A stretch of 64,000 bases of DNA from an uncultured Gammaproteobacteria bacterium (GTDB lineage: Bacteria; Patescibacteriota; Microgenomatia; CAYGWK01), in assembly GCA_964353785.1 (NCBI GenBank), contig CAYGWK010000001.1, positions 26,982 to 90,981 of the forward strand, in the 5' to 3' direction. A model generated the notes under the pieces. That model ran no database searches. It was not told the DNA's origin and saw only the letters and a list, made by a program, of their open reading frames with translations. Of this stretch, positions 1 through 64,000 are shown in pieces. The translations under genes were made by a program, and so were the position numbers. How positions within the stretch are numbered: position 1 is the stretch's first letter; each line of letters begins with the position of its first letter.

Positions 1-12
1 TAAAATAAAATC

Positions 13-1308
13 ATGAATCTTTTTCAGAAAGTGGCTATAAATACTTTGGTTCAAGGACTGGGAAGAGGCGGGGTGATTTTGGCAACGATTGTTACCACCG
101 CTATTTTGACTCGTTCTTTGGGAATTTCTGGTTATGGAAATTATGTTTTTGTAACTTCTTTTATTTTACTTTTTACCTCTATTTCCGATTGGGGAACAGG
201 AATGATTTCAATTCGAGAGGCAGCCAAAGACAAAAAAGAGGAAGAAAAGATTTTTGGCAATGCTTTAGTCTTCCGCTTTATTTTGGCTTTAGTCTCTTTT
301 TTATTAGTTAATTTTCTAATTAGATTTTTACCTCAATTTAAAACTCTTGCTTTGGCAACCACCATTGCCTCAATTTTACTTTTTCTTCACTCGCTTCGGA
401 CTTCCTGTCAGATTATTTTTCAAACCAAACTTCGGTTTGAAAACATTGCCGCAGCGGAGGTAGCGATCAGTTTTTCTTTTTTAATTTTCTTACTTTTGGC
501 TTTAAAATCCTTAACTCTTTATCAAGTTTTGCTTTTTTTAGTTTTTGCCAACTTTTTGGGAACTATCCTGGCATTTTATCTGGCGCAAAGACTGGCTAAA
601 TTTGAATTTTCTCCAGACCCAAAAATTATTAAAAAAATTTTCTTTGAAGCCTTGCCTACCGGTGCTCTTCTCTTGATTTTCTCAGTCTATAACAGGGTGG
701 ATATCATAATTTTGCAAGCCCTAAAAGGTTCAGAGCCAGTTGGGATTTATGGCTTGGCTTACAAGGTTCATGACAATTTAGTTTTGGGGGCAGCTTACCT
801 CGCCAATTCTTTATTTCCAATTCTCTCAAGATGCGCAGATGAGCGCAGATTAGGAAATAGATTAGCCTTGATTTACAAAAAATCTTTTGACGTTCTTTTT
901 TTAGCCGGGATAATCCTAGTGGTTTTGGTTTATATTTTTGCTCCTTTAATCGTAGCTATCGTTGGCGGCCCGCAATTTTTCCAAAGTGTGCTTGTGTTGC
1001 GGATTTTGGTTTTTGCCACTTTTGTTGCCTATTTTAATCATTTGACTGGCTATAGTTTAATTGCCTTAGGTAAACAGAAGGTCTCCTTAATAGTTGCCAT
1101 TATCGCCTTAGTCTGGAACGTTAGTCTTAATTTAATCTTTATTCCCCGATATTCCTATCTGGCGGCCGCCGCCATTACCATTGCCACCGAAGGTTTGGTT
1201 TTAATCTTAACCAGTGTTTATCTTGCTCGGAAATTTAATCTTAAACCGTCTTTTTCTTTTCCAAAAACTTTGGTTGAAATCATTAAAACTCATGGTAAAA
1301 TCTTTTAA
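13..1308 (+). CDS. Polysaccharide biosynthesis/export membrane protein (MOP/Wzx-type flippase-like)
   Basis: 431 aa, hydrophobic throughout with about 12-14 predicted TM segments; the N-terminal 'TLVQGLGRGGVILATIVTTAILTR' resembles the polysaccharide-biosynthesis (Wzx/MurJ superfamily) N-terminus. Confidence 0.55.
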   Translation: MNLFQKVAINTLVQGLGRGGVILATIVTTAILTRSLGISGYGNYVFVTSFILLFTSISDWGTGMISIREAAKDKKEEEKIFGNALVFRFILALVSFLLVNFLIRFLPQFKTLALATTIASILLFLHSLRTSCQIIFQTKLRFENIAAAEVAISFSFLIFLLLALKSLTLYQVLLFLVFANFLGTILAFYLAQRLAKFEFSPDPKIIKKIFFEALPTGALLLIFSVYNRVDIIILQALKGSEPVGIYGLAYKVHDNLVLGAAYLANSLFPILSRCADERRLGNRLALIYKKSFDVLFLAGIILVVLVYIFAPLIVAIVGGPQFFQSVLVLRILVFATFVAYFNHLTGYSLIALGKQKVSLIVAIIALVWNVSLNLIFIPRYSYLAAAAITIATEGLVLILTSVYLARKFNLKPSFSFPKTLVEIIKTHGKIF

Positions 1309-1317
1309 CTGTCAGAA

Positions 1318-1746
1318 ATGAAAAAAATTTCAGTTTTTTGTGACGGAGGGGCGAGGAGAAATCCTGGTCCGGCAGCCATCGCTTTTGTGGTTTCGGAAGA
1401 CGGAAAAATTATTTATAAATTTTCCAAAAAAATTGGCCAGACAACCAATAATGTGGCTGAATATCAGGCAGTAATAGAAGCCTTGAAGTGGCTAAAAGCT
1501 AATCAACTAATCAACCAATCAACTAATCAACCAATCAATTTTTATTTAGATTCTCAACTAGTTGTAAATCAACTTAATGGTTTTTTCAAAATTAAAGATG
1601 CTAAACTGCGAGACTTAATAATTAAAGCAAGAATTCTTGAGCAAGAAATTAGTGGAAAAATTTTTTACAATTTGATTTCTCGACGACAGAATAAAATGGC
1701 TGATACTTTAATTAATCAAAGTCTTAACGCGGTTTCACGTTGGTAA
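1318..1746 (+). CDS. rnhA: Ribonuclease HI
   Basis: 'CDGGARRNPGPAAIAFVV' (catalytic D at N-terminus) and 'TNNVAEYQAVIEALKWL' are classic RNase H motifs; carries an internal NQ-rich insert encoded by an octamer repeat. Confidence 0.75.
   Translation: MKKISVFCDGGARRNPGPAAIAFVVSEDGKIIYKFSKKIGQTTNNVAEYQAVIEALKWLKANQLINQSTNQPINFYLDSQLVVNQLNGFFKIKDAKLRDLIIKARILEQEISGKIFYNLISRRQNKMADTLINQSLNAVSRW
1501..1538 (+). repeat. Octanucleotide tandem repeat (ctaatcaa/ccaatcaa x4) inside rnhA, encoding NQLINQSTNQPIN
   Basis: Direct reading: aatcaa|ctaatcaa|ccaatcaa|ctaatcaa|ccaatcaa. Confidence 0.8.
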
Positions 1747-1753
1747 ACTTATA

Positions 1754-3670
1754 ATGTTTAAATCGGCAGATTTTCAAGAACCAGAAGATCTTTTTCACAG
1801 GGCAGAAAAAATTTTTCAAGAAGAAAAACCAAAACCAGAAAAGAAAAATTTTACTCTTCTTTTTGCTATTTTACTTATTCTTTTAATCTCTTCGCCATTG
1901 ATTTTTTTGGGCATAAATTTTTCGCTTTCAGCTTTTCGGATTAAACAAATCCAAAAATCAGTTCAAACTTTTGATTTAGTAAGAATGAGGAGTCAGGCAA
2001 AAAGCCTGGAGAAAAGTCTTGGCCGAGATATTAATTTTTTGGAGGTTTCAAATTCCCTCTTGGGCATTTTAGGATTTCAGGAAGAATTCTTGAGAATTCA
2101 AAACCTTCTTCTTTTTGGAAAAATAACTTCCGAGAGTCTTTATGAGCTGGCAGAAGTATCTTTAGGGGGAGAAAAAATTTTAAAGAAAGTTCTATCTGGC
2201 GAAGAAATCAGTCTTGAGGAAGATTTATTGGAGGCAAGCCTCGGAATTGATAAGGTCTATGAAAAAACCTCTTATGCCCAAGGGTTTTTGGACGAATTTT
2301 CAGGAAAAGAACCTCTGATTGGTCCTTATCTTTTAAAGGCTAAGAAAAGTTTGCCGAACTTCAGAAAAAATTTAATTATTGCCAGGGAAGTAGTTGATAT
2401 TATCCCCCAAGCCTTAGGAACGAAAGAAAGGAAAACTTATTTAGTTCTTTTTCAAAATAATATGGAAATTCGCCCCACTGGAGGCTTTATTGGCTCTTTT
2501 GGGCTTTTGACCTTTGAAAGGGGTCGCCTTTTGGATTTTGAAATTCAAGATGTTTACTTTGCCGATGGGCAACTCAAAGGTCACGTTGAACCACCAGCAA
2601 AACTTAAAGAATTTTTAGGTCAAGCCGGTTGGTATCTGCGAGATTCAAACTGGGATCCAGATTTTCCTGCTTCGGCCGAGCGAGCCGCCTGGTTTCTCGA
2701 TAAAGAAATCTCAAGACAAGTTGATGGGGTGATTGGAATTAATTTGACCGTGGCTCAAAGAATCTTGGAGAGCATTGGCGAGATAGAGCTTCCAGATTAT
2801 CCAGAGAAAATTTCGGCAAAGAATTTTTTTGAGAGGGCTGAGTATTTTTCTGAAGCAGGATTTTTTCCGGGCTCAACTGGTAAACAAGATTTCTTAGGTC
2901 AGGTTGGAAGAGTTCTTTTTGAAAAAATTAAAAACTCTGATGAAAAAACCTCATTTTTAATTGCCCGCGCCTTTTTGGCTTCTCTTGAAGAAAAAGACAT
3001 GACAATCTTTTTGAAAGATCCCCTAGAAGCTTCTGTTTTAGCAAAATTTAATTGGGACGGAGGGATAAAAAATGTCAAATGTTCCGCCACAGGCGGATCA
3101 AATGTCAAATGTTTGACAGATTACTTGTTTTTGGTTGAAGCAAATGTGGGAGTGAATAAGAGCAATTACTTTTTGAAGAGAAGTCTAGAACAAACGGTTA
3201 AGATCGGAGAAGACGGAAAAGTAAGCGAACGCCTAATTATAAATTACGAAAATCAAAGCCCATCAGAAGTTTTTCCGGCTGGAAGATATAAAAATTATTT
3301 GCGAATATATGTCCCAAAGGGAAGCACGCTTGGGGAATGTAAAATTGGAAATGAAGAATGCAAAATTGACCAAACTGAGGAGCATCAAAGAACTGTTTTT
3401 GGTTTTTTGGTTGAAGTGCCGGTTGGAGAAAAGAAAAAAGTTGAGATTTCCTGGGGTTTACCAAACTTGTTTGAGAAAGGCGAGTATGTTTTGCTTTTTC
3501 AAAAACAATCAGGAAGCGCAAGAGACAATCTTAGTTTATCAGTTTCTTATCCAGGAAATCTTTTCTTGATGGAAACCCAGCCCTCTGCCTTGACGGGGCA
3601 AGGTTTAATCATTTATAATACAACCTTGTCTCGAGACTTAGTATTTAGACTAAATTTTTTAAAAAAGTAA
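1754..3670 (+). CDS. DUF4012-like membrane-anchored protein
   Basis: N-terminal TM ('FTLLFAILLILLISSPLIFLGINF') followed by a large extracytoplasmic domain with 'MEIRPTGGFIGSFGLLTFERGRLLDFEIQDVYFADGQ', typical of the DUF4012 family found in CPR/Actinobacteria. Confidence 0.5.
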   Translation: MFKSADFQEPEDLFHRAEKIFQEEKPKPEKKNFTLLFAILLILLISSPLIFLGINFSLSAFRIKQIQKSVQTFDLVRMRSQAKSLEKSLGRDINFLEVSNSLLGILGFQEEFLRIQNLLLFGKITSESLYELAEVSLGGEKILKKVLSGEEISLEEDLLEASLGIDKVYEKTSYAQGFLDEFSGKEPLIGPYLLKAKKSLPNFRKNLIIAREVVDIIPQALGTKERKTYLVLFQNNMEIRPTGGFIGSFGLLTFERGRLLDFEIQDVYFADGQLKGHVEPPAKLKEFLGQAGWYLRDSNWDPDFPASAERAAWFLDKEISRQVDGVIGINLTVAQRILESIGEIELPDYPEKISAKNFFERAEYFSEAGFFPGSTGKQDFLGQVGRVLFEKIKNSDEKTSFLIARAFLASLEEKDMTIFLKDPLEASVLAKFNWDGGIKNVKCSATGGSNVKCLTDYLFLVEANVGVNKSNYFLKRSLEQTVKIGEDGKVSERLIINYENQSPSEVFPAGRYKNYLRIYVPKGSTLGECKIGNEECKIDQTEEHQRTVFGFLVEVPVGEKKKVEISWGLPNLFEKGEYVLLFQKQSGSARDNLSLSVSYPGNLFLMETQPSALTGQGLIIYNTTLSRDLVFRLNFLKK

Positions 3671-4405
3671 ATGGCAAATCCAAAACTTGAAGCCTCAAAA
3701 AGAAAAACGCTTGGAAGAAAGGTAAAAAAACTTCGAAGAGAAGGAATTTTACCCGCCAATTTATATGGAAAAAAGATAAAATCGCAATCACTTCAGATTT
3801 CTCTAAAAGACTTTCAAAAAATTTATCAAGAGACAGGAGAAACAGGACTTCTTGACTTAAAAATTGACTCAGAAACCCGGCCAGTTCTAATCCACAACGT
3901 TCAACTTCACCCAGTTTCAGGGGAGCCACTTCACGCTGATTTTCGCCAGGTTTCCTTGACGGAAAAAACTGTGGCCACTGTTCCAATTGAAATTTCCGGA
4001 GAATCTCCGGCGATTGAGCAGGGAATTGGGGTTTTGATTCAGCCGATTTCCGAAATTGAGGTTGAGGCCCTGCCGCAGGATTTGCCTGAGCATTTGCTAG
4101 TTGATATTTCAAAGTTGGCTCAGGTTGATGATCAGGTGGCTGTCTCTGATATTCAAATTGATAGAAAAAAGATTGAAATAAAAGCCGACCTTGGGGCAAT
4201 TGTTGCCAAAATTGGACGTTTAGAGAAAGAAGAAGTTGCTCCTCCACCACCGGTTGAAGAGGCAGTGCCAGCCGAAGGTGAAGTCCCAGCCGAAGAAGCC
4301 GCTCCAGCGCCTGAAGGTGCTCCAGTTGAAGAGGAAGCCAAAAAACCACCCGAGGAAGAAAAACCTGGTAAACCAGAGGGTAAACCAAAAGAAGAGAAAA
4401 AGTAA
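3671..4405 (+). CDS. rplY: 50S ribosomal protein L25 / general stress protein Ctc, with a Pro/Glu/Lys-rich C-terminal extension
   Basis: 'RKTLGRKVKKLRREGILPANLYGKK...' is the L25/Ctc N-terminus; the central beta-barrel region is conserved; the C-terminus is low-complexity 'PAEE/KPEE'. Confidence 0.75.
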   Translation: MANPKLEASKRKTLGRKVKKLRREGILPANLYGKKIKSQSLQISLKDFQKIYQETGETGLLDLKIDSETRPVLIHNVQLHPVSGEPLHADFRQVSLTEKTVATVPIEISGESPAIEQGIGVLIQPISEIEVEALPQDLPEHLLVDISKLAQVDDQVAVSDIQIDRKKIEIKADLGAIVAKIGRLEKEEVAPPPPVEEAVPAEGEVPAEEAAPAPEGAPVEEEAKKPPEEEKPGKPEGKPKEEKK

Positions 4406-4408
4406 ATT

Positions 4409-4417
4409 TGCTATAAT
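4409..4417 (+). promoter_or_regulatory. Extended -10 box TGcTATAAT placed 7 nt before the ATG at 4425 (candidate leaderless start)
   Basis: tttgcTATAATtaaaccaATG read directly. Confidence 0.4.
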
Positions 4418-4424
4418 TAAACCA

Positions 4425-5405
4425 ATGGAAGAAAAACCTGCCGAATTACCAATTAGTCCGCAAGAAGTTCAAATTCAGCCCCCGAATTTACTGGATAAAA
4501 TTAAAACTCATAAATTTAAGATTTTAGGTGGGGTTTTGGGAGTTTTGGTTTTTGTCGGAGCAGTTTTCGGGGCTTATAAACTCGGACAAAGACAAGTTTG
4601 GGTAGGTCCTCAACCAACACCTACACCAATAGTAGTTGCTACTCCAACTCCCGATTTAACCGCAAACTGGAAGACTTATAAAAACGAAGAAGCAGGAATC
4701 TCTTTTAAATATCCTAATGATTGGACCGCAGAGCCTTTTAATGTTTCTGGATACGCTGCTTATCACGGAATTGCCAATTTAAAAATTAAAGGACGAGAAT
4801 ATGGCCCCGAGCCAGGCACAGTTTGGATAACTTACTGGGACAACCCAGACAATTTAGATCTCAAAGAATTTGAACAAAAATACACCGGCGCAAGTGGCAA
4901 GGGACCCGGATTGTATTACATTGAAGCAGAGAAAAGCACAATCTCGGGGGTCGCTAGTTATTATACGGAAAAAGCAGACTGCGAACCAGTGTTTTGTAGC
5001 AAATATATTGTTTCTTATAAAAATAAAATCTATGATGTTGCCATCTCTGGATCGGCCTCAATAGAAGAGGGGCAGATTGTTAACCTTATCCTCTCAACTT
5101 TTAAGTTTTTGGAGGAGTCTGCTTATAAATGCGTTGAGGAAAGTTCGCTAAATTGCGCCGAGGAGAAAGAATTATCTTTCCAATGTACTGAAGAATATCA
5201 AACTTGGGCCAGAGAAAATTGTCCGGGCTGGGAAGAAAAAGTTTATTGTCAAGACCCCAGACCCGAAGTTTGTACGATGGAATGTATTGTTAACCCTCCC
5301 TATATTTGTGGTTCAGATGGAAAATCTTATTGTAACGTCTGTGGAGCCTGCGCCGACCTGAAAGTTGACTGGTATGTGATTCAGGATAAGCCTTGCGGAA
5401 CCTGA
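4425..5405 (+). CDS. Membrane-anchored extracytoplasmic protein with PT linker and a C-terminal Kazal-like Cys-rich domain
   Basis: The ATG at 4425 follows the rplY stop, so the ORF-track N-terminal extension that overlaps rplY is rejected. TM 'ILGGVLGVLVFVGAVFGAY'; 'PQPTPTPIVVATPTP' linker; C-terminal 'CGSDGKSYCNVCGAC' fits the Kazal signature C-G-S-D-G-x-T/S-Y-x-N-x-C. Confidence 0.55.
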   Translation: MEEKPAELPISPQEVQIQPPNLLDKIKTHKFKILGGVLGVLVFVGAVFGAYKLGQRQVWVGPQPTPTPIVVATPTPDLTANWKTYKNEEAGISFKYPNDWTAEPFNVSGYAAYHGIANLKIKGREYGPEPGTVWITYWDNPDNLDLKEFEQKYTGASGKGPGLYYIEAEKSTISGVASYYTEKADCEPVFCSKYIVSYKNKIYDVAISGSASIEEGQIVNLILSTFKFLEESAYKCVEESSLNCAEEKELSFQCTEEYQTWARENCPGWEEKVYCQDPRPEVCTMECIVNPPYICGSDGKSYCNVCGACADLKVDWYVIQDKPCGT

Positions 5406-5406
5406 G

Positions 5407-5991
5407 CTACTTTATAATCTCTTCTAACTCTCTCGTTTCCTCGTAATTTGGGTCAAGCTCGAGAGCTTTTTGAAGGTTTTCTTGGGCTTTTTGGCGATTT
5501 CCTAATTTAAAATAATAAAGCGCCAAATGAAGATAGCCGTCGCGGTAGGTTGGAGTTTCCGAAACGACCCTTTCCCATTTTTCAACTAATTTTTGAAGTT
5601 CTTGGGGGTTTTCTTCTTGATATCTAAGCCAAAGCTCCTCAAACCAGGAGGTGGCGCCTAAAACAGATAGTTCATGGTTGATGGTTAATGATTGAGCGAT
5701 AGTTAACTCTTTTTCTGCTTCTTTAATTTGATTATTTTTCAAAAACTCTTCTGCCAAAATTAAATGGGCCTCAAAATCATTTGGGTTTTTCAAAACCCTT
5801 TCTCGAGCCATTTGAAATTTATCTTTAGGAAGAAAGAAAGAATAAAAAGTGATTAATAAAAGAAGAGCCACCCCAGCCGGCGCCCCCCACTTTTTGGCAG
5901 AACGATAAGCCTGACGTTCTCGCAGAGTTCGGATTTTTTGAATTTTGTTTTCAAACCAAGGCTTAAAACCTAAATTTTTCTTTTTGGCCAT
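5407..5991 (-). CDS. TPR-repeat protein with an N-terminal TM anchor
   Basis: TM 'GVALLLLITFYSFFL', followed by TPR-like helices ('AHLILAEEFLKNNQIKEAEKELTIAQ', 'LALYYFKLGNRQKAQENLQKALELDP'). Confidence 0.5.
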   Translation of the reverse strand: MAKKKNLGFKPWFENKIQKIRTLRERQAYRSAKKWGAPAGVALLLLITFYSFFLPKDKFQMARERVLKNPNDFEAHLILAEEFLKNNQIKEAEKELTIAQSLTINHELSVLGATSWFEELWLRYQEENPQELQKLVEKWERVVSETPTYRDGYLHLALYYFKLGNRQKAQENLQKALELDPNYEETRELEEIIK

Positions 5992-8177
5992 TTTGCAGAA
6001 ATTAAAAGACCCTTTTTTCCGGGCAATTTTTGGTAAATTTCTTCAGTAATAAAGGGCATAAAGGGATGTAACAGTTTAAGACTTGTGTCTAAGACCTGAA
6101 GTAAAATTGGTTGGGCTTCATTTCTTCTGGTTTTACTTGCCTCAATATATTTATCGCAAAACTTATGCCAGAAAAATTCATAAAGCTCTTCGGCTGCCTG
6201 ACCTAGTCTGAATTTTTCAATGTCATCAGTTACAGATTTTGCTGTTTTACCTAATTCCTCAAGAATCCAGCTATCGTCGGGATTAAGCGTTGATTTCCAC
6301 TGATGACCAGACTGATTTTCGCCGATTTGATCAGTGTTAATCCGTTTTGAATCTGCGGGAATCTGCGTAAAAACGAAGCGAGCCGCGTTCCAGATTTTAT
6401 TGCAAAAATTTCTCATCGCTTCTATTTTTTCTTCAGACAAAGCCAGGTCTTTGCCTGGGGTTGAGCCAAAAACCAGAGCCATCCGCAAAGCGTCAGTGCC
6501 ATAAACTTTTATGACATCCAAAGGATCAATAACATTGCCTTTACTTTTTGACATTTTTTGACCAAAAGCATCCCGAACCAAACCATGAAGAAAAACAATT
6601 TCAAAAGGAACTTTTTTTGTTCGATAAAGGCCAAGCATAATCATTCTGGCGACCCAGAAAAATAAAATCTCATAACCTGTTTCCATCACCGAAGTGGGGT
6701 AAAAGTATTTATAATCAGAAGAATCAGGAAAACCCAAGGTGGTAAAAGGCCATTGACCAGAGGAGAACCAGGCATCTAGCGTATCCGGGTCTTGAATTAA
6801 TTTTTTATTTTTGCATTTTGGACACTGCCTTGGTTTTTTAACTGAAGCAATAATTTCTCCACAGCCTAGTTCCTCAATTTTTGCCAAATCTGGGTTCATT
6901 AATTTTTGCAAAGTTGATAAATTTTCTGCCCCGCAGTACCAAATGGGAATTTGGTGGCCCCACCAAAGTTGGCGAGAGATACACCAATCGCGGATATCTT
7001 TCATCCACAAAAAATAATTTTTTTCAAATCTCGAAGGGATAATTTTGATTTTTTTACTTTTAACCATAAAGGCTGCTTTTCGGGCAAGGGGTTTGGTTTT
7101 GACAAACCACTGTAAAGAAACTTGAGGTTCACTCACGGTTTTGCATCTTTCACAATGTCCAACCGAATGAGTATAATCTTCGATTTTTTCAAGCAAACCT
7201 TTAGCCTCTAAGTCTTGGATGATTTTTTCTCTGGCTTTCAAAACCTCAAGCCCAGCATATTTTCCTCCCTTTTGGGTCATTTTATTATCAAAACCAATAA
7301 CCTGGACTGCCGGAAGTTTATTTTTTTGGCCAATTTCAAAATCGGCTGGATCATGGGCCGGGGTGACTTTAACCGCTCCTGAACCAAATTCAGGGTCAAC
7401 GCTTTTGTCAGCCACAATGGGAATTTCTCGATGCATTAAAGGCAAGGCTACAGTTTTACCAATCACCTCTTTATATCTTTTGTCCTTTGGGTTAACCGCC
7501 ACGGCTGTGTCCCCAAGCATGGTTTCGGGTCTTGAAGTGGCGACGGTGATAAATTTATCCTCGTTTTTGAAGACATAGCGAATAAACCAAAGCTTAGTTT
7601 TTTCTTCTTTGTGTTCAATCTCTAAATCTGATAAAGCGGTTTGACAGCGGGGACACCAGTTTATGATTCTTTCTGAGCGAAAAATCAAATCCTTTTGATA
7701 CATTTTGACAAAGGTTTCAAGAACAACCTCTGAAATTTTTGGGTCTAAGGTGAATTTTTCTCGTTGCCAATCACAAGAAGCGCCTAAGGCCTTCATCTGG
7801 TCGTACATTGTTTGTTTATTAGAAAGAGTAAATTTAAGAATTTCCTCATAAAACTTTTCTCTCCCTAAATCAAATCTTGTTTTTCCTTCTTCGGCTAGTT
7901 TTTTCTCAAAAACAACCTGGGTCAAAATTCCGGCGTGGTCGGCTCCGGGAAGCCACAAAGTAGGTTCGTCAAGCATGCGGTGAAAGCGAACGAGTAAATC
8001 TTGAATGGCGACAAATCTGGCGTGACCAATATGAAGGGGAGCGTTGGCATTGGGCGGAGGCATGATGATAGAAAAAGGCTTTTTGCCAATTTTTATTTTT
8101 GGAGAAAAAGCCCTGGACTCTTCCCACATTTGATAGATTTTTTTCTCCACTTTTTGCGGCTGGTAAACTTTTTCCAT
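5970..8177 (-). CDS. valS: Valyl-tRNA synthetase (short form lacking the C-terminal coiled-coil)
   Basis: 'PPPNANAPLHIGHA' (HIGH region in a ValRS-type context), 'KMSKSKGNVIDP'; ValRS-like editing and anticodon-binding regions; 735 aa. Confidence 0.85.
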   Translation of the reverse strand: MEKVYQPQKVEKKIYQMWEESRAFSPKIKIGKKPFSIIMPPPNANAPLHIGHARFVAIQDLLVRFHRMLDEPTLWLPGADHAGILTQVVFEKKLAEEGKTRFDLGREKFYEEILKFTLSNKQTMYDQMKALGASCDWQREKFTLDPKISEVVLETFVKMYQKDLIFRSERIINWCPRCQTALSDLEIEHKEEKTKLWFIRYVFKNEDKFITVATSRPETMLGDTAVAVNPKDKRYKEVIGKTVALPLMHREIPIVADKSVDPEFGSGAVKVTPAHDPADFEIGQKNKLPAVQVIGFDNKMTQKGGKYAGLEVLKAREKIIQDLEAKGLLEKIEDYTHSVGHCERCKTVSEPQVSLQWFVKTKPLARKAAFMVKSKKIKIIPSRFEKNYFLWMKDIRDWCISRQLWWGHQIPIWYCGAENLSTLQKLMNPDLAKIEELGCGEIIASVKKPRQCPKCKNKKLIQDPDTLDAWFSSGQWPFTTLGFPDSSDYKYFYPTSVMETGYEILFFWVARMIMLGLYRTKKVPFEIVFLHGLVRDAFGQKMSKSKGNVIDPLDVIKVYGTDALRMALVFGSTPGKDLALSEEKIEAMRNFCNKIWNAARFVFTQIPADSKRINTDQIGENQSGHQWKSTLNPDDSWILEELGKTAKSVTDDIEKFRLGQAAEELYEFFWHKFCDKYIEASKTRRNEAQPILLQVLDTSLKLLHPFMPFITEEIYQKLPGKKGLLISAKWPKRKI

Positions 8178-8186
8178 TGAGGATAA

Positions 8187-9284
8187 TTATACTTCACCAG
8201 TAATTGTCAGTCCAGGCTCAACTTTAATTTTCTGCTCCGCCAAAGGCGGACAGGCAATAATTGGTTTGAAGTTGAAATAAGCAAAAGAAGAAACGTAGGC
8301 AGCATTATCAGTACAGAGCGCAGGAGCGGGTATGAATAATTGATAATTAGATGATTGGATAATTAGATGATTGGATAATTTTTCTCTTAATCTCTTATTT
8401 GCCGCCACCCCACCAGCTAAAAGAATTGATTTGACCTTATATTTTTCCGCTGCCCGGATGGTTCTTTCCACCAAAACATCGGTAATTGCCTCCTGGATCT
8501 CAAAAGATAATTGTTGAATGGTTAAATGGTTAAATTGTTGATTGGTTTTTAAACTTTGAACCTCGCGAATAACGGCTGTCTTAAGGCCTGAAAAAGAAAA
8601 GTCAAAATTTTCCTCCTCAATCATCGGCCTGGGAAGACTAATTCCTAATTCCTGATTCCTGTTTCCTAACCTTACTGCCGCAGCAGCAATCGCTGGTCCT
8701 CCTGGATACCCTAGCCCTAAAACCCGAGCGCATTTATCAAAACATTCACCCGAAGCATCATCTCTTGTTCCTCCGAGCCAGCGAAGTTTACCCCGACCTT
8801 TGGAGGGGTGATTTTTCATTAAAACCAAATCAGTATGGCCGCCGGAAACAACTAAGGCGATGGCGGGAAATTCCGGTTTTGATTCCAACCAATTCGCATA
8901 AATATGAGCCACCAAATGATTAACGGGTATGATTGGTTTTTTCCAAACAAGGCTTAGGGTTTTAGCGGTTTCAACTCCAACCAAAAGCGAACCGATGAGT
9001 CCGGGACCGATGGTGACGGCGATGGCGTCAATGTCATCGTGATACGTGATACGAGACACGTGAGACGTTTTACGTATTGCGTTTTGCGTATCACGTATTG
9101 CCTCCTTAATTACCGGAATTATGCAGCGGATTTGCTCCCGAGCTGCCACCTCCGGAATAATCCCCCCAGTTTTTTTATGAAGTTCAACCGAAGAGGCGAT
9201 GACATTGGATAAAATCTTTGTCCCATCCTCTACGACTGCCGCCGCCGTCTCATCACAGGAGGTTTCAATTCCTAAAATTCTCAT
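8187..9284 (-). CDS. tsaD: tRNA N6-adenosine threonylcarbamoyltransferase TsaD (Kae1/Gcp family), with three low-complexity in-frame inserts
   Basis: 'MRILGIETSCDETAAAVV', 'GGVAANKRLRE', 'LVVSGGHTDL'; inserts encoded by the repeat tracts at 8342-8380, 8641-8670 and 9039-9101. Confidence 0.85.
   Translation of the reverse strand: MRILGIETSCDETAAAVVEDGTKILSNVIASSVELHKKTGGIIPEVAAREQIRCIIPVIKEAIRDTQNAIRKTSHVSRITYHDDIDAIAVTIGPGLIGSLLVGVETAKTLSLVWKKPIIPVNHLVAHIYANWLESKPEFPAIALVVSGGHTDLVLMKNHPSKGRGKLRWLGGTRDDASGECFDKCARVLGLGYPGGPAIAAAAVRLGNRNQELGISLPRPMIEEENFDFSFSGLKTAVIREVQSLKTNQQFNHLTIQQLSFEIQEAITDVLVERTIRAAEKYKVKSILLAGGVAANKRLREKLSNHLIIQSSNYQLFIPAPALCTDNAAYVSSFAYFNFKPIIACPPLAEQKIKVEPGLTITGEV
8342..8380. 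repeat. 16-nt tandem repeat (gataattagatgattg x2.4) inside tsaD
   Basis: Direct reading. Confidence 0.8.
8641..8670. repeat. Heptanucleotide tandem tract (attccta/attcctg/attcctg/tttccta) inside tsaD
   Basis: Direct reading; encodes 'LGNRNQELGI'. Confidence 0.8.
9039..9101. repeat. GTGATAC-type heptamer tract plus inverted repeat (gtgatacg...cgtatcac) inside tsaD
   Basis: gtgatacgtgatacgagacacgtgagacg...tacgtattgcgttttgcgtatcacgtattgc; encodes 'AIRDTQNAIRKTSHVSRITYH'. Confidence 0.8.
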
Positions 9285-11047
9285 GGTACTGGTCCGGTGC
9301 CTCGCAAAAATATTGCTTGCCAGGGCTGATAGTTTGAATAAAAGGTCCGTTCCTGTAAAACCTCGCCACCTCTTTCAACTTTCCAGTCAAAAGCGACCTT
9401 GGCTCCCCAGGCTTTCCAGTCTATTTGTTTAATTTGGCCAGAAGGCAGGGTTGGATCATCTTGATATAAATCAGGCGGTGGAGGAACCTGGTCCCAAACT
9501 CGGGATTTGCCAATTAAAGATACCCTTCCGTCCGAGGTTCCATAAAGTTCAAAAACTAATTTTTTATTTTTGGTATCAACCAAAGTTTGAATCAAAATAT
9601 AGGCTGGAGTATCGTTTTTAAATTTCAAATCCGCAGTTGGGTCCCAAACCGTGGCATCCAAACCTGGAGAAAAACCCTGCTCATAATAAGATACCCTATA
9701 GGCATGGGGATGTCTTTCCTCCACAGGTAAACCAGCCGAAAGAACGGCCCGAAACAGGGTTGTTGAGACCTGACAAACTCCGCCGCCGTCGCCTAAAATT
9801 GTTCTTCCTTCGCGAATAACATAGGCTTCTTGATAGCCTGTAGCCTGAGAAACTTCGCCCAAGGAACGGTTGAAGGAAAAAGTCTCTCCAGAGGGAATTA
9901 AAATTCCATTCAATCTTGAAGAAGCCAAGGTAATATTATGGATTCTTGAGGTAATTGAGCCCCTGAAGAAAGATTCACCTTTGCCCAAAAGCTCCTTAAT
10001 ACCGAGGCTGTTGACATCTTGGGTTTTGACCTGGGGAGGAATTTTTGCAAAAGGAATAGAAAGAGTTTCTTTTTTTGCCCCTTCCTTTTCAATTTTTTCA
10101 AGAAGAGACAAAAGCCCGCTTTTTAATTTTTCTTCATCAATTTTTATTCCCTCTTTGGCAGGTTTAAAGATAACCACTTTTCCTTCAGAGAACTGAAAGG
10201 CAGCATTTTGAGGAGGGCGATTAAAAGTTGAAGAAAGGTTAGCCGCCACGCTTGCGATTTTCTCTTGGTCAAACCCGTCCCAGGGAGAAACAAGGTCAAT
10301 TAAATCTTTTTCCATTAAGGTTTGCGACTCTTCTTCAAGGACAAGTTCTATTTTTTTATCCAAAAACTTTTCCGCTCTCTCTTTGGTTTTTTCAAGTTCC
10401 GCTGGGGTGAGTTTTGGAGTGGTAAAAATAATTGGCAGGGAAATTGGCTCGCTTGAAAGTTGGACTAAGTTTAAGTTTACTTTTTCTCGAAGAAGTTTTA
10501 AGTCTGCCTCCTGGCCATCTTTTCCTGGGTCGATGATGATCTGTTTTCCAGAAAGAAGAATTTGGGGTTCAATAGCGGGAATAAAAATTGCCTGGGAAAT
10601 TTCTTCTAATTTTTGGCCTAGGGCAGACTGATTAAGACTATAACTTAAAGGGAGATTAATTTCTCCTTTCCAGGCATGCCATTTTTCTAAATAGGCACGG
10701 AAAGGATTTTTATTTCTGCCAACTGAATAAGCTGAATTTACATCTTTTTCGATATCATAAGATAATTCAAGTTCGGACAAAGAAATATTCCAGGTCTTGC
10801 CTGGAGCGCTAATTATAATTTCATTTGGTTTTTTGGCTTGAATCTCTTGGAAGAGAAAATTTTTGGCTTGGTTTTTGGTTTTGTTTCCCAAGTCTATTCC
10901 GGCGACGTTAACCCCTGGATAAATTCGGCCAAAATAGGCAAGATGATAGGCAAGAAGAACAACCAAAGTAAACCCGAGAGCAAAAATTGGGATTAGTTTA
11001 AAAAACTTCTTGAAACGAACTTCCATTTTCCTGTATGATATACTCAA
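9281..11047 (-). CDS. VanW-family protein with an N-terminal TM anchor
   Basis: 'GDGGGVCQVSTTLFRAVLSAGLPVEERHPH' is the VanW core motif; N-terminal TM 'LIPIFALGFTLVVLLAYHL'. Confidence 0.7.
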   Translation of the reverse strand: MSISYRKMEVRFKKFFKLIPIFALGFTLVVLLAYHLAYFGRIYPGVNVAGIDLGNKTKNQAKNFLFQEIQAKKPNEIIISAPGKTWNISLSELELSYDIEKDVNSAYSVGRNKNPFRAYLEKWHAWKGEINLPLSYSLNQSALGQKLEEISQAIFIPAIEPQILLSGKQIIIDPGKDGQEADLKLLREKVNLNLVQLSSEPISLPIIFTTPKLTPAELEKTKERAEKFLDKKIELVLEEESQTLMEKDLIDLVSPWDGFDQEKIASVAANLSSTFNRPPQNAAFQFSEGKVVIFKPAKEGIKIDEEKLKSGLLSLLEKIEKEGAKKETLSIPFAKIPPQVKTQDVNSLGIKELLGKGESFFRGSITSRIHNITLASSRLNGILIPSGETFSFNRSLGEVSQATGYQEAYVIREGRTILGDGGGVCQVSTTLFRAVLSAGLPVEERHPHAYRVSYYEQGFSPGLDATVWDPTADLKFKNDTPAYILIQTLVDTKNKKLVFELYGTSDGRVSLIGKSRVWDQVPPPPDLYQDDPTLPSGQIKQIDWKAWGAKVAFDWKVERGGEVLQERTFYSNYQPWQAIFLRGTGPVP

Positions 11048-11113
11048 TTAACTCGAATTTGCAATTCTCGTTAATTGATTATGAACCCAACATAGCTGTT
11101 TGTAATATGCAAA

Positions 11114-12595
11114 TTGGAATATGTTGGGTATAGCATAAGAATGGATCAACAAGAAGAAAATATTTCAGAACAAACTCTAGTTTCGGCTGAACCCACACCA
11201 GAGACTGTAGCCGTGCCACCGCCAGCCGAGACCCCACCGCCCCCACCTGCTGAAACTCAGGCAAAAACTTTTATTATGGAAGAAGAGGGAGGGGGGCTTT
11301 CGAAACTTAAAGGAATCCTGCCAGTAATACTGGTGCTTTTAGTTTTAGTAATCGGCGCTTTTGCTGTTTTTAAATTCGTCCTTCCGAAAATGGCCAAACC
11401 CAAAGAAGTAAGTTTGACTTATTGGGGGCTTTGGGAACCAGAAACGGTTATGTCTTCAGTAATTTCTGATTATCAAAAAACTCATCCAAATGTAAAAATA
11501 AATTATGTTTTTCAATCACCCAAAGATTATCGAGAAAGACTCGCCTCGGCTTTGGTTTCCGATAAAGGACCAGATATTTTTCGCTTTCATTCAAGTTGGG
11601 TACCAATGTTTAAAAATGACCTCTCGCCAATTCCGGCCAAAACTATGGATGCGGCTTCTTTTGAAGCAAGTTTTTATCCAGTGGCCAGACAAGATTTGCG
11701 GGTCGGTAATTCTTATGTTGGCATTCCTTTGGAAATTGATACCTTGGCGCTTTTTATAAATGAGGAGATTTTTGAGACGGCTGGCAAAACTCCACCGACC
11801 ACCTGGGATGAACTTAGAAAAACCGCCATTGAACTGACGACTAAAGATTCAGAAGGGAAAATCCAAATTTCTGGAGCGGCTTTGGGAAGAACGGAAAATG
11901 TTGACCACTGGTCAGATATTTTGGCTTTGATGATGCTTCAAAACGGAGCAGACCTAACAAACCCAACTGGAGCTTTAGCTGAAGATGCCCTGGCTTTTTT
12001 TAGTATTTTTTCCAAAATTGATGGAGTTTGGGACGAAACTCTACCTTCTTCAACTGCCGCTTTTGCTGGAGGAAAAGTGGCCATGTATTTTGGTTCTTCC
12101 TGGGAAGTTTTTGAAATCAAAAAAGCCAATCCCAATTTGCGGTTTCGGGTTTTACCAGTTCCTCAACTTGAGGGAACAAATATAACTTGGGCGAGTTACT
12201 GGGTTGAAGGAGTGGCGAAAAAGTCAAAATTCCAGGATGAGTCTTTTGAGTTTTTGAAATATCTTTCCGAAAGGGAAACCCTGCAGAAACTTTTTCAAGC
12301 GGAAAGCCAACTTCGGCTCTTTGGTGAGCCTTATTCCCGGGTTGATATGGCAAACCTTCTCTCTGACGATGATTTTGCCGGAGCCTTTATTAAGCAGGCG
12401 CCGGCGGCTCGGTCTTGGTATTTATGCTCGCGGACTTTTGATAATGGCCTAAATGATAAAATGATTAAATATTTTGAAGATGCGGTTAATAGCGTTAACG
12501 AGGGAAAAACCGCCAAAGAAGCTTTGGAGACAACTGCTTCCGGAGTCTCCCAAATTTTGGCTCAATACGGAATTTCTGCCTCTGTGGTAAGATAG
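11114..12595 (+). CDS. Extracellular solute-binding protein (ABC transporter SBP family 1-like, sugar type); the true start may be the ATG at 11141
   Basis: TM/signal 'ILPVILVLLVLVIGAFAVF', then 'LTYWGLWEPE...YQKTHPNVKINY...DIFRFHSSW', typical of the SBP_bac_1 family. Confidence 0.55.
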   Translation: MEYVGYSIRMDQQEENISEQTLVSAEPTPETVAVPPPAETPPPPPAETQAKTFIMEEEGGGLSKLKGILPVILVLLVLVIGAFAVFKFVLPKMAKPKEVSLTYWGLWEPETVMSSVISDYQKTHPNVKINYVFQSPKDYRERLASALVSDKGPDIFRFHSSWVPMFKNDLSPIPAKTMDAASFEASFYPVARQDLRVGNSYVGIPLEIDTLALFINEEIFETAGKTPPTTWDELRKTAIELTTKDSEGKIQISGAALGRTENVDHWSDILALMMLQNGADLTNPTGALAEDALAFFSIFSKIDGVWDETLPSSTAAFAGGKVAMYFGSSWEVFEIKKANPNLRFRVLPVPQLEGTNITWASYWVEGVAKKSKFQDESFEFLKYLSERETLQKLFQAESQLRLFGEPYSRVDMANLLSDDDFAGAFIKQAPAARSWYLCSRTFDNGLNDKMIKYFEDAVNSVNEGKTAKEALETTASGVSQILAQYGISASVVR

Positions 12596-12619
12596 GTTTA
12601 CAGTGAGCGCAGTCGAACT

Positions 12620-13267
12620 GTGAAAAAAGAAATTCTTCAAACCTTATCTTATGCTGATGTTTTTGATTATCCTCTTTCAGTTTCGGAAGTCTGGAGATTT
12701 TTAATTAGTCAGAGAAAAACCAAAGTAAGGGATGTTCAAAAAGCCTTGGCACGGATGGGCACGGATTTGAAACTGATTAACACGGAAGGGGGTTTTTATT
12801 TTTTGCCAGGACGAAAGGAAATTATAGAAACCAGAAGAAAAAGAGAAAGGGAAAGTAGAAAAAAATTAGAGATTGCGGAAAAAGTTGCGGGAATTTTGCG
12901 GAAAATCCCCTGGGTAAAAATGATTGGAGTAACCGGCGCCTTAGCAATGGAAAATTCAAATAAAGAAGATGATATTGATTTGTTTATCATTACCTCAAAA
13001 AATCGTCTCTGGCTGACGCGCGGGCTGGTGGTAACCTTTTTACGCCTGACAGGTTTGTACCGTCGACCCGGTAAAATTAAAAACAAAATTTGCCCAAACA
13101 TGCTTCTAGATGAAGATCATTTTGAGGTTCCTAAAAATGAACAAGATTTGTTTTCTGCTCATGAGGTTTGCCAGTTAAAAGTAATTTGGGAGAGAGAGGG
13201 AATTTATCAAAAATTTTTAAAGGAGAACCAATGGTCCAAAAAATTTTTACCAAATTGGAAGCCTTAG
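12620..13267 (+). CDS. Nucleotidyltransferase-domain (Pol-beta superfamily) protein, hypothetical
   Basis: 'GVTGALAMENSNKEDDIDLFIIT' matches the G[ST]x9-13 DxD nucleotidyltransferase motif. Confidence 0.4.
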   Translation: MKKEILQTLSYADVFDYPLSVSEVWRFLISQRKTKVRDVQKALARMGTDLKLINTEGGFYFLPGRKEIIETRRKRERESRKKLEIAEKVAGILRKIPWVKMIGVTGALAMENSNKEDDIDLFIITSKNRLWLTRGLVVTFLRLTGLYRRPGKIKNKICPNMLLDEDHFEVPKNEQDLFSAHEVCQLKVIWEREGIYQKFLKENQWSKKFLPNWKP

Positions 13268-13412
13268 CCAGATGGCTGCAGTTAAAATATATGGCTTCTC
13301 GGAGAACAACCGAGATAGTTGAACCTGGCCGAATTCGTTTTCATCCAAAAGATGCAAGAGTTTGGGTTTTGAGAGAATATCAAAAACGATTAGATAAACT
13401 GGAAATTAAATA

Positions 13413-13901
13413 ATGGATATTTTATCTCACGCTCTTTGGGGAGCAACAATTGTTAGAGATAAAGAGCTTTTACCCTTAGTGATTGGGGCATCTGTTTTTC
13501 CAGATGTGGGTTGTTTGCCTGATGTCTTTGAGGTTCTGCGTGTCTATTACCAGGATTATAAAAGGGGAGTCAAAAGAAGCTTCAAAGAGCTTTTGACTGA
13601 CTGGAAGGAAATTCCCTCACGCGCCTCTGCTTTTGGTGTTTATTATTTTTTCCATAGCTTCTTTGTTTGGTTAGCACTTACTGGGGCTTTATTTTTGATA
13701 GCCAGAGATTATCTAGTAATTTCAATTTGCTATCTGCTTCATCTTTTAATTGATATTCCAACCCACCGAGAAGCAAGACCCTTCTTTCCTTTTTCTAAGT
13801 TTCATATTAAAGGAGTTTATTTTCTAGATGATTGGCGAGTTTTTCTTATTAACATTTTTCTTCTGGCTATTATTAACCTCATAATTGTTAATTTTACTTG
13901 A
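13413..13901 (+). CDS. Hypothetical integral membrane protein (DUF457/YdjM-like membrane-bound hydrolase is possible)
   Basis: Begins 'MDILSHALWG'; 3-4 TM segments; His residues in 'HLLIDIPTHRE'. Confidence 0.3.
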   Translation: MDILSHALWGATIVRDKELLPLVIGASVFPDVGCLPDVFEVLRVYYQDYKRGVKRSFKELLTDWKEIPSRASAFGVYYFFHSFFVWLALTGALFLIARDYLVISICYLLHLLIDIPTHREARPFFPFSKFHIKGVYFLDDWRVFLINIFLLAIINLIIVNFT

Positions 13902-14057
13902 TTTTTAGCCTATATTGTGTTAATCTCCGCTTAGAAAATTCCAGTCTTTCTGGATTTAGGCTTTCAGAAAAGGCTGATTAAATATAGTTCTTTGACATCG
14001 CTATTTCATTGCCGTTGCCAGCGGTTCTGGTAAAGAAGAAAAAAGGAGGAGGAAGAA

Positions 14058-14360
14058 GTGGAAGAGTGGTTAGGAGTTGGGGCGAGTCTGGTGGTTTGGG
14101 TAGCCATCTACTTCATTGTCATGTTCCTTTGGGTTCCGCGAATCCGTTGGACCAGACATATCAGGTTAAATGAACTGCTCATCCTCTTTGGACTACCGAT
14201 TCTTATAGGAATAGTCGCAGGCTGGGTTTCAGGCAATTGGGTTATAGGAGCGCTTTTCTTTCTGGTCCCGCCAGTTTCCTTAATAATTGTGGTCTTTCTG
14301 CTCCTCGCGGATTTAATCATTCGACCACCAGACGTCAAGAAACCGATCAAGTCGGGATAG
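14058..14360 (+). CDS. Small hydrophobic protein (about 100 aa, 3 TM), GTG start behind a strong SD 'AAAAGGAGGAGG'
   Basis: SD 8 nt upstream; locally elevated GC; hydrophobic sequence 'LVVWVAIYFIVMFLWV...LILFGLPILIGIVAGWVSGNWVIGALFFLVPPVSLIIVVFLLL'. Confidence 0.45.
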   Translation: MEEWLGVGASLVVWVAIYFIVMFLWVPRIRWTRHIRLNELLILFGLPILIGIVAGWVSGNWVIGALFFLVPPVSLIIVVFLLLADLIIRPPDVKKPIKSG

Positions 14361-14374
14361 AAAAGGAGGAAAGG

Positions 14375-14497
14375 ATGGACCGAGTTATTAGCGGGTTTAT
14401 ATACGTGATTGGTTTCTGCGCATCGGTTGAGCTTCTTTCTATCGTCTTGGGCATTCCAGTTCTCGTCTTGGTCGCCTTGACTAGCGGGATACATTAG
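14375..14497 (+). CDS. Small hydrophobic peptide (40 aa, 1-2 TM), SD 'AAAAGGAGGAAAGG' then ATG
   Basis: 'MDRVISGFIYVIGFCASVELLSIVLGIPVLVLVALTSGIH'; canonical SD spacing. Confidence 0.4.
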   Translation: MDRVISGFIYVIGFCASVELLSIVLGIPVLVLVALTSGIH

Positions 14498-14510
14498 AAA
14501 AGGAGGAAAG

Positions 14511-14687
14511 ATGAGCCCAGAAGATGTAAGACTGCTAGCTCAGTTTGTCATAGCCCTGTTTGTTGGCCTTCTGCCCTCTCTCTGGATAGCAGGGACTCTA
14601 GTAAAGAGCGACGCCGATTATCTCGACCTTTATTACCTGGATCGGGAAAAATGGGAAGAGCAGCGGAGAAAACACTACGGAGGATGA
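14511..14687 (+). CDS. Small membrane protein (58 aa, 1 TM plus charged tail), SD 'AAAAGGAGGAAAG' then ATG
   Basis: 'MSPEDVRLLAQFVIALFVGLLPSLWIAGTLVKSDADYLDLYYLDREKWEEQRRKHYGG', translated by hand. Confidence 0.4.
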   Translation: MSPEDVRLLAQFVIALFVGLLPSLWIAGTLVKSDADYLDLYYLDREKWEEQRRKHYGG

Positions 14688-14793
14688 GATGAAATGGCGA
14701 TAACATTTAGGAAAAAAGGGACTACCTACAGGGGTTAATGACCTATGCAAGGGGTCTCTTTTAATATGGGAAAAAAATTGTTAAAATTGACCT

Positions 14794-17025
14794 ATGCCTC
14801 AAGAAAGTTTTGAAAAAGTAATTTTAGAACTTCGGTTGCCAAGAGAATCGGAGGAAACAACCGAGGCAATGGCGGCCTGTTTTTCCGCTCTGGCAAATAT
14901 TAAATCTTCATTTTTAGACCGACTTTTGGGCAAGGAAAAGCCTTTAATTTTTGAAATTGCTACTTATAATCAAATCATTCATTTTTATGCCGTTTTGCCT
15001 TTAGAGTATCAAACCTATTTTGAAAGCCAACTTTCCGCTCAATATCCTAAAGCAACCATTTTGGCTTCTCCTGATTATCTCCCTTCTTGGTTAACTTTAG
15101 GCCAGGCTTTGGTCTCTGGACAACTAAAATTAATTTCTCCATTTTATTTTCCCTTAAAAACTTATTTAGATTTTAAAGAGACTGACCCTTTATCCTCGAT
15201 TTTGGGAACTCTGGCTCGGGCCGAGAAAGAGGAGAAAGTCTTGGTTCAAATTGTTCTACTTCCGGCGGGCAAAGGTTGGCAAAGGGTTGGTTCTTCGGTT
15301 TTGCGAAAAGGAGTGACTCTTCCTGATGGAAAAATTTCCTCCCACCCTCAAGAAAAATTAATTGAGCAAAAGATTTCCCAACCAGGTTTTAGGGCGGCCA
15401 TCCGGCTTCTTGTTTGCTCACCGACGAAAGCCGCCAGCGCCTCTTTGCTTCGCCATCTGGCTGGTTCTTTTGGGGGAGTGGCTTTGGGTGAGGGAAATGC
15501 TTTTTCCTTGACAAAACCCTCTTTTTGGCAAGAGAAAAAATTTGAAAAATCAATATTTTTACGAAAACCTGGCTTTGTTCCTAAAAATCAAATCTTAAAT
15601 ACTCAAGAGCTGGCCACTATTTATCATTTACCAAGTATAACTTTGTCGGGAATTAAAAACATTGCCTGGGGAACAAAGCTAACTGGTGAGCCGCCAGACA
15701 ATTTACCAATTGCTATTGGTGCCACTGAAGAAGAAAAGCAAAAAATTAACTTTTTCGCCAGGACAGAGTTTAAAAATAAACTAATTACTTTTGGGATTAA
15801 AAAAGACGACCGCCGACGCCACATTTATATTATTGGTAAAACCGGCACCGGGAAAACAACCTTAATTGCCAATATGGCCATTAACGATATGCGAAATCGC
15901 GAAGGCTTGGCCGTGGTTGATCCTCATGGAGATTTATCAGAGATTTTATTAGATTTTATTCCTTCCCATCGTTTAAATGATGTTTGTTATCTTGATCCAT
16001 CTGACCGAGCCCATCCATTTTATTTAAATCCTTTAGAAGTTAAAGACCCAGAACACCGGGAACTGGTGGCCTCAGGAATTGTCGCCATTTTCTACAAACT
16101 TTATTCCTATTCCTGGGGACCGCGCTTAGAGTATATTTTGCGAAACGCGATTTTGACTTTACTTTCAAAGCCAGACTCAACTCTAGTTGAAGTTCCTGAA
16201 CTTTTAACCAATCGAGATTTTCGCCAAAAGGTAGTTGAGAAAATTGATGACCGGGTTTTGCGGAATTTTTGGACCAAAGAATTTGAGCAAATGTCAGAAA
16301 GACTGATGGCAGAAGCAATTTCGCCGATTTTAAATAAGGTTGGTCAGTTTGTCTCCTCTCCGATGATTCGGGGAATTATCGGTCATCCCCGCTCAACTGT
16401 AGATTTGGAAGAAATAATGAATGAAGGAAAAATTTTAATTGTTAATTTATCTCAAGGAAAGCTAGGGGAGGACAATGCCGCTCTTTTAGGAGCGATGTTT
16501 ATTACTAAAATGCAGCTGGCCTCCATGGGAAGGGTTAAAGTTCCGGAAGCCGAAAGGCGCGATTTTTATCTTTATGTTGACGAGTTTCAAAATTTTGCCA
16601 CTTCTTCGTTTATTAAAATTTTATCCGAAGCCCGAAAATACCGCTTAAATTTGGCTTTGGCAAACCAGTATATTGCCCAGGTGCCAGAAGAGGTCCAAAA
16701 AGCAATTTTTGGCAATACCGGAACCTTGCTTTCTTTTTTGGTTGGGGCTGAAGACAGTCAGATTCTTTCCCGAGAATTTGGTGGAGTTTATAAAGAAGAG
16801 GAATTGGTGGGCTTAGGGAACTATCAGATAATCTGTAAATTGGCCATTGAAAATTTAACCTCAAGACCATTTTATGCTTTTACTCTGCCTTTGCCCCGTT
16901 CGAAAAATCAAAATCGGGAAAAAGTTTTGCGTCTTTCTCAAGAAAGATACACTAAGCCCCTTGAAAAAGAGGCGCCTTTTATTCAGCCAAAATTTCAGCC
17001 AAGAGCGATTTTTGGAAGAAAATAG
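14794..17025 (+). CDS. VirD4/TraG/TraD-like (type IV coupling protein-like, DUF87/HerA-FtsK superfamily) P-loop ATPase with a soluble N-terminal domain
   Basis: Walker A 'YIIGKTGTGKTTLIANM', 'VVDPHGDL', Walker B 'FYLYVDEFQNF', and a C-terminal 'SEARKYRLNLALANQYIAQV' resembling the T4CP motif; no N-terminal TM segments. Confidence 0.6.
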   Translation: MPQESFEKVILELRLPRESEETTEAMAACFSALANIKSSFLDRLLGKEKPLIFEIATYNQIIHFYAVLPLEYQTYFESQLSAQYPKATILASPDYLPSWLTLGQALVSGQLKLISPFYFPLKTYLDFKETDPLSSILGTLARAEKEEKVLVQIVLLPAGKGWQRVGSSVLRKGVTLPDGKISSHPQEKLIEQKISQPGFRAAIRLLVCSPTKAASASLLRHLAGSFGGVALGEGNAFSLTKPSFWQEKKFEKSIFLRKPGFVPKNQILNTQELATIYHLPSITLSGIKNIAWGTKLTGEPPDNLPIAIGATEEEKQKINFFARTEFKNKLITFGIKKDDRRRHIYIIGKTGTGKTTLIANMAINDMRNREGLAVVDPHGDLSEILLDFIPSHRLNDVCYLDPSDRAHPFYLNPLEVKDPEHRELVASGIVAIFYKLYSYSWGPRLEYILRNAILTLLSKPDSTLVEVPELLTNRDFRQKVVEKIDDRVLRNFWTKEFEQMSERLMAEAISPILNKVGQFVSSPMIRGIIGHPRSTVDLEEIMNEGKILIVNLSQGKLGEDNAALLGAMFITKMQLASMGRVKVPEAERRDFYLYVDEFQNFATSSFIKILSEARKYRLNLALANQYIAQVPEEVQKAIFGNTGTLLSFLVGAEDSQILSREFGGVYKEEELVGLGNYQIICKLAIENLTSRPFYAFTLPLPRSKNQNREKVLRLSQERYTKPLEKEAPFIQPKFQPRAIFGRK

Positions 17026-17041
17026 TTTTTACCACGAGAGA

Positions 17042-17131
17042 GGCGCCGGTTCGATGAGAGAAAATGTAAGTTGTGGGAAATTCCCCAAGGCACTGAGCCA
17101 CAACCTATTTTTTTTGGCGAAATCCGGCGCC
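17042..17131 (+). terminator. Nested inverted repeats: outer GGCGCCGG/CCGGCGCC (17042-17049 / 17124-17131) enclosing the hairpin GTTGTGG-N21-CCACAAC (17070-17104) followed by T8 (17108-17115). This is an intrinsic terminator after the ATPase gene
   Basis: Direct reading of the sequence. Confidence 0.5.
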
Positions 17132-17215
17132 CCAAGCAAGATATTAGTCTTCCGATTGAATGGTTACCTCATAGCAACGTGGTTTACCATTTTCCTTTCC
17201 AGGAGGTAGTACTGG

Positions 17216-17476
17216 TTGATGGTGGATAGTGTTGGTAGGCCGTTGATTGCTACTTGGACGATTCCGTTTTTTGCCTTTATCCTTGCCGGTTTGGTTTCTT
17301 GTCTGAGCCCGCAATCCTTTTCCTCCTTTCGGATTTACAGTGCTTACAGTGGTTATTTGGGTCAGGTTCTAGGTAAGGACAATAGATTTTCCTTATCTTA
17401 CACCAGCCATGACTCCAACCTCTGCGACTCAAGACGCCACCTCCTTTCCGGAAGACTTTTTATATTTTTCTCTTAA
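17216..17476 (+). CDS. Possible small membrane protein (86 aa) behind the SD 'AGGAGG' (17202-17207)
   Basis: SD at correct spacing to the TTG/ATG at 17216/17219; TM 'LIATWTIPFFAFILAGLVSCL'; GC-rich; the rest is low complexity, so this is uncertain. Confidence 0.25.
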   Translation: MMVDSVGRPLIATWTIPFFAFILAGLVSCLSPQSFSSFRIYSAYSGYLGQVLGKDNRFSLSYTSHDSNLCDSRRHLLSGRLFIFFS

Positions 17477-17545
17477 AAAAATAAAACCCGCTGCATTCTG
17501 CGGGAGAATTCATTTAAGGAAATTATTGTTCTTGAAAAGAACTGA
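17476..17545 (-). ncRNA. Candidate small RNA (about 70 nt) transcribed divergently from the groES promoter
   Basis: Minus-strand TTGACA (complement of 17573-17578), a 17-nt spacer, TATAGT (complement of 17550-17555); then the hairpin guucuuuucaagaac, and the intrinsic terminator cccgc-N8-gcggg (17487-17504) followed by a U-run (complement of 17474-17486). Confidence 0.3.
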
Positions 17546-17601
17546 AAAGACTATACAAAAGTCAAAGCCAAATGTCAACTCGGCGTCCCGCTTTGCAGGA
17601 C

Positions 17602-17663
17602 TTGACAAGTAAAAAAAATTCTTCTAAAATAGCACTTGCTTGGTAAGATTGCCAAGTTTTTAG
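17602..17663 (+). promoter_or_regulatory. groESL promoter (TTGACA 17602-17607, 17-nt spacer, TAAAAT 17625-17630) followed by a degenerate CIRCE-like palindrome (TAGCACTTG...CAAGTTTTTA)
   Basis: Direct reading; the CIRCE consensus is TTAGCACTC-N9-GAGTGCTAA and only the left half-site is well conserved. Confidence 0.5.
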
Positions 17664-17960
17664 ATGAAAAAACTTAAGCTTAAACCAACAGCCGGATATA
17701 TTTTAATTGAACCAGTTGAGGCGGAGAGAAAAACTCCTTCAGGGATTGTTTTGCCGGAAACTCATGAGGAAAAACCCCAAAGAGGAAAAGTTTTGGCAGT
17801 TGGCGCAGAGGAAATAACTGATTCTGGACAAAAAAGAATCGCTCCTTGCAAAACTGGCGACTATGTTATCTACAAACAATGGGGCGGAAATGAAGTCAAA
17901 ATTGAAGGTAAAGAATATTTATTTGTGAAATTTGAAGACATACTCGCGGTAGAAGCATAA
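17664..17960 (+). CDS. groES: Co-chaperonin GroES
   Basis: '[27 protein letters not shown]...GKVLAVG' is the GroES signature. Confidence 0.9.
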
Positions 17961-17962
17961 CT

Positions 17963-19597
17963 ATGGCTAAACAACTTTTATATTCAGAAGAGGCCAGAGA
18001 AAAACTAAAGAAAGGCATCGATGCTGTTGCCCGAGCCGTGGGAACCACCCTTGGCCCGAAAGGTCGGAATATTGCTTTAGACAAAAAATGGGGTGCTCCC
18101 TCAGTGGTTCATGACGGCGTTTCTGTGGCTAAAGAGATTGAGCTTAAGGACCCATTCGAGAATATGGGAGCTCAATTAATTAGGGAGGCAGCTGATAAAA
18201 CTAATGACGCTACCGGTGATGGGACAACCACAGCTACCATTTTGACCCAGGCAATTGTTAATGAGGGAATCAAAAACATAACCGCTGGCGCCAATCCGAT
18301 GGTTCTTATTAAGGGAATTGAAAAGGCAGCCCAAAAGGTGGTTGAGTCAATTAAGAAACAAGCAAAACCGGTTAAAGGTGGTCAAGACATTACCCAAATA
18401 GCCACCATTTCTGCCGCTTCTCCGGAGATTGGTCAAAAAATTGCCGAGGCTTTGGAAAAGGTTGGCCGAGACGGGGTAGTGACGGTTGAAGAAGGTAAAG
18501 GTTTGACTTTGGAAATTGAATACAAAGAAGGAATGGAGTTTGATAATGGTTACGTCTCTCCCTATTTTGTTACCAACCCCGAGAAAATGGAGGCGGAAAT
18601 TGAAAACCCCTACATTTTAATTACTGATAAAAAGATTTCCGCTTTAGATGAATTTTTGCCTTTTTTGGAGAACTTTGTTAAAACTTCAAAAGACCTGGTG
18701 ATTGTGGCTGATGATTTAGAAGGTGAAGCGCTAGCAACTTTGGTGGTTAACAAACTTCGGGGAACAATAAATCTTTTAGCCGTTAAGGCTCCTGGTTTTG
18801 GGGACAGAAGAAAGGAAATGCTTGAAGATATTGCTATTTTAACTGGGGGAACGGTGATTTCTGAAGATACGGGCAGAAAATTTGAGTCAATTGAGATTTC
18901 TGATTTAGGTCAGGCTGATAAAGTCTGGAGCGATAAAGATAATTGCCGAATAATTGGCGGAAAAGGAAGCGAGTCTGCAATTAAAGGCAGAATTGGTCAG
19001 ATTAAAAAGCAAATTGAGAGCGAGACTTCGGATTTTGATAAAGAAAAACTTCAAGAGAGATTGGCGAAATTATCTGGCGGAGTGGCCCAAATTAATGTTG
19101 GAGCGGCGACCGAAGTTGAATTAAATGAAAAAAAAGAAAGAGTCAAAGATGCGGTTGAGGCAACCAAGGCGGCGATTGAAGAAGGAATTGTTCCTGGCGG
19201 CGGGGTAGTTTTATTTGAGGCGGCCAAAGAATTAGACCCAAAACTTCTAAAAGATGTTCCTGGAGAAGGAGACCAGGCAACTGGAGTTAAGGTTGTCAAA
19301 GAGGCTCTGTGGGCCCCAATTAAAAAATTAGCCGAGAATGCTGGAGTAAATGGTGACGTTGTCATTCAGGAAATTGAGAAAAAAGAAGCTGGCTTTGGTT
19401 TTGATGTTTTGGATGGTCAATATAAAGATATGGTTAAAGCGGGAATTATTGACCCAGCCAAAGTGACTCGAATTGCTCTTCAAAATGCAGTTTCGGTGGC
19501 GATAATGATTTTAACTACAGAGGGGTTGATTACCGATATTCCGGAAAAAGAAAAAGAAACTCCAGGAGCGGCTATGCCACCGGGAGGAGAATACTAG
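17963..19597 (+). CDS. groEL: Chaperonin GroEL
   Basis: '[45 protein letters not shown]', '[14 protein letters not shown]', C-terminal '[10 protein letters not shown]'. Confidence 0.95.
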
Positions 19598-19602
19598 TTA
19601 CC

Positions 19603-19623
19603 AATTTCTAATTTCTAATTACT
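19603..19623. repeat. Heptamer tandem tract (aatttct/aatttct/aattact), intergenic after groEL
   Basis: Direct reading. Confidence 0.7.
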
Positions 19624-19630
19624 AATGATT

Positions 19631-19652
19631 CCGCCAAAGGGCGGATTTTTTA
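19631..19652 (+). terminator. Intrinsic terminator of groESL (ccgcc-aaag-ggcgg plus T-run)
   Basis: Direct reading. Confidence 0.7.
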
Positions 19653-19687
19653 GTTTTTCTCCTGATGAGATTTGATAAAATTAGTTT

Positions 19688-20254
19688 GTGGAATTTAGAC
19701 AATTTCAAAATAAACTTCGAAAATGCTGGATTTGTAAAGAAGTAGTCGGTCCACCCTTAGTTTGGGGGGATAAAGAAGCAAAGATTGTTCATATTGGTCA
19801 GGCACCTTCAAGGCTAGCAATTACCAGCCAGAAACCTTATTCTGATAAAAGTGGCGAGAGGTTACGGCGTAAATGGTACCAGATTTCTGATAGAGTATTT
19901 TATAATCCAAAGAATTTCTATATTACTGCTATTGCCCACTGTTTTCCGGGAAAAGATAAGAAAGGAGCAGATAAAAAGGCGCCGTTGGTTTGCGCCAAAA
20001 CTTGGCTTTTAAAAGAAATTTCCTTTTTAAAACCAAAACTTTTTCTTATCGTAGGTAAACAAGCAGCTGAATTTTTGTTTCCTGGCAAAAGTTATCAGAA
20101 ATTGATTTTTCAGGACCAAATCTTAAATGGAATCAAATGTTTGGTTTTACCGCATCCTTCACCAGCGAATATTACCTGGTTTAAAGATAATCCTGATTTT
20201 GAGAAAAAGCGATTATCCCAGATTCGAAAAATAATTCATAAGGTTTTATTTTGA
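19688..20254 (+). CDS. Uracil-DNA glycosylase family 4-like protein (non-ATG start)
   Basis: N-terminal 'CWICKEV' Cys pair, 'HIGQAPSRLAITSQKPYSDKSGERLRR' (family-4 GEAPG...G-x-x-L-like), and C-terminal 'LVLPHPSP' (HPSP motif). Confidence 0.55.
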   Translation: MEFRQFQNKLRKCWICKEVVGPPLVWGDKEAKIVHIGQAPSRLAITSQKPYSDKSGERLRRKWYQISDRVFYNPKNFYITAIAHCFPGKDKKGADKKAPLVCAKTWLLKEISFLKPKLFLIVGKQAAEFLFPGKSYQKLIFQDQILNGIKCLVLPHPSPANITWFKDNPDFEKKRLSQIRKIIHKVLF

Positions 20255-20279
20255 TTTTATGATATAATTCCCCCAACTG
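20255..20279 (+). promoter_or_regulatory. Promoter module copy 1 (TTTTATGATATAATTCCCCCAACTG; extended -10 TGaTATAAT) upstream of the PHP gene; followed by the hairpin ctgcc-ccaaa-ggcag
   Basis: Identical 25-mer also found at 21071 and 21845. Confidence 0.55.
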
Positions 20280-20297
20280 CCCCAAAGGCAGGTTTTT

Positions 20298-21059
20298 ATG
20301 AGAGAAAGAATAAAAATTGATTGCCATGTTCACTCTCGGTTTTCGGTAAAAGATTCTGTTGCTCCAGTTTGGCAGATTGAGGAGGAGAGACAAAGAAAGG
20401 CTTTAGATTGTGTAGCGGTAGTTGACCACGACACTATTGCTGAAACAGCACGAGATCTTAAAGAAACTTCTGGATTTCCCTTTATTTTAGGTGAAGAAAT
20501 ATTGACTTCAGATAAAAACAGCCGTGGTAAAAGAATTGAGATTATTGGGTTATTTCTCCAAGAGCCGATTGAGGCAGGCAAGACAATAGAAGAAACTATT
20601 TATCGAATTGATGCCCAAAAGGGAATTGTGGTTATTCCTCATCCTTTTGAAGAGTGGAGACATGGTGCCGGTGGGCCAGTCAGCCGAGTAATTATCACCA
20701 AATGTCAAGAAGATAGAATTCCAGTGGCAGTTGAAGTTTTTAACGCCCGAGCCGGGAAGAATGATAACTTTTTAGCAGAAGTCCTTTGGCTAGAATTTAA
20801 GACTAATGGTGTTTTAGCTACTGCCGGGAGCGATGCCCATAGAATTCCAGAAATAGGACGGGGATGTGTAGAAATACCACCATTCCAAACAAAAGAAGAA
20901 TTCTTAGAAGCCTTAACGCAAGCAAGAATTCATGGAGAAATCAATTCTCTCGGAACAGTCTATCATCGCTTAATGAATAGAATAGAAGTTGCCATAGGTT
21001 CTTCTTTTCAAGACTTAGGGAAACTAGTCCTGGAACAAGTAAGTAACGGTAGCCGCTAA
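20298..21059 (+). CDS. PHP-domain metal-dependent phosphoesterase
   Basis: 'IDCHVHSRFSVKDS' (PHP HxH motif), 'VVDHDT', 'IPHPFEE', 'GSDAHR'. Confidence 0.65.
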   Translation: MRERIKIDCHVHSRFSVKDSVAPVWQIEEERQRKALDCVAVVDHDTIAETARDLKETSGFPFILGEEILTSDKNSRGKRIEIIGLFLQEPIEAGKTIEETIYRIDAQKGIVVIPHPFEEWRHGAGGPVSRVIITKCQEDRIPVAVEVFNARAGKNDNFLAEVLWLEFKTNGVLATAGSDAHRIPEIGRGCVEIPPFQTKEEFLEALTQARIHGEINSLGTVYHRLMNRIEVAIGSSFQDLGKLVLEQVSNGSR

Positions 21060-21070
21060 ATATTTATCCT

Positions 21071-21095
21071 TTTTATGATATAATTCCCCCAACTG
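21071..21095 (+). promoter_or_regulatory. Promoter module copy 2 upstream of the LuxR-HTH gene; hairpin ctgtcccaaaggcag follows
   Basis: Identical 25-mer. Confidence 0.55.
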
Positions 21096-21116
21096 TCCCA
21101 AAGGCAGTTTTATTTT

Positions 21117-21857
21117 ATGGTAGTTGCTCAAGAATTAGATAACCGGCAAATTGAGACTTTGGGAGGTCCGGTAGGCTTAAGTCCAAAATTAATTGAAATT
21201 ATTCCATTCTTGGGGAGGGAGCTTACCCCCCGAGAAATTGGAGAAATTTTGGATTATCCAAAGAGTACAGTTAAAGGTAGACTGCATTGTCTTTACTTAA
21301 AATTTGGAATTACTAGGCCCGACCAAAAATCAAAACTTCTAGATACCATTAGACAAAGAGGATACTTTCAAGAAGAAAAACCTTCCAGACGAATTGAAAT
21401 TTTAAGATTATTAGGACATGGTTTGACAGATAAAAAAATTGCAGAGAATCTGAGAATTAGCCCCGAAACCGTTAAAAACCACCTTGCTACAATATTTCAA
21501 TCTTTTGAGGCACAAGATAGAACCCAAGCAGTTTTAAAAGCAATCGATCTTGGAATTTTAACATTAGAAGAGTTAATCGCCGGTTATGACTTAGATCGCT
21601 ACTTTTTGCTTTCTTTCCGAGAAGAAGATGTCCTTGCTGACATCGCAAATCCTGAAAATACCCCAGGAAATAAGGGAATTGCCAGACGTTTAGGTATTTC
21701 CTTCAAGACAGTTAAAAATCATATTGCTAATATTTTGGGCAAGCTAAATTTGTCAAACCGTACTCAGGCAGCAGTATTTTACTTGGTAGCAAAAGAAAAA
21801 GGTTTAGTTACTTCTTCGGTAAAACCTCAAGGGGGGAGTTCCGCTTTTATGATATAA
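21117..21857 (+). CDS. LuxR/GerE-family DNA-binding protein with three tandem HTH modules and no receiver domain
   Basis: Three GerE-type HTH segments: 'LTPREIGEILDYPKSTVKGRLHCLYLKFGI', 'LTDKKIAENLRISPETVKNHLATIFQSF', 'GIARRLGISFKTVKNHIANILGKLNLSNRTQAA'. Confidence 0.55.
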   Translation: MVVAQELDNRQIETLGGPVGLSPKLIEIIPFLGRELTPREIGEILDYPKSTVKGRLHCLYLKFGITRPDQKSKLLDTIRQRGYFQEEKPSRRIEILRLLGHGLTDKKIAENLRISPETVKNHLATIFQSFEAQDRTQAVLKAIDLGILTLEELIAGYDLDRYFLLSFREEDVLADIANPENTPGNKGIARRLGISFKTVKNHIANILGKLNLSNRTQAAVFYLVAKEKGLVTSSVKPQGGSSAFMI

Positions 21858-21869
21858 TTCCCCCAACTG
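21845..21869 (+). promoter_or_regulatory. Promoter module copy 3, overlapping the last codons of the LuxR gene, upstream of the receiver gene
   Basis: Identical 25-mer. Confidence 0.55.
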
Positions 21870-21886
21870 TTTACCTTGAACCGATT

Positions 21887-22249
21887 ATGTCACCAGAGAG
21901 AGCACGAATTTTTATTGCTGAAGACGAAGAAGAAGTGATAAAGATTATTGAGAGGGTGTTAATACCCGAAGGACATCAAGTTTTAATTAGAGCGACATCA
22001 TTTGAGAGCGCGATAAACGTGATTGAAGAAGCCAAGGAAAAAGGAATTAATGTTGCCTTAATTGATGGGTCTTTGTCTGGAGGACAACCAGATTATACCC
22101 ATGGTTTAAGAATTTCCCAGGCCCTTAAAGCGGCAATTCCTGGAATTAAAATTATTTCCATCTCCGGCCGAGAGGTGAATTGGGCCGATGCCAGTTGCTA
22201 CAAACCTTTTCGTCTTAATGAATTAAAAGAGAAGGTTCGAGGAATTTAA
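21887..22249 (+). CDS. Stand-alone response-regulator receiver (CheY-like) domain protein
   Basis: 'RIFIAEDEEEV' acidic pocket, 'VALIDGSL' phospho-acceptor Asp, 'KPF' near the C-terminus; 120 aa. Confidence 0.6.
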   Translation: MSPERARIFIAEDEEEVIKIIERVLIPEGHQVLIRATSFESAINVIEEAKEKGINVALIDGSLSGGQPDYTHGLRISQALKAAIPGIKIISISGREVNWADASCYKPFRLNELKEKVRGI

Positions 22250-22251
22250 TT

Positions 22252-22959
22252 TTACTTAACTGGTAAAATTGTTAATGGATTAATATGGCGGTCGTTGTCT
22301 AAAACTTCTAAGTGTAAATGGTCGCCAAAAGCCATGCCGCTGGTACCAACTCTTCCAATAACTTGGTCAATTTTAACTTCATCACCAGCAGAAACCTCAA
22401 TTCTTGAGAGGTGGGCGTAGACGGATTTTAGACCCGAACCATGATTTATAATAATATGGTTTCCTAAAGCAAAACGGTCAAAAATAACCGCCTCAACCTT
22501 CCCTTCGGTAATTGGATAAACAGGGTCGCCAGTTAAACCATCAAAATCTAAGGCCGGATGGAAAAGGTGAAAACCTTGGGTAATTTTTACCTCCTCAAGA
22601 GGAAAACGAAAACCAGCTTTAGTGGTCAGCTCGACCACTCCTGGAGAAAGAGCAGTGACTTCGGTTTCGGAAATGGTTGAAAGAGCGGAAACTTGGGGCG
22701 AAAAAATTGAGGCCGTTAAAACCAAAAGAGCCAAATTTCCCCCCAAAATAGTTTTAATTTTTCTTTTTTCAAAAAGATAGCGGAAGACCCGAGAGAATCG
22801 GGAACCAGAACGGGCGCTTTTTAGAGTCTCCAAAAGCCCTTTTTCCCCACGAAAATTTCTCCGCTTGGTCAGGGTGATTTTTAAGCGGCGGGAAGGAAAA
22901 TTTAAAGAAAAAGATAACATAACAATAAAAAAATCTCTGTTTTGGACAGAGACAGACAA
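22252..22959 (-). CDS. M23 (LytM) family metallopeptidase
   Basis: 'HPALDFDG', 'NHIIINHGSGLKSVYAHLS', 'GTSGMAFGDHLHLEV'; the M23 HxxxD and HxH motifs. Confidence 0.7.
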   Translation of the reverse strand: MSVSVQNRDFFIVMLSFSLNFPSRRLKITLTKRRNFRGEKGLLETLKSARSGSRFSRVFRYLFEKRKIKTILGGNLALLVLTASIFSPQVSALSTISETEVTALSPGVVELTTKAGFRFPLEEVKITQGFHLFHPALDFDGLTGDPVYPITEGKVEAVIFDRFALGNHIIINHGSGLKSVYAHLSRIEVSAGDEVKIDQVIGRVGTSGMAFGDHLHLEVLDNDRHINPLTILPVK

Positions 22960-23076
22960 AAAAATTCTCCGAGTTTCCTTGGAGAATTAAAACGAATTAT
23001 ATCAGAAAAAAAGGCTTTTGTCAAGTTTTGAGAAAGAGGTTGATTTTTCCCGAGCCTCCTGGTAGAATACTCTTGC

Positions 23077-23151
23077 GACCTGGTGGCTGAGTGGCTCAAG
23101 CATCGGTCTGCAAAACCGATTACGGGGGTTCAATTCCCCCCCAGGTCTCCA
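23077..23151 (+). tRNA. tRNA-Cys (anticodon GCA), with the CCA end encoded
   Basis: Hand fold: acceptor stem GACCTGG/CCAGGTC, T-arm GGGGG-TTCAATT-CCCCC, anticodon loop CTGCAAA, discriminator T, CCA. Confidence 0.75.
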
Positions 23152-24026
23152 TGAAACAATATATTCTACCCGGAATTGTTGGTATTTTAATTCTTCTGGT
23201 GATTGGGGCAATTATTAAAGGAGTTTTCTTTAAGCCTGCTAACGCCGCCTTAAAAATAGACTCTATCCCCCAAGCAACGATTTTTTTGGACGGAAAAAAT
23301 CTGGGCAAAACCCCATATGAAGAAGAAAAACTTTCTCCAGGAGAAAAAACCTTAAAACTTGTGCCCGAAGGAGGAACTTTTTATCCCTGGGAGGTAAAAA
23401 TAAAACTTACCAGTATGGCCATGACCGTGGTTAAAAGAGAATTTGGGGAAACTGAAGGAAAATCAAGCGGGGAGACAATCACCTTAGAAAAAATTGCTGA
23501 TAAAAAAACCTCCTCGCTTTCAGTCATTTCTATTCCTGATTCAAGCATGGTTAAAGTAAATGGCGAAGACCGCGGTTTTACTCCAGTTTCTTTGGATAAA
23601 CTTTCCGAGGGTGAAATCTCAATTTCTCTCTCTGCTTCTGGTTTTAAGGAAAAAACAGTTAGAACTAAACTTACCCTTGGTTTTAAGACCAATGTTTCTC
23701 TCAAGTTAGCCGAAAGTGAAGAAGGAGAAGAACTGACTGGCACCCCAACCCCAACCGGAACAGTGACCCCAACCCCAAAGCTTACTCCAAAACCAACTGG
23801 TCCAACTGCCACCCCACCACCAAGACCCTATATTGAAATTAAAGAAACTCCAACTGGCTGGCTAAGAGTCCGACTTGAACCCTCAACCACGGCCACTGAA
23901 GCAGCCAAGGTTTATCCTGGAGAAATGTATTCTCTTTTGGATGAGGAGTCTGGTTGGTATAAAATTGAGTATCAGAAAGGAAAAGATGGTTGGGTTTCGG
24001 GTCAGTATGCGGAGAAGTATAAATAA
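23151..24026 (+). CDS. Membrane-anchored PEGA-domain plus bacterial SH3 (SH3b) domain protein with a TPTPTG linker
   Basis: The ATG begins on the final A of the tRNA CCA; TM 'ILPGIVGILILLVIGAII'; two PEGA-like units; C-terminal 'GWLRVRLEPST...GEMYSLLDEESGWYKIEY...GWVSGQY' is SH3b-like. Confidence 0.5.
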   Translation: MKQYILPGIVGILILLVIGAIIKGVFFKPANAALKIDSIPQATIFLDGKNLGKTPYEEEKLSPGEKTLKLVPEGGTFYPWEVKIKLTSMAMTVVKREFGETEGKSSGETITLEKIADKKTSSLSVISIPDSSMVKVNGEDRGFTPVSLDKLSEGEISISLSASGFKEKTVRTKLTLGFKTNVSLKLAESEEGEELTGTPTPTGTVTPTPKLTPKPTGPTATPPPRPYIEIKETPTGWLRVRLEPSTTATEAAKVYPGEMYSLLDEESGWYKIEYQKGKDGWVSGQYAEKYK

Positions 24027-24029
24027 TTG

Positions 24030-24958
24030 TTAAGGGCTTAAGCCATAAAGAATTAAAACTACTAGAATTCCCCAAATTATAACCGCAGACAAAAGAGGTC
24101 TGTCAGAAAGAAGAACTCTTTCCGGTGCTTCCGCCCTTTCTCCCTCATAAATAATTTTCAAATATCTCATTACTCCATAGATAACAATTGGAATGGTTAC
24201 CATGAGCCACTTGCCAATTCCGGCAAAAGTGAGGGGAAAATAGGCCAAAATTGGAAGAGGATGAATAGAAAGAGGGGGTTCAAAAAAGGTAAAAAGAGCC
24301 CAGGAAAGCCAGGTTGAGGAGGCAAAAATAGACAAATAATCATCAAGCAAAGCGGGAGAATAAAGAGCTAGGGTTTTTCGGTGAGAAGAGGCAGTCTCGG
24401 CAAGAATCGCCATTTCTGCTCTTCTTTTACCAACTGCCAAAAAAAGGGCCAGAGAAATAACGCAAAGCAAAAACCAAACCGAAAGATGAACCCCAATAAC
24501 GACCGCTCCGGCATAAACCCTAAGAATAAAAGACCCAGCAATCAGCAAAACATCTAAAATAACCACATTTTTAAGAAAAAAGGAATAGATTATCTGAAGG
24601 GCGAGGTAGGAAACTAAAACTAGGAAAAAGAAAAATGAGAAAAAAATTCCCAAATAAAGACTTAAGAAAATTCCCAAAATAGAAATGAAAAAAGCCAAGG
24701 GAATTGGAAGGCTGCCTTTGGCAATTGGCCGGAAGCGCTTGAACGGATGGAGGCGGTCTTGGCTAAGATCGGCAATGTCATTTAAAAGATAGCAAGAAGA
24801 GGTAAGGATAGTGAAGACAATGGTGGCAAAAAAGACAGTTTGAAATTTCTCAAAGTCAAAAAGGTTTCCCGAGAAAACTAAAGCGGCAAAAAGAGAGAGA
24901 TTTTTTAGCCACTGTCTTGGTCTTGTCGATCGTGCCAGGTTTTCAAGTAAGTTAGCCA
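24030..24958 (-). CDS. UbiA-family prenyltransferase (decaprenyl-phosphate phosphoribosyltransferase-like); GTG start proposed
   Basis: 'RPRQWLKN', 'LLNDIADLSQDRLHPFKRFRPIAKG' (the UbiA NDxxDxxxD motif); the longer ORF-track start would overlap the upstream gene by 160 nt. Confidence 0.55.
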
Positions 24959-26005
24959 CAAAAGTAAACCTCCAATTAAAACTCCAACCATGACTATTGT
25001 ATAAAATTTTTGTTTTGAGTTCAAATTCAAGGCAAGAATTCCTAAAATTGCGGTTACCAACCAATAGAAAGCGGCTACCTTTCGTTTACTTAAGCCCAAA
25101 TCTAAAAGCCGGTGGTGAAGATGACCTCGGTCTCCCCAAAAGGGAGATTGGCCTTGGGCAAGTCGGCGGATAATGGTATATAAGCCGTCGGTTAGAGGAA
25201 GACCTAAAACTAAAATGGCGGTGGCAACCTTAGCCCCAGAAAGAATCGAAAGAGTCGCCAATAAAAATCCAGCCAGAGTCGCTCCTCCATAGCCAGGCAT
25301 AATTTTTTGGGGAAAGAGATGAAATGGCAAAAATCCTAAGTATGCTCCGGCGGTTGTGGCCGCTAAAATGGCCACATTCCACTGGGTAATATCTTCGGTA
25401 AAGCGAAAAGACAAGAGAGCGATGGTTATGGCGGCAATCGGCACCATCCCCGAAAGTTGACCATCTAAACCCGATGACCAGTTGACCATATTCATACACC
25501 AAACAATCCAAAAAAGAGCAAAAAGACAAGATAAAACCCAAATACTTCTTAACTCTCCAAAAAGTTCAAAATAAATTCGCGGTTGAGAAAGATCAATTAT
25601 GCCACCAAAAGGGTTGGTGATAAAGGCGATGCCAATTCCGGCGCCGACTACAAGGGCAGCAGATAAAAATCCAGTAAAAAGCCGCAAAATTGGGTGGAGG
25701 TCGTATTTATCATCCAATGTTCCAATGATAACCGCTAAAGTTGCCCCAGATAAGATTCCCACCAGGTGTTTATCAAGTTTTAAGAAAAGAAGCGAGGTTA
25801 AAAGAAGGGCGACTAGAATCGGTATTCCTCCGCCCCGGGGAACAGGATAGGTGTGAATAATTTTCGGATGCTTTCTTTTTTGGGGATATTCAACCAGTCC
25901 TGTCTTCCAGGCAGCCTTGATAACTAAAGGCGTAGAAAGAAAGGAAATTAAAAATGAGACAATCAAGGGCAAAAAGAAAATTTGCCAAATAAGCAAAAAG
26001 TTCAT
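24905..26005 (-). CDS. Polyprenyl-phosphate sugar-1-phosphate transferase (MraY/WecA/TagO family)
   Basis: 'IGTLDDKYDL', 'NMVNWSSGLDGQLSG', and 10-11 TM segments; its length fits WecA-like rather than MraY. Confidence 0.7.
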   Translation of the reverse strand: MNFLLIWQIFFLPLIVSFLISFLSTPLVIKAAWKTGLVEYPQKRKHPKIIHTYPVPRGGGIPILVALLLTSLLFLKLDKHLVGILSGATLAVIIGTLDDKYDLHPILRLFTGFLSAALVVGAGIGIAFITNPFGGIIDLSQPRIYFELFGELRSIWVLSCLFALFWIVWCMNMVNWSSGLDGQLSGMVPIAAITIALLSFRFTEDITQWNVAILAATTAGAYLGFLPFHLFPQKIMPGYGGATLAGFLLATLSILSGAKVATAILVLGLPLTDGLYTIIRRLAQGQSPFWGDRGHLHHRLLDLGLSKRKVAAFYWLVTAILGILALNLNSKQKFYTIVMVGVLIGGLLLWLTYLKTWHDRQDQDSG

Positions 26006-26006
26006 C

Positions 26007-26336
26007 TTAGATTGCTAAAGTTATGATTTTTAAAAGGGTCAAAAAAGAAAGAAAAGAAAAAAGAACTATCCCTGTATTGATTATTCTCAAAAGAAGACTC
26101 TCAAGACTGTAGAATTTGCCAATCAGGGTAGCGCCAAGGTAAAAGAGAAAGGAGGTTCCGGGCAAAATTAAAAGCTCAAGAGGTTTTCCTAATTGTTCTT
26201 CGCCCCAAGGACGGGAATAAAAAAAAGGAACTTGAGGGGGAAGTTTTCCCCAAAAGAGAATTAAAAGGAAGAAAGAGGTGATAATAAAAAAAAGAGTGGT
26301 TGTCTTTCCAAAACGAGTAAGTTTATCCTGCTCCAT
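26007..26336 (-). CDS. Hypothetical small membrane protein
   Basis: 3 TM segments; no recognisable motif. Confidence 0.3.
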   Translation of the reverse strand: MEQDKLTRFGKTTTLFFIITSFFLLILFWGKLPPQVPFFYSRPWGEEQLGKPLELLILPGTSFLFYLGATLIGKFYSLESLLLRIINTGIVLFSFLSFLTLLKIITLAI

Positions 26337-26347
26337 ACCTTGTTAAA

Positions 26348-27796
26348 TTATATCATTTTCAAGGAGGACAGGCGGAAAATTTTGGCACCATCGATAATTT
26401 TGAAGAGGGAATAATCTCTGGCCAAAATTTCCCGGAGTTTGGGAAAAGGTTTTGTCTCATCCTGAAGGTCAATGATAAAGCGAGGTTTTTCTTTTCCTAA
26501 AACCGAAGCAGTTTCTCCAAATCCGCCAAAATCGATAATATGATAGGCGACAGTGTAGCGACCAACTGGAAGGCGCCGAGATAAAGCGTAAATACAAGGA
26601 GAATCTCCCCAAATAAAGACTTTTTCATTTTTCTGGGTGTGGAGGGTGAGAAATTGAGCTAGTTGGTAGTCTCTTCCCACCTTTTGACCAAAGTAGGAAA
26701 AATATTTTTCTTGGGAATATCTTTTTGTGGCAAAAAGGAGGAAATTTTTATATGGGGAGAAAGGAGAATAAATCCAAAATCGAAAATAGAAAAGAGCCAG
26801 GAGGAAAATTGCCAAAGAGGCGGAGAGGAAAAGATGCTCTTTTGTTTTTAATTTTGAAAAGAAAAAGGCTAAAAGAAGACAAAGCGAAGGAAGACTCTGG
26901 ACCAGATAATGAGGATAGGGCCTGCCAGAAAGGGTAGCCCCAAAAAGAGAAAAAGCAAACCAAACGAGAACAAAAAGAAGGGAATTTCCTATTTCTTTTC
27001 GTTTCCATAAGGCGAGACCAACAAAGAAAACCAAGAGACCAAATCTTAGCCGAGGACTATTGCCCCAGGAAGAAAGATAAGGAAGATTTTGGAAAAAAGC
27101 AGCGGTTAAATACTGGCTTAGGGCGCCTTGGCTTAAGAAGTAGGCAAAACTTGCTAAAATGGGCAGAAGAAAACCAAGAAGCAGGAATGTAGAATTGAGA
27201 ATGTATAATTTGAATTTTTTGCGGTTAGTTAGGAAAAATACTAGAAAGACCAAAACGGCGGCAAAATCAAAAATAGCTGGTACCTTAAAAAGGGTGGCCA
27301 AGGAGAAAAAAATTCCAGCTGAAAAAAAGACCCATTTAGATTGTTTTTCTCCGCAAAATATCCGCAGGATTCCCGCAATAGTGAAAAGGATCAGAAAAAC
27401 TTCGGCATTAGCCACTCCGCCTTCAAATAAAGGTATTGAGGAAAAAAAGACAAAAGACAAAGTTGAGATTTTGATAAGTTTTTCTTCTTTTTGGAAAAAA
27501 ATCTGGGCCAGTTTATAAAATAGAAAAATGGTTGCCAGTCCCCAAAATAAAAGAAGTGCCCTAAACCAAAAAAGATTACCCGATAAGGCGGCTAAAAGAT
27601 AAAGAAGAGGAGGTTTGTTATCGTGGATTTGGCGATAAAGGACAAGACCCTGTTGAACAGCCTGACCTAAGGTAAGATAAATACACTCATCGCCATAAGA
27701 ATAAGGCTCAAAAAGAGAAGGGAGGCGTAAGAGAAAAGCCAACCCCAGTCCCAAGATTAGCCACATTGGTATTTTGATGTTTCTTTTTTGAACCAT
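26348..27796 (-). CDS. GT39/GT83 (ArnT/PMT-like) polyprenyl-phosphate-dependent membrane glycosyltransferase
   Basis: N-terminal 'YGDECIYLTLGQAV...HDNKPPLLYLL' (DE motif in loop 1), then about 11 TM segments. Confidence 0.6.
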   Translation of the reverse strand: MVQKRNIKIPMWLILGLGLAFLLRLPSLFEPYSYGDECIYLTLGQAVQQGLVLYRQIHDNKPPLLYLLAALSGNLFWFRALLLFWGLATIFLFYKLAQIFFQKEEKLIKISTLSFVFFSSIPLFEGGVANAEVFLILFTIAGILRIFCGEKQSKWVFFSAGIFFSLATLFKVPAIFDFAAVLVFLVFFLTNRKKFKLYILNSTFLLLGFLLPILASFAYFLSQGALSQYLTAAFFQNLPYLSSWGNSPRLRFGLLVFFVGLALWKRKEIGNSLLFVLVWFAFSLFGATLSGRPYPHYLVQSLPSLCLLLAFFFSKLKTKEHLFLSASLAIFLLALFYFRFWIYSPFSPYKNFLLFATKRYSQEKYFSYFGQKVGRDYQLAQFLTLHTQKNEKVFIWGDSPCIYALSRRLPVGRYTVAYHIIDFGGFGETASVLGKEKPRFIIDLQDETKPFPKLREILARDYSLFKIIDGAKIFRLSSLKMI

Positions 27797-29082
27797 ATAA
27801 GATAAAGACTATCAAATTTAACCTTTTGTTCCAAAAAATACCCACAAAAATAAGTTTTTTCTGGCTCTTCGCTTGAGATTACCATAATTTTTTCTTTATC
27901 AGGGAGAACATTTAGGATATCCTCTTTATCCATCAAGGCCGTGCCAGCATAAAAAGGAAGCGAGCCTTGAGGAACATAAATCGGGGCGGAAAGACCGTAG
28001 TACTTAGACTCAAAAAGATGGTGAGCCTTGCCGTTATAATTAATTAAACCAAAGTCTGGTTTTTTATTTTGCTTAACGTAAGTGGCCAACTCTTTAAATG
28101 GTCTTTTAATAGGATGGGTGAAATAGTGCCAGTCTATGATGATTAAAGAAAAGATAGCCAAGAAAATAAACAAAGTTTGTAGCTTCGCAATAAAAGTTAA
28201 GGAGGCGGCTCGCCTCCGGGAGACTAAAAGCAATACTTGCGGAGGAAGACAATAAAGCAGATAGCGATCATAAAAAATCGAAGATTTTATCTGCGAGATA
28301 AAAAAGGTTAAAACAATGGGAATAAAAGCCCAAGCTAGCAAAAATCTGTCTTTTTTCCATTCTCTCCAAGACCGCAAAAGAAAAAGAAAGACAAATGCCA
28401 GGAGAACTGCTAGTTGAAGAGGATGAATGTTTGCTCCTAAAAAGAAATTAGAAAATAAGTCTCCGATGGTTTTAAGATTTGGTTTGCCTAGCCAAAAACC
28501 ACTAGCAACTAAGGAAGTCTGATAATAGAGGGGATAAAGCCAGGGAAGATAGGCAAGACCGATAATAAAATATGGTTTTAAGAAAGAAAAAAGAGTTTGT
28601 TTTTTTAATTCTTTCAAAGACCAGAAAAACTGAACAAAAATGACAAAGATTGAGAAGTGATGGGTGTATAAGGCGGCGATGGTAGAAAGAATATAACCGC
28701 GTTGGTTTTTTCTAAGGTAGAAATACATTGAGGCAGTGGTAGTTAACAAAAGCAAAGAGTACATCCTACCTTCAAACCCATATTGAAAAAGAAAGGGATT
28801 TAAGAAGGTAAAAAGGGCAGCCAGAAGGGCGGTTTTTTTCTCCCAAAGACTTTTTCCTATTAAATAAACAAAGAAACAAGTGGTAAGAAAAAAGAGAAAA
28901 GAGAGAGTGCGGATTGAGACCTCACTGGTGCCAAAAATTTTCATCCAAGAATGGAGAAGAAGGTAATAGAGCGGTGGGGAGGTATCGCGGCTGACGATGG
29001 TTACAATTTGCCAAATTGGTTTAACAGCTAAAGTGGCGGCCCAAGCCTCGTCTCCCCAAAGACTGGCAGTAAATTGATTCAC
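27757..29082 (-). CDS. GT39/ArnT-like membrane glycosyltransferase (second paralog)
   Basis: 'LWGDEAWAAT...DTSPPLYYLL', multi-TM. Confidence 0.5.
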   Translation of the reverse strand: MNQFTASLWGDEAWAATLAVKPIWQIVTIVSRDTSPPLYYLLLHSWMKIFGTSEVSIRTLSFLFFLTTCFFVYLIGKSLWEKKTALLAALFTFLNPFLFQYGFEGRMYSLLLLTTTASMYFYLRKNQRGYILSTIAALYTHHFSIFVIFVQFFWSLKELKKQTLFSFLKPYFIIGLAYLPWLYPLYYQTSLVASGFWLGKPNLKTIGDLFSNFFLGANIHPLQLAVLLAFVFLFLLRSWREWKKDRFLLAWAFIPIVLTFFISQIKSSIFYDRYLLYCLPPQVLLLVSRRRAASLTFIAKLQTLFIFLAIFSLIIIDWHYFTHPIKRPFKELATYVKQNKKPDFGLINYNGKAHHLFESKYYGLSAPIYVPQGSLPFYAGTALMDKEDILNVLPDKEKIMVISSEEPEKTYFCGYFLEQKVKFDSLYLIWFKKETSKYQCG

Positions 29083-29090
29083 TGAACCTA

Positions 29091-30608
29091 TTATACTTTT
29101 TCGGTAACCCGATACTCAAGATATTTTCCCAGCATAAGTCGAGTATGAGTATCAAGTCCAGGTATAACCCCAAAGACAAAACCCGAGAGTGGCATGAGGA
29201 TAAATTCCAGAGGAATAAAGATTGCTCGTAATCTTGAAACAAACTGTGGCCTTGGTGGCCTTTGTTTTGAGTCGATTACCAAAATTATTAAAAGGAAAAC
29301 AAGACAGAGAGTCAAAATTAGACTGGAAATTTTAGGCAGGGTGTAGCCTATAACAGTCCGGGAGAAATCGGGAACAAAAAAGGTAGGAATCATAATTCCC
29401 AAGGTTATCCAAAACCAATTAACTGGCATTAAAATATGGTCTTCTAAAAGACGGATAAGCCTGATGGTTTTATCCCAAAAAGGAACCCCAGGGGTGAGAA
29501 AATAATTTTTGATAACATAGGGATCATCGGAGACTCCCCAAAACCAGCGCTGATACTGTCTATAGGTATTTAAGATTGTCCGCCAGAAAGAAGTTGATTC
29601 GGCCGCATCAGCATGTAAGGGAAGATATATTGGTTCGGCTGAAAGATTCCCTCGAAGCTTATAATAAGCCTTAAAAAAGATATGGTAGTCCTCGGGAATT
29701 ACGGTTGGATCCCAGTAACCAACTTTGTCTACAAGAGCAAAAGAGGCTGAATAATTTTGGCAATTTATCAAACGGTCAGTTCGGGAAAGGATTGCCCCAT
29801 TCCAGATAGTTGAGAAAGTGTTAACGACCCTGGTAAAAGCAGGCAGTTTCCAGAAATTGTTATAGAAAAAAACTGCCGGTTGCCAAAAAAGATTATAACG
29901 ACGAGGTGAGTCAAGAAAACGGAAAGCAAGATAAGAAAAATGTTTTGGGTGAAAGCAATGGTCAGCATCACAACTGGTCAAGGTCATGTAGTTTATGTTA
30001 TAGCCTCGCTTGTCAACCAGTTGTTTTTTTATCCAGCGGGCGGCATAGTTTTCATTTGAATGTTTGCCTACAGTTTCCCCAGAAGTAAGTTTATGGGAAG
30101 TGACAAAAAAATTAGCAATTTTTTTAACAAACGTTTTTTTTAGAATTTTTGCCTTTTTAGGGGCTTCTTCATCCCGAGCTTCGGTAGCCAAAACAACCGT
30201 AATTTGTTTTAAAGGAAAATCCTGCTTGGCGATTGAATCAAGCGCCCGCTTTAAGGTATGAAGAGGTTCTTTATAGGTAGTGATAATAATAACATGATGG
30301 ACCTTTTTCCAATCAGGAAAAATTTTGGTTTCACCAAGCCAATCCATTGCCTGGGAAGCTTTTATTCTAAAAAAGGAAATGATAGCCGTTAAAGCAAAAG
30401 TAATAGATTTATAAAACCAAAAAATATCAAAAAGGATAACCAGGTATGCCATATAAAGAGGGATGGCAAAGGAGCCGATAAAGTAAAATAAAATTGTACT
30501 CCAGGAAAGAGTTCCGGGCATAATTTCCAAAAGCCGGTGGATTTTTTTATCGTATTTTAGTAAAAGCTTTTTTAGCATTTTGGGTTGTGATTTGGCAGAT
30601 TTCTTCAA
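29091..30608 (-). CDS. Membrane-embedded processive GT2 glycosyltransferase (cellulose/chitin-synthase-like)
   Basis: GT-A fold 'VIIITTYKE...', 'TSCDADH', 'QYQRW' (the Q-x-x-R-W motif); TM segments at both ends. Confidence 0.6.
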   Translation of the reverse strand: MKKSAKSQPKMLKKLLLKYDKKIHRLLEIMPGTLSWSTILFYFIGSFAIPLYMAYLVILFDIFWFYKSITFALTAIISFFRIKASQAMDWLGETKIFPDWKKVHHVIIITTYKEPLHTLKRALDSIAKQDFPLKQITVVLATEARDEEAPKKAKILKKTFVKKIANFFVTSHKLTSGETVGKHSNENYAARWIKKQLVDKRGYNINYMTLTSCDADHCFHPKHFSYLAFRFLDSPRRYNLFWQPAVFFYNNFWKLPAFTRVVNTFSTIWNGAILSRTDRLINCQNYSASFALVDKVGYWDPTVIPEDYHIFFKAYYKLRGNLSAEPIYLPLHADAAESTSFWRTILNTYRQYQRWFWGVSDDPYVIKNYFLTPGVPFWDKTIRLIRLLEDHILMPVNWFWITLGIMIPTFFVPDFSRTVIGYTLPKISSLILTLCLVFLLIILVIDSKQRPPRPQFVSRLRAIFIPLEFILMPLSGFVFGVIPGLDTHTRLMLGKYLEYRVTEKV

Positions 30609-31359
30609 AACTTACACTTCTTAGATTAGCAAGAAATTCGGCGATTAGTTTAACATTTCTAGGTTGATTTCGCAAACCGCGAAGAGGTTCGGGAGATAAA
30701 AATGGGCAATCTGTCTCCAAAAGAATTTTTTCAATAGGGGTAATTTTGGCAATTTCTTGTAAATTTTTGGCATTTTTAAAAGTCAAATTTCCGCAAAAAC
30801 CAATATAAAATCCCATATTTAAAACCTGGTTTAGAAATTCCTTGTCACCAGAAAAACAATGAAAAACACCTCTTGCTTGGTTCAATGTATCGTTACATGA
30901 TACCAGTGTTTCCAAGACTTCTTGATGAGCATCGCGGCAGTGGATGATTACGGGAAGACCTAGTTCCTGGGCTAATTTAAGCTGGGCCTTGAATACCTCG
31001 ATTTGTTTTTCTTTCAAATCCGGAGTAATCTCTTTTCTGAACTTTCCCTGATCGACTGGATGAAAATCAAGCCCGCATTCGCCAATAGCGACCACCTTTG
31101 GTTTTTGGGCAAGTTCTTTCAGTGTTTCAGTGAACTTCTCTGTGTTTTCTATGTCCTGGGCGTCATGGGGATGAATTCCAACCGCCGCATAAATTTCTGG
31201 ATATTTTTGAGCCAGTTCTACTGATTTCTTACAAGCCTGAAGATGAGAGCCAACATTAATAATTCTCTCTATCCCAGCCTTTTTGGCTTGTTGAATTACC
31301 TCATCTCGGTCTTTATCAAATTCAGGAAAATCCAAATGAGCGTGAGTGTCAATTAACAT
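30547..31359 (-). CDS. tatD: TatD-family metal-dependent hydrolase
   Basis: 'MLIDTHAHLDFPEFD', 'GIHPHD', 'IGECGLDF', 'HCR', 'LETDCPFL'; the internal ATG is preferred over the longer ORF-track start. Confidence 0.8.
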   Translation of the reverse strand: MLIDTHAHLDFPEFDKDRDEVIQQAKKAGIERIINVGSHLQACKKSVELAQKYPEIYAAVGIHPHDAQDIENTEKFTETLKELAQKPKVVAIGECGLDFHPVDQGKFRKEITPDLKEKQIEVFKAQLKLAQELGLPVIIHCRDAHQEVLETLVSCNDTLNQARGVFHCFSGDKEFLNQVLNMGFYIGFCGNLTFKNAKNLQEIAKITPIEKILLETDCPFLSPEPLRGLRNQPRNVKLIAEFLANLRSVSFEEICQITTQNAKKAFTKIR

Positions 31360-31360
31360 T

Positions 31361-31957
31361 TTATTTCTCCAAAACAAAAAAGGCGAAATGCCAACGAAAA
31401 GGAAAAGGGTCTCCACGACCAGAATACCATTTATGAGAATATTTAACTTTGAAGCCAAGCCTGGAGAAAATTTTTAGCCATTCATCAAAAGTTTTATTGT
31501 TGCGTGGATGAAGCACAGTATTAGCTAAAAATCCGTCAACGATGTTTATCAGAGAATCAAATAGGAAAGTGGAATATTTTTCCCAAGAATTTTTATAGAT
31601 GTCTTCAAAAACAAAGATGTATTTTTTGGTAACTCTTTTGGTTTCAAGGAGAAGTTTTTCTGGATTTTGAGAGTGATGTAAAACCGCGCGCAAGATTGCA
31701 CAATTAAAAGAATTGTCTTCAAAAGGAATTCTTCGCCCATCATAAACTGTTATTTTTACTCCTGAAATTGGGAATCTTGACTTTTTAGTATCGATGGCCG
31801 TAGTTTCAATTCGGCATTTCTTGTTAAGAAATTTGGTAATTTCACCTCTTCCTGCTCCTATGTCTAAAATCTCATCCTTTTTTGAAACAAAAGGAAAAAT
31901 TCGTTTTACCCAATAATGGGCGAACTCTAGGTTGTTTTTTCTTTGGTCGTCTCTCAT
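31361..31957 (-). CDS. Class I SAM-dependent methyltransferase
   Basis: 'ILDIGAGRGEIT' (motif I), acidic 'TAIDT' (motif II). Confidence 0.55.
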   Translation of the reverse strand: MRDDQRKNNLEFAHYWVKRIFPFVSKKDEILDIGAGRGEITKFLNKKCRIETTAIDTKKSRFPISGVKITVYDGRRIPFEDNSFNCAILRAVLHHSQNPEKLLLETKRVTKKYIFVFEDIYKNSWEKYSTFLFDSLINIVDGFLANTVLHPRNNKTFDEWLKIFSRLGFKVKYSHKWYSGRGDPFPFRWHFAFFVLEK

Positions 31958-31985
31958 TTATTTATTGCAAGGCAACAAACTTTGT

Positions 31986-32582
31986 TTATTTTTCCAATAA
32001 AAATAAACCCGGTTCCCACTTAAGAAAAAATTTTGAACCTTCTTTTATTTTAAATCCTTTAAATAGATGGTGCCACCAACTCGCGGTTTTTACTGTTATA
32101 TGAGTTGGGTCGTCAACCGGAGGTTGGAATAAAGTTTTAGTAAAGATTTTATGGAGAACAAATTTTTTTGAAACTCGCTGACATTCTTTAAGAACTAAAA
32201 CTAATTCAGATTCGAGAATATGCTCAAGCAGACCGATTGAGACAATTAGGTCAAATGAATCGTTTTTAAATGGAATTTTTTCCGTAGCGTCTACTAGTTT
32301 AAGATACTTTTTAACTTCTGGGTTAGCCTGCGATAAAGCATAAGGGCTGATATCTATACCCCAGGTATCAATTCCTAGCCGTCGCGTCCAATAAACAAAT
32401 CTTCCTGCTCCACAGCCAACTTCTAGTAGATTTTCAGGATGGAAGAAAACCTTAATTATTAAAGCCCGAAAAAATGGTTGCATCTTATAGAGCAGATTCC
32501 TGACTAAATTAACAAAAGGATTTCTTGAAAACCCTCTTTGACAGGTGACCCTTTCAAAGTAATCTTTATTGTAGGGGATTTT
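31986..32582 (-). CDS. Class I SAM-dependent methyltransferase (second, adjacent); start uncertain
   Basis: 'LLEVGCGAGRF', 'GIDIS', 'FDLIVSIGLLEHI'; the ORF-track start at 32732 overlaps metG by 143 nt, and a TTG at 32582 just after the metG stop is proposed. Confidence 0.5.
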   Translation of the reverse strand, partial: KIPYNKDYFERVTCQRGFSRNPFVNLVRNLLYKMQPFFRALIIKVFFHPENLLEVGCGAGRFVYWTRRLGIDTWGIDISPYALSQANPEVKKYLKLVDATEKIPFKNDSFDLIVSIGLLEHILESELVLVLKECQRVSKKFVLHKIFTKTLFQPPVDDPTHITVKTASWWHHLFKGFKIKEGSKFFLKWEPGLFLLEK

Positions 32583-32589
32583 GTTCAAG

Positions 32590-34020
32590 TTAGATTCTGG
32601 GAAAAAGAGGTGGGCCGGATTTAATTTTTGGTCCGGCAAATTGTTTTTGAATTTTTTCAGCGGTTTCGGGAAGGAAAGGTTTGAGTAGATAAGCAATCTC
32701 TCGTATTGTGCTAACTGCTTGTCCCTTAACAACTATTTCCCACAGGGCCTTTTTTCCTTCAGAAACAGATTCCCAGGGTCTTTTTCTGTCTATATATTCA
32801 TCTAGTCCAGAGATGGCGTGCCATAGCAATTCTAGGGCACCGCTAAAATTAAATTTTTCTAATTCATTGGCGACCTCATCAGACAGCGAAGTTTTTCGAA
32901 ATTCTTTTTCAAATTCTAGATTATAATTTTGTGCCAACCTAGCTATTCTGGCAACTAAATTACCCAAACCATTGGCCAAATCGGCATTGTAGACTTCTTT
33001 AAACCGCTGAATTGAAAAATCACCGTCTCTGTAGGCTGGGATTTCTCGTAAAAGATAATAGCGAATTGGGTCGGTGTCGTATTTTTTAACCAAACCAAAG
33101 GGGTCAATAACATTTCCTAGGGATTTGCTTATTTTTTGACCCTCAACCGTGACATAACCATGAATAAATTCTTGTTTGGGAATTGCTATTCCCGCACTTT
33201 TGAGTATGGCTGGCCAATAAATGGCGTGGAAGCGACTTATCCCTTTACCAATAACATGGACATTAGCTGGCCAGTATTTCTTAAATAACTTTTCATCGTT
33301 TCCATAGTCTAGGGCGGTAATATAATTTGCCAAGGCGTCAAACCAGACATAGATTATCTGTTCTGGATCATCAGGAACTGGAATTCCCCAACCATGGGCT
33401 CTTTTTACACTTCGAGAAATACTAAAATCCTGAAGCCCACGGCGAATAAATGATAAAACCTCATTTTTGCGAATTTCAGGGATAATTTTTAATTTATCAG
33501 TAGAAATTAAATCCTTAAGCCAGTCTTGGTATTTTGAAAGCCTAAAAAAATAATTTTGTTCCGAAACTTCTTCTGGTTTAGTTTGATGCTCCGGACATTT
33601 TCCCTCAACCAATTCATCCTCGTCATAAAAAACTTCACAACCAACACAATAAAGTCCTTTATATTTTTTCTTATAAATATCTTTTTGACACTTTTGCCAT
33701 AATTTTTGGACTCCGTCGATGTGACGCTTTTCGGTGGTTCGGATAAAATCATCGAAGGAAATATTTAAGATATTTTTGAATTCGTAAAATTTTTTAGAAT
33801 TCTCATCGCACAATTTTTTTACTGGAATTTTTAATTTTTCTGCTGCCTGAACGTTTTTGAGGCTATTTTCATCAGAACCAGACAAAAAATAAGTTTCATC
33901 ACCAATTAACCGGTGATATCTAGCAATAACATCAGTTTGGACAAACTCAAGCGCATGTCCAATATGAGGAGCGGCATTAACATAAGGAATAGCCGTGGTA
34001 ATGTAAAATTTCTTGTTCAT
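32590..34020 (-). CDS. metG: Methionyl-tRNA synthetase (short form)
   Basis: 'ITTAIPYVNAAPHIGHALEFVQTDVIARYHRL', 'KISKSLGNVIDP', and a Cys4 knuckle 'CVGCE...CPEH'. Confidence 0.85.
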   Translation of the reverse strand: MNKKFYITTAIPYVNAAPHIGHALEFVQTDVIARYHRLIGDETYFLSGSDENSLKNVQAAEKLKIPVKKLCDENSKKFYEFKNILNISFDDFIRTTEKRHIDGVQKLWQKCQKDIYKKKYKGLYCVGCEVFYDEDELVEGKCPEHQTKPEEVSEQNYFFRLSKYQDWLKDLISTDKLKIIPEIRKNEVLSFIRRGLQDFSISRSVKRAHGWGIPVPDDPEQIIYVWFDALANYITALDYGNDEKLFKKYWPANVHVIGKGISRFHAIYWPAILKSAGIAIPKQEFIHGYVTVEGQKISKSLGNVIDPFGLVKKYDTDPIRYYLLREIPAYRDGDFSIQRFKEVYNADLANGLGNLVARIARLAQNYNLEFEKEFRKTSLSDEVANELEKFNFSGALELLWHAISGLDEYIDRKRPWESVSEGKKALWEIVVKGQAVSTIREIAYLLKPFLPETAEKIQKQFAGPKIKSGPPLFPRI

Positions 34021-34063
34021 AAGAGGAATTATACCTTAAAGCCAGGCTGGAGGCAAAAGGAGA

Positions 34064-34525
34064 TTACTTTTTCCTAAATAAACTTTCAATCTTTCCCGTC
34101 CATTTGGAAGCCCATTTTTCCGCTTCGATTTTCTTTAAGGCCAGGATATAACCTTTTGACTTTCTGGCTTTGTCAACCGAGGCAACAGTGGCTGAAGAAA
34201 CCTTTAGATTTTGTTTAATATTCTCATAGCTTCGGCCATGGGTAAGATAATAGGCAACCGCTAATCTTTTTGCCAAAGCAATTGTTTCGTTTTTTCCTAA
34301 AACATCTTCAAAAAAAAGGGCAACTTCTTGAGGATTTTTTAAATCAGCAATAAGTTGATAGAGAATTTGAAAAATCTCTTTTTGGAGGTTTTTATTAATT
34401 TGTCTTTTTGAGACCTGCATGTAAAGAAAAACCCACTTTAGGCAATTAAAGTGGGCAGTTTGATACTTTAAATAATTAAACCACAAATCCCAGCGATTGT
34501 CAATGGCGAGAAAAAAATAATTCAA
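34064..34525 (-). CDS. TrpR/YerC-YecD-like DNA-binding protein
   Basis: 'LGKNETIALAKRLAVAYYLTHGRSYENIKQNLKVSSATVASV' matches the TrpR-like HTH pattern; the real start is probably the internal Met ('MQVSKRQ'). Confidence 0.4.
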   Translation of the reverse strand: MNYFFLAIDNRWDLWFNYLKYQTAHFNCLKWVFLYMQVSKRQINKNLQKEIFQILYQLIADLKNPQEVALFFEDVLGKNETIALAKRLAVAYYLTHGRSYENIKQNLKVSSATVASVDKARKSKGYILALKKIEAEKWASKWTGKIESLFRKK

Positions 34526-34808
34526 AAGAAAGAAAAATTCCTAACAGAAGAACTAGGTTTGAAATATTTAAAAGTTTAAACTGCTGAAGGATGGCTATGC
34601 TGATAGCACCTAGAGCCAATAAAAATCCTCTTCGGCTGTTGCCCAAGATTAAAGAAAAAGTAAGAAATAAGGAGATAAAAAGCAAGAAGTAAAAAGTAAA
34701 AAGTAAAAGATTGGATTCTGGGACAGTAAAAAGTAAGATATAAACCCAGCAAAGCCAGGAAAGGATGGTTAGAAGAAATGAAGGCAGAAAATTTTTCCTT
34801 CTCCTCAT
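34500..34808 (-). CDS. Hypothetical small membrane protein containing a heptamer-repeat-encoded segment
   Basis: 3 TM segments; 'FTFYFLLF' is encoded by the gtaaaaa tract. Confidence 0.25.
   Translation of the reverse strand: MRRRKNFLPSFLLTILSWLCWVYILLFTVPESNLLLFTFYFLLFISLFLTFSLILGNSRRGFLLALGAISIAILQQFKLLNISNLVLLLGIFLSFELFFSRH
34682..34709. repeat. Heptamer tandem tract (gcaagaa/gtaaaaa/gtaaaaa/gtaaaag) within an ORF
   Basis: Direct reading. Confidence 0.75.
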
Positions 34809-34825
34809 GATATAATTATATCCAA

Positions 34826-35806
34826 ATGCCCAATGAAATCTACTTAATCGCCGCTTTAATTATTGCTGGTTTAGCCATTGTCTTTTTTCTTCTAAACAAA
34901 AGGCTTTCGGAAATCAAAGAAGCGACCAAACCTGACGAGACCTTAAAAGATTGGCTTAAAAGCCAACAAGACCAAAGTCTGTCAATGTCAAAAGCGATAA
35001 ATGAAAGGCTTGATAACGCTGCTCGGGTAATTGGTCAGGTCCAGCGGAATATTGGAGAGATGTCAGAAATTGGTCGGGGAATGAAAGACCTCCAGGAATT
35101 TTTGCGTTCCCCCAAACTTCGGGGAAATATCGGCGAGCAGGTTTTGAAAGAACTTTTAGGCCAAATGCTTCCCAAACAATCTTTTCATCTTCAATATACC
35201 TTTAAATCCGGAGTAACAGTTGATGCGGCTATCAAAACTGCCTCGGGAATTATTCCGGTTGACTCAAAATTTCCGATGGAGAACTTCCGAAAAATGTTGG
35301 CCGCCAAGACCGAGGAAGAGAAAAAGATTGTTGAAAAGGAATTTGTTAAAGATGTTAAAATCCACATTGATGATATTGCCTCAAAATATATTTTAACCGA
35401 AGAGGGGACAATTGATTATGCCTTAATGTATATTCCCGCAGAAGCAGTTTATTATGAAATTGTCAATAACGCCGACCTTTTTGATTATTCTGGGAAAAAG
35501 CGAGTTTTACCAGTTTCGCCAATGACCTTTTATGCTTATTTGCGGGCAATTTTGATGAGTTTTGAAGGGCAAAAAATAGAACAAAGAGCAAGACAAATTC
35601 TGGCCGCCATTAGAGCGGTTCAAAAAGACTATCAAAAAGTTGATGAAAATTTAGGCGTTTTAGGAAAACATATTCAAAATGCCTACAATCAAATGTCAAA
35701 TGTCATGGGCGGGTTTACTCTTTTGGGCCAAAAACTCTCCTCAACCCAAGCCCTAGGAACCGGAGTTAAAGAGGAAGAAAAACAACTGAAAATCGGCGAA
35801 GAATGA
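34826..35806 (+). CDS. rmuC: DNA recombination protein RmuC
   Basis: N-terminal TM, 'LRSPKLRGNIGEQVLKELLGQMLP', 'IPVDSKFPMENF', typical of the RmuC family; TGaTATAAT at 34808-34816, 9 nt before the ATG. Confidence 0.7.
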   Translation: MPNEIYLIAALIIAGLAIVFFLLNKRLSEIKEATKPDETLKDWLKSQQDQSLSMSKAINERLDNAARVIGQVQRNIGEMSEIGRGMKDLQEFLRSPKLRGNIGEQVLKELLGQMLPKQSFHLQYTFKSGVTVDAAIKTASGIIPVDSKFPMENFRKMLAAKTEEEKKIVEKEFVKDVKIHIDDIASKYILTEEGTIDYALMYIPAEAVYYEIVNNADLFDYSGKKRVLPVSPMTFYAYLRAILMSFEGQKIEQRARQILAAIRAVQKDYQKVDENLGVLGKHIQNAYNQMSNVMGGFTLLGQKLSSTQALGTGVKEEEKQLKIGEE

Positions 35807-36258
35807 AGGGATTTACTTTAATTGAGCTTCTGGTGGTTATCGCCTTACTGGCGGTATTAGCTGTGATAGTAATCGCGGCCATCAATCCAGTTGAGCAACT
35901 TAAAAAAGCTCAAGATGTCTCAAGAAAAATTTATGCCAACGAACTTGCGAGGGCGATTGAAAGATACCAAGCCCGCCTTGGGGAAAATCCAGTTATTAGC
36001 CCGACGGCTACCTCTATTACTTGCTCGGAAGTGACTGCTGGAGAGCCAATTTCTGATTTAACTGGGCTTGAGAGTGAACTTTCCTCTTGGTTTTCAGGCC
36101 GAGTTAATGAACCAGAAAACAGGCTTTATGTTGGACTATTACCCCATTCTGGTTTGACAAAAATTTGTTTTCAGGTTGAATCAGCCGGAAATATTGCTAG
36201 AGCAATTCAGGGAGGTTGCTTTCTTTCTTCAAAATTCTACCTTTGTGTTCCGGAATAA
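35803..36258 (+). CDS. Type IV pilin-like protein (prepilin-type N-terminal cleavage/methylation domain)
   Basis: 'MKGFTLIELLVVIALLAVLA' is the class III signal peptide; the ATG overlaps the rmuC stop (ATGA). Confidence 0.7.
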   Translation: MKGFTLIELLVVIALLAVLAVIVIAAINPVEQLKKAQDVSRKIYANELARAIERYQARLGENPVISPTATSITCSEVTAGEPISDLTGLESELSSWFSGRVNEPENRLYVGLLPHSGLTKICFQVESAGNIARAIQGGCFLSSKFYLCVPE

Positions 36259-37313
36259 GTGCTTATCAGGAAAGCCAAATAAACCCAGTGAACTACTCCA
36301 ATTGGTTGGAAAAAAGAAAAAATCAAAAAACCAACCAAAGAAGAAAGAAGCCAACTTTTATCCCTGATTAATTTTTTAAAAGTTCCCCAAAACCAAACAG
36401 AGAAAATAATCAGTCCAATTAAGCCCGAGAATAAAGAAATATCAAGAAAGAGATTGTGGGAACGATCGACAACCACGCTTTCAAGAGGTCGATTAATCTG
36501 GCGAAATTGTTTATCATAGGCACTAATTATTCCTTCGGCACCATAGCCAAAGATTGGTTTTTCAAAAGCAGCCTTGATCCCCAAATTCCAGATTAACCAG
36601 CGATTTTCAAAAGGGGAGATGTTTTTCTCTTGCCAGACCCCAAAAATTCCCAAAGAAAGAATTATAATCAACCCCAAGATTGTCAAAAATTTTTTTCCAG
36701 AAAAATTTCTAGTTTTTAAATATCCATATATTAGTCCTTCGGCAAGCAATGCTCCAAATCCTGCTTTTGAGCCGGTGGCAATAATTGCAAAAATAGGCAA
36801 GAGAATTAAAAAACAGGGAAAAGAGTTAACAAAAATCGGCAATCCCATGACTAGAAAACCCGCCACCGCATTTGGTTCTCCAAAGGTGCCAATTGGTCTT
36901 CCAAAATTTGAAGCGAACCACTGACCTAGAACAATTAAAGATTCAATTAAGATTGCTATACTTATCCACCACCATATTTTTTTCAGATTTTTTGCTCCCT
37001 CTCTGGCGGAAAAAACTATCATCCAGATTCCCAGCATCAAGAAGAAAATTACTCCTTGATGACGATATCCATCGCCAATTAAACCAGGAAGAAACCTATT
37101 GTTTAAAACAGTACTCAAAAAAAGTAATCCAATCCACAAAAACCAAGTTCTGTTTTCAATTTTCCTAAACTCGCCTTTTGCCAAAAACCAAATTATTAAA
37201 AAGAAACTTAAAGCCAAAAAAAGAATAACTTTTGGAAGCTCAAATTTTAAGGGATTTGGCCAAAAAAATAGGGGTAAAAGTACCAGGATAAGTTTTGATA
37301 AAAAAGAAGGCAT
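36237..37313 (-). CDS. O-antigen ligase/polymerase (Wzy_C)-like membrane protein
   Basis: About 10 TM segments; 'IIATGSKAGFGALLAEGLIYGYL' resembles the Wzy_C conserved loop; a periplasmic loop follows. Confidence 0.45.
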   Translation of the reverse strand: MPSFLSKLILVLLPLFFWPNPLKFELPKVILFLALSFFLIIWFLAKGEFRKIENRTWFLWIGLLFLSTVLNNRFLPGLIGDGYRHQGVIFFLMLGIWMIVFSAREGAKNLKKIWWWISIAILIESLIVLGQWFASNFGRPIGTFGEPNAVAGFLVMGLPIFVNSFPCFLILLPIFAIIATGSKAGFGALLAEGLIYGYLKTRNFSGKKFLTILGLIIILSLGIFGVWQEKNISPFENRWLIWNLGIKAAFEKPIFGYGAEGIISAYDKQFRQINRPLESVVVDRSHNLFLDISLFSGLIGLIIFSVWFWGTFKKLIRDKSWLLSSLVGFLIFSFFQPIGVVHWVYLAFLISTYSGTQR

Positions 37314-37358
37314 TATTTGACAACTATATAGTAGCAGATATATTCTTAAGATAAGAAA

Positions 37359-38795
37359 ATGCTTGAGAAAATCAGGCTTAAATTAGAAAAAATTCCCTCT
37401 GAATATCGTCGTTGGTCTGCTTTTGGAGTTTTACTGGCTCTTCTTTTGGCTTTACCAATAACAGTCTGGGGCCTGACTTCTGGCAGATTTGAGGTTGGAA
37501 AAAGAGCGGTCACCAGCGAAGTTACTCCAACTCCAACATTAGGCCCAGGCAAGGTCAGAGTTTATGCTTCTAAAAGCACCCATCCCTTTGGACAACCAGG
37601 AATAATCACTCTTTCTTTGGATAACGATTCTAGAAACCGCATAAATCTTATTCAATTATTTATGACCTTTGATCCGAGAGTAATTAATTTTGGAGGGCCG
37701 GATGTCGAACTATTAATGAGCGGAGAGGCTACAACTAAGGAGGTTTTCTTCATTTCGGGAGAGAAGGCCCAACTGAGACTTATATATCCGGTTAATTATG
37801 ATCTAGGTGGCGGCTCAATCGCCAACATCCATTACATGCCGGTAAATATTGGAGTCACTCAGTTAGTTTTTGAGAATGACCTTAAAACTGGTGCTTTGGA
37901 AAATAAAGTCACCGCTGTAGGAAGTGAGGAAAATTTAATAAAAGAAATTATTGGTGGTTCAGTAACGATTGTTGCAACTCCTTCTCCAACGTCTACGCCG
38001 GTTTGTAAAACAGGCCTCAATTCATTTTCTGTCTATAATTTCTGTCCCGAGGGTTCCAGGAATGCAAGATATGTGTGTTACGATGGTTTCTCGGGAACCC
38101 TGGGCGATCCAACAAGTTGCAAATCATATGATGTTTGGAGAAGATACGCGGAAGAGGCTTGTAAAGGACACAGTTCGTGCCCGACACCGACTCCTCAACT
38201 TGGTTGTCGCCAGCCTTGCAGTTCGGATAAAAATTGTGCTCCTGGATTCAAATGTGGAACGCCCTGTCCATCGGGACAACTCTGCGCTCAATATCTTTTC
38301 TGTTACAATCCCAATTGTCCTTATGATGCAGACTGCACCTGTCCGACGCCAACTCCAACACTGAGACCTTCTCCAACCCTTATACCTTGTGTTCCTGAAG
38401 GCCAAACAATGCCGGTTTATCCTGGATATCAATGTTGTCCTGGTTTAACTGCTATCTCCACCGCCAAACCTGATCAATACGGAAATTGTCCATCGCAGCC
38501 ACCGCTTGGGGCTTCTGTTTGTGCTAAGTGCGGAAATGGAATTTGTGGGTTAGGAGAAAATAAATGTAACTGTCCTAAGGATTGCCTAGCGCTGACTCCA
38601 ATCATAACAATAATCCCAACTCCGACCCCAACACCAACCCCAAGACCGACACCAAGTCCTACACCTGGTCGTTGTCCAGGAATCTGTCTTCCCAGGATAT
38701 TTTGTAGATTAATAGGTGGCACTTGTTATTCTGGTTTTAGATGTACTGGCTGGAGAGGGATTTCTCCATGTTGCTGCTTAAGGCCAAAAAGATAA
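37359..38795 (+). CDS. N-terminally anchored extracytoplasmic protein: beta-sandwich-like domain plus an extensive Cys-rich region with PT linkers
   Basis: TM 'AFGVLLALLLALPITVWGL'; about 45 Cys residues in C-x-C/CP patterns; 'PTPTPTPTPRPTPSPTPG'. Confidence 0.5.
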   Translation: MLEKIRLKLEKIPSEYRRWSAFGVLLALLLALPITVWGLTSGRFEVGKRAVTSEVTPTPTLGPGKVRVYASKSTHPFGQPGIITLSLDNDSRNRINLIQLFMTFDPRVINFGGPDVELLMSGEATTKEVFFISGEKAQLRLIYPVNYDLGGGSIANIHYMPVNIGVTQLVFENDLKTGALENKVTAVGSEENLIKEIIGGSVTIVATPSPTSTPVCKTGLNSFSVYNFCPEGSRNARYVCYDGFSGTLGDPTSCKSYDVWRRYAEEACKGHSSCPTPTPQLGCRQPCSSDKNCAPGFKCGTPCPSGQLCAQYLFCYNPNCPYDADCTCPTPTPTLRPSPTLIPCVPEGQTMPVYPGYQCCPGLTAISTAKPDQYGNCPSQPPLGASVCAKCGNGICGLGENKCNCPKDCLALTPIITIIPTPTPTPTPRPTPSPTPGRCPGICLPRIFCRLIGGTCYSGFRCTGWRGISPCCCLRPKR

Positions 38796-38842
38796 TCTTT
38801 TAGAGCCTCAATCATAGTCTCCTTCGTGGTATAATTCTACTG

Positions 38843-41743
38843 ATGGCTGAAGAGAAGAAATTAAATAAGGAGCAACTTGAGGCAGTTAAACATGGTGAAG
38901 GTCCGCTTCTGATTATTGCTGGGGCCGGAACGGGGAAAACGACGGTTATTACCGAGCGAATTAAGTGGTTGGTTTCCTCTGGGAAAGCAAAACCCGCAGA
39001 AATCCTGGCTTTAACTTTCACTGACAAAGCCGCTCGGGAAATGGAAGAACGGGTGGATATTGCCATGCCTTTAGGCTTTATCCAAATGTGGATTTCTACT
39101 TTCCACTCTTTCTGCGACCGAGTTTTGCGAGCCGAAGCCTTACATATTGGTCTTGACCCAAAATATAATCTTTTAACCGAGGCAGAAACTATTCAATTTT
39201 TACGAACCAATCTTTTTAAATTTGACTTAAAATACTTTAGACCCCTAGGAAATCCTAATAAATTTATTGCCGGCATGCTTCAACATTTCTCGCGGCTTAA
39301 AGACGAGGATGTTAGTCCGGAAGAGTACCTTAAATACGCAAATAAACAAATGTCCAATAAACAAATTTCAAATGAGGAGAAGGAGAAGACGCTTGAGTTG
39401 GCGAAAGCATATAAAACTTATGAAGAATTAAAAGTTAAAGAGGGAGTGATGGATTTTGCTGATTTAATCTCCAATACCCTAAAACTTTTTCGGACCAGAA
39501 AAAATGTTTTAAAAGAATATCAAGATAAGTTTGAATATATTTTAGTTGATGAATTTCAAGACACAAATTATGCCCAAAATGAACTAGCCATGCTTTTGGC
39601 GGGCCCGCCTGCCGGCGAGGCAAGCAAGAAAGCAAACTTGACCGTGACCGGAGATGATGACCAGAGTATTTATAGATTTCGGGGGGCAGCCGTCTCAAAT
39701 ATTATTCAATTTCGGCAAAATTATCCCAAGGCAAAAATCGTGGTTTTGACCAAAAATTATCGTTCAACTCAGGAAATTTTAGACCAGGCCTACAATTTAA
39801 TTCAAAACAATAACCCTGACAGACTTGAGGTTAAAGAAAAAATTATAAAAAAACTTGAGGCAGTCCGGAAAATAAAAGGAGGAAAAATTGGTTTTGTCAA
39901 AACCGACCGGGTAGAAAACGAGGCCGAAGCAGTGGCAGAGACAATTAAAAAGCTCCAAGCTTCAAGTTCCAATTTCAAATATTCAGATTTTGCTATTTTG
40001 ATTAGGGCAAATAATCACGCTGATGCTTTTGTCCGGGCGCTTGCCAGGGCGGGAATTCCTTATCAGTTTTTGGGTCCGGGAATGCTTTTTCGCCAGCCAG
40101 AAGTCAAGGATTTAATCGCTTATCTTAAAGTTTTATATAATTTTGAAGATTCAGTGGCCATGTATCGGATTTTGGCCATGGATTTTTTTGAAATTTCTCC
40201 TCGAGATTTGGCGGCCATTTCCAATTTCGGGCGTCGCCAGAACCTTTCCCTTTTCGAAGCTTGTGAGCAGGTCGATAAAGTCTTCGTTTCTCAAAAAACT
40301 CGGGAAACCGTAGAAAAAATAGTTAAAATGATTCATCGCCATTTAGGCTTGATTAAAAAAGAAACCGCCGGCCAGATTCTTTATTATTTTTTAGAAGATA
40401 CCGGACTCCTTCGGAAATTGGCTGAATACAAAACTCCGGTCGAGGAACGCCGGGCCCAAAATATTTCCAAATTTTTTGACAAATTAAAAACTTACGAAGT
40501 TGAACATGAAGACGCCAGCGTGTTTGTGGTTTCTGATTGGATTGACCTTTCTTTGGAACTTGGAGAATCACCTTTGGCGGCAGACATGGATTGGACTGAA
40601 GTTGATGCGGTCAATATTTTGACCGTTCATTCTAGCAAAGGCTTAGAATTTCCGATAGTTTTTTTGGTAAATTTGGTTTCCCAAAGATTTCCGACAATTG
40701 AACGAAGAGAGCAAATTCCAATTCCTGAAGCGTTAATTAAAGAAATCTTACCAGTAGGTGATTATCATCTTGAGGAGGAGCGCCGGCTTTTTTATGTGGG
40801 CATGACTCGAGCCCAAGATTTACTATTTTTGACTGCCGCAGACTTCTATGGCGAAGGAAAAAGAGAAAGAAGGCTTTCCCCATTCGTCTTTGAGACTCTG
40901 GGAGAGGAAGCAATTAAGCGATTGGGGAATTTAGCAATTGAGGAAAAGCAGTTATCTCTCCTGGAGTGGGCAAAACCAGCGGAAACATCCCGAATTATCC
41001 AATCATCTAATTATCCAATTAACTACTTATCTTTTTCCCAAATTGACACTTTTAATACCTGTCCTTTGCAATATCGTTATAAATTCATCCAGCGGATTCC
41101 TGTTCTGCCCGGAGCGGCGGCTAGTTTTGGAGATTCAATTCATAAAACTTTGCGAGATTTTTATCAAAGAGTAAAAAAGGGAGAAAAGTTAACAAAAAAA
41201 GACCTACTTAAAATCTTGGAGATTAACTGGTCATCTCAAGGATACGCCAGCAAAATCCATGAGGAAAAGATGAAAAAGGTTGGGGAGCGGATGCTGTCTG
41301 ATTTTTATGAAAAATTTGATTCAAAAATTGTTCCTCGCGATTTAGAACAATCATTTATTATCAAAGTTAGCCCAAATCTTAAAATTGGGGGAAAAATTGA
41401 CAGGATTGATGAAAAAGAAGGAAAAATTGAGATTATTGACTATAAGACCGGCAAGATTTTAGAGCAAAAAGATATTGATAAATCCTTACAGATGACGGTT
41501 TATGCCTTGGCCGCCACTGATAAAGGGCTTTACGACAAAAAACCAGAAGAGGTAGTCTTAACTTTTTATTTTCTGGAGAATTTAGAAAAGAAATCAACAA
41601 AAAGAACAGTAGAACAGTTAAAACAGGCTAAAAGCCAGCTTCTTGAAAAGGCAAAAGAAATTGAAAAAAGTACCTTTGAACCAACCCCTGGAGTTTGGTG
41701 TGATTTTTGCGACTTCAAACTAATCTGCGAAGCCTGGCAATAA
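38843..41743 (+). CDS. UvrD/PcrA-family helicase fused to a C-terminal PD-(D/E)xK (RecB/AddAB-like) nuclease with a Cys cluster
   Basis: Walker A 'IIAGAGTGKTTVITERI', 'VDEFQDTN', 'LTKNYRST', 'VHSSKGLEFP'; C-terminal 'IIDYKTGK', 'GVWCDFCDFKLIC'. Confidence 0.75.
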   Translation: MAEEKKLNKEQLEAVKHGEGPLLIIAGAGTGKTTVITERIKWLVSSGKAKPAEILALTFTDKAAREMEERVDIAMPLGFIQMWISTFHSFCDRVLRAEALHIGLDPKYNLLTEAETIQFLRTNLFKFDLKYFRPLGNPNKFIAGMLQHFSRLKDEDVSPEEYLKYANKQMSNKQISNEEKEKTLELAKAYKTYEELKVKEGVMDFADLISNTLKLFRTRKNVLKEYQDKFEYILVDEFQDTNYAQNELAMLLAGPPAGEASKKANLTVTGDDDQSIYRFRGAAVSNIIQFRQNYPKAKIVVLTKNYRSTQEILDQAYNLIQNNNPDRLEVKEKIIKKLEAVRKIKGGKIGFVKTDRVENEAEAVAETIKKLQASSSNFKYSDFAILIRANNHADAFVRALARAGIPYQFLGPGMLFRQPEVKDLIAYLKVLYNFEDSVAMYRILAMDFFEISPRDLAAISNFGRRQNLSLFEACEQVDKVFVSQKTRETVEKIVKMIHRHLGLIKKETAGQILYYFLEDTGLLRKLAEYKTPVEERRAQNISKFFDKLKTYEVEHEDASVFVVSDWIDLSLELGESPLAADMDWTEVDAVNILTVHSSKGLEFPIVFLVNLVSQRFPTIERREQIPIPEALIKEILPVGDYHLEEERRLFYVGMTRAQDLLFLTAADFYGEGKRERRLSPFVFETLGEEAIKRLGNLAIEEKQLSLLEWAKPAETSRIIQSSNYPINYLSFSQIDTFNTCPLQYRYKFIQRIPVLPGAAASFGDSIHKTLRDFYQRVKKGEKLTKKDLLKILEINWSSQGYASKIHEEKMKKVGERMLSDFYEKFDSKIVPRDLEQSFIIKVSPNLKIGGKIDRIDEKEGKIEIIDYKTGKILEQKDIDKSLQMTVYALAATDKGLYDKKPEEVVLTFYFLENLEKKSTKRTVEQLKQAKSQLLEKAKEIEKSTFEPTPGVWCDFCDFKLICEAWQ

Positions 41744-42542
41744 TTGGATTATAGAATTTTGTGAAACTTTCTGGATATTCAATTTCTTTCCCTCCAAAAC
41801 TTTTCTTAAAATGAGAAAAACCGAGCCAGGATTTTTGGGGAAATCTTTCGTCATAAATTCCCTCAAAATCAAAAACTTCACAATTTTTTCTTTTTGCTAA
41901 TTTTATTGCTTCCCAGACAACTAAATATGGAGCAGATAATTTTCGTCCTTCGGGAGTTGAGGCGGCGTGGAAATAATAAGCAGTTTTGTCAGAGAATAAG
42001 ATTAGGGCACCAGCGAGAGGATGGCGAGACGTGATACGTGATATGTGATATGTAAGAAAGAGATGAGCGTTTTTACCAAAAGCCTGATAAATACTTCTAA
42101 TTTCTTTGCCAAAAGGAATCCAGAAACCGCGACGAAGGGCATTTTTATGCCAGATTTTAATAAATAATTCGATATCTTCGGATTGTTTGACAATGATTTT
42201 ATTGCGAAGCAACAAACTTTGTTTATTTTTTTCTGCTTTTCTGATTTCATAGCGAGCATCTTTTTTAAATTGAGCAAAAATTTTTTCTTCAGATTGAGTT
42301 AAGTCTACCTGAAGAGTTTTTGTGGGAGAATAATTTATTTGAACAGCAAAGGCATGATATTTTTTAGCAAGACTTTCAAGTTTTTTTGCTGAAATTTTAG
42401 ATGGTAGTCGCTGGATTTTAATAAAATTACCAAGAATTGGAAGATGGCGAATATAAAATCGGAAGTTTTTTTCTTTACCGACAATCCAGTTGATTTTCTC
42501 CATAAAACAGGCAAATTCAGAAGATTGGCGTAAGTCTTGCAT
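41715..42542 (-). CDS. FemAB-family (aminoacyl-tRNA-dependent peptidyltransferase) protein; short, mainly the C-terminal GNAT-like half
   Basis: 'GALILFSDKTAYYFHAASTPEGRKLSAPYLVVWEAIKLAKRKNCEVFDFEG' is the FemAB C-domain signature. Confidence 0.55.
   Translation of the reverse strand: MQDLRQSSEFACFMEKINWIVGKEKNFRFYIRHLPILGNFIKIQRLPSKISAKKLESLAKKYHAFAVQINYSPTKTLQVDLTQSEEKIFAQFKKDARYEIRKAEKNKQSLLLRNKIIVKQSEDIELFIKIWHKNALRRGFWIPFGKEIRSIYQAFGKNAHLFLTYHISRITSRHPLAGALILFSDKTAYYFHAASTPEGRKLSAPYLVVWEAIKLAKRKNCEVFDFEGIYDERFPQKSWLGFSHFKKSFGGKEIEYPESFTKFYNPIIARLRRLV
42026..42052. repeat. GTGATAC/GTGATAT heptamer tract inside the FemAB gene (the same motif as in tsaD at 9039)
   Basis: gagacgtgatacgtgatatgtgatatg; encodes 'TYHISRITSRH'. 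Confidence 0.8.
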
Positions 42543-42749
42543 GTCTTGTGAGTAATTTGGCTCGGTAACGAATTTATTACTTGGATTTAGAGATGGCTGC
42601 CCTGCGGGGCACCAGCTCGCGATTGGGAAATTCCAAAACTCAAGTTGTGTTCTGCGGGATCGCGGCTTGCCACATAAATCCTGCGCAAAAATTGTTACCT
42701 CGCCACCTTATTAAACCTTCGCAAAAGTTATATCCTCACCCTTTTTGTT

Positions 42750-43769
42750 TTATATTGATATTCTTGCTTTTGTTCTTAAAAATATCCAGCGGAATTTGTC
42801 AGCCAGATTGTAGAAAGGATAAAGATAGGGATTTAAAACTAAGTCATAAGTGCCGATAAATTCGATAAGCTCGGGAGAGAATCCAAGCTTAAAGCGGTGG
42901 AAACCAAACCAGGGATCAGATGGCAGAGGATTAGGTCCTGGAGTCCCCCAAAGGTCAAAAATCTTACATTTTTGTCTTTTGCCAAATTGAATTGCTTCCC
43001 ACATCATGGCGTAGGAAGGCATGACCTCTCTATGTTCTCGGGAGGAGCCACCATAAGGGTAATATAAAACTTTATTGAAAACAAAGACAATCCAGGTGAC
43101 TAAAGGCTTTCCTTTATATTTGGCCACCAGGAGATGAGCAATACCTGAAGGATTAAGAATTTCCCACATTTTTCGGTGATACTTGGGAGTATGAGCATAA
43201 AATCCTTGTCTTTTGGTTGTTTCTAAAAGAAGTTTTAAGTGGGTTTCAAACGCCTCTGGAGAATTTTCTTCGGTCACGGTCACCCCATATTTTTGAGCGA
43301 GCCGAAGATTATAGCGAGTTTTGGAATGCATTGCCGTTATAAATTCTTCATTTTTTTTGCTCAAATCAAGCCAGAAAGTATATTTGGGAAAATTGGGCTT
43401 TCCCATCCGACAGTTATTCTCCAAAAGAAATTTTTCAATGTTTTCAAAACCCGAGGCTTTCTGAACTGCCGGCTCCATTTTGACAAAAATGGCATTTTCC
43501 TGCCTTCCAATTTTTGCTAAAGACTGAAGCATTGGTTTGTCAGGAAGCGGGCCTTTGGGAAGGTAAATAATTGAATAAGAAGTGTGGGGAATTGGGTGGA
43601 CGGTTGCTTGATAACCGGAAATTAATTTTTTACCCTCAAAAACTCCAAGTCTTAAGACTTTTTGCCCTAAATTTTCCCGAAACTCTCCCCATTCCCAAGA
43701 TTGGAGAGGATGAAGAGCAAAAGAATTGAAAGCGGATTTTTCTACATCTTGAACTTCACGAATGAGCAT
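42750..43769 (-). CDS. FemAB-family protein (full length)
   Basis: 'HLLVAKYKGKPLVTWIVFVFNKVLYYPYGGSSREHREVMPSYAMMWEAIQFGKRQKCKIFDLWG'. Confidence 0.65.
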   Translation of the reverse strand: MLIREVQDVEKSAFNSFALHPLQSWEWGEFRENLGQKVLRLGVFEGKKLISGYQATVHPIPHTSYSIIYLPKGPLPDKPMLQSLAKIGRQENAIFVKMEPAVQKASGFENIEKFLLENNCRMGKPNFPKYTFWLDLSKKNEEFITAMHSKTRYNLRLAQKYGVTVTEENSPEAFETHLKLLLETTKRQGFYAHTPKYHRKMWEILNPSGIAHLLVAKYKGKPLVTWIVFVFNKVLYYPYGGSSREHREVMPSYAMMWEAIQFGKRQKCKIFDLWGTPGPNPLPSDPWFGFHRFKLGFSPELIEFIGTYDLVLNPYLYPFYNLADKFRWIFLRTKARISI

Positions 43770-43808
43770 ATCTATTCTAATTGTATCACTTAAGATATAA
43801 TATCACTC

Positions 43809-44759
43809 ATGACAAAAAAGAAAATCTTTTTGGCTTTGGGAATTTTGGGGCTAGTAATACTGTTTGCGGCCTCGGCGATTTTTGGATTTTTCTTTTTTTA
43901 TAAACAAAGTTTGTTGCTTCGCAATAAAGGAAAAGAAAGGGTAAATCTTCTCTTTTTGGGCGAATCTGGTCCAGGACACCAAGGAGCAACCTTGACCGAT
44001 ACAATAATTTTTACCTCGGTCTCAAAAAAAGGAACAGTTTTGTTGTCCATTCCCCGGGATATTTGGTACCAACCATTACAGACAAAAATTAATTCTTTAT
44101 ATTTTTATGGAGGTTTAGCTCAAGAGGAAGAGGTGATGGGGGAAATTTTAGGACAAAGAATTGATACAGTGGTGTTAGTTGATTTCGACACCTTTGTTAA
44201 AACAATTGATTTTTTAGGAGGAATAGATGTTTATGTGGAAGGGACATTTGATGATTTTAAATATCCAATTCCTGGAAAAGAGGAGGATTTATGTGGCGGC
44301 GACAAAACTTTTGCTTGCCGATATGAGCATATTCATTTCGAGGCCGGCTTAAAACACTTGGATGGACAAACTGTCTTAAAATTTGTCCGTTCCCGCAATG
44401 CCATAGGTGACGAGGGGACAGATTATGCCAGGTCTCGCCGGCAGCAAAAAGTAATTGCTGCCTTAAAGAGCAAGATTTTTTCACCCTGGTTTTTGTCTAA
44501 GCCGGGAAATATTTTAGGTCTTTGGAAAGTTTTAAACCAGGGACTTAAAACTGATTTTAAAATCGATGATTTAATTCCTTTGGTAAAAATTTTGGCTACT
44601 CCTTCTTCAAGAAAAATGAGTACCTTTGTTTTGGATGGATGGGAGACAGCTGAAGGATATTTATATCATCCTCAAAAACATTCTTCTGGGCAATGGGTTC
44701 TTTTGCCTGTTGGGGAAAGCTGGGAAGGGATTCACAGTTTTGTGGAATCAATCTTGTAA
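43809..44759 (+). CDS. LytR-CpsA-Psr (LCP) family cell-envelope phosphotransferase
   Basis: TM, then 'VNLLFLGESG...TLTDTIIFTSV...LLSIPRDIWY', typical of LCP; TATAAT at 43796-43801, 7 nt before the ATG. Confidence 0.7.
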   Translation: MTKKKIFLALGILGLVILFAASAIFGFFFFYKQSLLLRNKGKERVNLLFLGESGPGHQGATLTDTIIFTSVSKKGTVLLSIPRDIWYQPLQTKINSLYFYGGLAQEEEVMGEILGQRIDTVVLVDFDTFVKTIDFLGGIDVYVEGTFDDFKYPIPGKEEDLCGGDKTFACRYEHIHFEAGLKHLDGQTVLKFVRSRNAIGDEGTDYARSRRQQKVIAALKSKIFSPWFLSKPGNILGLWKVLNQGLKTDFKIDDLIPLVKILATPSSRKMSTFVLDGWETAEGYLYHPQKHSSGQWVLLPVGESWEGIHSFVESIL

Positions 44760-46795
44760 ATCTTGGTCTTTCCTGATTGAAAAACAATTTCTCCAATTTG
44801 AGCAAATTTTTCTTCAGAAATTTTATACTTTTCTCTTTCTTTCTCTCCGACAAAAATATATTGGACGTTATATTTTTTAATTAAATCTAAAGCCTGATCT
44901 TTATTCTTTGTTTCATAAATTGCTTGGACTTCGTTTGCTCTTTTTCCTGGCTCATCAAAACTTCCTCGCCAGAGCCATTCATGAACTAACCAGCCCTCAA
45001 TTGTTGGTAGTCCAGTTAGGGCAGAGACTCGGTTAAAAAGAGTGTAACTGTCTCCGCTTGCCTCTAAAACTACTAGTTGATTCTTAATATTTTTGTTTAA
45101 CCAGGTAATTGCTTGATAATCATCTGGAGAGGTTCTTTTTAAAAATGAAAGACCATATAAGCCATGATAAATTTTTAAATTACCATAATATGAATTAATG
45201 GCAAAGTAGGGATAAATAAAAACAAAAGTAAAAAGTAAAAAGTAAAAAGCAAAAAGCATAAATTTTAAAACTTTCTTTTTTAACGAAGTGAGAATTTGAA
45301 CAATGATGTATCCTGAAGCGAGAGCGTACATCATAAAAGATTGGTAAACCAGTTTAAACATGGTGTTGGCGCGATGATAAGAGGGAATATAGATATCCTT
45401 AACATAGAAAAATTCTGGGATAATGATTAAAAAGGTGGCAACAGAAATAAGAATTAAGATAAAGATGTCAGGAATTTGTAATTGGGAATTAGTGATTCTT
45501 TTCTTGAGAACCAGGAAAATAATAAAACTTAAAAAAATTATCCATTGATAACCCCATAAAACCAAAAGTTGCCAGAAAGGAGAGTGGGCATTAACTGAGG
45601 CAATTCCCTTAGCGATTTGGGAAAAGGAAAGATTAAAGGGAAGAGAGAAGAGAATACTACCAGTAAGTACCAATACTACCAACCCGCCTGCCAGCGCCTT
45701 CGGCGCAAGCCGATGGCGGGCAGGTAAACCAATATTTAAAAATGATTTATAGAAAATTGTTGCTCCTAAAATTGAAAAATAAATCGGAAAATCCCAAGAA
45801 TTGGTCATATATAAGACGCCCAGGAGCAAAGATATAAAGATATAAAGAGATAAGGAGGGTTTCTTGGACGCAAAAATAGTGAAGACTGTTGCGAGAAATA
45901 AAAGAACAAAGGGAATATTAGAGACGTGCCCATGTAGGTCGGAAACCACAAAGGAATAAATAGGAAATTCGTGAATAGTGTTATCGATTGCCCCAAATTT
46001 TTCCACAATAAACCGGGTAGCATCAGGATACCAATAAGCGGCAAAATTGAAATTATGGGTTAAAAACCACCAAAAGGCATGAAGATTGCCACCCAGGGTT
46101 AATAAAAAGGCAGAGAGTAGACCGCCAATAAATACCAATTTCCAATAATTACCAATTTTCAATTTCAAATGAAATATGAGATTTGATGCCAGGGAGAATG
46201 TACCCGTAAAAGTTAGGGCGAAAATGGTAGCAATCATTAGGTTGTAGGTAATAGCTGGATCTATTCCGGAAAGTTTTGTTAAAACAGCGGCCACCAAATG
46301 CCCGAAATAATAATAGTTAATGGTTTTTCCGGCCATCCACATATCCAAAGGAGGAAAATATTGACTGCGGAGAATAGAATTAACAAATCCGAAATCCATA
46401 AATTTCTCAAGTCCCTCAATATCAGGTTGAAAACCACGGATAAAAGACCAAGAGGTTAGGGCGACAAAGAAAAGAATTTCTTCAAAAAATAAAATCTTCC
46501 AGGATTTTTTAAGAGACGTCTTAAACTCTCCCTCGTTTTTCTTAGCCAAAATTATATTTAGTCCTGCCAGAACTAAAACTGTAAGCCAAATAGTTGGAGT
46601 TCCGAAAGGAAGAAGATGAAGGCTGCCCAAAAGCCAGACAAAATAACTGACTAGCAAAATGGCAATTATTTTTGAAAATGAATATCCAAGGTCAAAAAAT
46701 TTTTTGAAAAACCACCAAGTTAGGGGCAAAAAAGCCACCCCTAATCCGAAAAGTAAAAACCACCAAGAAAAAATTATGAAAAAATCAGAAATCAT
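44732..46795 (-). CDS. Large polytopic membrane protein with a C-terminal soluble domain (DUF2298/YYY-type, putative glycosyltransferase-like)
   Basis: More than 14 TM segments; C-terminal 'PTIEGWLVHEWLWRG...KYNVQYIFVGEKEREKY'; contains a heptamer tract. Confidence 0.35.
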   Translation of the reverse strand: MISDFFIIFSWWFLLFGLGVAFLPLTWWFFKKFFDLGYSFSKIIAILLVSYFVWLLGSLHLLPFGTPTIWLTVLVLAGLNIILAKKNEGEFKTSLKKSWKILFFEEILFFVALTSWSFIRGFQPDIEGLEKFMDFGFVNSILRSQYFPPLDMWMAGKTINYYYFGHLVAAVLTKLSGIDPAITYNLMIATIFALTFTGTFSLASNLIFHLKLKIGNYWKLVFIGGLLSAFLLTLGGNLHAFWWFLTHNFNFAAYWYPDATRFIVEKFGAIDNTIHEFPIYSFVVSDLHGHVSNIPFVLLFLATVFTIFASKKPSLSLYIFISLLLGVLYMTNSWDFPIYFSILGATIFYKSFLNIGLPARHRLAPKALAGGLVVLVLTGSILFSLPFNLSFSQIAKGIASVNAHSPFWQLLVLWGYQWIIFLSFIIFLVLKKRITNSQLQIPDIFILILISVATFLIIIPEFFYVKDIYIPSYHRANTMFKLVYQSFMMYALASGYIIVQILTSLKKKVLKFMLFAFYFLLFTFVFIYPYFAINSYYGNLKIYHGLYGLSFLKRTSPDDYQAITWLNKNIKNQLVVLEASGDSYTLFNRVSALTGLPTIEGWLVHEWLWRGSFDEPGKRANEVQAIYETKNKDQALDLIKKYNVQYIFVGEKEREKYKISEEKFAQIGEIVFQSGKTKIYKIDSTKL
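45221..45262. repeat. Heptamer tandem tract (aacaaaa/gtaaaaa x3/gcaaaaa/gcataaa) inside an ORF
   Basis: Direct reading; encodes 'MLFAFYFLLFTFV'. Confidence 0.8.
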
Positions 46796-48456
46796 AAACT
46801 AAGCAATATTTTAAGACTTTCCACCGGGAGACGCTTTTTATTAGCAAAGATGAGAACTTTAGGGTGGTCGTAGACTTGGAAGGTCTCCTCGGAAGTGTCA
46901 TCGTTGATGGTTATTCCTAAAAGTGAAGGATAAGAAGAAAATTCGGCAATTTTAGTGTAACCCAGTTCTCCAGCAAATAGAAGTTTATAATAGCGACTGG
47001 TTATTGGATATTTTTCTGGCAGATTAATTAAAGTTCCATATAGCCGGCGACTGTTAATGACAATATAATCTGCTTGAGAAAGTTTTTCTGCATAGTAATT
47101 AATTTTTTGAATATTGTCTGGTTCATAAATGGTGAGTGCCTCAATTTGGTATTGGCCTGGATTATCTGTATCCAGAGGAATAGGTAAACCATCATCCCAG
47201 TGTTCACCTAAGATTTTTGCTCCTTTTGGAATATTTTGATAAATAAAGCGAGAAGCAGCGATTCTAGTGGACTGCCTGGTATAAATAGAGAAAAAAGCCA
47301 AGGACCAAAGAAAAGTAAGAGCAAGAAAAAGAGTAAGAGTTATTCCGCCAAAAATCTTAGATTTTTTCCAAACCCCAAAAAGAAACCAGGCAGCAAAAAT
47401 TGCTAAAAATGGCAAAACTGGAACCATAAAGCGGATAAATTTTGTGTGCCAAGAGCCGACATAGACAAAATAAACAACGGGAAATGAAAGTAAAATAAGC
47501 AAAGCTTGTTGTTTCGCAATTAGGAGTTTTTTATCGCGAGTTTTGAGAGCAATTACTAAGAGTAAGATTGCTCCCAAAATCCCCAAAAATGCAACTGGGC
47601 CCATTTGCCAAAAAAAGTTTTTAATTTGGAAAAGATAAGGAAAAGTTTTTTCAAACTGGAGAACATAAACAACTTTAAGTCTCCCCAAAACCACTCCAGT
47701 TTCATAATTCATAGACTCTAAAAATTTTTGTTTATCTAAAAATGTGTAAGGAGAAAACACAAAAAATGTTAAAAAGCCCACCAGAAGAGAAACTAAAAAT
47801 CTGAACTGATACTTTAAATATTTAAAGTGGACAAGAATTTGAACAGCGATTGGGATAATCAAAAATGAAAGGGCTGAAATCTTGGTTGCTACTGCCAATC
47901 CCAAAATAATTCCTATTTTTAGATAATTTTTAAAAGTTGGGTTTTGAGAGATTTCAAAAGAAAAAATAGAAAGAAGTACAAGCCAGAAAATAAGCATGTT
48001 TTCGGTCACGCCAAAATGGGCGGTTTGGATAAGAGAGGGGCAAAAAGCGACAAGGAATGAAGCTAAAATCCCAATTTTCTCATCCCAAATTTTTTTGGTC
48101 AAGAGGAAAACTAAAAGAATCGTTAGCGATGACAAGAAGGCGGAAACACCTCTACCGATAAGATTAATGTAAGCCCAATTAGAAACCCAACTTTGGTTTT
48201 TAGTTATCAAGACCAAAAAATCGCCAATTGCTCGATAAAGATAAACTGGCAGTCCTCCATAGGCAAAAAATTCTGGGTTAAGTTGGTCAAAAAAGTGGAT
48301 ACGAGAAACCGCTGAAGCAATATTTCGTTCGTCGGGATGAAAGAAATGTCCTTGGTCCCAATTTAAATTATAGAAACGGAGAAAAGCACCAATAAAAGCA
48401 ACAAGCAATAAGCAATAAGCAATAAGCAAATTTTGACTAGGAATTTTCAATTTCAT
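46792..48456 (-). CDS. GT39/ArnT-like polyprenyl-phosphate-dependent membrane glycosyltransferase (third paralog)
   Basis: 'FFHPDERNIA' DE-motif loop, 12+ TM segments. Confidence 0.5.
   Translation of the reverse strand: MKLKIPSQNLLIAYCLLLVAFIGAFLRFYNLNWDQGHFFHPDERNIASAVSRIHFFDQLNPEFFAYGGLPVYLYRAIGDFLVLITKNQSWVSNWAYINLIGRGVSAFLSSLTILLVFLLTKKIWDEKIGILASFLVAFCPSLIQTAHFGVTENMLIFWLVLLSIFSFEISQNPTFKNYLKIGIILGLAVATKISALSFLIIPIAVQILVHFKYLKYQFRFLVSLLVGFLTFFVFSPYTFLDKQKFLESMNYETGVVLGRLKVVYVLQFEKTFPYLFQIKNFFWQMGPVAFLGILGAILLLVIALKTRDKKLLIAKQQALLILLSFPVVYFVYVGSWHTKFIRFMVPVLPFLAIFAAWFLFGVWKKSKIFGGITLTLFLALTFLWSLAFFSIYTRQSTRIAASRFIYQNIPKGAKILGEHWDDGLPIPLDTDNPGQYQIEALTIYEPDNIQKINYYAEKLSQADYIVINSRRLYGTLINLPEKYPITSRYYKLLFAGELGYTKIAEFSSYPSLLGITINDDTSEETFQVYDHPKVLIFANKKRLPVESLKILLSL
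48405..48425. repeat. Heptamer tandem tract (gcaataa x3) at the 5' end of the GT39 gene
   Basis: Direct reading. Confidence 0.8.
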
Positions 48457-49657
48457 TGGCGATTTTTTCTCCTAACTCTATGGCATAATTTATTCCTCGG
48501 TCCCAGGGATAAAATTGTTGCATGTTGGCAAGAAAGACATTGGGGATTGGGGTTTGAGGCGGAGGAATAAGACTGGAATAGTTTACCGGAATAACGGGTT
48601 GGGCATCAAGACTGTGTGACAAGTGACAAGTGACAAGTGACAAGTGATTAAATTTTGGGTTGATTTTCTGAAGATAGGGCAAGAATTCCTTGAAAATTTC
48701 CTCTTTGGTCATTTTGAAATAGGGGTGATTTTGGGGATAGTAGCCACCAACATAGAGAAGATGATTTCCACCGTAATATTTTTGGTCAACAAAATTAGTA
48801 TGTTCAACCACGGCCACAAAAGGAAGACTAGGTTCGTTGATATTCAACCAATAAGTGCCACCGGTTAAGAATTTTTCTTTTAGAACCAGAATTAAATTAA
48901 GAGCCCCGAGCATTTCTGGCAGTTTTGTTTTTTTGAAAAATGTTTGGGTTGGAGTAGTAATAATAACCCTGTTAAACTTGTTAAAATGATTTAAGTCATT
49001 TAAGGAAGTAATTTCCTGGTTTAGATAAATTTCTCCACCGCCATCTCTTATTTTTTCTACCAACCTGTTAATTAAAACCTGAAATCCGCCCTCAAAATAT
49101 CCAAGTCTCTGACTTCTTTTTTTGATTCTTGCCCAAAACCAAGACATAGAAATTTTTTCTGCCTGATTTCCAAATTTTCCTAAAAGGAGTGGTTTCCATA
49201 AAATCTCAAAAGAGCGTTTTCCATAATATTTTTTAAGCCAGGAAAAAGCAGTAATATTTTCAAAAGATTTCCAGTCGCTTGTTAGTTTTAAATAACTAGT
49301 GATTATTCCAGTACGAAGTCTGTTAGGAAATGAGAGAAAGGGAAAAGAGATAAGAGATAAGGGAGAGTCAAATTGAGAAATTTTTCCTTGATAAAAAATT
49401 GAAGTTTTTGGTCGAGTGTAAAAAAGTTTGCTGGAAAGTCCAAGTTCGGATATTAAATTCTGGGCTGCCGAATCAGAGGTAAATAGATGATGGAAAAAAT
49501 ACTCCAGAGACCAATCCCAACCTTTTTCTTTAAATCCGGCGGCTAAGCCTCCGGGAAATTTTTCTTTTTCAAAAACAGAAACCTTATGTCCCTTTTGGGA
49601 AAGTCTATAAGCAGCGGCTAAACCAGTAAAACCTGCTCCGATAATGACAATTCGCAT
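48437..49657 (-). CDS. FAD/NAD(P)-binding oxidoreductase (amine-oxidase/UDP-galactopyranose-mutase-like fold)
   Basis: 'MRIVIIGAGFTGLAAAYRLSQKGHKVSVFEKEKFPGG' is a Rossmann GxGxxG dinucleotide-binding motif. Confidence 0.55.
   Translation of the reverse strand: MRIVIIGAGFTGLAAAYRLSQKGHKVSVFEKEKFPGGLAAGFKEKGWDWSLEYFFHHLFTSDSAAQNLISELGLSSKLFYTRPKTSIFYQGKISQFDSPLSLISFPFLSFPNRLRTGIITSYLKLTSDWKSFENITAFSWLKKYYGKRSFEILWKPLLLGKFGNQAEKISMSWFWARIKKRSQRLGYFEGGFQVLINRLVEKIRDGGGEIYLNQEITSLNDLNHFNKFNRVIITTPTQTFFKKTKLPEMLGALNLILVLKEKFLTGGTYWLNINEPSLPFVAVVEHTNFVDQKYYGGNHLLYVGGYYPQNHPYFKMTKEEIFKEFLPYLQKINPKFNHLSLVTCHLSHSLDAQPVIPVNYSSLIPPPQTPIPNVFLANMQQFYPWDRGINYAIELGEKIANEIENS
48616..48650. repeat. Heptamer tandem tract (gtgacaa x4 plus gtgatta) inside the oxidoreductase gene
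   Basis: Direct reading; encodes 'NHLSLVTCHLSH'. Confidence 0.85.
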
Positions 49658-49686
49658 GGCAATATTTTAACACCGGACGAGGTTTT

Positions 49687-50193
49687 TTAGAAGGCTAAAA
49701 CTAAAGCCAGTCCTAAAATTAGAATTCCTCCAAGGACCGCTCCCCAGGTTGGGGCAGAAAAACCTGCTGGAGGAAGTTCGACCAGAGTTGGGGTTGGAGT
49801 AACTTCTTCCGTTGGTGTCGGCGTAACTTCCTCAGTTGGAGTTGGGGTAACTGTCCCGGTTGGAGTTGGAGTAACTGTTCCTGTCGGAGTTGGAGTCGGT
49901 GTTTCAGTCGGAGTAGGCGTAGTTGTCCCAGTTGGTGTTGGAGTTGGAGTCTCAGTTGGTGTTGGAGTTATTGTTCCGGTTGGCGTCGGGGTGGGAGTGA
50001 GCAGAGTTATATTAAAGGTTAATTTGCACTCTGAAATTGGTTCTCTGGCAGGAGCCGGGACCGGAACAGTTGGAGCAACTGGTTGTTTGCCAGCTTGATA
50101 GAGTTTAATTGCCGTTATCACCGCGATTGCTCCCAAGGCTATTGTAGCTAGAGCAATTAAGATTAGATACCAATTTTGTTTTAATCTATTCAT
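49687..50193 (-). CDS. TM-anchored TP-repeat (TPTPTGT x about 8) surface protein with a C-terminal hydrophobic segment
   Basis: N-terminal TM; 'TPTPTGTITPTPTETPTPTPTGT...'; C-terminal 'LPPAGFSAPTWGAVLGGILILGLALVLAF'. Confidence 0.45.
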   Translation of the reverse strand: MNRLKQNWYLILIALATIALGAIAVITAIKLYQAGKQPVAPTVPVPAPAREPISECKLTFNITLLTPTPTPTGTITPTPTETPTPTPTGTTTPTPTETPTPTPTGTVTPTPTGTVTPTPTEEVTPTPTEEVTPTPTLVELPPAGFSAPTWGAVLGGILILGLALVLAF

Positions 50194-50196
50194 AAT

Positions 50197-51735
50197 CTAC
50201 CACCAACCTAAAACCGGATTGTAGACCATCGATTCAACTGCATAACTTCCGGCTGAAGGAATGGTGTACTCGATATAGAATTTGTTGTCGTGTTTTTCGG
50301 TTGTCTGTTGCCAAGAGCCGACTACCCCATCAATAGTAATTCTAAAGCGAGCCTTAGTAATTCCCTGGGCATGGGTTGTTGCCCCCCGAGTAGCAAAATA
50401 AACAGTTTGGCCAACAGTTAAGGTTGACAAATCTGGAATTTCATTCCAGTCTGTATCGTAAACTTTACAAAAATCGCAACGGGCAGTATCTGGTGGTGGA
50501 GGCGTTGGGGTAACTTCCTCCTCACATCCGGTGGTTTTACAGGACCCACATCCCCCTCCGCCGGCTTCGGTCCAGAAAACCTCTATTTGACCGCATTTGT
50601 CTGCTCCTAAAGAGAATTCCCTAGAAGTTCCAGCATTTACCACCACCGTGGTTCTACTTGCTTCTTTGGTGCAAGGACAAACACCTGGACCGCAGATATT
50701 TTTCTGAACGGTGACATTAAAGTTGGTCCCAGTTTGATTTTCAACCTTGACCTTACCCGGGCCGGTTTCGCTACAACCACTTCTGAATCCCCCTGAACAC
50801 ATTCCATTTGCCCAACAACAGAAAGGATTTCCTTGGGAACTTTTACAACATTGGCCGCCGCTCCCCTCACAGGTAGCAATATCACCAGGAAGACCAGCGC
50901 AACCTACCTTAGTGAATCCATGGGGGGAACAATAATTTCCACCAGGAGGTTGAGTAGGGGTGGGAGTGACTTTTTTACATTGGTCATTATTAGAACACTC
51001 TGGAGTACATGGTTCTCCCACGGCGCACACCTGATTTACACATTGTGTACCAACGCATTTTTTGGTGTAGCCGGGAGTATTACAGTCCCTACTACTATAA
51101 CCGCTTTGACAGTAGCCATTGGGAATGTCGCAAATTTTTCCATTAGCACCACAATTTTTATTATAAGCGCAACAAGCAGGGTTGCACCCACCATCAACAT
51201 CACATTTATCCAAATTGGCGCAGGTTTCTCCGGGTGAACCATCTTTTTTAGTGCATTTTTGGCTAGAAGGTGGTGGTGTGGGTGTTGGCTCTTCTCCTCT
51301 TTTACAAATGCAACTTCCGCTATAAGGATCGCCTTCCCAGGCGCAACCGCTTCCAGCCCAAGTCCAACATTCCTTATTGTCACGGGTGGCGCTACAATCC
51401 CGGTCGCATCCTGCTGCCTTTGGGGCAAAAACTCGACGTTGAACTAGATAGACAGCACCTGGAACTGAAACAAGAAGAACAAGAAGAATAATTGAAGCCA
51501 TAATGACTTTTACTCGAGATTTTTTGGGCGGAGTGGAGATGACTAAAGAAGGCTCCTCTGATGGTGGTGGAGATGGAGGAGTTGGTTCGACTGGTGTTTC
51601 TGCTGGTTTGGGTGGTCCTTCAGGAGGTAATCCCGGTGGTGGTTGAGGGGGTTCAGTTCCGGGAACTGAAGGAGTAATTGGGGGAACTTGGACCGTTGGT
51701 CCACTTGGTTGATTTAAATCATCTGGCATGGGCAA
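50197..51735 (-). CDS. Large Cys-rich extracytoplasmic protein with a Pro-rich cytoplasmic N-tail and a single TM
   Basis: About 60 Cys residues; PPxP-rich N-terminus; TM 'IMASIILLVLLVSVPGAVYLV'. Confidence 0.45.
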   Translation of the reverse strand: MPMPDDLNQPSGPTVQVPPITPSVPGTEPPQPPPGLPPEGPPKPAETPVEPTPPSPPPSEEPSLVISTPPKKSRVKVIMASIILLVLLVSVPGAVYLVQRRVFAPKAAGCDRDCSATRDNKECWTWAGSGCAWEGDPYSGSCICKRGEEPTPTPPPSSQKCTKKDGSPGETCANLDKCDVDGGCNPACCAYNKNCGANGKICDIPNGYCQSGYSSRDCNTPGYTKKCVGTQCVNQVCAVGEPCTPECSNNDQCKKVTPTPTQPPGGNYCSPHGFTKVGCAGLPGDIATCEGSGGQCCKSSQGNPFCCWANGMCSGGFRSGCSETGPGKVKVENQTGTNFNVTVQKNICGPGVCPCTKEASRTTVVVNAGTSREFSLGADKCGQIEVFWTEAGGGGCGSCKTTGCEEEVTPTPPPPDTARCDFCKVYDTDWNEIPDLSTLTVGQTVYFATRGATTHAQGITKARFRITIDGVVGSWQQTTEKHDNKFYIEYTIPSAGSYAVESMVYNPVLGWW

Positions 51736-53092
51736 GTATTTTTTCTACAACAAAACCAATCAAAATAAATACTAACCCCATTATGAAGACCGAAAATGTT
51801 GGTGTCAAGTACCCAGGACTGGGGACCCCGGCTTCGGTTGCTGGCATGGCGGTTCGGGCCGAAGGAGTGGCAGTTGGACTGGGAGTTAATTTTGGAGTTG
51901 GTTCGGGCGTTGGAGTAATCGTTGCTGAAGGAGTGGCGGTAAAGGCCGGAAGTTCGCTTTCTCCGGCCGCCAAAACTGTAAAAGTTTGAGAAATTGTTTT
52001 TCCCCCAAGAGTTACTTTAACGGTATGAATTCCGGGAGTTAAATTTGTTGGTGGAGTAAAACTCCAGTCTCCTTGACTGTCAGTCTTTACAGTTCCGGTA
52101 TAGGTTGGGGACTCAATAACAATTTGAATTGTTTGATTGACTGGTCCGGTCCCTAAAATCTCCGGTTTTTGCGTTGAGATTTTTTCATTTTTTTCAGGGC
52201 TTATTATTGCCAACTCAACTGATTCGGTTGCTTCCTTTGCTGGAGCAAGTTCGGCGAAAGAAAACTTAGATGAAGGAGTTGCCTGGACTTCGGATTCTGG
52301 CTGGGGAGACGGAGTAGGAAAAACGCTTTCCTCTTCCTCAGGCTGTGCTGCCTGGCGGAAATCATAACTTTTACCCAAGATTATTTCGGGAAGAGGATTG
52401 TCGTTTTTGGTGGTGGTAATGACGGTGGCCGTCCCGCGCAAGCCTCCCTGAACAAAAATTTCTTCAACTTGGGCTTCTTTGTCATAGGAAGCAAAGCCTA
52501 ATAAATCTTCCGAAAGAGCGGCGCTTAAAGGAATAATAAAGCTTCCAGAAGAACGAACAAGGGCGGATTGAGGAGTAACGTTAGCCATTTTAAAATAAAC
52601 AATTGCTCCATCAGCCGGGGTGTTATCTGAGCCAAGGATTGTTCCCGAGACGAGATCGCTTGGAGGAAAAGTTCCAGAAATAGTTCCGGCAGTGGCTACC
52701 TCATAAGGCTTGCCAGAGTTATCAAAAATTTTTCCTCCAGAACCAAGTTTGAAAAAATAAGTAGTTTTTGGTTTCAAATTTTTTAAGGTGACATGGTGGG
52801 CTTGAAAAGAACCTGTTGAACCCGAAATTTGGTCTCGGTCGTCAGCAAAAGTCTGGCCCAAAGAAGATGTTTCTCCAAAACGGACAAAGCCCGAAGCCTC
52901 TTTTTCAGTGGTCCAAGAAACAGTAAAAGAAGAAGAGGACAGATTGGTAATTTTCATCCCGCTTGGGGTAATTTCGGGAGAGGCTTTTAAGAAAAATACC
53001 TGGCCTTTTTGAATAAGGAGCACTCCAGCAAATAAGGAAACAAGGAGAAATAAAATTGCTAAAATTGTGGGAATTTTTTTATCACGAATCAT
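51719..53092 (-). CDS. Secreted FN3-like (purple-acid-phosphatase N-domain-like) beta-sandwich repeat protein with a C-terminal TM and charged tail
   Basis: 'ITNLSSSSFTVSWTT...TTYFFKLGSGG'; C-terminal 'FSVFIMGLVFILIGFVVEKILAHAR'. Confidence 0.45.
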   Translation of the reverse strand: MIRDKKIPTILAILFLLVSLFAGVLLIQKGQVFFLKASPEITPSGMKITNLSSSSFTVSWTTEKEASGFVRFGETSSLGQTFADDRDQISGSTGSFQAHHVTLKNLKPKTTYFFKLGSGGKIFDNSGKPYEVATAGTISGTFPPSDLVSGTILGSDNTPADGAIVYFKMANVTPQSALVRSSGSFIIPLSAALSEDLLGFASYDKEAQVEEIFVQGGLRGTATVITTTKNDNPLPEIILGKSYDFRQAAQPEEEESVFPTPSPQPESEVQATPSSKFSFAELAPAKEATESVELAIISPEKNEKISTQKPEILGTGPVNQTIQIVIESPTYTGTVKTDSQGDWSFTPPTNLTPGIHTVKVTLGGKTISQTFTVLAAGESELPAFTATPSATITPTPEPTPKLTPSPTATPSARTAMPATEAGVPSPGYLTPTFSVFIMGLVFILIGFVVEKILAHAR

Positions 53093-53093
53093 C

Positions 53094-53363
53094 TTAAATT
53101 TCTCCAGACACGGTAGCCTCGGGCGTTGGGATTATTGTTGGCAAAACAAGCACCCCTTCTTTTATTAATAAACGTTTTGAGAGATTTTCAAAAACTTTAC
53201 TTTCAAGTTCAGGGTTAAGCGGAGAAATTTGTTCTTTTAAAACTTTAGGAACCTCGGCCTTAGTGAAGGCACGATAAGTATCAAGACTAATCCAGGTTAA
53301 GGTGGTGATGACCGTTAAAATTGAAAGAAAAAATAAATCTCGAGAAATTTTTGGGCGTTTCAT
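53094..53363 (-). CDS. Small membrane-anchored protein (PilP-like position)
   Basis: 89 aa, one TM; position only, no motif. Confidence 0.25.
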   Translation of the reverse strand: MKRPKISRDLFFLSILTVITTLTWISLDTYRAFTKAEVPKVLKEQISPLNPELESKVFENLSKRLLIKEGVLVLPTIIPTPEATVSGEI

Positions 53364-54025
53364 AATTCTTTTTTGGGCAGAAAATAAACTTTTCCTGAAA
53401 GATTTAAACTCATTATCTTCTCTTCCTCGCCCTTTCTTTGGGTAAAAGTCAAAGAATCAATTGTGACGATTCTTCTTAACTGTTCCAAAGAGGAAACAAG
53501 TTTGGTTAAATTTTCAAAGTTTCCAGTTAGAGACAAGGAAAAGGAAAGCGTATCTGGGCCAGGAACTTTTTTGGCGATTCTTTTCTCCTTTGGTTCTCCA
53601 ACCAACGTTACCGGCTCAAAAGCCAAAGAAGTGATGGTTAGCTCTTGCTGTTGGACCAAAATTTCAAGTTGGTAAACAATTTGGGATAAAGAAGGCTCAG
53701 CCGGCAAGGCGTCGTCGACCAGCGGCAGAGAATTTTCCATAAGAGCGTAATTTGCTTGGGCGGATGCTAAAGCGTTTATTTTAGTCTGAAGTTCGCGGTC
53801 AATCTGTTTTTTGCTTTGTTGTTCTTTAACTAAAGAGGCGATGGTGACAATTGTCGGTTTTAAAGCAAAAACTCCAAAAAAAGCAATAGTTAGGAGAGTT
53901 AGGGTTAAACCGGTATAGACAACCACCTCTCTCTTTTGGTAGAGTCGGCGGATATCGACAAAATAGTGTTGATAGCGATGATATTCAGTTTTTGGATTAA
54001 ATGGCACTTTTTTCTCCTCCGCCAA
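53360..54025 (-). CDS. PilO-like type IV pilus assembly protein
   Basis: Short cytoplasmic N-terminus, single TM, coiled-coil, then a C-terminal alpha/beta domain; immediately follows and overlaps pilN. Confidence 0.45.
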   Translation of the reverse strand: MAEEKKVPFNPKTEYHRYQHYFVDIRRLYQKREVVVYTGLTLTLLTIAFFGVFALKPTIVTIASLVKEQQSKKQIDRELQTKINALASAQANYALMENSLPLVDDALPAEPSLSQIVYQLEILVQQQELTITSLAFEPVTLVGEPKEKRIAKKVPGPDTLSFSLSLTGNFENLTKLVSSLEQLRRIVTIDSLTFTQRKGEEEKIMSLNLSGKVYFLPKKEL

Positions 54026-54557
54026 TATATTTTGCCGTCAGTGAAAAGCGAATTCCTGCCTCTTCTCCGGTTTTTTTAGATACAGAAGAAAGGGTAACTT
54101 CGGAAAAACTTGGAGACGTTGCCAGGCCCGCTAAAAAACTGCCGAGCCCTTCCTCCGAAAGAGCCACTCCTGAGAGTTTTACCGCTTCTTCATCAAAGGA
54201 AAAACTAGAGAAGGAAACATCCCCGGGGGTGAGTGCCGAAATTGCTGAAACTATTGAGGTTACCTTAACTTGCCCCTTTTCTAAATTTTTAATCTCGGAA
54301 AGTCTTTTTTGCAAGAACAGAAAATCTTGTTCAAAAGAAGAGGAAGAAGCGATAATTGCCTGTTTTTGCTTAATTTGATCGTAAAGGTCAGCAATATCAC
54401 GATCAAGTTTAAATCGAGAAAGAAAAGCCAAAATAACAACCAGTTCCGTAAAAACAACAATCCAGCGTCCAATCGAAAGGGCCCAGAGTAAAAATTTACC
54501 TAGAGGCTTTTTTTCGAACTCTTCCCGTGGTAGAAGGTTGATTTGACTTTTGGGCAT
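53997..54557 (-). CDS. PilN-like type IV pilus assembly protein
   Basis: N-terminal 'QINLLP' signature, TM 'LWALSIGRWIVVFTELVVILAFL', then a coiled-coil. Confidence 0.6.
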   Translation of the reverse strand: MPKSQINLLPREEFEKKPLGKFLLWALSIGRWIVVFTELVVILAFLSRFKLDRDIADLYDQIKQKQAIIASSSSFEQDFLFLQKRLSEIKNLEKGQVKVTSIVSAISALTPGDVSFSSFSFDEEAVKLSGVALSEEGLGSFLAGLATSPSFSEVTLSSVSKKTGEEAGIRFSLTAKYIGGGEKSAI

Positions 54558-54822
54558 GGCTTTTTCTAGTATAGTGAACTTTACCAGACTTTGTCAAAAG
54601 CAAAAAAAGTCGTCTCTTAAGTCGCGAGGCTCTCTTTTTAGGGATGACCCCTTTTTTGGCTGCCTGATCAAGAAGACTTTCGGCTGTCCTGACATTCTCC
54701 AAGGAAATTTTTTTTCGGGCAAGGGAAAGAGCCGTTTTAACTTTTTGGGAAATCAAAGAATTTACTCCCGCTCGACGGCGGGAAACCCGAAGAGCCTTTT
54801 TAGCACTTTTGGTTTGTGGCAT
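54496..54822 (-). CDS. rpsT: 30S ribosomal protein S20 with a basic C-terminal extension
   Basis: 'PQTKSAKKALRVSRRRAGVNSLISQKVKTAL...LDQAAKKGVIPKKRASRLKRRL'. Confidence 0.7.
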   Translation of the reverse strand: MPQTKSAKKALRVSRRRAGVNSLISQKVKTALSLARKKISLENVRTAESLLDQAAKKGVIPKKRASRLKRRLFLLLTKSGKVHYTRKSHAQKSNQPSTTGRVRKKASR

Positions 54823-54840
54823 TTGAAGATATAATATATC

Positions 54841-56532
54841 ATGCCAGAAGGATTTTGCAAGAGAATGGTAAGAAATATTTTTAAAAACGGAAAAATAATT
54901 TTTCTAAGACGACAGACAAATATTTTGTCAGCCGCTTTTGTCATTATGGTTACGGTTTTAGTCTCTGGACTTTTGGGGCTTTTCAGGGACCGACTTTTAG
55001 CAGGTAGATTCTTTGGCGGAAGCGAGTGGCAACTAGATGTTTATTTTGCTGCCTTCAGACTTCCAGATATGATTTTTCAGCTTTTAGTGATTGGGGCTTT
55101 GTCGGCTGCCTTTATTCCGGTTTTTTCAGAATACTTAGAAAAAAATAAAAATGAAGCCTATCAGGTTGCCTCTTCGATTATAAACATAGTTTTAAGTTTT
55201 TTTATCTTTTTGGGGATTTTGATTTTTATTTTTGCTCCAGAGCTTTGTCGGTTTATTGCCCCGAGTTTCTCTCCAGAGAAAATTGTTTTAATGTCTTCCT
55301 TGACGCGCCTGATGCTTTTTGCCCAGGTATTTTTTTGTCTTTCAAATTTTTTGACTGGTATAATTCAATCTAATCAGCGTTTTTTAGTTCCTGCCCTCGC
55401 CCCTGTTGCCTACAATTTGGGAATTATTTTTGGAATAATTGCTTTAACTCCTACTTTTGGAATTTATGGACCAACTCTAGGGGTGGTTATCGGCGCTCTT
55501 TTACATCTTTTGGTTCAGCTTCCTTTAGCTTTAAAACTTGGCTTTTCTTACCTTCCGCTGTCTTGGGAATTTTCTCATCCTGGAGTCAAAGAAATTGTTA
55601 GGCTTATGTTTCCCCGAACCCTGGCTTTGGCAGTTTCTCAAATCGAGGCCACGGTGCCTGTCTTTTTGGCAAGTTCGCTTATGGCCGGGTCTTTGACAAT
55701 TTTTTATTTTGCCCAGCACTTAATGAATCTTCCAGTTGGTCTTTTTGGGGGAACTATTGGTCAGGCGGCCCTGCCAGCTCTATCTCAAAATTCCGCTAAA
55801 AAAGATTGGCAGGAGTTTAAAAAAACCTTTTTATCTTCATTTTTTCAGATTCTTTATTTGGTCTTGCCAGCAAGCGCGATTTTACTTATTCTGCGAATTC
55901 CGACAGTTCGGCTTGTTTTTGGAACAAGAAATTTCCCTTGGCAAGCGACAATTCTAACGGGAAAAACTTTGGCTCTTTTTACCATCGCTATTTTTAGTCA
56001 AAGTATAATTCAAGTTTTGGTTAGAGGGTTTTATGCTCTTCGGAATACCAAAACTCCTCTTTTAATTGGAGCTTTTGGGGTGGCAATCAATGTTTTTTTA
56101 AGCGTTCTTTTGACCCTTCGTTTAGGTTTTGGGGTTTTGGGTTTGGCGGCGGCCACTTCAATTGCCAGCTTTATTCATGCAGTTTTGCTTTTTGTTTTTT
56201 TAGACAGAAGTATTAGGGGATTTGAAAGAAAAAGCGTTTTTATTCCTCTTTTTAAGATGAGCCTGGCGACTCTGGTGACCGCCGTCTTTCTCTGGATTCC
56301 GATGAGGGTTTTGGACCGCTACATTTTGGACACCACCAGGACGATAAATCTTATTATTTTGACGATTCTGGCTAGTTTTATTGGTTTAGGGGTTTATATC
56401 CTTTGTTCTTTGATTTTAAAAATTGAGGAACTGGCAGTTTTTATCGGGCTTCTAAAAAGAGTCGGGCAATGGCGAAAGATTCTTTCCGAGTCAGAAGAAA
56501 TGATTGACTCAACCCGAGCCCCCCAAAGCTAG
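54841..56532 (+). CDS. murJ: Lipid II flippase MurJ (MviN); an alternative ATG lies at 54865
   Basis: 'LLGLFRDRLLAGRFFGGSEWQLDVYFAAFRLPDM' plus 14 TM segments. Confidence 0.8.
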   Translation: MPEGFCKRMVRNIFKNGKIIFLRRQTNILSAAFVIMVTVLVSGLLGLFRDRLLAGRFFGGSEWQLDVYFAAFRLPDMIFQLLVIGALSAAFIPVFSEYLEKNKNEAYQVASSIINIVLSFFIFLGILIFIFAPELCRFIAPSFSPEKIVLMSSLTRLMLFAQVFFCLSNFLTGIIQSNQRFLVPALAPVAYNLGIIFGIIALTPTFGIYGPTLGVVIGALLHLLVQLPLALKLGFSYLPLSWEFSHPGVKEIVRLMFPRTLALAVSQIEATVPVFLASSLMAGSLTIFYFAQHLMNLPVGLFGGTIGQAALPALSQNSAKKDWQEFKKTFLSSFFQILYLVLPASAILLILRIPTVRLVFGTRNFPWQATILTGKTLALFTIAIFSQSIIQVLVRGFYALRNTKTPLLIGAFGVAINVFLSVLLTLRLGFGVLGLAAATSIASFIHAVLLFVFLDRSIRGFERKSVFIPLFKMSLATLVTAVFLWIPMRVLDRYILDTTRTINLIILTILASFIGLGVYILCSLILKIEELAVFIGLLKRVGQWRKILSESEEMIDSTRAPQS

Positions 56533-57755
56533 TGGCCATAACGATAAACATCAACGGTCATCTTTTCCCCGTCGTTACAGCCCACCGAGAAGTTTTGTTG
56601 AGTAACTGTTTTTAATGCCCCAAAATCAGCTGTTTGGCGCCACTCTCCACATTTTAAAGGACAAGTCTGATTGGTAACATCATATTTGGTTTCACCTACA
56701 CTCCAGTTGGCTCCGGTAGAGCCATAACAATAAAGGGAAATCGTGCAATCTCCGCCCCCTCCAGAGACCATTTGAAATTTCATTCGGCGAGACAGATAAG
56801 AAACGGAAGTTGAGGAATTACAACCTACGGTGTAAGTTCCAGTTTTAATCCAAGATAAAGTTGGGGTTGGGCTAGGAATTCCGGTTATTGTCGGTGTAGG
56901 CGAGGGCGTTGGCAAAGACGTAGGTGTTGGGGTTGGGATAGCCAGGATGAGGTCTTGGCTGGGTGAGGACTCGCTTATAGCAAAGTTGGCCGAAGCGGCT
57001 CCGTTCTGGCCTGCCTGAACATCAATCAAAACCCTGTCATTTCCGTCAAAATCAAAAAAAGCTCCCAGACCTTGCTTTCTGGTATTTTTGATATCCACTA
57101 CCCAGCCTTCATCACTTTTTGTAACGGTTGACATCAAAGCCGATTTGGTGTCGCTATCGTCTTTTTTGAGCCTGACATAGACCAAAGCACCGGAAATTTT
57201 ATTTCCACCCTGGTCTTTAATAAAGCCATATATTGGACGGGGGTTACCGCTGAGCTCAAGAGTCTTGGGAGTTTTTTGTCCTTTGGCTGTTCCGCCCTTA
57301 ACCCAACGCTCTCCAGCTGGATTTAAACCATAAAGGTCAGGTCCAGATTTAATCTTAAAATAGTAAGTTGTTTCTGCATTTAGGTTAAAAATGGAAACAT
57401 GATGAGTAGTTGAAGAAAAATTTTCTCCGCCTCGGTCATCATAAGTAGTTTTATCGAGGTTGTCTTGGTTGGGGCTGTATTTTAGCCAACCAGTGGTTTG
57501 GGTAAAGGAATTGTCGTTGCCAAGGTCAGAAGAAGTCCAAGAAACAGAGAACCCACCGCCATGGAGATTGGTAATTTTTACATTAGTTGGTCTGGCTTCG
57601 GCTCCGACTGCTTTTTCTTGGTAAATTTGTTGTTGCTGAACCAGAAAAACGGCTACCGGTAAAGCCACAAGGATAAAAAGAAAGACCAAAAGACTGAAAA
57701 TTTGCTTTCGGGAAAGCTTGGGAAAGTTTGGTTTTTTTATTTCTGGAAATTTCAT
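56529..57755 (-). CDS. Secreted FN3-like domain protein (paralog of 51719..53092) with a Cys-containing C-terminal domain
   Basis: 'VKITNLHGGGFSVSWTSSD...TTYYFKIKSG'; N-terminal TM/signal. Confidence 0.45.
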   Translation of the reverse strand: MKFPEIKKPNFPKLSRKQIFSLLVFLFILVALPVAVFLVQQQQIYQEKAVGAEARPTNVKITNLHGGGFSVSWTSSDLGNDNSFTQTTGWLKYSPNQDNLDKTTYDDRGGENFSSTTHHVSIFNLNAETTYYFKIKSGPDLYGLNPAGERWVKGGTAKGQKTPKTLELSGNPRPIYGFIKDQGGNKISGALVYVRLKKDDSDTKSALMSTVTKSDEGWVVDIKNTRKQGLGAFFDFDGNDRVLIDVQAGQNGAASANFAISESSPSQDLILAIPTPTPTSLPTPSPTPTITGIPSPTPTLSWIKTGTYTVGCNSSTSVSYLSRRMKFQMVSGGGGDCTISLYCYGSTGANWSVGETKYDVTNQTCPLKCGEWRQTADFGALKTVTQQNFSVGCNDGEKMTVDVYRYGH

Positions 57756-59234
57756 TTAAAGCGTCCAGGTACAAGCCTTAGTTACATTTATAAAGTAATT
57801 TTGTTCATTTTGCAAGTTAAAATTTTCTCCCCCATAATTTTTAACAAAATCCTCCCACCAATCTTTTCTTTTTCGGGAAATTGCTACACTTGTTCCTGCC
57901 CCACAATCATTGTCAATATCCTCCAAAGCTGTCTTGGCCGTATAGCCTGAAATATCTGGCCAAGTGATTTTATTCCAACCTGAAGAGAGGCTAAACTTTT
58001 TTTCTTGGGGAACCTTGGTTAAAATTTTGGCACTATGGGCAGAAAGACTGACTTTCTTAATTTGAACCGCGTCGTCATAATAATTTCCTCCTAGGTCAAT
58101 ATTTTCGTCTCTGTCGGCGGTAGGGTTGACTAAGACCGTACCATACTCAAAATTTCTTCGATAAGACCGATGATTGGGAATCTTAAAGCCATCAATAGTT
58201 GAATCTTGAATGGGTTTTCCCAATTTAACTTGGGGTCTAGTATCTTCTACCATACTTGGAAGTTCCGTTTCTCGGTCGTAGCAGTAACAAAAATAAGCCG
58301 AGCGATCATTTCCTGAGGAAATAGCTAAAAGATAGGAAGCAAAGCTGAAATTTTCAACTCTTTTTCTTTCAGTAAGACTTTCATCGAGATTTTTAGTTTT
58401 AACCAAGATAATCTGTCCTGGTTTAGTTTTAATTGCATTAATCAAGATACCAACTGCCTCTCTCCAACCTTCCTCCCCGACAGTCCTTTTATTTAAAAAA
58501 CCATCAAATTGGGCTCCATCTGATTCTGACTTGTCCCAGAAATCTTTAGTATTTTTGTATTCATTCCAATGAGAGGGAATCGGGTTCCAAAGATGAAGTT
58601 TTTCCCCAAGGCGTTGTTTTAAAAACTTAAGCCGACCAATTTGGTCGCTAATCCACTCTCCTTGAGTATAGTCTCCACCTCTTTGAGGGTCGGGATCAAT
58701 AATTGGATGAGGTTGAAAATTAGTCTGGATAACCATCGGGCCAGAAACATCGGCAAATATTCCATCATAGCCTTTAACAAGTTGTTCTTGATACTGTTCC
58801 CAGACAAACTCGCGGGTTTCTTGGAGATTTGGTTTAAGAACCTTACAGCTCTCTGCAAGCCAGTGAACAATCTCATTTCCTTTGGCTCTAAGCCACCATT
58901 CCGGATGCTCCTCAACTAATGGTCCCCAATTTTCTTGGCCACAAATTGCGCTGTGGCCTTTGTATTTTAAGATTATAAAATTGGGATTTAACTGATGAAG
59001 TCTATCAATTTGCTCTTTGGTTAAAGAGCCATTCTGGTCACGATAGACATCATAATGACTAGCGATGTACTGAAGATCAGTATCAGTTAGTTTTTTGGCA
59101 TCAATCCAGCAAATCCAAGCTCCGCCGGGAATTTCCGGTTCTGCTTGGGCCCAAGAAACAGGAATTGAAGGTTTAATTTGCCAGAGAAGAAAAGAAAACA
59201 AGGAGATAAAGATAAAAAGAATAATTTTTCTCAC
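57756..59234 (-). CDS. Secreted glycoside-hydrolase-like protein (TIM-barrel GHL-type) with the shared C-terminal ~88-aa module; GTG start overlapping the upstream TGA
   Basis: Signal peptide; C-terminal 'SSGWNKITWPDISGYTAKTALEDIDNDCGAGTSVAISRKRKDWWEDFVKNYGGENFNLQNEQNYFINVTKACTWTL'. Confidence 0.45.
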   Translation of the reverse strand: MRKIILFIFISLFSFLLWQIKPSIPVSWAQAEPEIPGGAWICWIDAKKLTDTDLQYIASHYDVYRDQNGSLTKEQIDRLHQLNPNFIILKYKGHSAICGQENWGPLVEEHPEWWLRAKGNEIVHWLAESCKVLKPNLQETREFVWEQYQEQLVKGYDGIFADVSGPMVIQTNFQPHPIIDPDPQRGGDYTQGEWISDQIGRLKFLKQRLGEKLHLWNPIPSHWNEYKNTKDFWDKSESDGAQFDGFLNKRTVGEEGWREAVGILINAIKTKPGQIILVKTKNLDESLTERKRVENFSFASYLLAISSGNDRSAYFCYCYDRETELPSMVEDTRPQVKLGKPIQDSTIDGFKIPNHRSYRRNFEYGTVLVNPTADRDENIDLGGNYYDDAVQIKKVSLSAHSAKILTKVPQEKKFSLSSGWNKITWPDISGYTAKTALEDIDNDCGAGTSVAISRKRKDWWEDFVKNYGGENFNLQNEQNYFINVTKACTWTL

Positions 59235-60397
59235 AGGTTCCAATTGCAAGCTTTAGTTACATTTATAAAGTAATCTTGTTCATTTTGCAAATTAAAATTT
59301 CCTCCGCCAAAGTTTTTTATAAAATCCTCCCACCAATCTTTTCTTTTTCGGGAAATTGCTACACTTGTTCCTGTCCCACAATCATTATCAATATCAACTA
59401 AAGCAGAGGAGGCAGTATAGCCTGAAATACCCGACCAAGTAATTTTATTCCAACCCGAAGAGAGAGAAAAGGTTTTTTTGCCAGTGGCTAGCTCTTTGTA
59501 GATATAAAAAAGAGAAGAAGGACTTAAGTCGAGGTTAAGAAGTGATTGTTTCATTCCAGGCGAATTACTCCAGAAGAGAACCTCAACCCCTTTCTCTTTA
59601 GCAATTGAATAAAATTTAGGTAGAAGTTTCTCGCTTTCTTCCCAGGTTTGTGACTCTGGATTGAAACTATGACCAGACTCGGTAATCCAAATTGGTTTTT
59701 TTAAATCGTATTTTTTAAGAAATCCTTTGGCTTGGTCAATCCGGTTTGAGAAATAACTCTCGTTTCCGTACGAATGAAAATTAAAGACATCAAAATATTG
59801 CCCACCTCCTTTTTGTAAAACGAGGTCGGTGAAACCGTTTTCCTTTGCGAACGCGCCCGCAACTCCACCAAACAAGACAGTGGCTTGGGGATCATTTTCT
59901 TTAATGGTTTGATAGGCTGTCTTAAGAATTTTGAAATAATAAGTTGAACACTGTTGGGCTCCCTGGTCACAAAATTTTTCTCCACCTGGTTCGTTCCAAA
60001 TCTCCCAATAATGGACTAAATTGAGGCCAGGTGGACCAAAACGCAAAACCATTTGGCGAACATGCTCTTTCCAGGCGGTCAAATTTTTGGCTGTGTCGAC
60101 CAAGTTATCTTCCTGGAGTCTGCCTAGTGGTTGAATTCCGTGTTGGGAAAGAAGTAACAATCTTCGCTCTGTTTGTTCATCGGACCCTATTCCCTCTCTT
60201 GCCCATTTAACTCCTGCCTCGGCCTGTTTTTGGGTGAGGACTTGCTCGTGCTGAATAATTTCTTGCTCGCTGAATCCTTCAAAAAAACGGCCATTAAAAA
60301 ACAGGGCAAGACCAAATGGTGAAATTACTGCTTGAATCTTGCTCACTATGATTAAAGAAAATGTTGAAAAAATCAAAGCAAATAAAATTTTTTTCAC
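59231..60397 (-). CDS. Secreted GH5-like (clan GH-A) glycoside hydrolase with the shared C-terminal module
   Basis: 'HYWEIWNEPG' (acid/base NEP motif), 'PIWITESGHS' (nucleophile TE-x-G), and the same C-terminal module. Confidence 0.55.
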   Translation of the reverse strand: MKKILFALIFSTFSLIIVSKIQAVISPFGLALFFNGRFFEGFSEQEIIQHEQVLTQKQAEAGVKWAREGIGSDEQTERRLLLLSQHGIQPLGRLQEDNLVDTAKNLTAWKEHVRQMVLRFGPPGLNLVHYWEIWNEPGGEKFCDQGAQQCSTYYFKILKTAYQTIKENDPQATVLFGGVAGAFAKENGFTDLVLQKGGGQYFDVFNFHSYGNESYFSNRIDQAKGFLKKYDLKKPIWITESGHSFNPESQTWEESEKLLPKFYSIAKEKGVEVLFWSNSPGMKQSLLNLDLSPSSLFYIYKELATGKKTFSLSSGWNKITWSGISGYTASSALVDIDNDCGTGTSVAISRKRKDWWEDFIKNFGGGNFNLQNEQDYFINVTKACNWNL

Positions 60398-61707
60398 AGG
60401 TTCCAATTACAGTCTTTAGTTACATTTATAAAGTAATCTTGTTCATTTTGTAAATTAAAATTTTCACCCCCGAAATCTTTGACAAAATCTTTCCACCAAT
60501 TCTTTTGCTTCCTGGCGATTGCCATCGCTGTTCCTGCCCCACAATCATTATCAATATCCTCCAAAGCTGTCTTAGCAGTATAGCCTGAAATATCTGGCCA
60601 GGCAATCTTGTTCCAGCCAGAAGAAAGAATAAAAGTTTTTTTACCAGTGGCTAGCTCTTGATAAGCAAAGAAAAAAGGTGTCAGCTCGAGGGTGTCTTTG
60701 TCGATCAGAGAACCTGTCCAAAAAACCTTGCTTATTTTAATGGTAACGCCGGGAATTTTAGTTTTTCCTAGGGCAATGTTATATCTTTCTCGCATTATTT
60801 CAACTTTTTCTTCTTCAGTTGGCGGCTCGCCTGGCATCCAAGAACCCCAAGGACCTCCCTCGGTAACCCAAACCTGTTTTCCTTGAAGGTGGTAATTTGA
60901 ATTATTAATCATCCAGTTCATTGCTTTGATTACCTCAACAAATTGATTTGTTGGACCATATTTATGGAAACCTAAAATATCAGTATATTGTCCTGCGCCA
61001 ATATACTTACCATTTTCATTCTTCATGGCAAAAACTTTACCTATCCAGGTTTGTTCTCCCTCTTCTTTCTTTTCAATTGCTATCTGATCTTTAGCCCAGG
61101 CACCCTCAAAGCTTATCCAAGCTACTGCTTGAGGATCAGCTGCTTTAATCGTCTGGTACTTCATTTTGACATCGGCCAAAAATTTATTGGGCTTTATTGC
61201 TTCTTCTCCAGAGAGTTCAGGGACCATTTCCCAATGTTTAATTGCCCCATTGCCTTTAGAGCCATATCGTCCCACTACCTCTTTGAGCCATTGTTGAAGA
61301 TAATTTGTTTTCTCGGTTTCAGATAAAGACTCAAGCCAATCAGGAGTACAATCTCCGCCTGTCCCCAGGTTTGACATAAGTAAAAATCCATAACTTTTAA
61401 GCAAAGAAATCTCTTGGTCGTGTTTTTCCCAGTCCAATGGGCCATTTTTCTGAGGCTGGACTCTTCTCCAACAAACAAGGGGATCTCCTCGGGGCGCACC
61501 ACCCCATCTTATCCATTTGACTCCGGCATCTTTGTAGGCTTGATAGATTTTTTCTTTTTTTCCTGGGTCAAAGCCCCAATAGTTTATAAAATGTTTGCCA
61601 AAAGGAGAATCCTCATCGGAAAATTGGGAAAATGTTTTGCTGGGAGACCGAAGCAAAGTAGCCAATAAAATTGTTAATAAAAAGAAGATAAAAACATATT
61701 TTTTCAT
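60394..61707 (-). CDS. Secreted clan GH-A-like glycoside hydrolase with the shared C-terminal module
   Basis: 'VWVTEGGPWG' nucleophile-like motif and 'HWEMVPE'; the same C-terminal module. Confidence 0.45.
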   Translation of the reverse strand: MKKYVFIFFLLTILLATLLRSPSKTFSQFSDEDSPFGKHFINYWGFDPGKKEKIYQAYKDAGVKWIRWGGAPRGDPLVCWRRVQPQKNGPLDWEKHDQEISLLKSYGFLLMSNLGTGGDCTPDWLESLSETEKTNYLQQWLKEVVGRYGSKGNGAIKHWEMVPELSGEEAIKPNKFLADVKMKYQTIKAADPQAVAWISFEGAWAKDQIAIEKKEEGEQTWIGKVFAMKNENGKYIGAGQYTDILGFHKYGPTNQFVEVIKAMNWMINNSNYHLQGKQVWVTEGGPWGSWMPGEPPTEEEKVEIMRERYNIALGKTKIPGVTIKISKVFWTGSLIDKDTLELTPFFFAYQELATGKKTFILSSGWNKIAWPDISGYTAKTALEDIDNDCGAGTAMAIARKQKNWWKDFVKDFGGENFNLQNEQDYFINVTKDCNWNL

Positions 61708-61737
61708 CCAAGATTACTATACCACAAGTTTTTCCTC

Positions 61738-61774
61738 TTGACAAATTTTAGCAGTCGTGGTATAAAAGTGCTAA
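61738..61774 (+). promoter_or_regulatory. hrcA promoter (TTGACA 61738-61743; TATAAA 61761-61766) overlapped by the CIRCE operator TTAGCAGTC-N9-AAGTGCTAA (61748-61774), whose last A is the A of the hrcA ATG
   Basis: Direct reading; CIRCE consensus is TTAGCACTC-N9-GAGTGCTAA. Confidence 0.7.
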
Positions 61775-62511
61775 TGGCAGATTTGACCGAAAGACAGGCA
61801 AAAATCTTAAAAACAGTTATTGAAGAGTATATCCAAACAGCTGAACCAGTTGGTTCAGAAACCCTGGATAAAAAATATTCTTTGGGAATTTCGCCAGCCA
61901 CCATCAGAAATGAGATGGTTGCTTTAACCAAAGCTGGTTTTTTGCGTCAACCCCATACTTCTGCCGGTCGGGTGCCGACACCAATGGGTTTTAAGTTTTA
62001 TATTGATTCTTTAATGGAAGAAAAGAAATTATCCGTGGCTGATGAAGTGGCTGCCAAAGAGGCAGTTTGGGATTATCGCTTTGAATTTGACAGGCTAATG
62101 CGTGAGGTGACTCGAGCTTTGGCTCAAAGAACAAAGAATCTGGCCGTGGCGGCCACCAAAGAAGGCGATGTTTATTCTGCCGGTGTAGCTAATATTTTGG
62201 AAATGCCGGAATTTTTTGATATTGATGTCACCAGAAGCGTTTTGGAACTTTTAGACCAAGCCCAAAGACTGGAAAGTTTTTTTGACCGGGCTTTTGGCGA
62301 AGACCCAATTCATGTTCTTTTGGGCGATGAGTTTGAGCAAGAATACCTTAAGCCTTGTGGTTTAGTTTTTACTCATTTTGAAGCAGGACCAAAACACTCT
62401 GGGGCGGTAGGAGTTATCGGGCCATGCCGGCTTAATTATTCAGAAATTATTCCGACCGTTCGTTATTTTGGTGATTTGATTTCGGAGATTGCTAAAAGTT
62501 GGCCCGCATGA
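61774..62511 (+). CDS. hrcA: Heat-inducible transcription repressor HrcA
   Basis: 'LTERQAKILKTVIEEYIQTAEPVGSETL...ISPATIRNEMVALTKAGFLRQPHTSAGRVPT'; the TTG start in the ORF track is rejected in favour of ATG 61774. Confidence 0.85.
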   Translation: MADLTERQAKILKTVIEEYIQTAEPVGSETLDKKYSLGISPATIRNEMVALTKAGFLRQPHTSAGRVPTPMGFKFYIDSLMEEKKLSVADEVAAKEAVWDYRFEFDRLMREVTRALAQRTKNLAVAATKEGDVYSAGVANILEMPEFFDIDVTRSVLELLDQAQRLESFFDRAFGEDPIHVLLGDEFEQEYLKPCGLVFTHFEAGPKHSGAVGVIGPCRLNYSEIIPTVRYFGDLISEIAKSWPA

Positions 62512-62921
62512 AAAAGAAAGATTCAGAAATTAAAAGACTGGAGAATTTGTGGAAAAGAGCCTTAGCAGATTATCAAAATTTAGAAAAAAGGACAGCCGAA
62601 GAGAAAAAAGATTTTGTTAAATTTGCCAATTCGCAGTTAATTTTGAAGATTTTGCCAGCAATTGATAGTTTAGAAAAAGCCGAAAAACACTTAAAAGACG
62701 AAGGATTAAGCCTGGCTTTAAAACAATTAAAAGAAGGACTTATCCAGGAGGGTTTGGAAAAAATCCAAACTCAAGGGAAAGATTTTGACCCAGAAGAAAT
62801 GGAATGCGTTGAAGTTTGTCCGGGCGAGGAAGGAAAGGTTCTTGACGAAATCCGCCCAGGTTATAAACTAGGAGATAGGGTTTTAAGAGTCGCCCAAGTT
62901 AGAGTGGCTAAAAAAATATGA
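62508..62921 (+). CDS. grpE: Nucleotide exchange factor GrpE
   Basis: '[16 protein letters not shown]...[11 protein letters not shown]' and the C-terminal beta domain; ATG overlaps the hrcA stop. Confidence 0.8.
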
Positions 62922-64000
62922 AACCAATTGGAATTGATTTAGGGACAACTAATTCTTGCTGTGCGGTGATGGAGGGTGGAAAGCCCAAAGTCATCTTTTC
63001 CGCTGAAGGCAGGAATGTTTTTCCCTCGGTAGTTGACCCGATTAAGAATTTAGTCGGTGAGGTGGCCAAAAGGCAGATGATTGTTAATCCCAAGTCAACT
63101 ATTTTTTCAATCAAGCGGTTGATGGGCAGGAGATTCAAGGATGAATCAGTTCAATATGATGCTAAATGGCTCCCTTACAAAATCTCCGAAGGTCGGGATG
63201 GCATGGCCGTCGTTGAGGCTGATGGCAGAACTTTTACCCCCCAGGAGATATCGGCCAAAATTTTGCAAAAAATAAAAACTGATGCCGAAGCCTATTTAGG
63301 CGGAAAAGTCACCCAGGCAGTCATTACAGTTCCGGCTTATTTTGATGATTCTCAAAGACAGGCAACCAAGCAAGCAGGAGAAATTGCCGGACTCGAGGTT
63401 TTGCGAATTATTAATGAGCCAACGGCTGCCTCCTTGGCTTATGGACTGGATAAAAAACAAGCCCAGACCATTGCTGTTTATGATTTAGGCGGAGGAACTT
63501 TTGATATTTCCATTTTGGAATTAGGTGAGGGAGTTTATGAGGTTAAAGCGACTAATGGCGATACCCATTTAGGCGGAGATGATTTTGATAAAAAAATCTT
63601 AGACTTTTTAGCCGATGAATTTCAAAAAGAAAACAATGTTGATTTACGCAAAGACCCGCAATCCTTGCAACGTCTTCGAGACGCAGCCGAAAAAGCCAAA
63701 GTTGAACTCTCCTCAAGCCAGGAAACCGAAATTAATCTGCCTTTTATTACCCAAGGCTCGGCCGGACCACTCCACCTGGTCCAAAAACTAACTCGTTCCA
63801 AACTTGAACAAATTGTTGATGATTTAATTCAAAAAACGACAAAACCAGTTGAACTTTGCTTAAAGGATGCTAAAAAGACGACCAAAGATATTGATGAAGT
63901 GATTTTGGTTGGCGGAATGACGAGAATGCCCAAAGTTTATGAGACCGTGAAAAATCTTTTTGGCAAAGAACCAAACAAATCAGTTAATCCGGATGAGGTG
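62918..64000 (+). CDS. dnaK: Chaperone DnaK (Hsp70), 5' partial; continues beyond the window
   Basis: '[20 protein letters not shown]', '[12 protein letters not shown]', '[11 protein letters not shown]'; ATGA overlap with the grpE stop. Confidence 0.9.

Follow-up and report, generated by a model that had tools for sequence, protein, structure and literature searches.

How does a gene that is assumed to be essential come to carry several tandem repeats whose units are not multiples of three, and still keep its reading frame? The question is raised by tsaD, which lies on the minus strand (8187-9284) of the 64-kb stretch of DNA analysed here (hereafter, the window). The DNA comes from an uncultured CPR bacterium of the Microgenomates group (Shapirobacteria-like), and the essentiality of tsaD in this organism is assumed by analogy with other bacteria. 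A sequence-only reading had pointed to three such tracts in the gene and had left two explanations for them: tolerated loops kept in frame by selection, or the footprints of a small insertion element.

The identity of the gene rests on the ORF list, the TIGR03723 model, phmmer and an AF2 model. Its 365-aa product matches the TsaD equivalog model TIGR03723 over residues 3-339, a full-length match, with 373.5 bits (curated cutoff, 296.1), and phmmer aligns it to solved TsaD chains at 1.6e-76. The AF2 model has a pLDDT of 80.6 and TM-scores of 0.82-0.85 to solved TsaD; it shows the ASKHA fold, with the His-x3-His motif and C-terminal Asp of the TsaD family, and His123, His127 and Asp326 are invariant in the 25 orthologs aligned with the window protein. 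On these grounds the protein is a predicted member of the Kae1/TsaD/Qri7 family, with predicted activity as a tRNA t6A37 threonylcarbamoyltransferase. A scan of 20 window ORFs against NCBIfam found neither tsaB nor tsaE. The repeat tracts fall at helix ends and in loops of this confidently TsaD-like model, and both the fold and the catalytic residues are intact despite them.

TRF places tracts at 8342-8380, 8638-8669 and 9038-9101, in agreement with the sequence-only reading, which had overlooked a fourth tract (8509-8547) and two GC-rich inserts. All of them are in frame within the single 365-aa ORF, as had been claimed. They comprise a 16-mer in 2.4 copies, an 8-mer in 4.9 copies, a 7-mer in 4.6 copies, and nine heptamers arranged as a quasi-palindrome. 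Set against solved TsaD structures, the earlier estimate of about 25 extra residues is correct; the shortest close ortholog has 318 aa, 47 residues fewer than the window protein.

Tract 1 (9038-9101, minus strand; aa 61-83) consists of nine NNNNACG heptamers on the coding strand, 63 nt in all. TRF reports it as two calls, 9038-9068 (period 7, 4.4 copies) and 9065-9101 (period 14, 2.6 copies), which together make up the nine CGT-anchored heptamers. In net terms it adds about 19-21 aa behind helix alpha1 and is absent from the insert-free orthologs L087 and L088, and the AF2 model shows coil at aa 72-86 with a pLDDT of about 62. Tract 2 (8638-8669, minus strand; aa 206-217, LGNRNQELGISL) is built from heptamers of the TTAGGAA type on the coding strand (TRF: period 7, 4.6 copies, 84% matches); it grades into the native I-S-L-P-R-P codons, and other 7- or 8-mers fill the same loop in orthologs. 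Tract 3 (8509-8547, minus strand; aa 246-260, KTNQQFNHLTIQQLS) is the octamer array. It is an old array, present in most relatives, and by now forms a helix-loop-helix junction, as seen in the AF2 model. Tract 4 (8342-8380, minus strand; aa 301-316, EKLSNHLIIQSSNYQL) repeats the 16-mer AATTATCCAATCATCT (TRF: period 16, 2.4 copies, 100% matches), and its nucleotides are nearly identical in L081, L085 and L090 though the flanks have diverged.

The claim that one tract is palindromic holds for tract 1. Its arms (9042-9068 and 9072-9098) are 78% complementary and include a perfect 12-bp stem, in which 9042-9053 pairs with 9087-9098, and the DNA folds at -14.6 kcal/mol as compared with -8.2 +/- 2.0 kcal/mol for shuffles (z = -3.3). 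When the order of the nine units was permuted, an equally good hairpin was obtained in 13% of cases (p about 0.13); the heptamers at 9038-9101 do not stand in a specially palindromic order. The self-complementarity of the tract is therefore explained by its unit set, neither by a special order of the units nor by the termini of an element: the units have an ACGT core, and both GTGATAC and GTATCAC are present. Folding of tracts 2-4 revealed no secondary structure.

Three further readings of the tracts were discarded. A DnaA-box reading of TTATCCAAT fails because two conserved positions of the box are mismatched and the units of the other tracts are unrelated. An intein or intron was rejected on size. 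Also rejected was the idea that the tracts are bypassed or removed in the RNA or during translation, since each is in frame and stop-free, and skipping would not call for that.

Similar arrays occur throughout the window, which contains 10 period-7 and 4 period-8 tracts as compared with 0.00 and 0.02 per codon-block shuffle (50 shuffles). A stricter scan, set against dinucleotide-preserving shuffles, gave 6 period-7 tracts and 1 period-8 tract versus 0.0. Among periods below 12 nt, only 7 and 8 (with 14 and 16) are enriched in the window, and tracts with periods of 4-6 or 9-11 are absent from it. Such over-representation of particular unit lengths, in head-to-tail copies, is characteristic of slippage-generated long SSRs of the 7-nt class. 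A few period-12 tracts in the window likewise exceed the shuffles.

Thirteen of the 14 tracts in the codon-block-shuffle scan lie inside ORFs, and the functions of these ORFs are unrelated. The RNase H gene carries an AATCAACY octamer/16-mer array (1494-1540, plus strand), and its orthologs have CAGTCAC x5 or CAATNTAA 8-mers in the same loop. In a UvrD/PD-(D/E)XK helicase-nuclease gene, an 8/16-mer array (40993-41031, plus strand) terminates in P-I-N-Y-L-S codons, and the corresponding linker of the ortholog L095 holds a different array, made of heptamers, at unchanged net length. A FemAB-family gene contains a GTGATAC/GTGATAT heptamer array (42023-42058, minus strand) with the unit of tsaD tract 1. 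The sole intergenic array, made of heptamers (19592-19645, plus strand), lies downstream of a chaperonin gene and adjoins a terminator-like hairpin, CCGCCAAAGGGCGG, which is followed by a T-run. The same period 7/8 pattern is found in related loci, two variable sites close to the C-terminal end of valS hold arrays or indels in relatives, and the enrichment of 8-nt units appears to be lineage-specific. Across eight other CPR loci, tsaD accounts for 12 of the 35 arrays in 5.7% of the sequence (p = 3e-7). The pattern is not a peculiarity of tsaD, as the sequence-only reading had taken it to be, and constitutes a lineage-wide, genome-wide mutational signature.

Repeats are a known source of assembly errors, the contig is metagenome-assembled, and one frameshifted allele in a relative (L089, below) could itself be an assembly error; the tracts might accordingly be regarded as assembly or sequencing artefacts, or as chance repetitiveness. 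However, every tract is at most 63 nt long, which is shorter than a read, and the 13 ORF-borne tracts do not break the frame, as each is contained in an uninterrupted ORF. Arrays also appear at these loops in assemblies obtained independently (NCBI, JGI, ENA and Logan), and the enrichment over shuffles is extreme and restricted to two periods. This explanation is effectively refuted.

Close relatives were identified by exact-protein look-ups, and the loci listed by a scan with the TsaD alignment, mostly from distant phyla, were used as controls only. In tsaD orthologs of 57-81% identity, 7/8-nt arrays sit at the same loops and are built from other units; this applies to the four tsaD loops in L081 and L083-L086. 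If the tracts were ordinary sequence, close orthologs should carry the same residues without underlying nucleotide repeats. The opposite is seen: the residues differ, and they too are repeat-encoded.

The insert-free orthologs L087 (318 aa) and L088 allow empty and filled sites to be compared directly. Relative to the empty site of L087 (ATGAAATTGGAAATTAATCTC), the filled site of L083 (ATGAAATTGGAAATTGGAAATTGGAAATTGGAAATTGATCTT) has gained 21 nt, exactly three GGAAATT units, and foreign DNA is absent. Array units also continue into conserved native codons (CCATTAAG, CCATTTAG, CCATTCAG and CCATTGAC), ending in I-D-A codons. As the units resemble the adjacent conserved codons, the arrays appear to arise locally and not by foreign insertion. 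Local origin of units, together with differences of whole units between orthologs or alleles, is what slippage-generated SSRs display. A natural case of a single-unit change is provided by L089 and L090: over more than 1.3 kb their sequences match at 100%, apart from one 16-nt unit of tract 4 that is missing from L089, frameshifting tsaD. The expectation that any change in copy number shifts the frame holds for single units, as this pair shows directly.

Several tracts substitute for native sequence with net length unchanged, so deletions must be needed besides expansions. Nine of 10 clusters of at least 90% identity show no variation in tract length, and eight sequences at 96-98% identity show no tract indels at all; the process that makes the arrays is therefore slow or episodic. 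Within the shared tracts 3 and 4, synonymous codons are conserved in 13 of 13 cases versus 42% elsewhere (p = 2e-5), and concerted evolution across three frames might be responsible for this.

Probably, the tracts are SSRs generated in place by a slippage-type process with a preference for 7-8 nt, and subsequently filtered by selection for open frames and harmless peptides. They would be long SSRs with 7- or 8-nt units (16 being 2 x 8, and 14 being 2 x 7), born from the native codons beside them when replication slips or the template misaligns, with a strong preference for a 7-8-nt register. A unit of 7 or 8 nt is not a whole number of codons, so successive copies are read in each of the three frames. 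A surviving array would need to satisfy three conditions: its net length change is a multiple of three; its coding-strand units are free of stops in all frames; and its peptide is harmless. As only arrays that satisfy all three would persist, they would build up in segments without sequence constraint, overwriting unconstrained loops and linkers over time. The encoded peptides are polar and rich in N/Q/S/T/H/I in soluble proteins, and rich in L/F/T/Y in membrane proteins. Read on the coding strand, 12 of the 15 array units lack stops in every frame; read on the opposite strand, none of the 15 does. The coding strand of the arrays is nearly free of G. Slippage of this kind would be active across the whole lineage of this Microgenomates-group bacterium, with tsaD a likely hot spot on account of its several permissive loops. 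Tract 1 would be the same kind of array, a fold-back template switch probably having placed its ACGT-core units in either orientation. The first explanation of the sequence-only reading, tolerated loops kept in frame by selection, is supported by the position of the tracts at helix ends and loops, by the invariant catalytic residues, and by the variability of the same loops among orthologs.

The evidence presented here does not account for the 7-8-nt ruler itself, and several points speak against the slippage model, besides the constancy of tract lengths and the length-neutral replacements described above: growth from about 2 to 5 units in an essential gene requires frameshifted intermediates or multi-unit events, neither of which was directly seen; identical segments of 27-39 nt in unrelated genes exceed what independent local slippage predicts; and the conservation of synonymous codons within tracts is not predicted by a simple neutral filling of loops. 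The identical segments belong to tract 4. Of the helicase-nuclease array, 27 nt are identical to it, and a 39-nt segment, including the 5' GAAAA flank, is found unchanged in a ychF-like gene of contig L091; the tract-4 sequence also forms inverted arrays in intergenic DNA of L092 and L094. Within the 64 kb, tract 4 and the tract-1 unit are the only ones to recur (at two loci each), all other units being unique. In the relative L086, a palindromic array element of about 105 nt is present twice in tsaD, the copies being about 88% identical over the roughly 105 nt that they share.

GC-rich sequences form a second class of in-frame inserts. The hairpin at 8235-8255 (minus strand; GCCTGTCCGCCTTTGGCGGAG, aa 344-350, ACPPLAE) folds with z = -3.2 and sits within a 6-aa net insertion near the C-terminus of TsaD; it is identical at the nucleotide level in L081 yet missing from closer relatives, and similar hairpins are in frame in tsaD of L002 and L011. 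A 15-nt insert at 8793-8807 (minus strand; PSKGR, aa 160-164) is shared with L083 alone and is part of a weak GC stem, CACCCCTCCAAAGGTCGGGGT (z = -1.0). GC hairpins interrupt heptamer arrays at 3069-3110 of the window and in L083/L090 (site 2 of tsaD), L084 and L014. Two hairpins, including the one at 3083-3097 of the window, are flanked by perfect 13-nt direct repeats, as compared with 0.18 expected. In a pre-specified proximity test with strict array calls, 1 GC hairpin adjoined an array versus 0.54 expected, which is not significant.

These recurrences, the L086 element, the hairpin-split arrays with their direct repeats, and the patchy distribution of the 8235-8255 hairpin would be expected if the tracts were pieces or footprints of tiny mobile or gene-converted cassettes (SDR- or RPE-like), either landing in permissive loops or leaving target duplications of 7-8 bp from which arrays accumulate. 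Rickettsia palindromic elements and cyanobacterial small dispersed repeats are short, lie in frame in essential genes where surface loops tolerate them, and are in some cases palindromic; they form dispersed families of conserved sequence with defined ends. The cyanobacterial repeats are reportedly nested in heptamer arrays, and GC hairpins are nested in this way here. Unlike either family, the window tracts are mostly locus-specific, built of unique units that pass gradually into the native sequence around them. Dispersed conserved copies of this sort were not found within the 64 kb, nor was the 11-mer AATTATCCAAT found as dispersed singletons. The boundaries of the tsaD tracts showed no defined termini, inverted repeats or target-site duplications, and transposase-like ends were not found. 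Bacterial cut-and-paste excision, moreover, rarely leaves duplications intact. Together with the pure unit gain between empty and filled sites, these results make a cassette origin unlikely, and the insertion-element footprints of the sequence-only reading are not supported for the tracts of the window. That alternative nonetheless keeps some life in the recurrence of tract 4 in unrelated genes and in the L086 element, which is, like the 3083-3097 hairpin with its direct repeats, an exception located elsewhere than at the tsaD tracts of the window.

A bolder, rather speculative possibility is that plain slippage gives way to a lineage-specific, sequence-aware process, either ectopic gene conversion between arrays or a tiny hairpin-associated mobile cassette with a 7-8-bp register; we would give it a small chance. 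If it exists, unconstrained loops of housekeeping proteins would be rewritten repeatedly from a shared vocabulary of units. Such a process would explain the 27-39-nt identities among tsaD, the helicase and ychF, the hairpin-split arrays with direct repeats, and the nucleotide conservation of the tracts, and a still bolder corollary would be that changes of one unit switch tsaD on and off at the level of the population.

A switch of this kind is also one form of the view that the tracts are kept for a function of their own: as an on/off switch of tsaD (phase variation of t6A), as a signal at the nucleic-acid level (for example, an mRNA hairpin or an array bound by proteins), or as selected peptide loops that mediate CPR-specific interactions. 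The conservation of tracts 3 and 4 beyond the amino-acid level, the frameshift allele exactly one unit away (L089/L090), the concentration of arrays in tsaD and the 12-bp stem of tract 1 can all be cited for it. As in phase-variable contingency loci, the repeats are non-triplet, lie in an ORF, and shift the frame upon a one-unit change. In contingency loci the arrays are typically long and pure, the genes encode surface or restriction-modification functions, and switching is frequent, whereas the arrays described here are short and imperfect, occur in housekeeping genes, an atypical gene class for such switching, and are stable in length within populations of at least 90% identity; the single allele of L089 is what bears on phase variation. 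Furthermore, units at the same loop are wholly different between close relatives and some relatives lack arrays, so no specific sequence or peptide can be required. Arrays of this type are also found in many unrelated genes, transmembrane segments included, and tracts 2-4 are devoid of secondary structure. A function of their own is therefore quite improbable.

The preferred reading, in-place slippage followed by a frame filter, has parallels elsewhere. According to PMC4692102 and PMC4679880, which relay Mrazek et al. 2007, the long SSRs of many prokaryotes are most often built from heptanucleotide units, and slippage related to the polymerase footprint has been proposed to generate them; heptamer SSRs are there described as mainly intergenic, with coding SSRs favouring multiples of three, and inverted pairs of heptamer arrays are described in Xanthomonas. 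The window arrays resemble these SSRs in having tandem, variable 7-nt units that are over-represented relative to other unit lengths. They differ in being nearly all within ORFs, housekeeping genes included, in the additional enrichment of 8-nt units, and in the turnover of units at the same loops of orthologs. With the cyanobacterial STRR, Xanthomonas GGGAATC and Beggiatoaceae TAACTGA repeats (PMC4692102, PMC4679880), they share the shortness of the arrays (2 to about 6 heptamers), a single translatable orientation, a 7-aa periodicity of the peptide and a patchy phylogenetic distribution. Those repeats, however, have one dominant unit per genome, are mostly upstream of genes and have been suggested to be regulatory, whereas the window units are many, related to their flanks, and translated. 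The amino-acid tandem repeats of Borgs (PMC9879509) are likewise rapidly formed in ORFs, yield low-complexity or disordered segments, and have been discussed in terms of slippage, but their near-perfect units have lengths divisible by three. Such divisibility is not seen in the tsaD tracts, nor elsewhere among the 7-, 8- and 16-nt units of the window arrays, so the frame cycles and the peptide has a period of 7 or 8 aa per three units. In the literature searched, no prior description of 7/8-nt coding arrays in CPR bacteria was found.

To our knowledge, the over-representation of heptamers in bacteria, reported in 2007, has never been explained, and the known cases, being mostly intergenic, are hard to interpret. 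Here, the 7-nt signature, together with a lineage-specific 8-nt class, lies inside the coding sequence of conserved genes. Units of 6 and 9 nt would be frame-neutral, and selection on coding sequence should favour them; since none are seen, the 7-8-nt ruler would be a property of the mutational machinery and not of selection. Sister lineages with and without arrays, and empty and filled orthologous sites, offer a comparative handle on the replication or repair feature behind it. Annotators should be aware that such tracts may be behind frameshifts, whether genuine or spurious, in the essential genes of MAGs. For the reduced genomes of CPR bacteria, the findings mean that non-triplet repeats can create new protein loops, amounting in TsaD to as much as about 13% of the length of the protein.

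The 365-aa open reading frame at 8187-9284 (minus strand) encodes what is, by its sequence, a bona fide TsaD, scoring 373.5 bits on TIGR03723 (cutoff 296) and matching solved TsaD chains at E = 1.6e-76. Tandem Repeats Finder detected four tracts in this gene: nine CGT-anchored heptamers spanning 63 nt (tract 1, 9038-9101), 4.6 copies of period 7 (tract 2, 8638-8669), 4.9 copies of period 8 (tract 3, 8509-8547), and 2.4 copies of period 16 with 100% matches (tract 4, 8342-8380). The sequence-only reading had described three of these; all three were confirmed, and the one at 8509-8547 had been missed. Read on the coding strand, the tracts encode EAIRDTQNAIRKTSHVSRITYHD, LGNRNQELGISL, KTNQQFNHLTIQQLS (tract 3) and EKLSNHLIIQSSNYQL. 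The inverted repeat noticed earlier in tract 1 is genuine: 9042-9053 pairs without mismatch with 9087-9098 to give a 12-bp stem, and the z-score of the DNA fold is -3.3. As shuffling the order of the nine heptamers gave equally good hairpins in 13% of cases, this palindromy is a property of the unit set; it results from an ACGT core and the presence of both GTGATAC and its complement GTATCAC, and there is no designed arrangement.

Comparison with orthologs revealed two further small, GC-rich, in-frame inserts on the same strand, a 15-nt insert encoding PSKGR (8793-8807) and a hairpin, GCCTGTCCGCCTTTGGCGGAG, encoding ACPPLAE (8235-8255). The hairpin folds well, and the same nucleotides occur in a more distant locus (L081), whereas relatives nearer to the window lack them. 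The tsaD genes of two other loci, L002 and L011, contain comparable in-frame hairpins of the form (T)CCGCC-N-GGCGG(A).

An AlphaFold model built from 25 orthologs (mean pLDDT 80.6) gave TM scores of 0.82-0.85 to solved TsaD, normalised by target, and the catalytic residues His123, His127 and Asp326 are unchanged throughout the ortholog alignment. In the model, tract 1 follows helix alpha1 as a coil (residues 72-86, pLDDT about 62), tract 2 is a helix end running into a loop, tract 3 lies across a helix-loop-helix junction, and tract 4 forms two short helices and a turn ahead of a strand. Net insertions relative to the solved chains are about 11-14, 4, 6 and 2 residues for tracts 1 to 4, respectively. 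Of the two origins proposed from the sequence, that of tolerated loops kept in frame is supported, and that of insertion-element footprints is unsupported for these tracts.

The closest TsaD proteins, 318-420 aa long, are 57-81% identical to that of the window, the nearest named relative being Candidatus Shapirobacteria and the others belonging to Microgenomates, Gottesmanbacteria and similar groups. In codon-level alignments of six, later seven, orthologous loci, the variable sites are the four loops that hold the tracts in the window, and these loops carry 7- or 8-nt periodic DNA in nearly every lineage, with differing units. At the loop near residue 205, the units are AGGAATT-type in the window, ATTTCCA in L083, AAATATC in L084, CTAGNCG in L085 and CAATATAG in L086; near residue 305, the 16-mer is shared by the window, L081 and L085, and the other loci have GGAAATT x5 (L083), TAATTAC (L084) and ATTTAAA (L086). 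The tract 3 octamer is kept at the nucleotide level in most relatives. One TsaD is insert-free (L087, 318 aa), and another (L088, 334 aa) has no site-1 insert and keeps its arrays at sites 2 and 3. Comparing ATGAAATTGGAAATTAATCTC of L087 with ATGAAATTGGAAATTGGAAATTGGAAATTGGAAATTGATCTT of L083, the latter has exactly three GGAAATT units more and zero foreign sequence. The array units commonly continue into neighbouring conserved codons, as in CCATTAAG CCATTTAG CCATTCAG CCATTGAC, where the final unit encodes a conserved I-D-A; since the units run into adjoining codons in this way, the nucleotide pattern points to local seeding.

Copy-number heterogeneity, which the sequence-only reading had proposed to look for, was found between two otherwise identical Shapirobacteria-like assemblies. 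The tsaD region of an NCBI Shapirobacteria MAG (L089) and that of a JGI contig (L090) are 100% identical over >1.3 kb, but L089 is one 16-nt unit short in the array that corresponds to window tract 4 (L089 3887-3901 versus L090 3887-3917). The missing unit frameshifts tsaD in L089, giving a protein with an aberrant C-terminus (PJE67334.1), as anticipated by the claim that copy-number changes would break the frame. The tsaD arrays are not hypervariable: of 10 clusters formed at 90% identity, 9 have full-length TsaD members of constant length, and there were no tract indels among eight sequences at 96-98% identity. For its first ~800 nt, tsaD of L083 is 100% identical to that of L089/L090; it then diverges abruptly about 80 nt upstream of site 4, and the downstream genes differ. 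The window is likewise a mosaic: at site 4 it is 86% identical to L090, and further downstream its identity to L083 is 88%; such sequence patterns indicate recombination within tsaD.

The arrays extend well beyond this gene. A whole-window autocorrelation scan returned 10 period-7 and 4 period-8 tracts and zero tracts with periods of 4-6 or 9-11, and the controls (codon-block shuffles, and dinucleotide shuffles at a stricter threshold) gave about 0. Thirteen of the 14 tracts fall in ORFs for functionally unrelated proteins, namely RNase H, TsaD, a UvrD/PD-(D/E)XK helicase-nuclease, FemAB, membrane proteins of the DUF2298 and PMT families, an amine oxidase, and the products of two ORFs that match no family; Tandem Repeats Finder added a weaker array in a TPR protein. 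The sole intergenic heptamer array (19592-19645), situated past the chaperonin gene, lies immediately next to CCGCCAAAGGGCGG, a terminator-like hairpin with a T-run behind it. Because frame-neutral 6- and 9-nt arrays are absent, though selection should favour them in coding DNA, the 7-8-nt preference must stem from the mutational process.

Selection appears in which units are seen. Of 15 consensus units, 12 contain no stop codon in any frame on the coding strand and 0 on the opposite strand, compared with about 55% of random units, and G is nearly absent from the coding strand of the arrays. This filter narrows the usable vocabulary and so explains in part why similar units recur, for example AATCATC, encoding IINHQSS in tsaD and valS of different lineages. 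The arrays are N/Q/S/T/H/I-rich in soluble proteins. Segments that are rich in L/F/T/Y and resemble transmembrane stretches are encoded by T-rich heptamer arrays (CTTTTTA, CTTATTG) in the DUF2298 protein (45217-45264), the PMT-family protein (48392-48433) and a 102-aa ORF (34500-34808; array at 34651-34712) with no family match, which suggests that hydrophobic segments too can be repeat-built.

Other genes behave as tsaD does. RNase H carries AATCAACY octamers in the window, CAATNTAA octamers in L084, CAGTCAC x5 in L081 and none in L086, and in valS of relatives two variable sites close to the C-terminal end hold arrays or indels. The helicase linker holds the window array and a different heptamer array in L095 at the same place with no change in net length; therefore, arrays not only add length to unconstrained segments but also replace them. 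The window's valS-like class-I tRNA synthetase (5970-8177, beside tsaD) is far more diverged from the relatives' copies than those are from one another, and has some 48 additional residues, including a CPKC motif (WYCGAENL...CPKCKNKKLIQ), which five relatives lack.

Some observations go beyond local slippage and would suit a mobile-cassette or gene-conversion component in array formation, which we consider improbable. The window helicase-nuclease array (40993-41031) has 27 nt identical to tract 4; in a ychF-like gene on another metagenome contig (L091 5672-5710) the identical stretch is 39 nt and takes in the 5' GAAAA flank. Intergenic DNA of L092 and L094 also contains the tract 4 sequence, as inverted, palindromic arrays. 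Synonymous codons are conserved at 13 of 13 positions in shared tracts versus 42% elsewhere (p = 2e-5); concerted evolution is a possible reason, since under it each position of a unit would be translated in every frame, leaving no site truly silent. Some GC hairpins lie within heptamer arrays, two flanked by 13-nt direct repeats, and a strict test of their proximity to arrays was not significant. One such hairpin, TCCGCCACAGGCGGA, within 3069-3112, is flanked by perfect 13-nt direct repeats, AAATGTCAAATGT, made of TCAAATG heptamers; the whole, a 30-nt in-frame unit, looks like an insertion with target duplication, and L014 has a similar case (17539-17585). It lies in a 638-aa ORF (1754-3670) with no NCBIfam match, which only synteny with L081 and L084 would place in the DUF4012 family. 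Finally, L086 tsaD contains a ~105-nt palindromic element, CAGTAAA(A) units then TTTACTG units, twice in frame (10195-10320 and 10500-10620; ~88% identical over the shared ~105 nt), and proteins P0044 and P0045 have it at these two loops as well.

Across eight CPR loci, window excluded, tsaD makes up 5.7% of the sequence and contains 12 of the 35 arrays (p = 3e-7, uncorrected for shared ancestry). Most of 80 control loci from other phyla were without 7- or 8-nt arrays. A few, among them L028, L032 and L076, had heptamers only or nearly only: a Desulfacyla and a Chloroflexia locus (15-21 kb) have 6 heptamer and 0 octamer tracts each, and in a Planctomycetota locus (12 kb) the numbers are 4 and 1. 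The heptamer process is thus patchy across bacteria, and, judged by these controls, octamers hardly occur outside the Microgenomates clade. In the passages of PMC4692102 and PMC4679880 that summarise Mrazek et al. 2007, heptanucleotide units are described as the commonest class of long SSR in many prokaryotic genomes; these articles also mention slippage tied to the polymerase footprint as a proposed cause, a preference of coding SSRs for multiples of three, and heptamer arrays in inverted pairs as well in Xanthomonas. Tandem repeats in Borg ORFs have units all divisible by three (PMC9879509), whereas those of the window are 7, 8 and 16 nt, and our literature search for 7- or 8-nt coding arrays in CPR bacteria found no description. 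What we see is a lineage-wide, unit-length-specific repeat process operating inside genes, a variant of the known heptamer-SSR phenomenon.

Follow-up and report, generated by a model that had tools for sequence, protein, structure and literature searches.

The 25-mer TTTTATGATATAATTCCCCCAACTG, which stands exactly and three times before consecutive genes of an uncultivated groundwater bacterium of the Candidatus Shapirobacteria, is probably the core of a lineage-specific promoter-plus-leader cassette, shared with close Microgenomates relatives and moved by recombination (promoter reuse or capture) to positions in front of genes that are unrelated. The cassette would start with a T-rich stretch and an extended −10 element (TTTTATGnTATAAT) that has no −35 partner, would continue with a pyrimidine-rich discriminator (TCCCCC in the sub-clade of the window, the 64-kb stretch of DNA analysed here), and in its full form would yield an RNA whose first 15-19 nt make a GC-rich hairpin of 5-7 bp, followed by U5-6 and the AUG. 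The three downstream genes are non-homologous (PHP, GerE/LuxR and Response_reg) and each would be transcribed separately from a cassette promoter of its own. Overall this is clear but fairly ordinary promoter reuse, in an often rearranged gene neighbourhood, and the original prediction, which saw a duplicated or selected promoter module and possibly a binding site of the adjacent LuxR-type regulator, is partly supported.

All three matches are on the + strand (20255-20279, 21071-21095 and 21845-21869) where shuffles give an expectation of 0.00, and no fourth copy exists on either strand of the window when up to 3 mismatches are allowed; the window is about half of the 122-kb source contig and the copy counts refer to it. 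Copies 2 and 3 are reproduced in an independent assembly (Logan L003, run ERR4334734, 100% identical to window positions 20642-22903), and so the repeat, confirmed here as first described, is not an assembly artefact. Similarity of copies 1 and 2 continues beyond the 25-mer, over 37-41 nt at 95% identity, and copy 3 agrees with copy 2 at 26/26 positions. The ATG follows the 3' end of the 25-mer by 18, 21 and 17 nt in copies 1, 2 and 3, a little less than the predicted 20-30 nt.

The core of the cassette is, as read from its bases, an extended −10 promoter lacking a −35 element: in all three copies a perfect TGnTATAAT lies in the sense strand upstream of a gene, and no −35 match is present at 17 bp in any of them (coordinates are collected in the table). 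The proposal of such a promoter module gains from the relatives, where orthologous positions keep the −10 as TGA/TGC/TGT-TATAAT, and from the window itself, where TGNTATAAT is enriched (9 sites against 1.5 expected) and its other sites also lie just 5' of start codons. Standard sigma-70 geometry would put the start site at the AA of AACTG, 7-8 nt past TATAAT. The C-run, described earlier as part of a transcribed leader, then separates the −10 from the predicted start and is probably an untranscribed discriminator. A 5'-terminal position of the hairpin would likewise follow from standard promoter geometry alone; in 14/15 instances 7-9 nt separate the −10 and the CTGCC stem. Between hairpin and AUG the full cassette carries no Shine-Dalgarno (SD) sequence. 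Copy 3 does overlap the end of the LuxR gene as had been noticed, the stop codon TAA (21855-21857) lying within its TATAAT. The UDG gene upstream has a different kind of start, with a −10-like GATAAAAT 6-7 nt upstream (leaderless type), and its orthologs in the related loci L013, L015 and L036 carry TATAAT or TAAAAT 6 nt before a GTG.

Table. Positions in the window of the cassette copies, neighbouring genes and two leaders used for comparison.
Feature	Positions	Strand	Remarks
Cassette copy 1	20255-20297	+	Upstream of PHP gene; extended −10 TGATATAAT 20260-20268; TCCCCC 20269-20274; predicted start A20275/20276; hairpin CTGCC-CCAAA-GGCAG 20277-20291; G + U5 20292-20297; ATG 20298
Cassette copy 2	21071-21116	+	Upstream of LuxR-type gene; TGATATAAT 21076-21084; TCCCCC 21085-21090; 7-bp hairpin AACTGTC-CCAAA-GGCAGTT 21091-21109 with one U.G, then UUAUUUU; ATG 21117
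Cassette copy 3	21845-21886	+	Upstream of receiver gene; TGATATAAT 21850-21858; TCCCCC, then AACTGTTTACCTTGAACCGATT, hairpin absent; ATG 21887
UDG-family gene	19688-20254	+	Stop codon abuts copy 1
PHP/PHP_C phosphoesterase gene	20298-21059	+	Anchor gene of the cassette across relatives
Multi-HTH GerE/LuxR-type gene	21117-21857	+	Cargo of the variable slot
Stand-alone receiver-domain gene	21887-22249	+	Score exactly at the Pfam threshold
M23 peptidase promoter and leader (comparison)	22913-23024	-	TTGACA-17-TGATATAAT
groES promoter and leader (comparison)	17602-17663	+	TTGACA-17-TAAAAT

An orthologous cassette precedes the PHP gene in eight loci (L013, L001, L014, L015, L016, L017, L019 and L020), and in loci whose PHP proteins are 59-74% identical the order [TGn]TATAAT, 7-9 nt, CTGCC-loop-GGCAG, T5-6 and ATG is kept before PHP. 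Since TATAATTCCCCCAACTGCC is identical in relatives with a PHP third-codon identity of only 57-68%, purifying selection evidently acts on the cassette, in line with the selection that had been proposed as one of two explanations. The window and L001 do not align upstream of the −10 and agree at 57% of PHP third-codon positions, yet TATAATTCCCCCAACTGCCC.AAAGGC.G is retained. The exact identity of the three window copies may come from recent copying or gene conversion in addition to this purifying selection.

The other proposed explanation, duplication of a promoter cassette, is supported too, both by reuse before other genes and by breakpoints in relatives. Besides PHP, in relatives the cassette stands before at least five unrelated genes of a variable slot that lies between groEL and the M23 peptidase gene. 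The other genes that follow it are LuxR (window and L001), hyp93 (L015), hyp212 (L013), hyp123 and a HAD hydrolase (L019), hyp142 (L036, L030 and L013) and hyp210 (L012). No two lineages carry the same cargo between groEL/PHP and the M23 gene, which differs even in a strain whose GroEL is 97% identical, and in the 214 kb of DNA searched, window included, the cassette family of the relatives is confined to the groEL-M23 neighbourhood. Homology breaks inside cassettes: the window matches L013 as far as the end of TAAATATTTATCCTTTTTATGnTATAAT and departs from it beyond. L013 and copy 2 share sequence upstream of and through the −10 and differ after it. Before the LuxR gene of L001 the hairpin and TTTTATTTTATG are kept and the TATAATTCCCCC part is absent.

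Copy 3 matches the hyp142 cassette of L036, L030 and L013 at about 39/42 nt; the hyp142 cassette runs on into an inner hairpin and CCCGAAAGGCAGG-TTTT-ATG, and copy 3 stops earlier. By this alignment copy 3 is a truncated hyp142-type cassette whose 5' 42 nt are fused at the receiver ATG: the match to hyp142 ends at that ATG, and homology of the receiver (REC) gene to that of L023, which clusters with the window protein at ≥90% protein identity, begins there. Such a fusion indicates promoter capture. In relatives the receiver gene lies in an operon behind other genes, in last position and without its own promoter, and here, with LuxR upstream, this promoterless operon end would have gained a promoter through copy 3.

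The hairpin foreseen behind copies 1 and 2 (ctgcc-ccaaa-ggcag) is present in both, extended to 7 bp with one T.G in copy 2, and the predicted RNA of these copies opens with a 5-7 bp CTGCC-loop-GGCAG hairpin, a U-tract and the AUG. The copy 1 hairpin is part of the minimum-energy fold, the energies in copies 1 and 2 are −7.8 and −6.1 kcal/mol, and no stable fold was obtained for copy 3. Loops vary among the instances in sequence and in length (4-6 nt), and only two stem changes occur, both U.G wobbles on the sense strand; covariation in the CTGCC stem amounts to 0 compensatory pairs and 2 wobble changes, not above shuffles, and the stem may also be invariant because its sequence is specifically recognised or because the instances share a recent ancestor. 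A search of Rfam gave no family, the lone match being a sub-threshold chance match to RAGATH-33 in the PHP coding region (19 against 120 bits, E 0.91). The hairpin is retained in L001, L014 and L019 despite a divergent upstream gene, and so seems an element of the downstream leader, and its presence before the L001 LuxR without a convincing −10 indicates that hairpin and promoter are separable. Two other pairings were tried and rejected: sequestration of an SD sequence by the 3' arm (GGCAG/GGAG) is inconsistent across instances, and the G6 run (21832-21837) pairs with the C5 of copy 3 no better than shuffled sequences do.

As for what the full leader does, the 5'-terminal hairpin may shield the transcript against 5'-end-dependent decay, hairpin and U-tract together may be a weak intrinsic terminator insulating the gene from upstream read-through, and the U-tract may serve as an SD-independent ribosome landing site. 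A U-tract directly 3' of the hairpin is superfluous for a pure stabiliser and fits better with a terminator or attenuator. Copy 3, if active, would act in the absence of a hairpin. That the leader is instead a regulated attenuator seems rather unlikely. Hairpin and U-tract would then be a true promoter-proximal intrinsic terminator stopping most transcripts at about +25, with expression through an antitermination signal or factor and the cassette genes co-regulated at the RNA level. Copies 1 and 2 do combine a GC-rich stem-loop with a direct U-run, as terminators are defined, and a terminator consensus scan flags both (copy 3 has no such structure); the cassette hairpins, at −6 to −10 kcal/mol, are of the same class in stem size and energy as the groEL terminator (−10.9). 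The U-run always follows the stem directly, even in the hyp93 and M23 leaders where the start codon is further 3', and a stem sequence invariant across paralogous copies would be expected for a specific RNA-binding factor. However a 5-bp stem of −6 to −9 kcal/mol terminates weakly, the 20-25 nt leader has no evident alternative antiterminator structure, there is no linked candidate antiterminator gene and no Rfam match, and copy 3 as well as the hyp210 copy of L012 keep the promoter without the hairpin.

The M23 leader carries the same −10, hairpin and U-run architecture in unrelated sequence: after its −10 come 9 nt, a hairpin (TTCTCC..GGAGAA), U7, a second hairpin with a U-run, and the ATG, and across seven orthologous M23 leaders 5 of the 7 pairs show compensatory changes. 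In the groES leader 7 nt after the −10 are followed by an inverted repeat (17638-17657) that looks CIRCE-like, then UUUUAG and the ATG at 17664; a consensus fold across groES leaders gave no common structure. Window-wide, a −10-like hexamer lies 5-10 nt 5' of 3/30 hairpin-plus-T-run sites against a 3% background, a weak enrichment by itself. A terminator-like hairpin and U-tract exactly at the start may, as a doubtful extension, be a general selected leader design of Shapirobacteria/Microgenomates genes with their own promoter. Three families of unrelated sequence would then share this design: the CTGCC cassette, the M23 leader, which shows covariation, and the groES leader. Its role could be that of a constitutive insulator or attenuator, or it could signal an SD-independent start. 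In the CTGCC cassette the design would have become portable, and the short identical copies of this cassette would also drive the shuffling of the groEL-M23 slot.

GerE/LuxR proteins bind inverted repeats, and the original prediction had offered the leader as a site for the neighbouring regulator. On that account the 25-mer, or AACTGCC-N5-GGCAGTT, would serve the adjacent multi-HTH LuxR protein as operator, and this protein would control itself, PHP and the receiver. The three copies all flank or precede the LuxR gene, and an inverted repeat with CTG..CAG ends lies over the predicted start, a typical repressor position. This proposal has nevertheless become very unlikely, given that the cassette is kept, in forms with and without the C-run, in at least six lineages whose locus lacks LuxR (L014, L015, L017, L019, L020 and the strain represented by L036 and L012), that the LuxR-type protein has one ortholog cluster only among 5.8 billion proteins, and that in L001, the single other lineage with a LuxR gene, the region upstream of LuxR has no C-run. 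The half-site spacing is not fixed (loops of 4-6 nt), the palindrome is missing from copy 3, and both stem variants hit the CAG/CTG core and are still U.G-compatible, an RNA-like behaviour. A LexA/SOS box (CTG-N9-CAG), considered in view of its repair-type surroundings (UDG, PHP, DEDDh exonuclease and DinB), was rejected on its variable spacing, a CAG-to-CGG change and the unrelated cargo.

It is extremely unlikely that the 25-mer is simply the strongest common promoter of this genome, standing before many genes outside the window, which had been named at the outset as the outcome that would speak against a specific regulon. The enrichment of TGNTATAAT at other gene starts is in its favour, the search covered about half of the source contig, and the relaxed TGNTATAATTCCCCCAACTG also precedes unrelated genes on a small number of further low-GC contigs (L004, L009 and L011). 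Against it, the 64 kb hold no extra copy and the six other TGNTATAAT sites carry discriminators unrelated to that of the cassette, so that the other promoters share only TGNTATAAT with it. The exact 20-mer TGATATAATTCCCCCAACTG had 0 matches in genome and metagenome contig collections, among which the source genome is not included, and TGNTATAATTCCCCCAACTG had 2 and 7, roughly the chance level for 19 specified bases, about half of them in coding-like, higher-GC contexts; one, L012, turned out to be a true close relative. A covariance model of 13 instances gave high scores to known instances only in the 214 kb of window and relatives; a match at window 1293-1339 was discarded as a spurious hairpin because its 'loop' contains the true ATG of an RNase H-like gene. 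The cassette is not carried by phages: five 17-mer matches in viral contigs all lack the hairpin, and the hairpin pattern had 0 matches among them.

That the 25-mer is the target of integron-like site-specific cassette shuffling, with a secondary promoter role, is scarcely credible: cargo differs in every pair of relatives and several homology breakpoints fall inside or at the edge of the cassette, but no integrase or recombinase is linked in any of the loci, the breakpoints vary (after TATAAT, after CCCC, at the ATG), different short repeats underlie the hyp142 deletions, terminal inverted repeats and target duplications are absent, and ordinary homologous or microhomology recombination between repeats accounts for the pattern. 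A dif/Xer-like or integron-like site was likewise set aside, there being no recombinase and no fixed crossover point, as was a MITE/REP-type repeat, there being no flanking repeats and the copies occurring in promoter position only and in one neighbourhood.

To our knowledge there is almost no experimental work on how genes are regulated in Candidate Phyla Radiation bacteria, or on their promoters and leaders. The promoter-plus-leader cassette is a compact and well-delimited unit of about 45 nt, directly testable in vitro or in reporter hosts, and comes with a natural variant series (full, hairpin-less, with an inner-hairpin insertion, and promoter-less). It also provides a worked example of an operon-internal receiver gene apparently gaining its own promoter once other genes had taken the place of its upstream neighbours, and a caution that a repeated upstream motif beside a regulator gene need not be the operator of that regulator.

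Compared with known systems, the cassette resembles lux-box and LexA-box operators (CTG-N10-CAG) in the CTG...CAG inverted repeat over its predicted start, and differs from them in a spacer running from CTG-N8 to N10-CAG, in wobble-compatible core changes and in occurring without a LuxR gene; neither a dyad of fixed spacing nor co-occurrence of site and regulator gene, by which a lux box-like operator is known, was found. Lying directly before the U-tract and AUG, the hairpin has the look of an intrinsic terminator, and shares with terminators and attenuators the GC-rich stem, the U-run and the size class of the groEL terminator. Unlike these, it occupies +1 to +25 of the transcription unit to which it belongs, is kept where a co-directional upstream gene is absent, and has in its leader no visible antiterminator fold or ligand- or protein-binding domain. 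According to a passage of PMC3997798 (citing Emory 1992, Bouvet & Belasco 1992 and Hambraeus 2002) 5'-terminal stem-loops stabilise mRNAs of E. coli and B. subtilis. As in ompA and papA of E. coli and the aprE leader of B. subtilis, a stable hairpin is predicted 0-2 nt from the RNA 5' end, conserved in position and not in loop sequence; in those leaders a normal SD leader follows the hairpin, whereas in the cassette the U-tract and AUG come immediately.

With extended −10 sigma-70/sigma-A promoters the cassette shares TGnTATAAT, the lack of a −35 and a place just upstream of genes, and goes beyond their general definition in its C-rich discriminator and fixed initial sequence (AACTG and hairpin). 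Promoter reuse before non-homologous genes was described by Matus-Garcia, Nijveen & van Passel 2012 (PMC3575422), whose survey of putative mobile promoters asked for ≥80% identity over ≥50 nt, from −150 to −50, before non-paralogous genes. With 25 nt common to all copies and 41 nt to copies 1 and 2 the cassette falls outside this formal definition, although the concept applies. It differs from the survey promoters, which mostly exclude the −10, in being a unit of 25-42 nt, from −46 to −1, that spans −10, start and leader, and in the clustering of its copies in one 1.6-kb stretch. Like the putative mobile promoters it is a near-identical upstream sequence before non-homologous genes, common to related genomes and with no known mobile element attached, and it raises the same question of selection against recent duplication.

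The 25-mer TTTTATGATATAATTCCCCCAACTG occurs exactly three times in the window, with a chance expectation of 0 from dinucleotide-preserving shuffles, and no further match is found at up to 3 mismatches on both strands of the 64 kb, nor any for its core TATAATTCCCCC at 0-1 mismatch. The repeat is real, since L003, a Logan assembly made independently from another run, shows 100% identity to window 20642-22903, copies 2 and 3 included. The three copies precede, in order, ORFs for a PHP/PHP_C phosphoesterase, for a GerE/LuxR protein that has several HTH units and for a receiver domain whose score equals the Pfam threshold. Copies 1 and 2 are alike over 37-41 nt at 95% identity (repeat family D5) and both carry the hairpin originally described there. 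Copy 3 is identical to copy 2 over 26/26 positions, lacks the hairpin and does overlap the LuxR stop, the TAA sitting within its TATAAT. Within 21832-21864, six G residues immediately 5' of copy 3 could pair with C5 in read-through RNA of the LuxR gene at -14 kcal/mol, no better than in shuffled controls (z = -0.5).

Features of the window and of related contigs (hyp, hypothetical-protein gene; slot, the variable gene interval between groEL/PHP and the M23 peptidase gene)
Feature	Position or contig	Strand	Remark
25-mer, copies 1, 2 and 3	20255, 21071, 21845	+
Copy 1 stem-loop CTGCC-CCAAA-GGCAG	20277-20291	+	terminator-like scan; T-run, then ATG
Copy 2 stem-loop AACTGTC-CCAAA-GGCAGTT	21091-21109	+	terminator-like scan; T-run, then ATG
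TGNTATAAT sites 7-10 nt upstream of ATG	4409, 26347 (-), 34808, 38827
RNase H-like ORF (MKKISVFCDGGARRNPGPAA)	1293-1345	+	starts at ATG near 1318
TrwB/VirD4-like coupling-protein ATPase	14794-17025	+	upstream of groES; conserved in close relative (L029 1-2123)
groES leader	17602-17663	+	inverted repeat straight after -10
LuxR-type protein	21117-21857		three GerE/sigma-70 region-4-like HTH units; no receiver or ligand domain
M23 promoter	22913-23024	-	perfect TTGACA-17-TGATATAAT, then two successive hairpin+U-run units before ATG
tRNA-Cys(GCA)	23077-23151	+	overlaps mechanically called GTG start (23091) of PEGA/SH3 ORF
Eight tandem 24-nt units (GTTGGAGTTGGAGTAACT...-type)	49763-50002		probably repetitive protein region
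Three paralogous segments, ~300 nt	57716-60653		75-78% identity
Cassette before hyp93	L015		strong SD and GTG downstream
Cassette before hyp212	L013
Cassette before hyp123	L019
Cassette before HAD hydrolase	L019		opposite strand
Cassette before hyp142	L036, L030, L013
Cassette before hyp210	L012		hairpin lost
Slot cargo	window		LuxR + receiver
Slot cargo	L001		LuxR
Slot cargo	L014, L017		RNase T-like + VTT
Slot cargo	L020		VTT
Slot cargo	L015		93-aa protein
Slot cargo	L019		two hypothetical proteins

The window GroEL shares 97% identity with its counterpart in Candidatus Shapirobacteria bacterium CG10_big_fil_rev_8_21_14_0_10_40_9, which places the window in the Microgenomates/Patescibacteria. 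Within the 64 kb the 25-mer is not the generic promoter of the genes, a role that the original prediction had named as fatal to a specific regulon, because it is unmatched elsewhere and the sequence after the -10 at the six other TGNTATAAT sites is unrelated to TCCCCCAACTG. TGNTATAAT itself is enriched (9 sites against 1.5 expected), and the closeness to an ATG of four of those six suggests leaderless or near-leaderless mRNAs for several genes. All three copies lack a -35 match at 17 bp, unlike the groES and M23 promoters, where TTGACA is present. Upstream of the RNase H-like ORF lies TGGTAAAAT-CTTTT-AACTG, so that AACTG occupies the predicted start position, as it does in the cassette.

Before the PHP gene the design (TGn)TATAAT, 7-9 nt, CTGCC-loop-GGCAG, T5-6, ATG is found in all lineages with a PHP identity of at least 59%, is degenerate in L021 (58%) and absent in L022 (48%). 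TATAATTCCCCCAACTGCC is exactly common to the window, L013 and L001 despite PHP third-codon identities to the window of 68% and 57%, and despite L001 not aligning with the window upstream of this -10, a sign that purifying selection acts on the stretch from the -10 through the discriminator to the start. In more remote lineages the discriminator is again pyrimidine-rich but of different sequence (AACCCCAA, GCCCTTA, ACCTTTG, CTTTTCGA). A covariance model from 13 cassette instances, searched against 214 kb of window and relatives, gave high-score matches to known instances only.

The PHP protein has many orthologs and the LuxR protein a single true ortholog cluster (P0002, 52% identity) among 5.8 billion proteins; the three-HTH architecture of the latter is unusual and very rare. 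On the contigs that carry LuxR and PHP orthologs the conserved frame is groES-groEL-(UDG)-PHP-slot-M23 peptidase(-)-PEGA/SH3-UbiA(-)-GT4(-), where translation of PEGA/SH3 probably begins at the ATG near 23151 (MKQYILPG), immediately 3' of the tRNA-Cys, and not at the called GTG. The final ~14 codons of the LuxR-type gene share DNA GGTAAAACCTCAAG in different frames (window 21800-21857, L001 3440-3500), so this tail is not conserved as protein, and in L001 the 3' end of the gene runs 64 nt into the convergent M23 gene.

That the 25-mer or its dyad serves as operator of the adjacent LuxR protein, as first proposed, is disfavoured: the cassette stands without LuxR in most lineages, including the 97%-GroEL strain with its entire groEL-M23 interval covered (L036 and L012), the dyad differs in spacing between instances and is lacking in copy 3, and the C-run is missing upstream of LuxR in L001. 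As to the hairpin in general, the CTGCC/GGCAG stem is almost invariant and no compensatory changes were found across instances, so an RNA structure cannot be proved from covariation. The loops vary over 4-6 nt (TAAC, CCAAA, CGAAA, CAAGA, CGAGA, TAAAG, TGATTT, CCCAAA), so that the half-sites differ in spacing. The stem is substituted only twice, by CTGTC in window copy 2 and by GGCGG in L001, each time giving a U.G wobble on the sense strand and once falling in the CAG core. The hairpin also persists in L001, L014 and L019, whose upstream gene is divergent, and so is not merely an upstream gene's terminator. On these three features an RNA-level hairpin is preferred to a dimer operator. Its energies of -6 to -10 kcal/mol are of a class comparable with the window groEL terminator (-10.9).

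The M23 gene has the same architecture in unrelated sequence (-10, 7-9 nt, hairpin, U7-8), and in seven orthologous leaders its first hairpin is conserved in position and not in sequence, with compensatory changes at 5/7 pairs. The groES layout is similar; its repeat in L014 and L017, TTAGCACTG-N9-GAGTGATAG, is CIRCE-like and so suggests HrcA control, the window repeat being a degenerate version, and no consensus fold was obtained for the groES leaders. Taken by itself, the window has 30 hairpin+T-run sites, of which 3 are preceded at 5-10 nt by a -10-like hexamer (background 3%), a weak association, and the weight rests on the ortholog comparisons. Leaders that open at +1 with a terminator-like hairpin may be a clade-wide design.

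In the copy 2 region homology between the window and L013 extends from the PHP stop through TAAATATTTATCCTTTTTATGnTATAAT and is lost right after the -10, and the window and L001 have the hairpin, TTTTATTTTATG and the LuxR gene in common but not the TATAATTCCCCC part. The hyp142 cassette of the 97%-GroEL strain and L013, TTATGATATAATTTCCCCAACTG-TTTACCCTGAACCATTTCTGGTTTAGGG-CCCGAAAGGCAGGTTTTATG, is the canonical cassette plus a 28-nt inner hairpin; copy 3 agrees with it at about 39 of the first 42 nt and then passes directly to the receiver ATG. The receiver proteins of the window and L023 form one cluster at 90% or above, with gene homology starting at the ATG. Neither L023 nor L012 gives the gene its own promoter: there it follows RNase T-like or hyp210 genes, its start codon overlapping their stop or being preceded by an SD. 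The simplest reading would be that cassette copies recombined, exchanging cargo (LuxR in), and that a truncated cassette was captured by the receiver gene as its promoter. Ordinary homologous or microhomology recombination is sufficient, because the breakpoints share no single position, hyp142 was deleted independently at different short repeats, and no recombinase is linked to the locus. All three window copies have TCCCCC against TTCCCC in the hyp142-type copies of relatives, which suggests some homogenisation within this genome. hyp142 (L036 2600-3220; L029 5500-5578; L012) is present or absent among near-identical Shapirobacteria strains, with both forms in sample Ga0210018, and is truncated in L013 (2093-2350) through a different deletion; its region appears to be decaying and rearranging fast.

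By standard promoter geometry the TATAAT at 20263-20268 would direct a start at A20275/20276, with equivalents at 21091/21092 (copy 2) and 21865/21866 (copy 3), so that the C-run would be an untranscribed discriminator and not the transcribed leader first supposed. Transcripts from copies 1 and 2 would then open with the hairpin, after 0-2 unpaired nt, and continue through U5-7 to an AUG that lacks an SD. The strict adjacency of hairpin and U-run also fits a weak intrinsic terminator, which would shield the unit from upstream read-through or attenuate its own transcripts; we rank stabiliser or insulator ahead of regulated attenuator. Overall, a promoter-leader cassette reused by recombination is well supported, and of the original prediction the promoter module, its duplication and selection on it are supported and the LuxR regulon and transcribed C-run are not.

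The cassette is neither a MITE/REP nor phage-borne, and no Rfam family matches it. By sequence it belongs to the extended -10 promoter class, and in form it is similar to intrinsic terminators and to 5'-terminal stem-loops, which are known to stabilise mRNAs in E. coli and B. subtilis according to references in PMC3997798. Although it fails the formal length and position criteria of the survey of putative mobile promoters (PMC3575422), it fits the concept of promoter reuse set out there.

What the first reader, a model, noticed from the sequence alone, without database searches (positions are those of the whole stretch)
42026..42052. The same GTGATAC/GTGATAT heptamer tract is inserted in two unrelated genes (tsaD and a FemAB paralog)
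gagac-gtgatac-gtgata... occurs inside tsaD (9039-9066) and again inside the FemAB gene (42026-42052), both on the coding (minus) strand. Both produce an '...SRIT..YH/HISRITSRH' peptide insert. A shared ~20-nt motif in two non-homologous ORFs implies a mobile or templated micro-insertion (a MITE-like or repeat-seeding process) rather than independent slippage.
Basis: seen in the sequence. Interest (0 to 1): 0.6.

Follow-up and report, generated by a model that had tools for sequence, protein, structure and literature searches.

The report
In-frame heptamer repeats in protein loops
Two unrelated housekeeping genes of an uncultured Patescibacteria genome carry the same 7-base tandem repeat in frame in surface loops; it is one case of a wider habit of this lineage, in which short repeat cassettes occupy fixed loop slots and are quickly overwritten, sometimes by copying from other genes.

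Summary
CGTGATACGTGATA lies at 9038-9051 (tsaD) and 42030-42043 (FemAB-family gene). Both copies are in frame on the coding (minus) strand and both encode 'SRIT'.

- It is not a MITE: no defined ends, no target duplication, and only 14 shared bases.
- The FemAB tract is not a new insertion. Orthologues have the same 35-nt, five-heptamer slot with a conserved xCxTxTC skeleton.
- The tsaD tract is lineage-specific: 63 nt, +42 nt relative to the closest relative, which has an octamer array there.

The window has about 5-8 times more period-7/8 arrays than controls, almost all inside ORFs. In at least 8 loop slots of 5 genes, orthologues carry different repeat units at the same site, often with the same length.

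Copying between unrelated slots is shown for other cassettes:
- a 16-mer cassette, 27/27 nt identical between tsaD and a UvrD-type helicase;
- a 24-nt dispersed element that is present or absent between relatives;
- a 122-nt cassette present twice in a relative's tsaD.

For the GTGATAC pair itself, copying is plausible but unproven. A 14-nt ectopic match occurs for 13% of control segments, while unit sharing among arrays exceeds chance (P about 0.01).

Verdict: a new variant of known heptanucleotide and small dispersed repeats, of moderate interest.

The parts
9036..9098 (-). tsaD loop insert: nine degenerate heptamers (coding strand ATACGTG ATACGCA AAACGCA ATACGTA AAACGTC TCACGTG TCTCGTA TCACGTA TCACGAT) = 21 codons (IRDTQNAIRKTSHVSRITYHD)
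   Evidence: sequence and frame. (+42 nt relative to L003). (site is hypervariable in length, 0 to about 60 aa, across TsaD orthologues). (end of helix 44-71 plus coil 72-86, pLDDT 62). CpG density 0.14 per nt against 0.029 for the window.
9042..9053 (.).
   Evidence: DNA fold -14.6 kcal/mol, z -2.9, 12-bp stem.
9087..9098 (.). Right arm (CGTATCACGTAT on + strand) of the same inverted repeat: one heptamer copy in the opposite orientation
42019..42053 (-). FemAB-family loop tract: five heptamers (coding strand ACATATC ACATATC ACGTATC ACGTCTC GCCATCC), peptide TYHISRITSRHP
   Evidence: Period-7 autocorrelation 0.75, 0 of 5000 shuffles reach it. It is the tip of a beta-hairpin (strands 159-167 and 175-184, pLDDT about 78-80). 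Slot of the same length in L001, L002, L087, L088 and L099. No hairpin.
48611..48652 (-). Third array of the same degenerate family ACNTNTC: (TCACTTG)x4.6 in a flavin amine-oxidase-type gene (ORF 48437-49657), peptide NHLSLVTCHLSHS
   Evidence: (family D12). Orthologue L090 has (TCAATCA)x5 of equal length at the same site.
8340..8380 (-). tsaD 16-mer cassette (AATTATCCAATCATCT)x2.4, peptide LSNHLIIQSSNYQL. Context: proof that cassettes are shared between unrelated genes
   Evidence: I2. (25-27 nt exact match to the helicase). (42 of 43 nt identical to L004, where the gene as a whole is 68% identical). L003 has (AAATTGG)x5 there.
40993..41031 (+). Copy of the same 16-mer cassette in the UvrD/PD-(D/E)XK helicase-nuclease gene (ORF 38843-41743), same frame (IIQSSNY)
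   Evidence: Absent from the closest orthologue L087, which has degenerate heptamers of equal length. L090 and L098 carry other repeats.
42198..42226 (-). 24-29-nt dispersed element (ATAAACAAAGTTTGTTGCTTCGCAATAAA) lying in frame in the same FemAB gene (8-aa insert NKQSLLLR). Other copies at 28160-28195, 31961-31992 and 43900-43928; a degenerate copy at 47498-47519
   Evidence: 5 matches against 0.01 expected. (the 43905-43928 copy is absent in L088). (8-aa insert only in P0121/P0122-type orthologues).

Best explanation
The two tracts are in-frame short tandem repeats of a heptanucleotide. The coding-strand unit is ACGTATC, with variants ACATATC, ACGTCTC and ACGTGTC. They sit in surface loops of two unrelated housekeeping enzymes of a Patescibacteria (Microgenomates/Gottesmanbacteria-like) genome.

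In this lineage certain loops act as permissive 'slots' that hold a short-period cassette of period 7, 8 or 16. The slot position, and often its length, is kept by selection for reading frame and loop size. The content turns over much faster than the surrounding gene.

Inferred turnover mechanism: replication errors at short repeats. These would be slippage that expands, contracts and homogenises units; intrastrand template switching that creates inverted copies, as in the 12-bp inverted repeat of the tsaD insert; and occasional copying of a cassette from another locus by microhomology-mediated, SPDIR-like or ectopic template switching.

Shown:
- The FemAB tract is an old resident of its slot.
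- The tsaD tract is a recent replacement and expansion.
- Cassette copying between unrelated slots happens in this genome and its relatives.
- The coding-strand orientation is forced, because the reverse orientation gives TGA.

Inferred, at about 40%: the tsaD tract was seeded from an ACGTATC-type array, either the FemAB tract or one outside the window, and was later remodelled.
For: Excess of arrays:
- 12 period-7 and 4 period-8 arrays against 1.4 and 0.3 in shuffles.
- 18.8 period-7 arrays per 100 kb against 3.9 in 1.24 Mb of diverse bacteria.
- 10-100 per 100 kb in most of the related (mostly Patescibacteria-type) loci fetched; two short ones had none.
- Nearly all arrays lie inside ORFs.

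Same slot, different content in orthologues:
- tsaD sites 1, 4 and 6.
- FemAB loop: window ACRTATC, L001 and L002 degenerate RCNTNTC, L099 a perfect (CACCAAT)x5, all 35 nt.
- Helicase, two slots.
- Amine oxidase.
- RNase H.
- DUF2298 gene.

The slots are loops.

The tsaD insert is absent from the closest relative and contains a 12-bp inverted repeat.

Copying between slots:
- 27/27 nt between tsaD and the helicase, beyond the control maximum.
- The 24-nt element is present or absent between relatives.
- A 122-nt cassette occurs twice in L006 tsaD, 106/122 identical.
- The cassettes are the longest identical runs between window and L004 tsaD, which are 68% identical overall.

Unit sharing among arrays exceeds chance: P(3 or more pairs) = 0.008. 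The unit ACGTATC is rare (frequency 0.0005). Both tracts are CpG-rich in a CpG-poor genome.
Against: - Only 14 nt are exactly shared (23/28 in the best register). 12.7% of control segments have an ectopic match that long.
- The order of variant units differs between the two tracts, so no patch longer than 14 nt can be traced.
- No other ACGTATC array was found in about 190 kb of related genomes.
- A (TYHVSRI)n peptide query found only 21 short hypothetical ORFs among 5.8 billion proteins. No clade-wide source of this unit is visible.
- The replication mechanisms are inferred from sequence patterns. None was observed directly.
- Homologous recombination between diverged alleles also contributes to mosaic blocks. 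FemAB 42264-42297 matches, at protein level, the more distant P0126 rather than the closest relative. This could explain part of the patchy distribution.
- Only 64 kb of the genome could be examined.
Confidence: 0.6

Rival explanations
1. Direct templated seeding. The tsaD insert was copied from the FemAB tract, or from a sister array elsewhere in the genome, by ectopic template switching or annealing of a single-stranded fragment at microhomology. It then diverged. The two tracts would be homologous by descent.
For: - A rare CpG-containing unit is shared by two of about 13-17 arrays (P about 0.006; 3 sharing pairs, P 0.008).
- Both tracts also contain the ACGTCTC variant.
- The FemAB tract is older and the tsaD content is new, so a donor-to-recipient direction exists.
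- The same kind of event is documented for the 16-mer cassette, the 24-nt element and the L006 122-nt cassette.
Against: - Only 14 nt are identical, which is within the control range for ectopic matches.
- The ACGTATC-ACGTCTC adjacency of the FemAB tract is not present in tsaD.
- The first half of the tsaD insert (ATACGCA AAACGCA ATACGTA AAACG) has no FemAB counterpart.
Confidence: 0.4
2. Independent origin. Each array arose and evolved in its own slot by local slippage, and the identical unit is coincidence or convergent drift of two arrays.
For: - With 13-20 arrays, at least one pair sharing a unit is expected in 11-33% of trials.
- FemAB orthologues show that the unit can drift in situ (RCNTNTC variants).
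- A 14-nt ectopic match is not unusual.
- The unit is not seen elsewhere.
Against: - Three sharing pairs in one 64-kb window is unlikely (P 0.008-0.014).
- The unit ACGTATC is one of the rarest in the genome, yet it was hit twice.
- Replacement of period-8 by period-7 content in tsaD site 1 between genomes 84% identical is not simple in-situ drift.
Confidence: 0.3
3. A discrete miniature mobile element (MITE, REP or RPE-like) that inserted into both genes.
For: - The tsaD insert has a 12-bp perfect inverted repeat and folds better than shuffles.
- In-frame palindromic insertions are known in Rickettsia (PMC10969869).
Against: - The FemAB tract has no inverted repeat (z -0.6) and is not an insertion relative to orthologues.
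- There are no shared ends and no target-site duplication. Shared length is 14 nt, and the tracts measure 35 and 63 nt.
- No transposase or RAYT-type gene was seen among the nine proteins scanned against Pfam. The remaining ORFs were not scanned.
Confidence: 0.03
4. Functional selection. The tract encodes a useful peptide (SRIT/YH motif) or a nucleic-acid signal, or it is a phase-variation switch, since 7 is not a multiple of 3.
For: - Both tracts encode 'SRIT'.
- L001 FemAB keeps YHVSHITYH.
- Heptamer SSRs can drive phase variation in pathogens (established knowledge; PMC4692102).
Against: - The closest FemAB relatives encode SRLSPVACH, and L099 encodes HQSPITNHQSPI, in the same slot.
- tsaD relatives have unrelated or no sequence there.
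- All orthologues examined are in frame.
- The genes are housekeeping, not surface or restriction-modification genes.
- No Rfam family matches.
Confidence: 0.04

Closest known systems
Long simple-sequence repeats of 5-11 nt, especially heptanucleotide repeats, in prokaryotic genomes (Mrazek, Guo and Shah 2007, as summarised in PMC4692102 and PMC4679880)
   Same: Head-to-tail arrays with a 7-nt unit, over-represented relative to chance. The proposed origin is polymerase slippage. Content and length vary between close relatives.
   Different: That literature reports that units that are multiples of three are the ones most likely to lie in coding regions (PMC4679880). Here, non-triplet arrays sit in frame inside conserved housekeeping genes, at loop slots shared by orthologues. 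The host is a Patescibacteria genome, not covered by those surveys.
Cyanobacterial STRR heptamers and small dispersed repeats (SDR; Elhai et al. 2008, Genome Res 18:1484, cited in PMC3116915; content recalled from memory because the paper is not held)
   Same: Heptameric tandem repeats occur together with very small (about 21-27 nt) dispersed elements. Those elements can lie inside genes and nested within heptamer arrays. The window shows a 24-nt element in 4-5 copies and a GC hairpin nested in a (TCAAATG) array at 3070-3112.
   Different: The phylum and the sequences differ. Here the GTGATAC unit is seen at only 2-3 loci rather than hundreds, and most arrays are coding. No sequence relationship to the SDR families was tested.
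Rickettsia palindromic elements (RPE), selfish DNA inserted in frame in protein-coding genes (PMC10969869)
   Same: In-frame insertion of repeated DNA into unrelated metabolic and housekeeping genes, at positions compatible with the fold. The tsaD insert is partly palindromic.
   Different: RPEs are elements of about 100-150 bp that form defined families with conserved consensus sequences. The tracts here are 35 and 63 nt of tandem heptamers with no common ends.
[quoted passage not shown]
   Same: Mechanisms that write short ectopic or inverted sequence into a gene using microhomology at the replication fork. They fit same-length patch replacement and the inverted copy in tsaD.
   Different: They are known as rare laboratory mutation events in Acinetobacter and E. 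coli. They are not known as a pervasive shaper of loop sequences, and nothing here demonstrates the mechanism directly.
Borg tandem repeats that create disordered protein regions (PMC9879509)
   Same: Rapidly evolving, recently formed tandem repeats inside ORFs that add loop or disordered peptide segments.
   Different: I did not open that paper. From memory, repeat units inside Borg genes are divisible by three and belong to archaeal extrachromosomal elements. Here the units are 7 or 8 nt, read in all three frames, in a bacterial chromosome.

Membership tests
Heptanucleotide long SSR (tandem repeat) | Head-to-tail copies of one short unit (5-11 nt) | tested here: met
   TRF: 9038-9068 period 7, 4.4 copies, 83% matches; 42031-42053 period 7, 3.3 copies, 93% matches. 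Autocorrelation at period 7 is 0.75 for the FemAB tract and 0.66 for the 74-nt tsaD block 9034-9107.
Heptanucleotide long SSR (tandem repeat) | More arrays than expected from composition | tested here: met
   12 period-7 arrays against 1.4 in shuffles. 18.8 per 100 kb against 3.9 in 1.24 Mb of other bacteria.
Heptanucleotide long SSR (tandem repeat) | Unit-number or unit-type variation between close relatives (slippage) | tested here: inconclusive
   The array at 45224-45258 has (TGCTTTT)2(TACTTTT)3 where L088 has (TGCTTTT)3(TACTTTT)2. For the two GTGATAC tracts no same-species genomes or reads were available.
MITE / REP-type miniature mobile element | Terminal inverted repeats at the element ends | tested here: not met
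   FemAB tract: no inverted repeat, fold z -0.6. The tsaD insert has an internal 12-bp inverted repeat built from the heptamer units themselves, and it is not shared with the FemAB tract.
MITE / REP-type miniature mobile element | Target-site duplication and an empty site in orthologues | tested here: not met
   No flanking direct repeats. The FemAB slot is occupied and of equal length in orthologues. For tsaD the orthologous site is occupied by other repeats rather than empty.
MITE / REP-type miniature mobile element | Several copies sharing full length and boundaries | tested here: not met
   Only 14 nt are shared (D12, 67). No further copy in the window or in the related loci.
Cyanobacterial STRR-type dispersed heptamer family | The same heptamer unit in tandem at many loci of a genome | tested here: inconclusive
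   Two exact loci and one degenerate locus in 64 kb. The rest of the genome could not be fetched.
Cyanobacterial STRR-type dispersed heptamer family | Predominantly intergenic location | tested here: not met
   15 of the 16 period-7/8 arrays listed are inside ORFs.
Rickettsia-type in-frame palindromic element (RPE) | In-frame insertion in conserved genes at fold-compatible sites | tested here: met
   ORFs are intact and Pfam domains continuous. The inserts fall in a coil and a beta-hairpin tip with lowered pLDDT.
Rickettsia-type in-frame palindromic element (RPE) | Element of about 100-150 bp with a family consensus | tested here: not met
   The tracts are 35 and 63 nt, with no consensus beyond the heptamer unit.
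Phase-variable contingency locus | Out-of-frame alleles among relatives, in genes for surface or restriction-modification functions | tested here: not met
   All orthologues are in frame. The genes are tsaD and a FemX-type transferase. Population reads were not testable.
Borg-like amino-acid tandem repeats | Repeat unit divisible by three (criterion recalled from memory; PMC9879509 was not read) | tested here: not met
   The unit is 7 nt, so three units are read in three frames to give a 7-aa peptide period.

The most novel reading that the evidence does not exclude
Microgenomates-type Patescibacteria may have a pervasive, length-preserving 'patch-overwriting' process. It would repeatedly rewrite surface-loop segments of housekeeping genes with short-period cassettes and GC-rich hairpins copied from elsewhere in the genome or pan-genome. 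That would explain why some cassettes (the 16-mer IIQSSNY cassette and the hairpin TGCCTGTCCGCCTTTGGCGGAG) are the most conserved nucleotides between orthologues only 68% identical, yet are absent from closer relatives. The GTGATAC pair would be one product of that process. This would be a new class of very small, transposase-less mobile or templated DNA in the candidate phyla radiation.
Probability: 0.2. Interest if true: 0.7.

Novelty: new variant of a known kind. Interest (0 to 1): 0.45.

Why it matters
If the slot-and-cassette picture holds, several consequences follow.
- Part of the well-known 'odd insertions' and length inflation of candidate-phyla-radiation proteins would come from a mutational process, not from adaptation.
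- Alignment-based phylogenies and protein models of these organisms should mask such loops.
- The pattern offers a natural system for studying how non-triplet repeats are tolerated in frame. Three units are read in three frames, which restricts usable units to those free of stops in every frame.
- It also offers a way to study how very short DNA is copied between unrelated genes without any known transposase.

For the specific GTGATAC pair the stakes are modest. It is one example, and not the strongest one.

Tried and rejected
- Genome-contig scan with TsaD. I used them only as a background for array density.
- Attempts to reach the rest of the 122,610-bp source contig through the look-up of encoding contigs with P0001 and two end-of-window ORFs: not on record.
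- Exact search for ACGTATCACGT in all fetched loci: none. Search for the degenerate family in relatives: only the orthologous FemAB tract of L001.
- Peptide search with (TYHVSRI)x6 to find in-frame arrays of this unit anywhere: only 21 short hypothetical ORFs, none in a conserved family.
- Restriction-site idea, that the ACGT core is avoided genome-wide. ACGT is at its second-order expectation (38 against 37.4). However, 6 of the 38 sites sit in the tsaD insert.
- Rfam and tRNA scans: nothing at the sites.
- Literature searches for heptamer repeats in Patescibacteria/CPR found nothing specific. Elhai et al. 2008 is not held in the library.
- MITE, phase-variation and functional-peptide readings were rejected, as set out under the rival explanations.

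Full report
**1. Observation**

The motif is present as described. On the + strand, CGTGATACGTGATA lies at 9038-9051 and at 42030-42043. GTGATAYGTGATA with up to 1 mismatch matches only at these places, against 0.01 expected from shuffles. Both copies lie in minus-strand ORFs. ORF 8187-9284 is TsaD (PF00814, E 6e-80). ORF 41715-42542 is a FemAB-family transferase (PF02388), next to a second FemAB paralogue at 42750-43769. Named homologues indicate an uncultured Patescibacteria genome of the Microgenomates/Gottesmanbacteria type. The source contig is 122,610 bp.

- In tsaD, nine degenerate heptamers (NNACGNN) span 9036-9098: 63 nt, 21 codons, peptide IRDTQNAIRKTSHVSRITYHD.
- In the FemAB gene, five heptamers span 42019-42053: ACATATC ACATATC ACGTATC ACGTCTC GCCATCC, peptide TYHISRITSRHP.

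**2. Significance**

The raw 14-nt match is weak evidence. 12.7% of random 50-nt control segments have an ectopic exact match of 14 nt or more in the window.

The stronger argument concerns arrays that share a unit.
- If 13-20 arrays drew their units independently from the genome's heptamers, at least one sharing pair is expected in 11-33% of trials. A pair sharing this particular rare, CpG-containing unit is expected in about 0.6%.
- The window contains three sharing pairs among 17 TRF period-7 arrays: GTGATAY at 9038 and 42031, TCAAATG at 3098 and 35689, and AAAAAGT at 34684 and 45224. P(3 or more pairs) is about 0.008.
- Both GTGATAC tracts are CpG-rich, at 0.14 and 0.086 CpG per nt, against 0.029 for the window.
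- A third array of the same degenerate family ACNTNTC lies at 48616-48647.

**3. Context: a genome full of in-frame short-period arrays**

Period-7 arrays are the most over-represented class, with 12 against 1.4 in shuffles. Period 8 gives 4 against 0.3, and period 16 gives 2 against 0. Almost all are inside ORFs. Density is 18.8 per 100 kb against 3.9 in 1.24 Mb of diverse bacteria. Most of the related (mostly Patescibacteria-type) loci fetched show 10-100 per 100 kb; two short ones had none. tsaD alone carries arrays at four or more sites.

**4. Orthologue comparison**

- FemAB slot. L001, L002, L087 and L088 have a tract of the same 35 nt with a conserved xCxTxTC skeleton and significant period-7 autocorrelation (P 0.007-0.012). 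L099 has a perfect (CACCAAT)x5 of the same length. More distant orthologues have a loop 6-7 residues shorter. So the five-heptamer slot predates the window's lineage. It is not a fresh insertion.
- tsaD site 1. The closest relative L003 (84% nt identity) has (ATTNAGCC)x4 and is 42 nt shorter. L004 has (GTGCAAA)x4. L006 has a 122-nt complex cassette. Some orthologues have nothing there. The window's content is therefore lineage-specific.
- Other slots. The 'same slot, different unit, often same length' pattern recurs at several places:
  - tsaD sites 4 and 6;
  - two helicase slots;
  - the amine-oxidase gene, TCACTTG x4.6 against TCAATCA x5;
  - RNase H;
  - a DUF2298 gene.
- Between genomes about 84% identical, many of the hyperdivergent blocks and of the indels of 6 nt or more are short-period arrays, GC-rich hairpins or a 24-nt element.

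**5. Structure**

AlphaFold models built from the orthologue alignments place the tracts in loops.
- The tsaD insert falls at the end of helix 44-71 plus coil 72-86, with pLDDT 62.
- The FemAB tract falls at the tip of a beta-hairpin between strands 159-167 and 175-184, with pLDDT about 78-80.

The slots are permissive surface loops.

**6. Is copying between loci real here?**

Yes, for other cassettes.
- The 16-mer cassette AATTATCCAATCATCT... is 27/27 nt identical (36/39 overall), and in the same frame (IIQSSNY), in tsaD (8340-8380) and in the UvrD/PD-(D/E)XK helicase (40993-41031). It is absent from the closest helicase orthologue L087, which holds an unrelated tract of equal length.
- A 24-29-nt element has 4-5 copies. 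One copy lies in frame in this same FemAB gene. The copy at 43905-43928 is absent from L088 and is flanked by TTTAT on both sides.
- In L006 a 122-nt cassette occurs twice in one tsaD gene, at loop sites 1 and 2, with 106/122 identity and no gaps.
- Between the window and L004 tsaD (68% identical overall), the longest identical runs are the 16-mer cassette (25 + 16 nt) and a GC hairpin TGCCTGTCCGCCTTTGGCGGAG (22 nt). Both are missing from the closer relative L003.

**7. The GTGATAC pair itself**

- There are no common boundaries, no target duplication, and the order of variant units differs.
- The FemAB tract has no hairpin (z -0.6).
- The tsaD insert contains a perfect 12-bp inverted repeat (9042-9053 and 9087-9098; -14.6 kcal/mol, z -2.9). 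This means one heptamer copy in the opposite orientation, the kind of product expected from an intrastrand template switch.
- The shared coding-strand orientation is explained by selection. (GTGATAC)n puts TGA into every frame within three units, while ACGTATC is free of stops in all frames (direct reading; one search gives the stop-free census).
- The unit is not a clade-wide cassette. No other ACGTATC array was found in about 190 kb of relatives. A (TYHVSRI)n query found only 21 short hypothetical ORFs among 5.8 billion proteins. By contrast, AATCAYC arrays recur in four genomes and at least three slots.

**8. Interpretation**

Best supported (0.6): these are loop-slot tandem-repeat cassettes with rapid turnover through replication slippage, template switching and occasional ectopic copying. 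The FemAB tract is an old resident and the tsaD tract is a recent replacement.

Whether tsaD was seeded from an ACGTATC-type array is open (about 0.4), as is independent origin (about 0.3). A discrete MITE-like element (0.03) and functional or phase-variation readings (0.04) are rejected. Some patchiness may also come from homologous recombination between diverged alleles, as in the mosaic block at 42264-42297.

**9. Comparison with known systems**

- Over-representation of heptanucleotide repeats and the slippage hypothesis are known (Mrazek 2007, via PMC4692102 and PMC4679880). That work reports triplet-multiple units as the ones most likely to lie in coding regions.
- Cyanobacterial STRR/SDR elements (Elhai 2008, from memory; reference) and Rickettsia RPEs are the closest analogues for tiny repeats inside genes.
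- SPDIR is the closest known mechanism for short ectopic patches.
- I found no report of this pattern in Patescibacteria.

Rating: new variant of a known kind. Interest 0.45 for the finding as given. The wider cassette phenomenon is the more interesting lead.

Noticed in passing
window 28160-28195, 31961-31992, 42197-42232, 43900-43928; degenerate copy at 47498-47519: A 24-29-nt dispersed element, ATAAACAAAGTTTGTTGCTTCGCAATAAA, made of two small palindromes (AACAAAgTTTGTT and TTGCttcGCAA). It gives 5 matches against 0.01 expected. One copy is an in-frame 8-aa insert (NKQSLLLR) in the FemAB gene. The copy at 43905-43928 is absent from the syntenic relative L088 and is flanked by TTTAT on both sides. 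Relatives' FemAB copy carries two substitutions that also occur in the 47498 copy.
   Followed up: partly
window 8340-8380 and 40993-41031; L004 10884-10914: A 16-mer cassette (AATTATCCAATCATCT)n encoding IIQSSNY is 27/27 nt identical in tsaD and in a UvrD/PD-(D/E)XK helicase. It is 42 of 43 nt identical to the tsaD cassette of L004, although the two genes are only 68% identical. It is absent from the closest relatives at both sites.
   Followed up: partly
window 8235-8256, 39605-39625, 45683-45724, 3083-3097; L024 9810-9856; L088 (insert opposite window ~45484); L090 helicase: GC-rich hairpin mini-inserts lie in frame in AT-rich genes, with peptides such as ACPPLAE and GPPAGEA. The type is CCTGTCCGCC-N3/4-GGCGGAG. 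The 42-nt insert at 45683-45724 folds at -17.2 kcal/mol (z -3.35). They are present or absent between genomes 84% identical. The tsaD copy is 22/22 nt identical to L004. Two related hairpins sit in tandem in an unrelated Patescibacteria locus (L024).
   Followed up: partly
window 3070-3112 (ORF 1754-3670) and 35689-35705: The hairpin TCCGCCACAGGCGGA is nested inside a (TCAAATG) heptamer array, giving NVKC-SATGG-SNVKC in frame. The same heptamer unit TCAAATG also forms an array in another gene at 35689. As I recall it, SDR elements in cyanobacteria are nested in heptamer repeats in the same way.
   Followed up: partly
L006 1129-1250 and 1408-1529 (tsaD of P0045; P0017 similar): A 122-nt complex cassette (octamer array, then a unique segment, then a second octamer array) occurs twice in one tsaD gene at two different loops, 106/122 identical without gaps. 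It encodes ...KQLNSKTVKQNTEAADYRSTDSPF... at both sites.
   Followed up: partly
window 42264-42297 (FemAB): A 34-nt block of equal length is unrelated to the closest relatives (L087/L088: LPLDQIQKQMK). Its peptide QSEEKIFAQFK is identical to the more distant homologue P0126. This is a mosaic pattern suggesting homologous recombination between diverged lineages.
   Followed up: no
L085 (Dehalococcoidia), L024 and L012 (other Patescibacteria), L031 (Anaerolineales): Period-7 arrays are also dense in some Chloroflexota and other Patescibacteria loci, up to 50 per 100 kb against a background of 3.9. The heptamer excess is therefore not confined to this genome's clade.
   Followed up: no
window 20255-20295, 21071-21111, 21845-21885: A 41-nt sequence, TTTTATGATATAATTCCCCCAACTG..., is repeated upstream of three consecutive plus-strand ORFs. 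Two copies are 95% identical. It looks like a shared promoter or leader of tandem genes.
   Followed up: no
window 49786-49983 (ORF 49687-50193), 38606-38665, 23742-23778: Pro/Thr-rich 24-nt (8-aa) tandem repeats of about 8 copies, and related PT-linker repeats in two other ORFs. These are triplet-multiple repeats, a different class from the heptamers.
   Followed up: no
whole window: GATC (observed/expected 0.31), TGCA (0.42), TCGA (0.61) and CGCG (0.63) are under-represented relative to second-order expectation. This is consistent with avoidance of restriction sites. ACGT is not avoided (1.02).
   Followed up: no
window 57716-60653: Three consecutive minus-strand ORFs share a 300-nt segment at 75-78% identity, indicating tandem paralogues. 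tRNA-Cys lies at 23077-23151.
   Followed up: no
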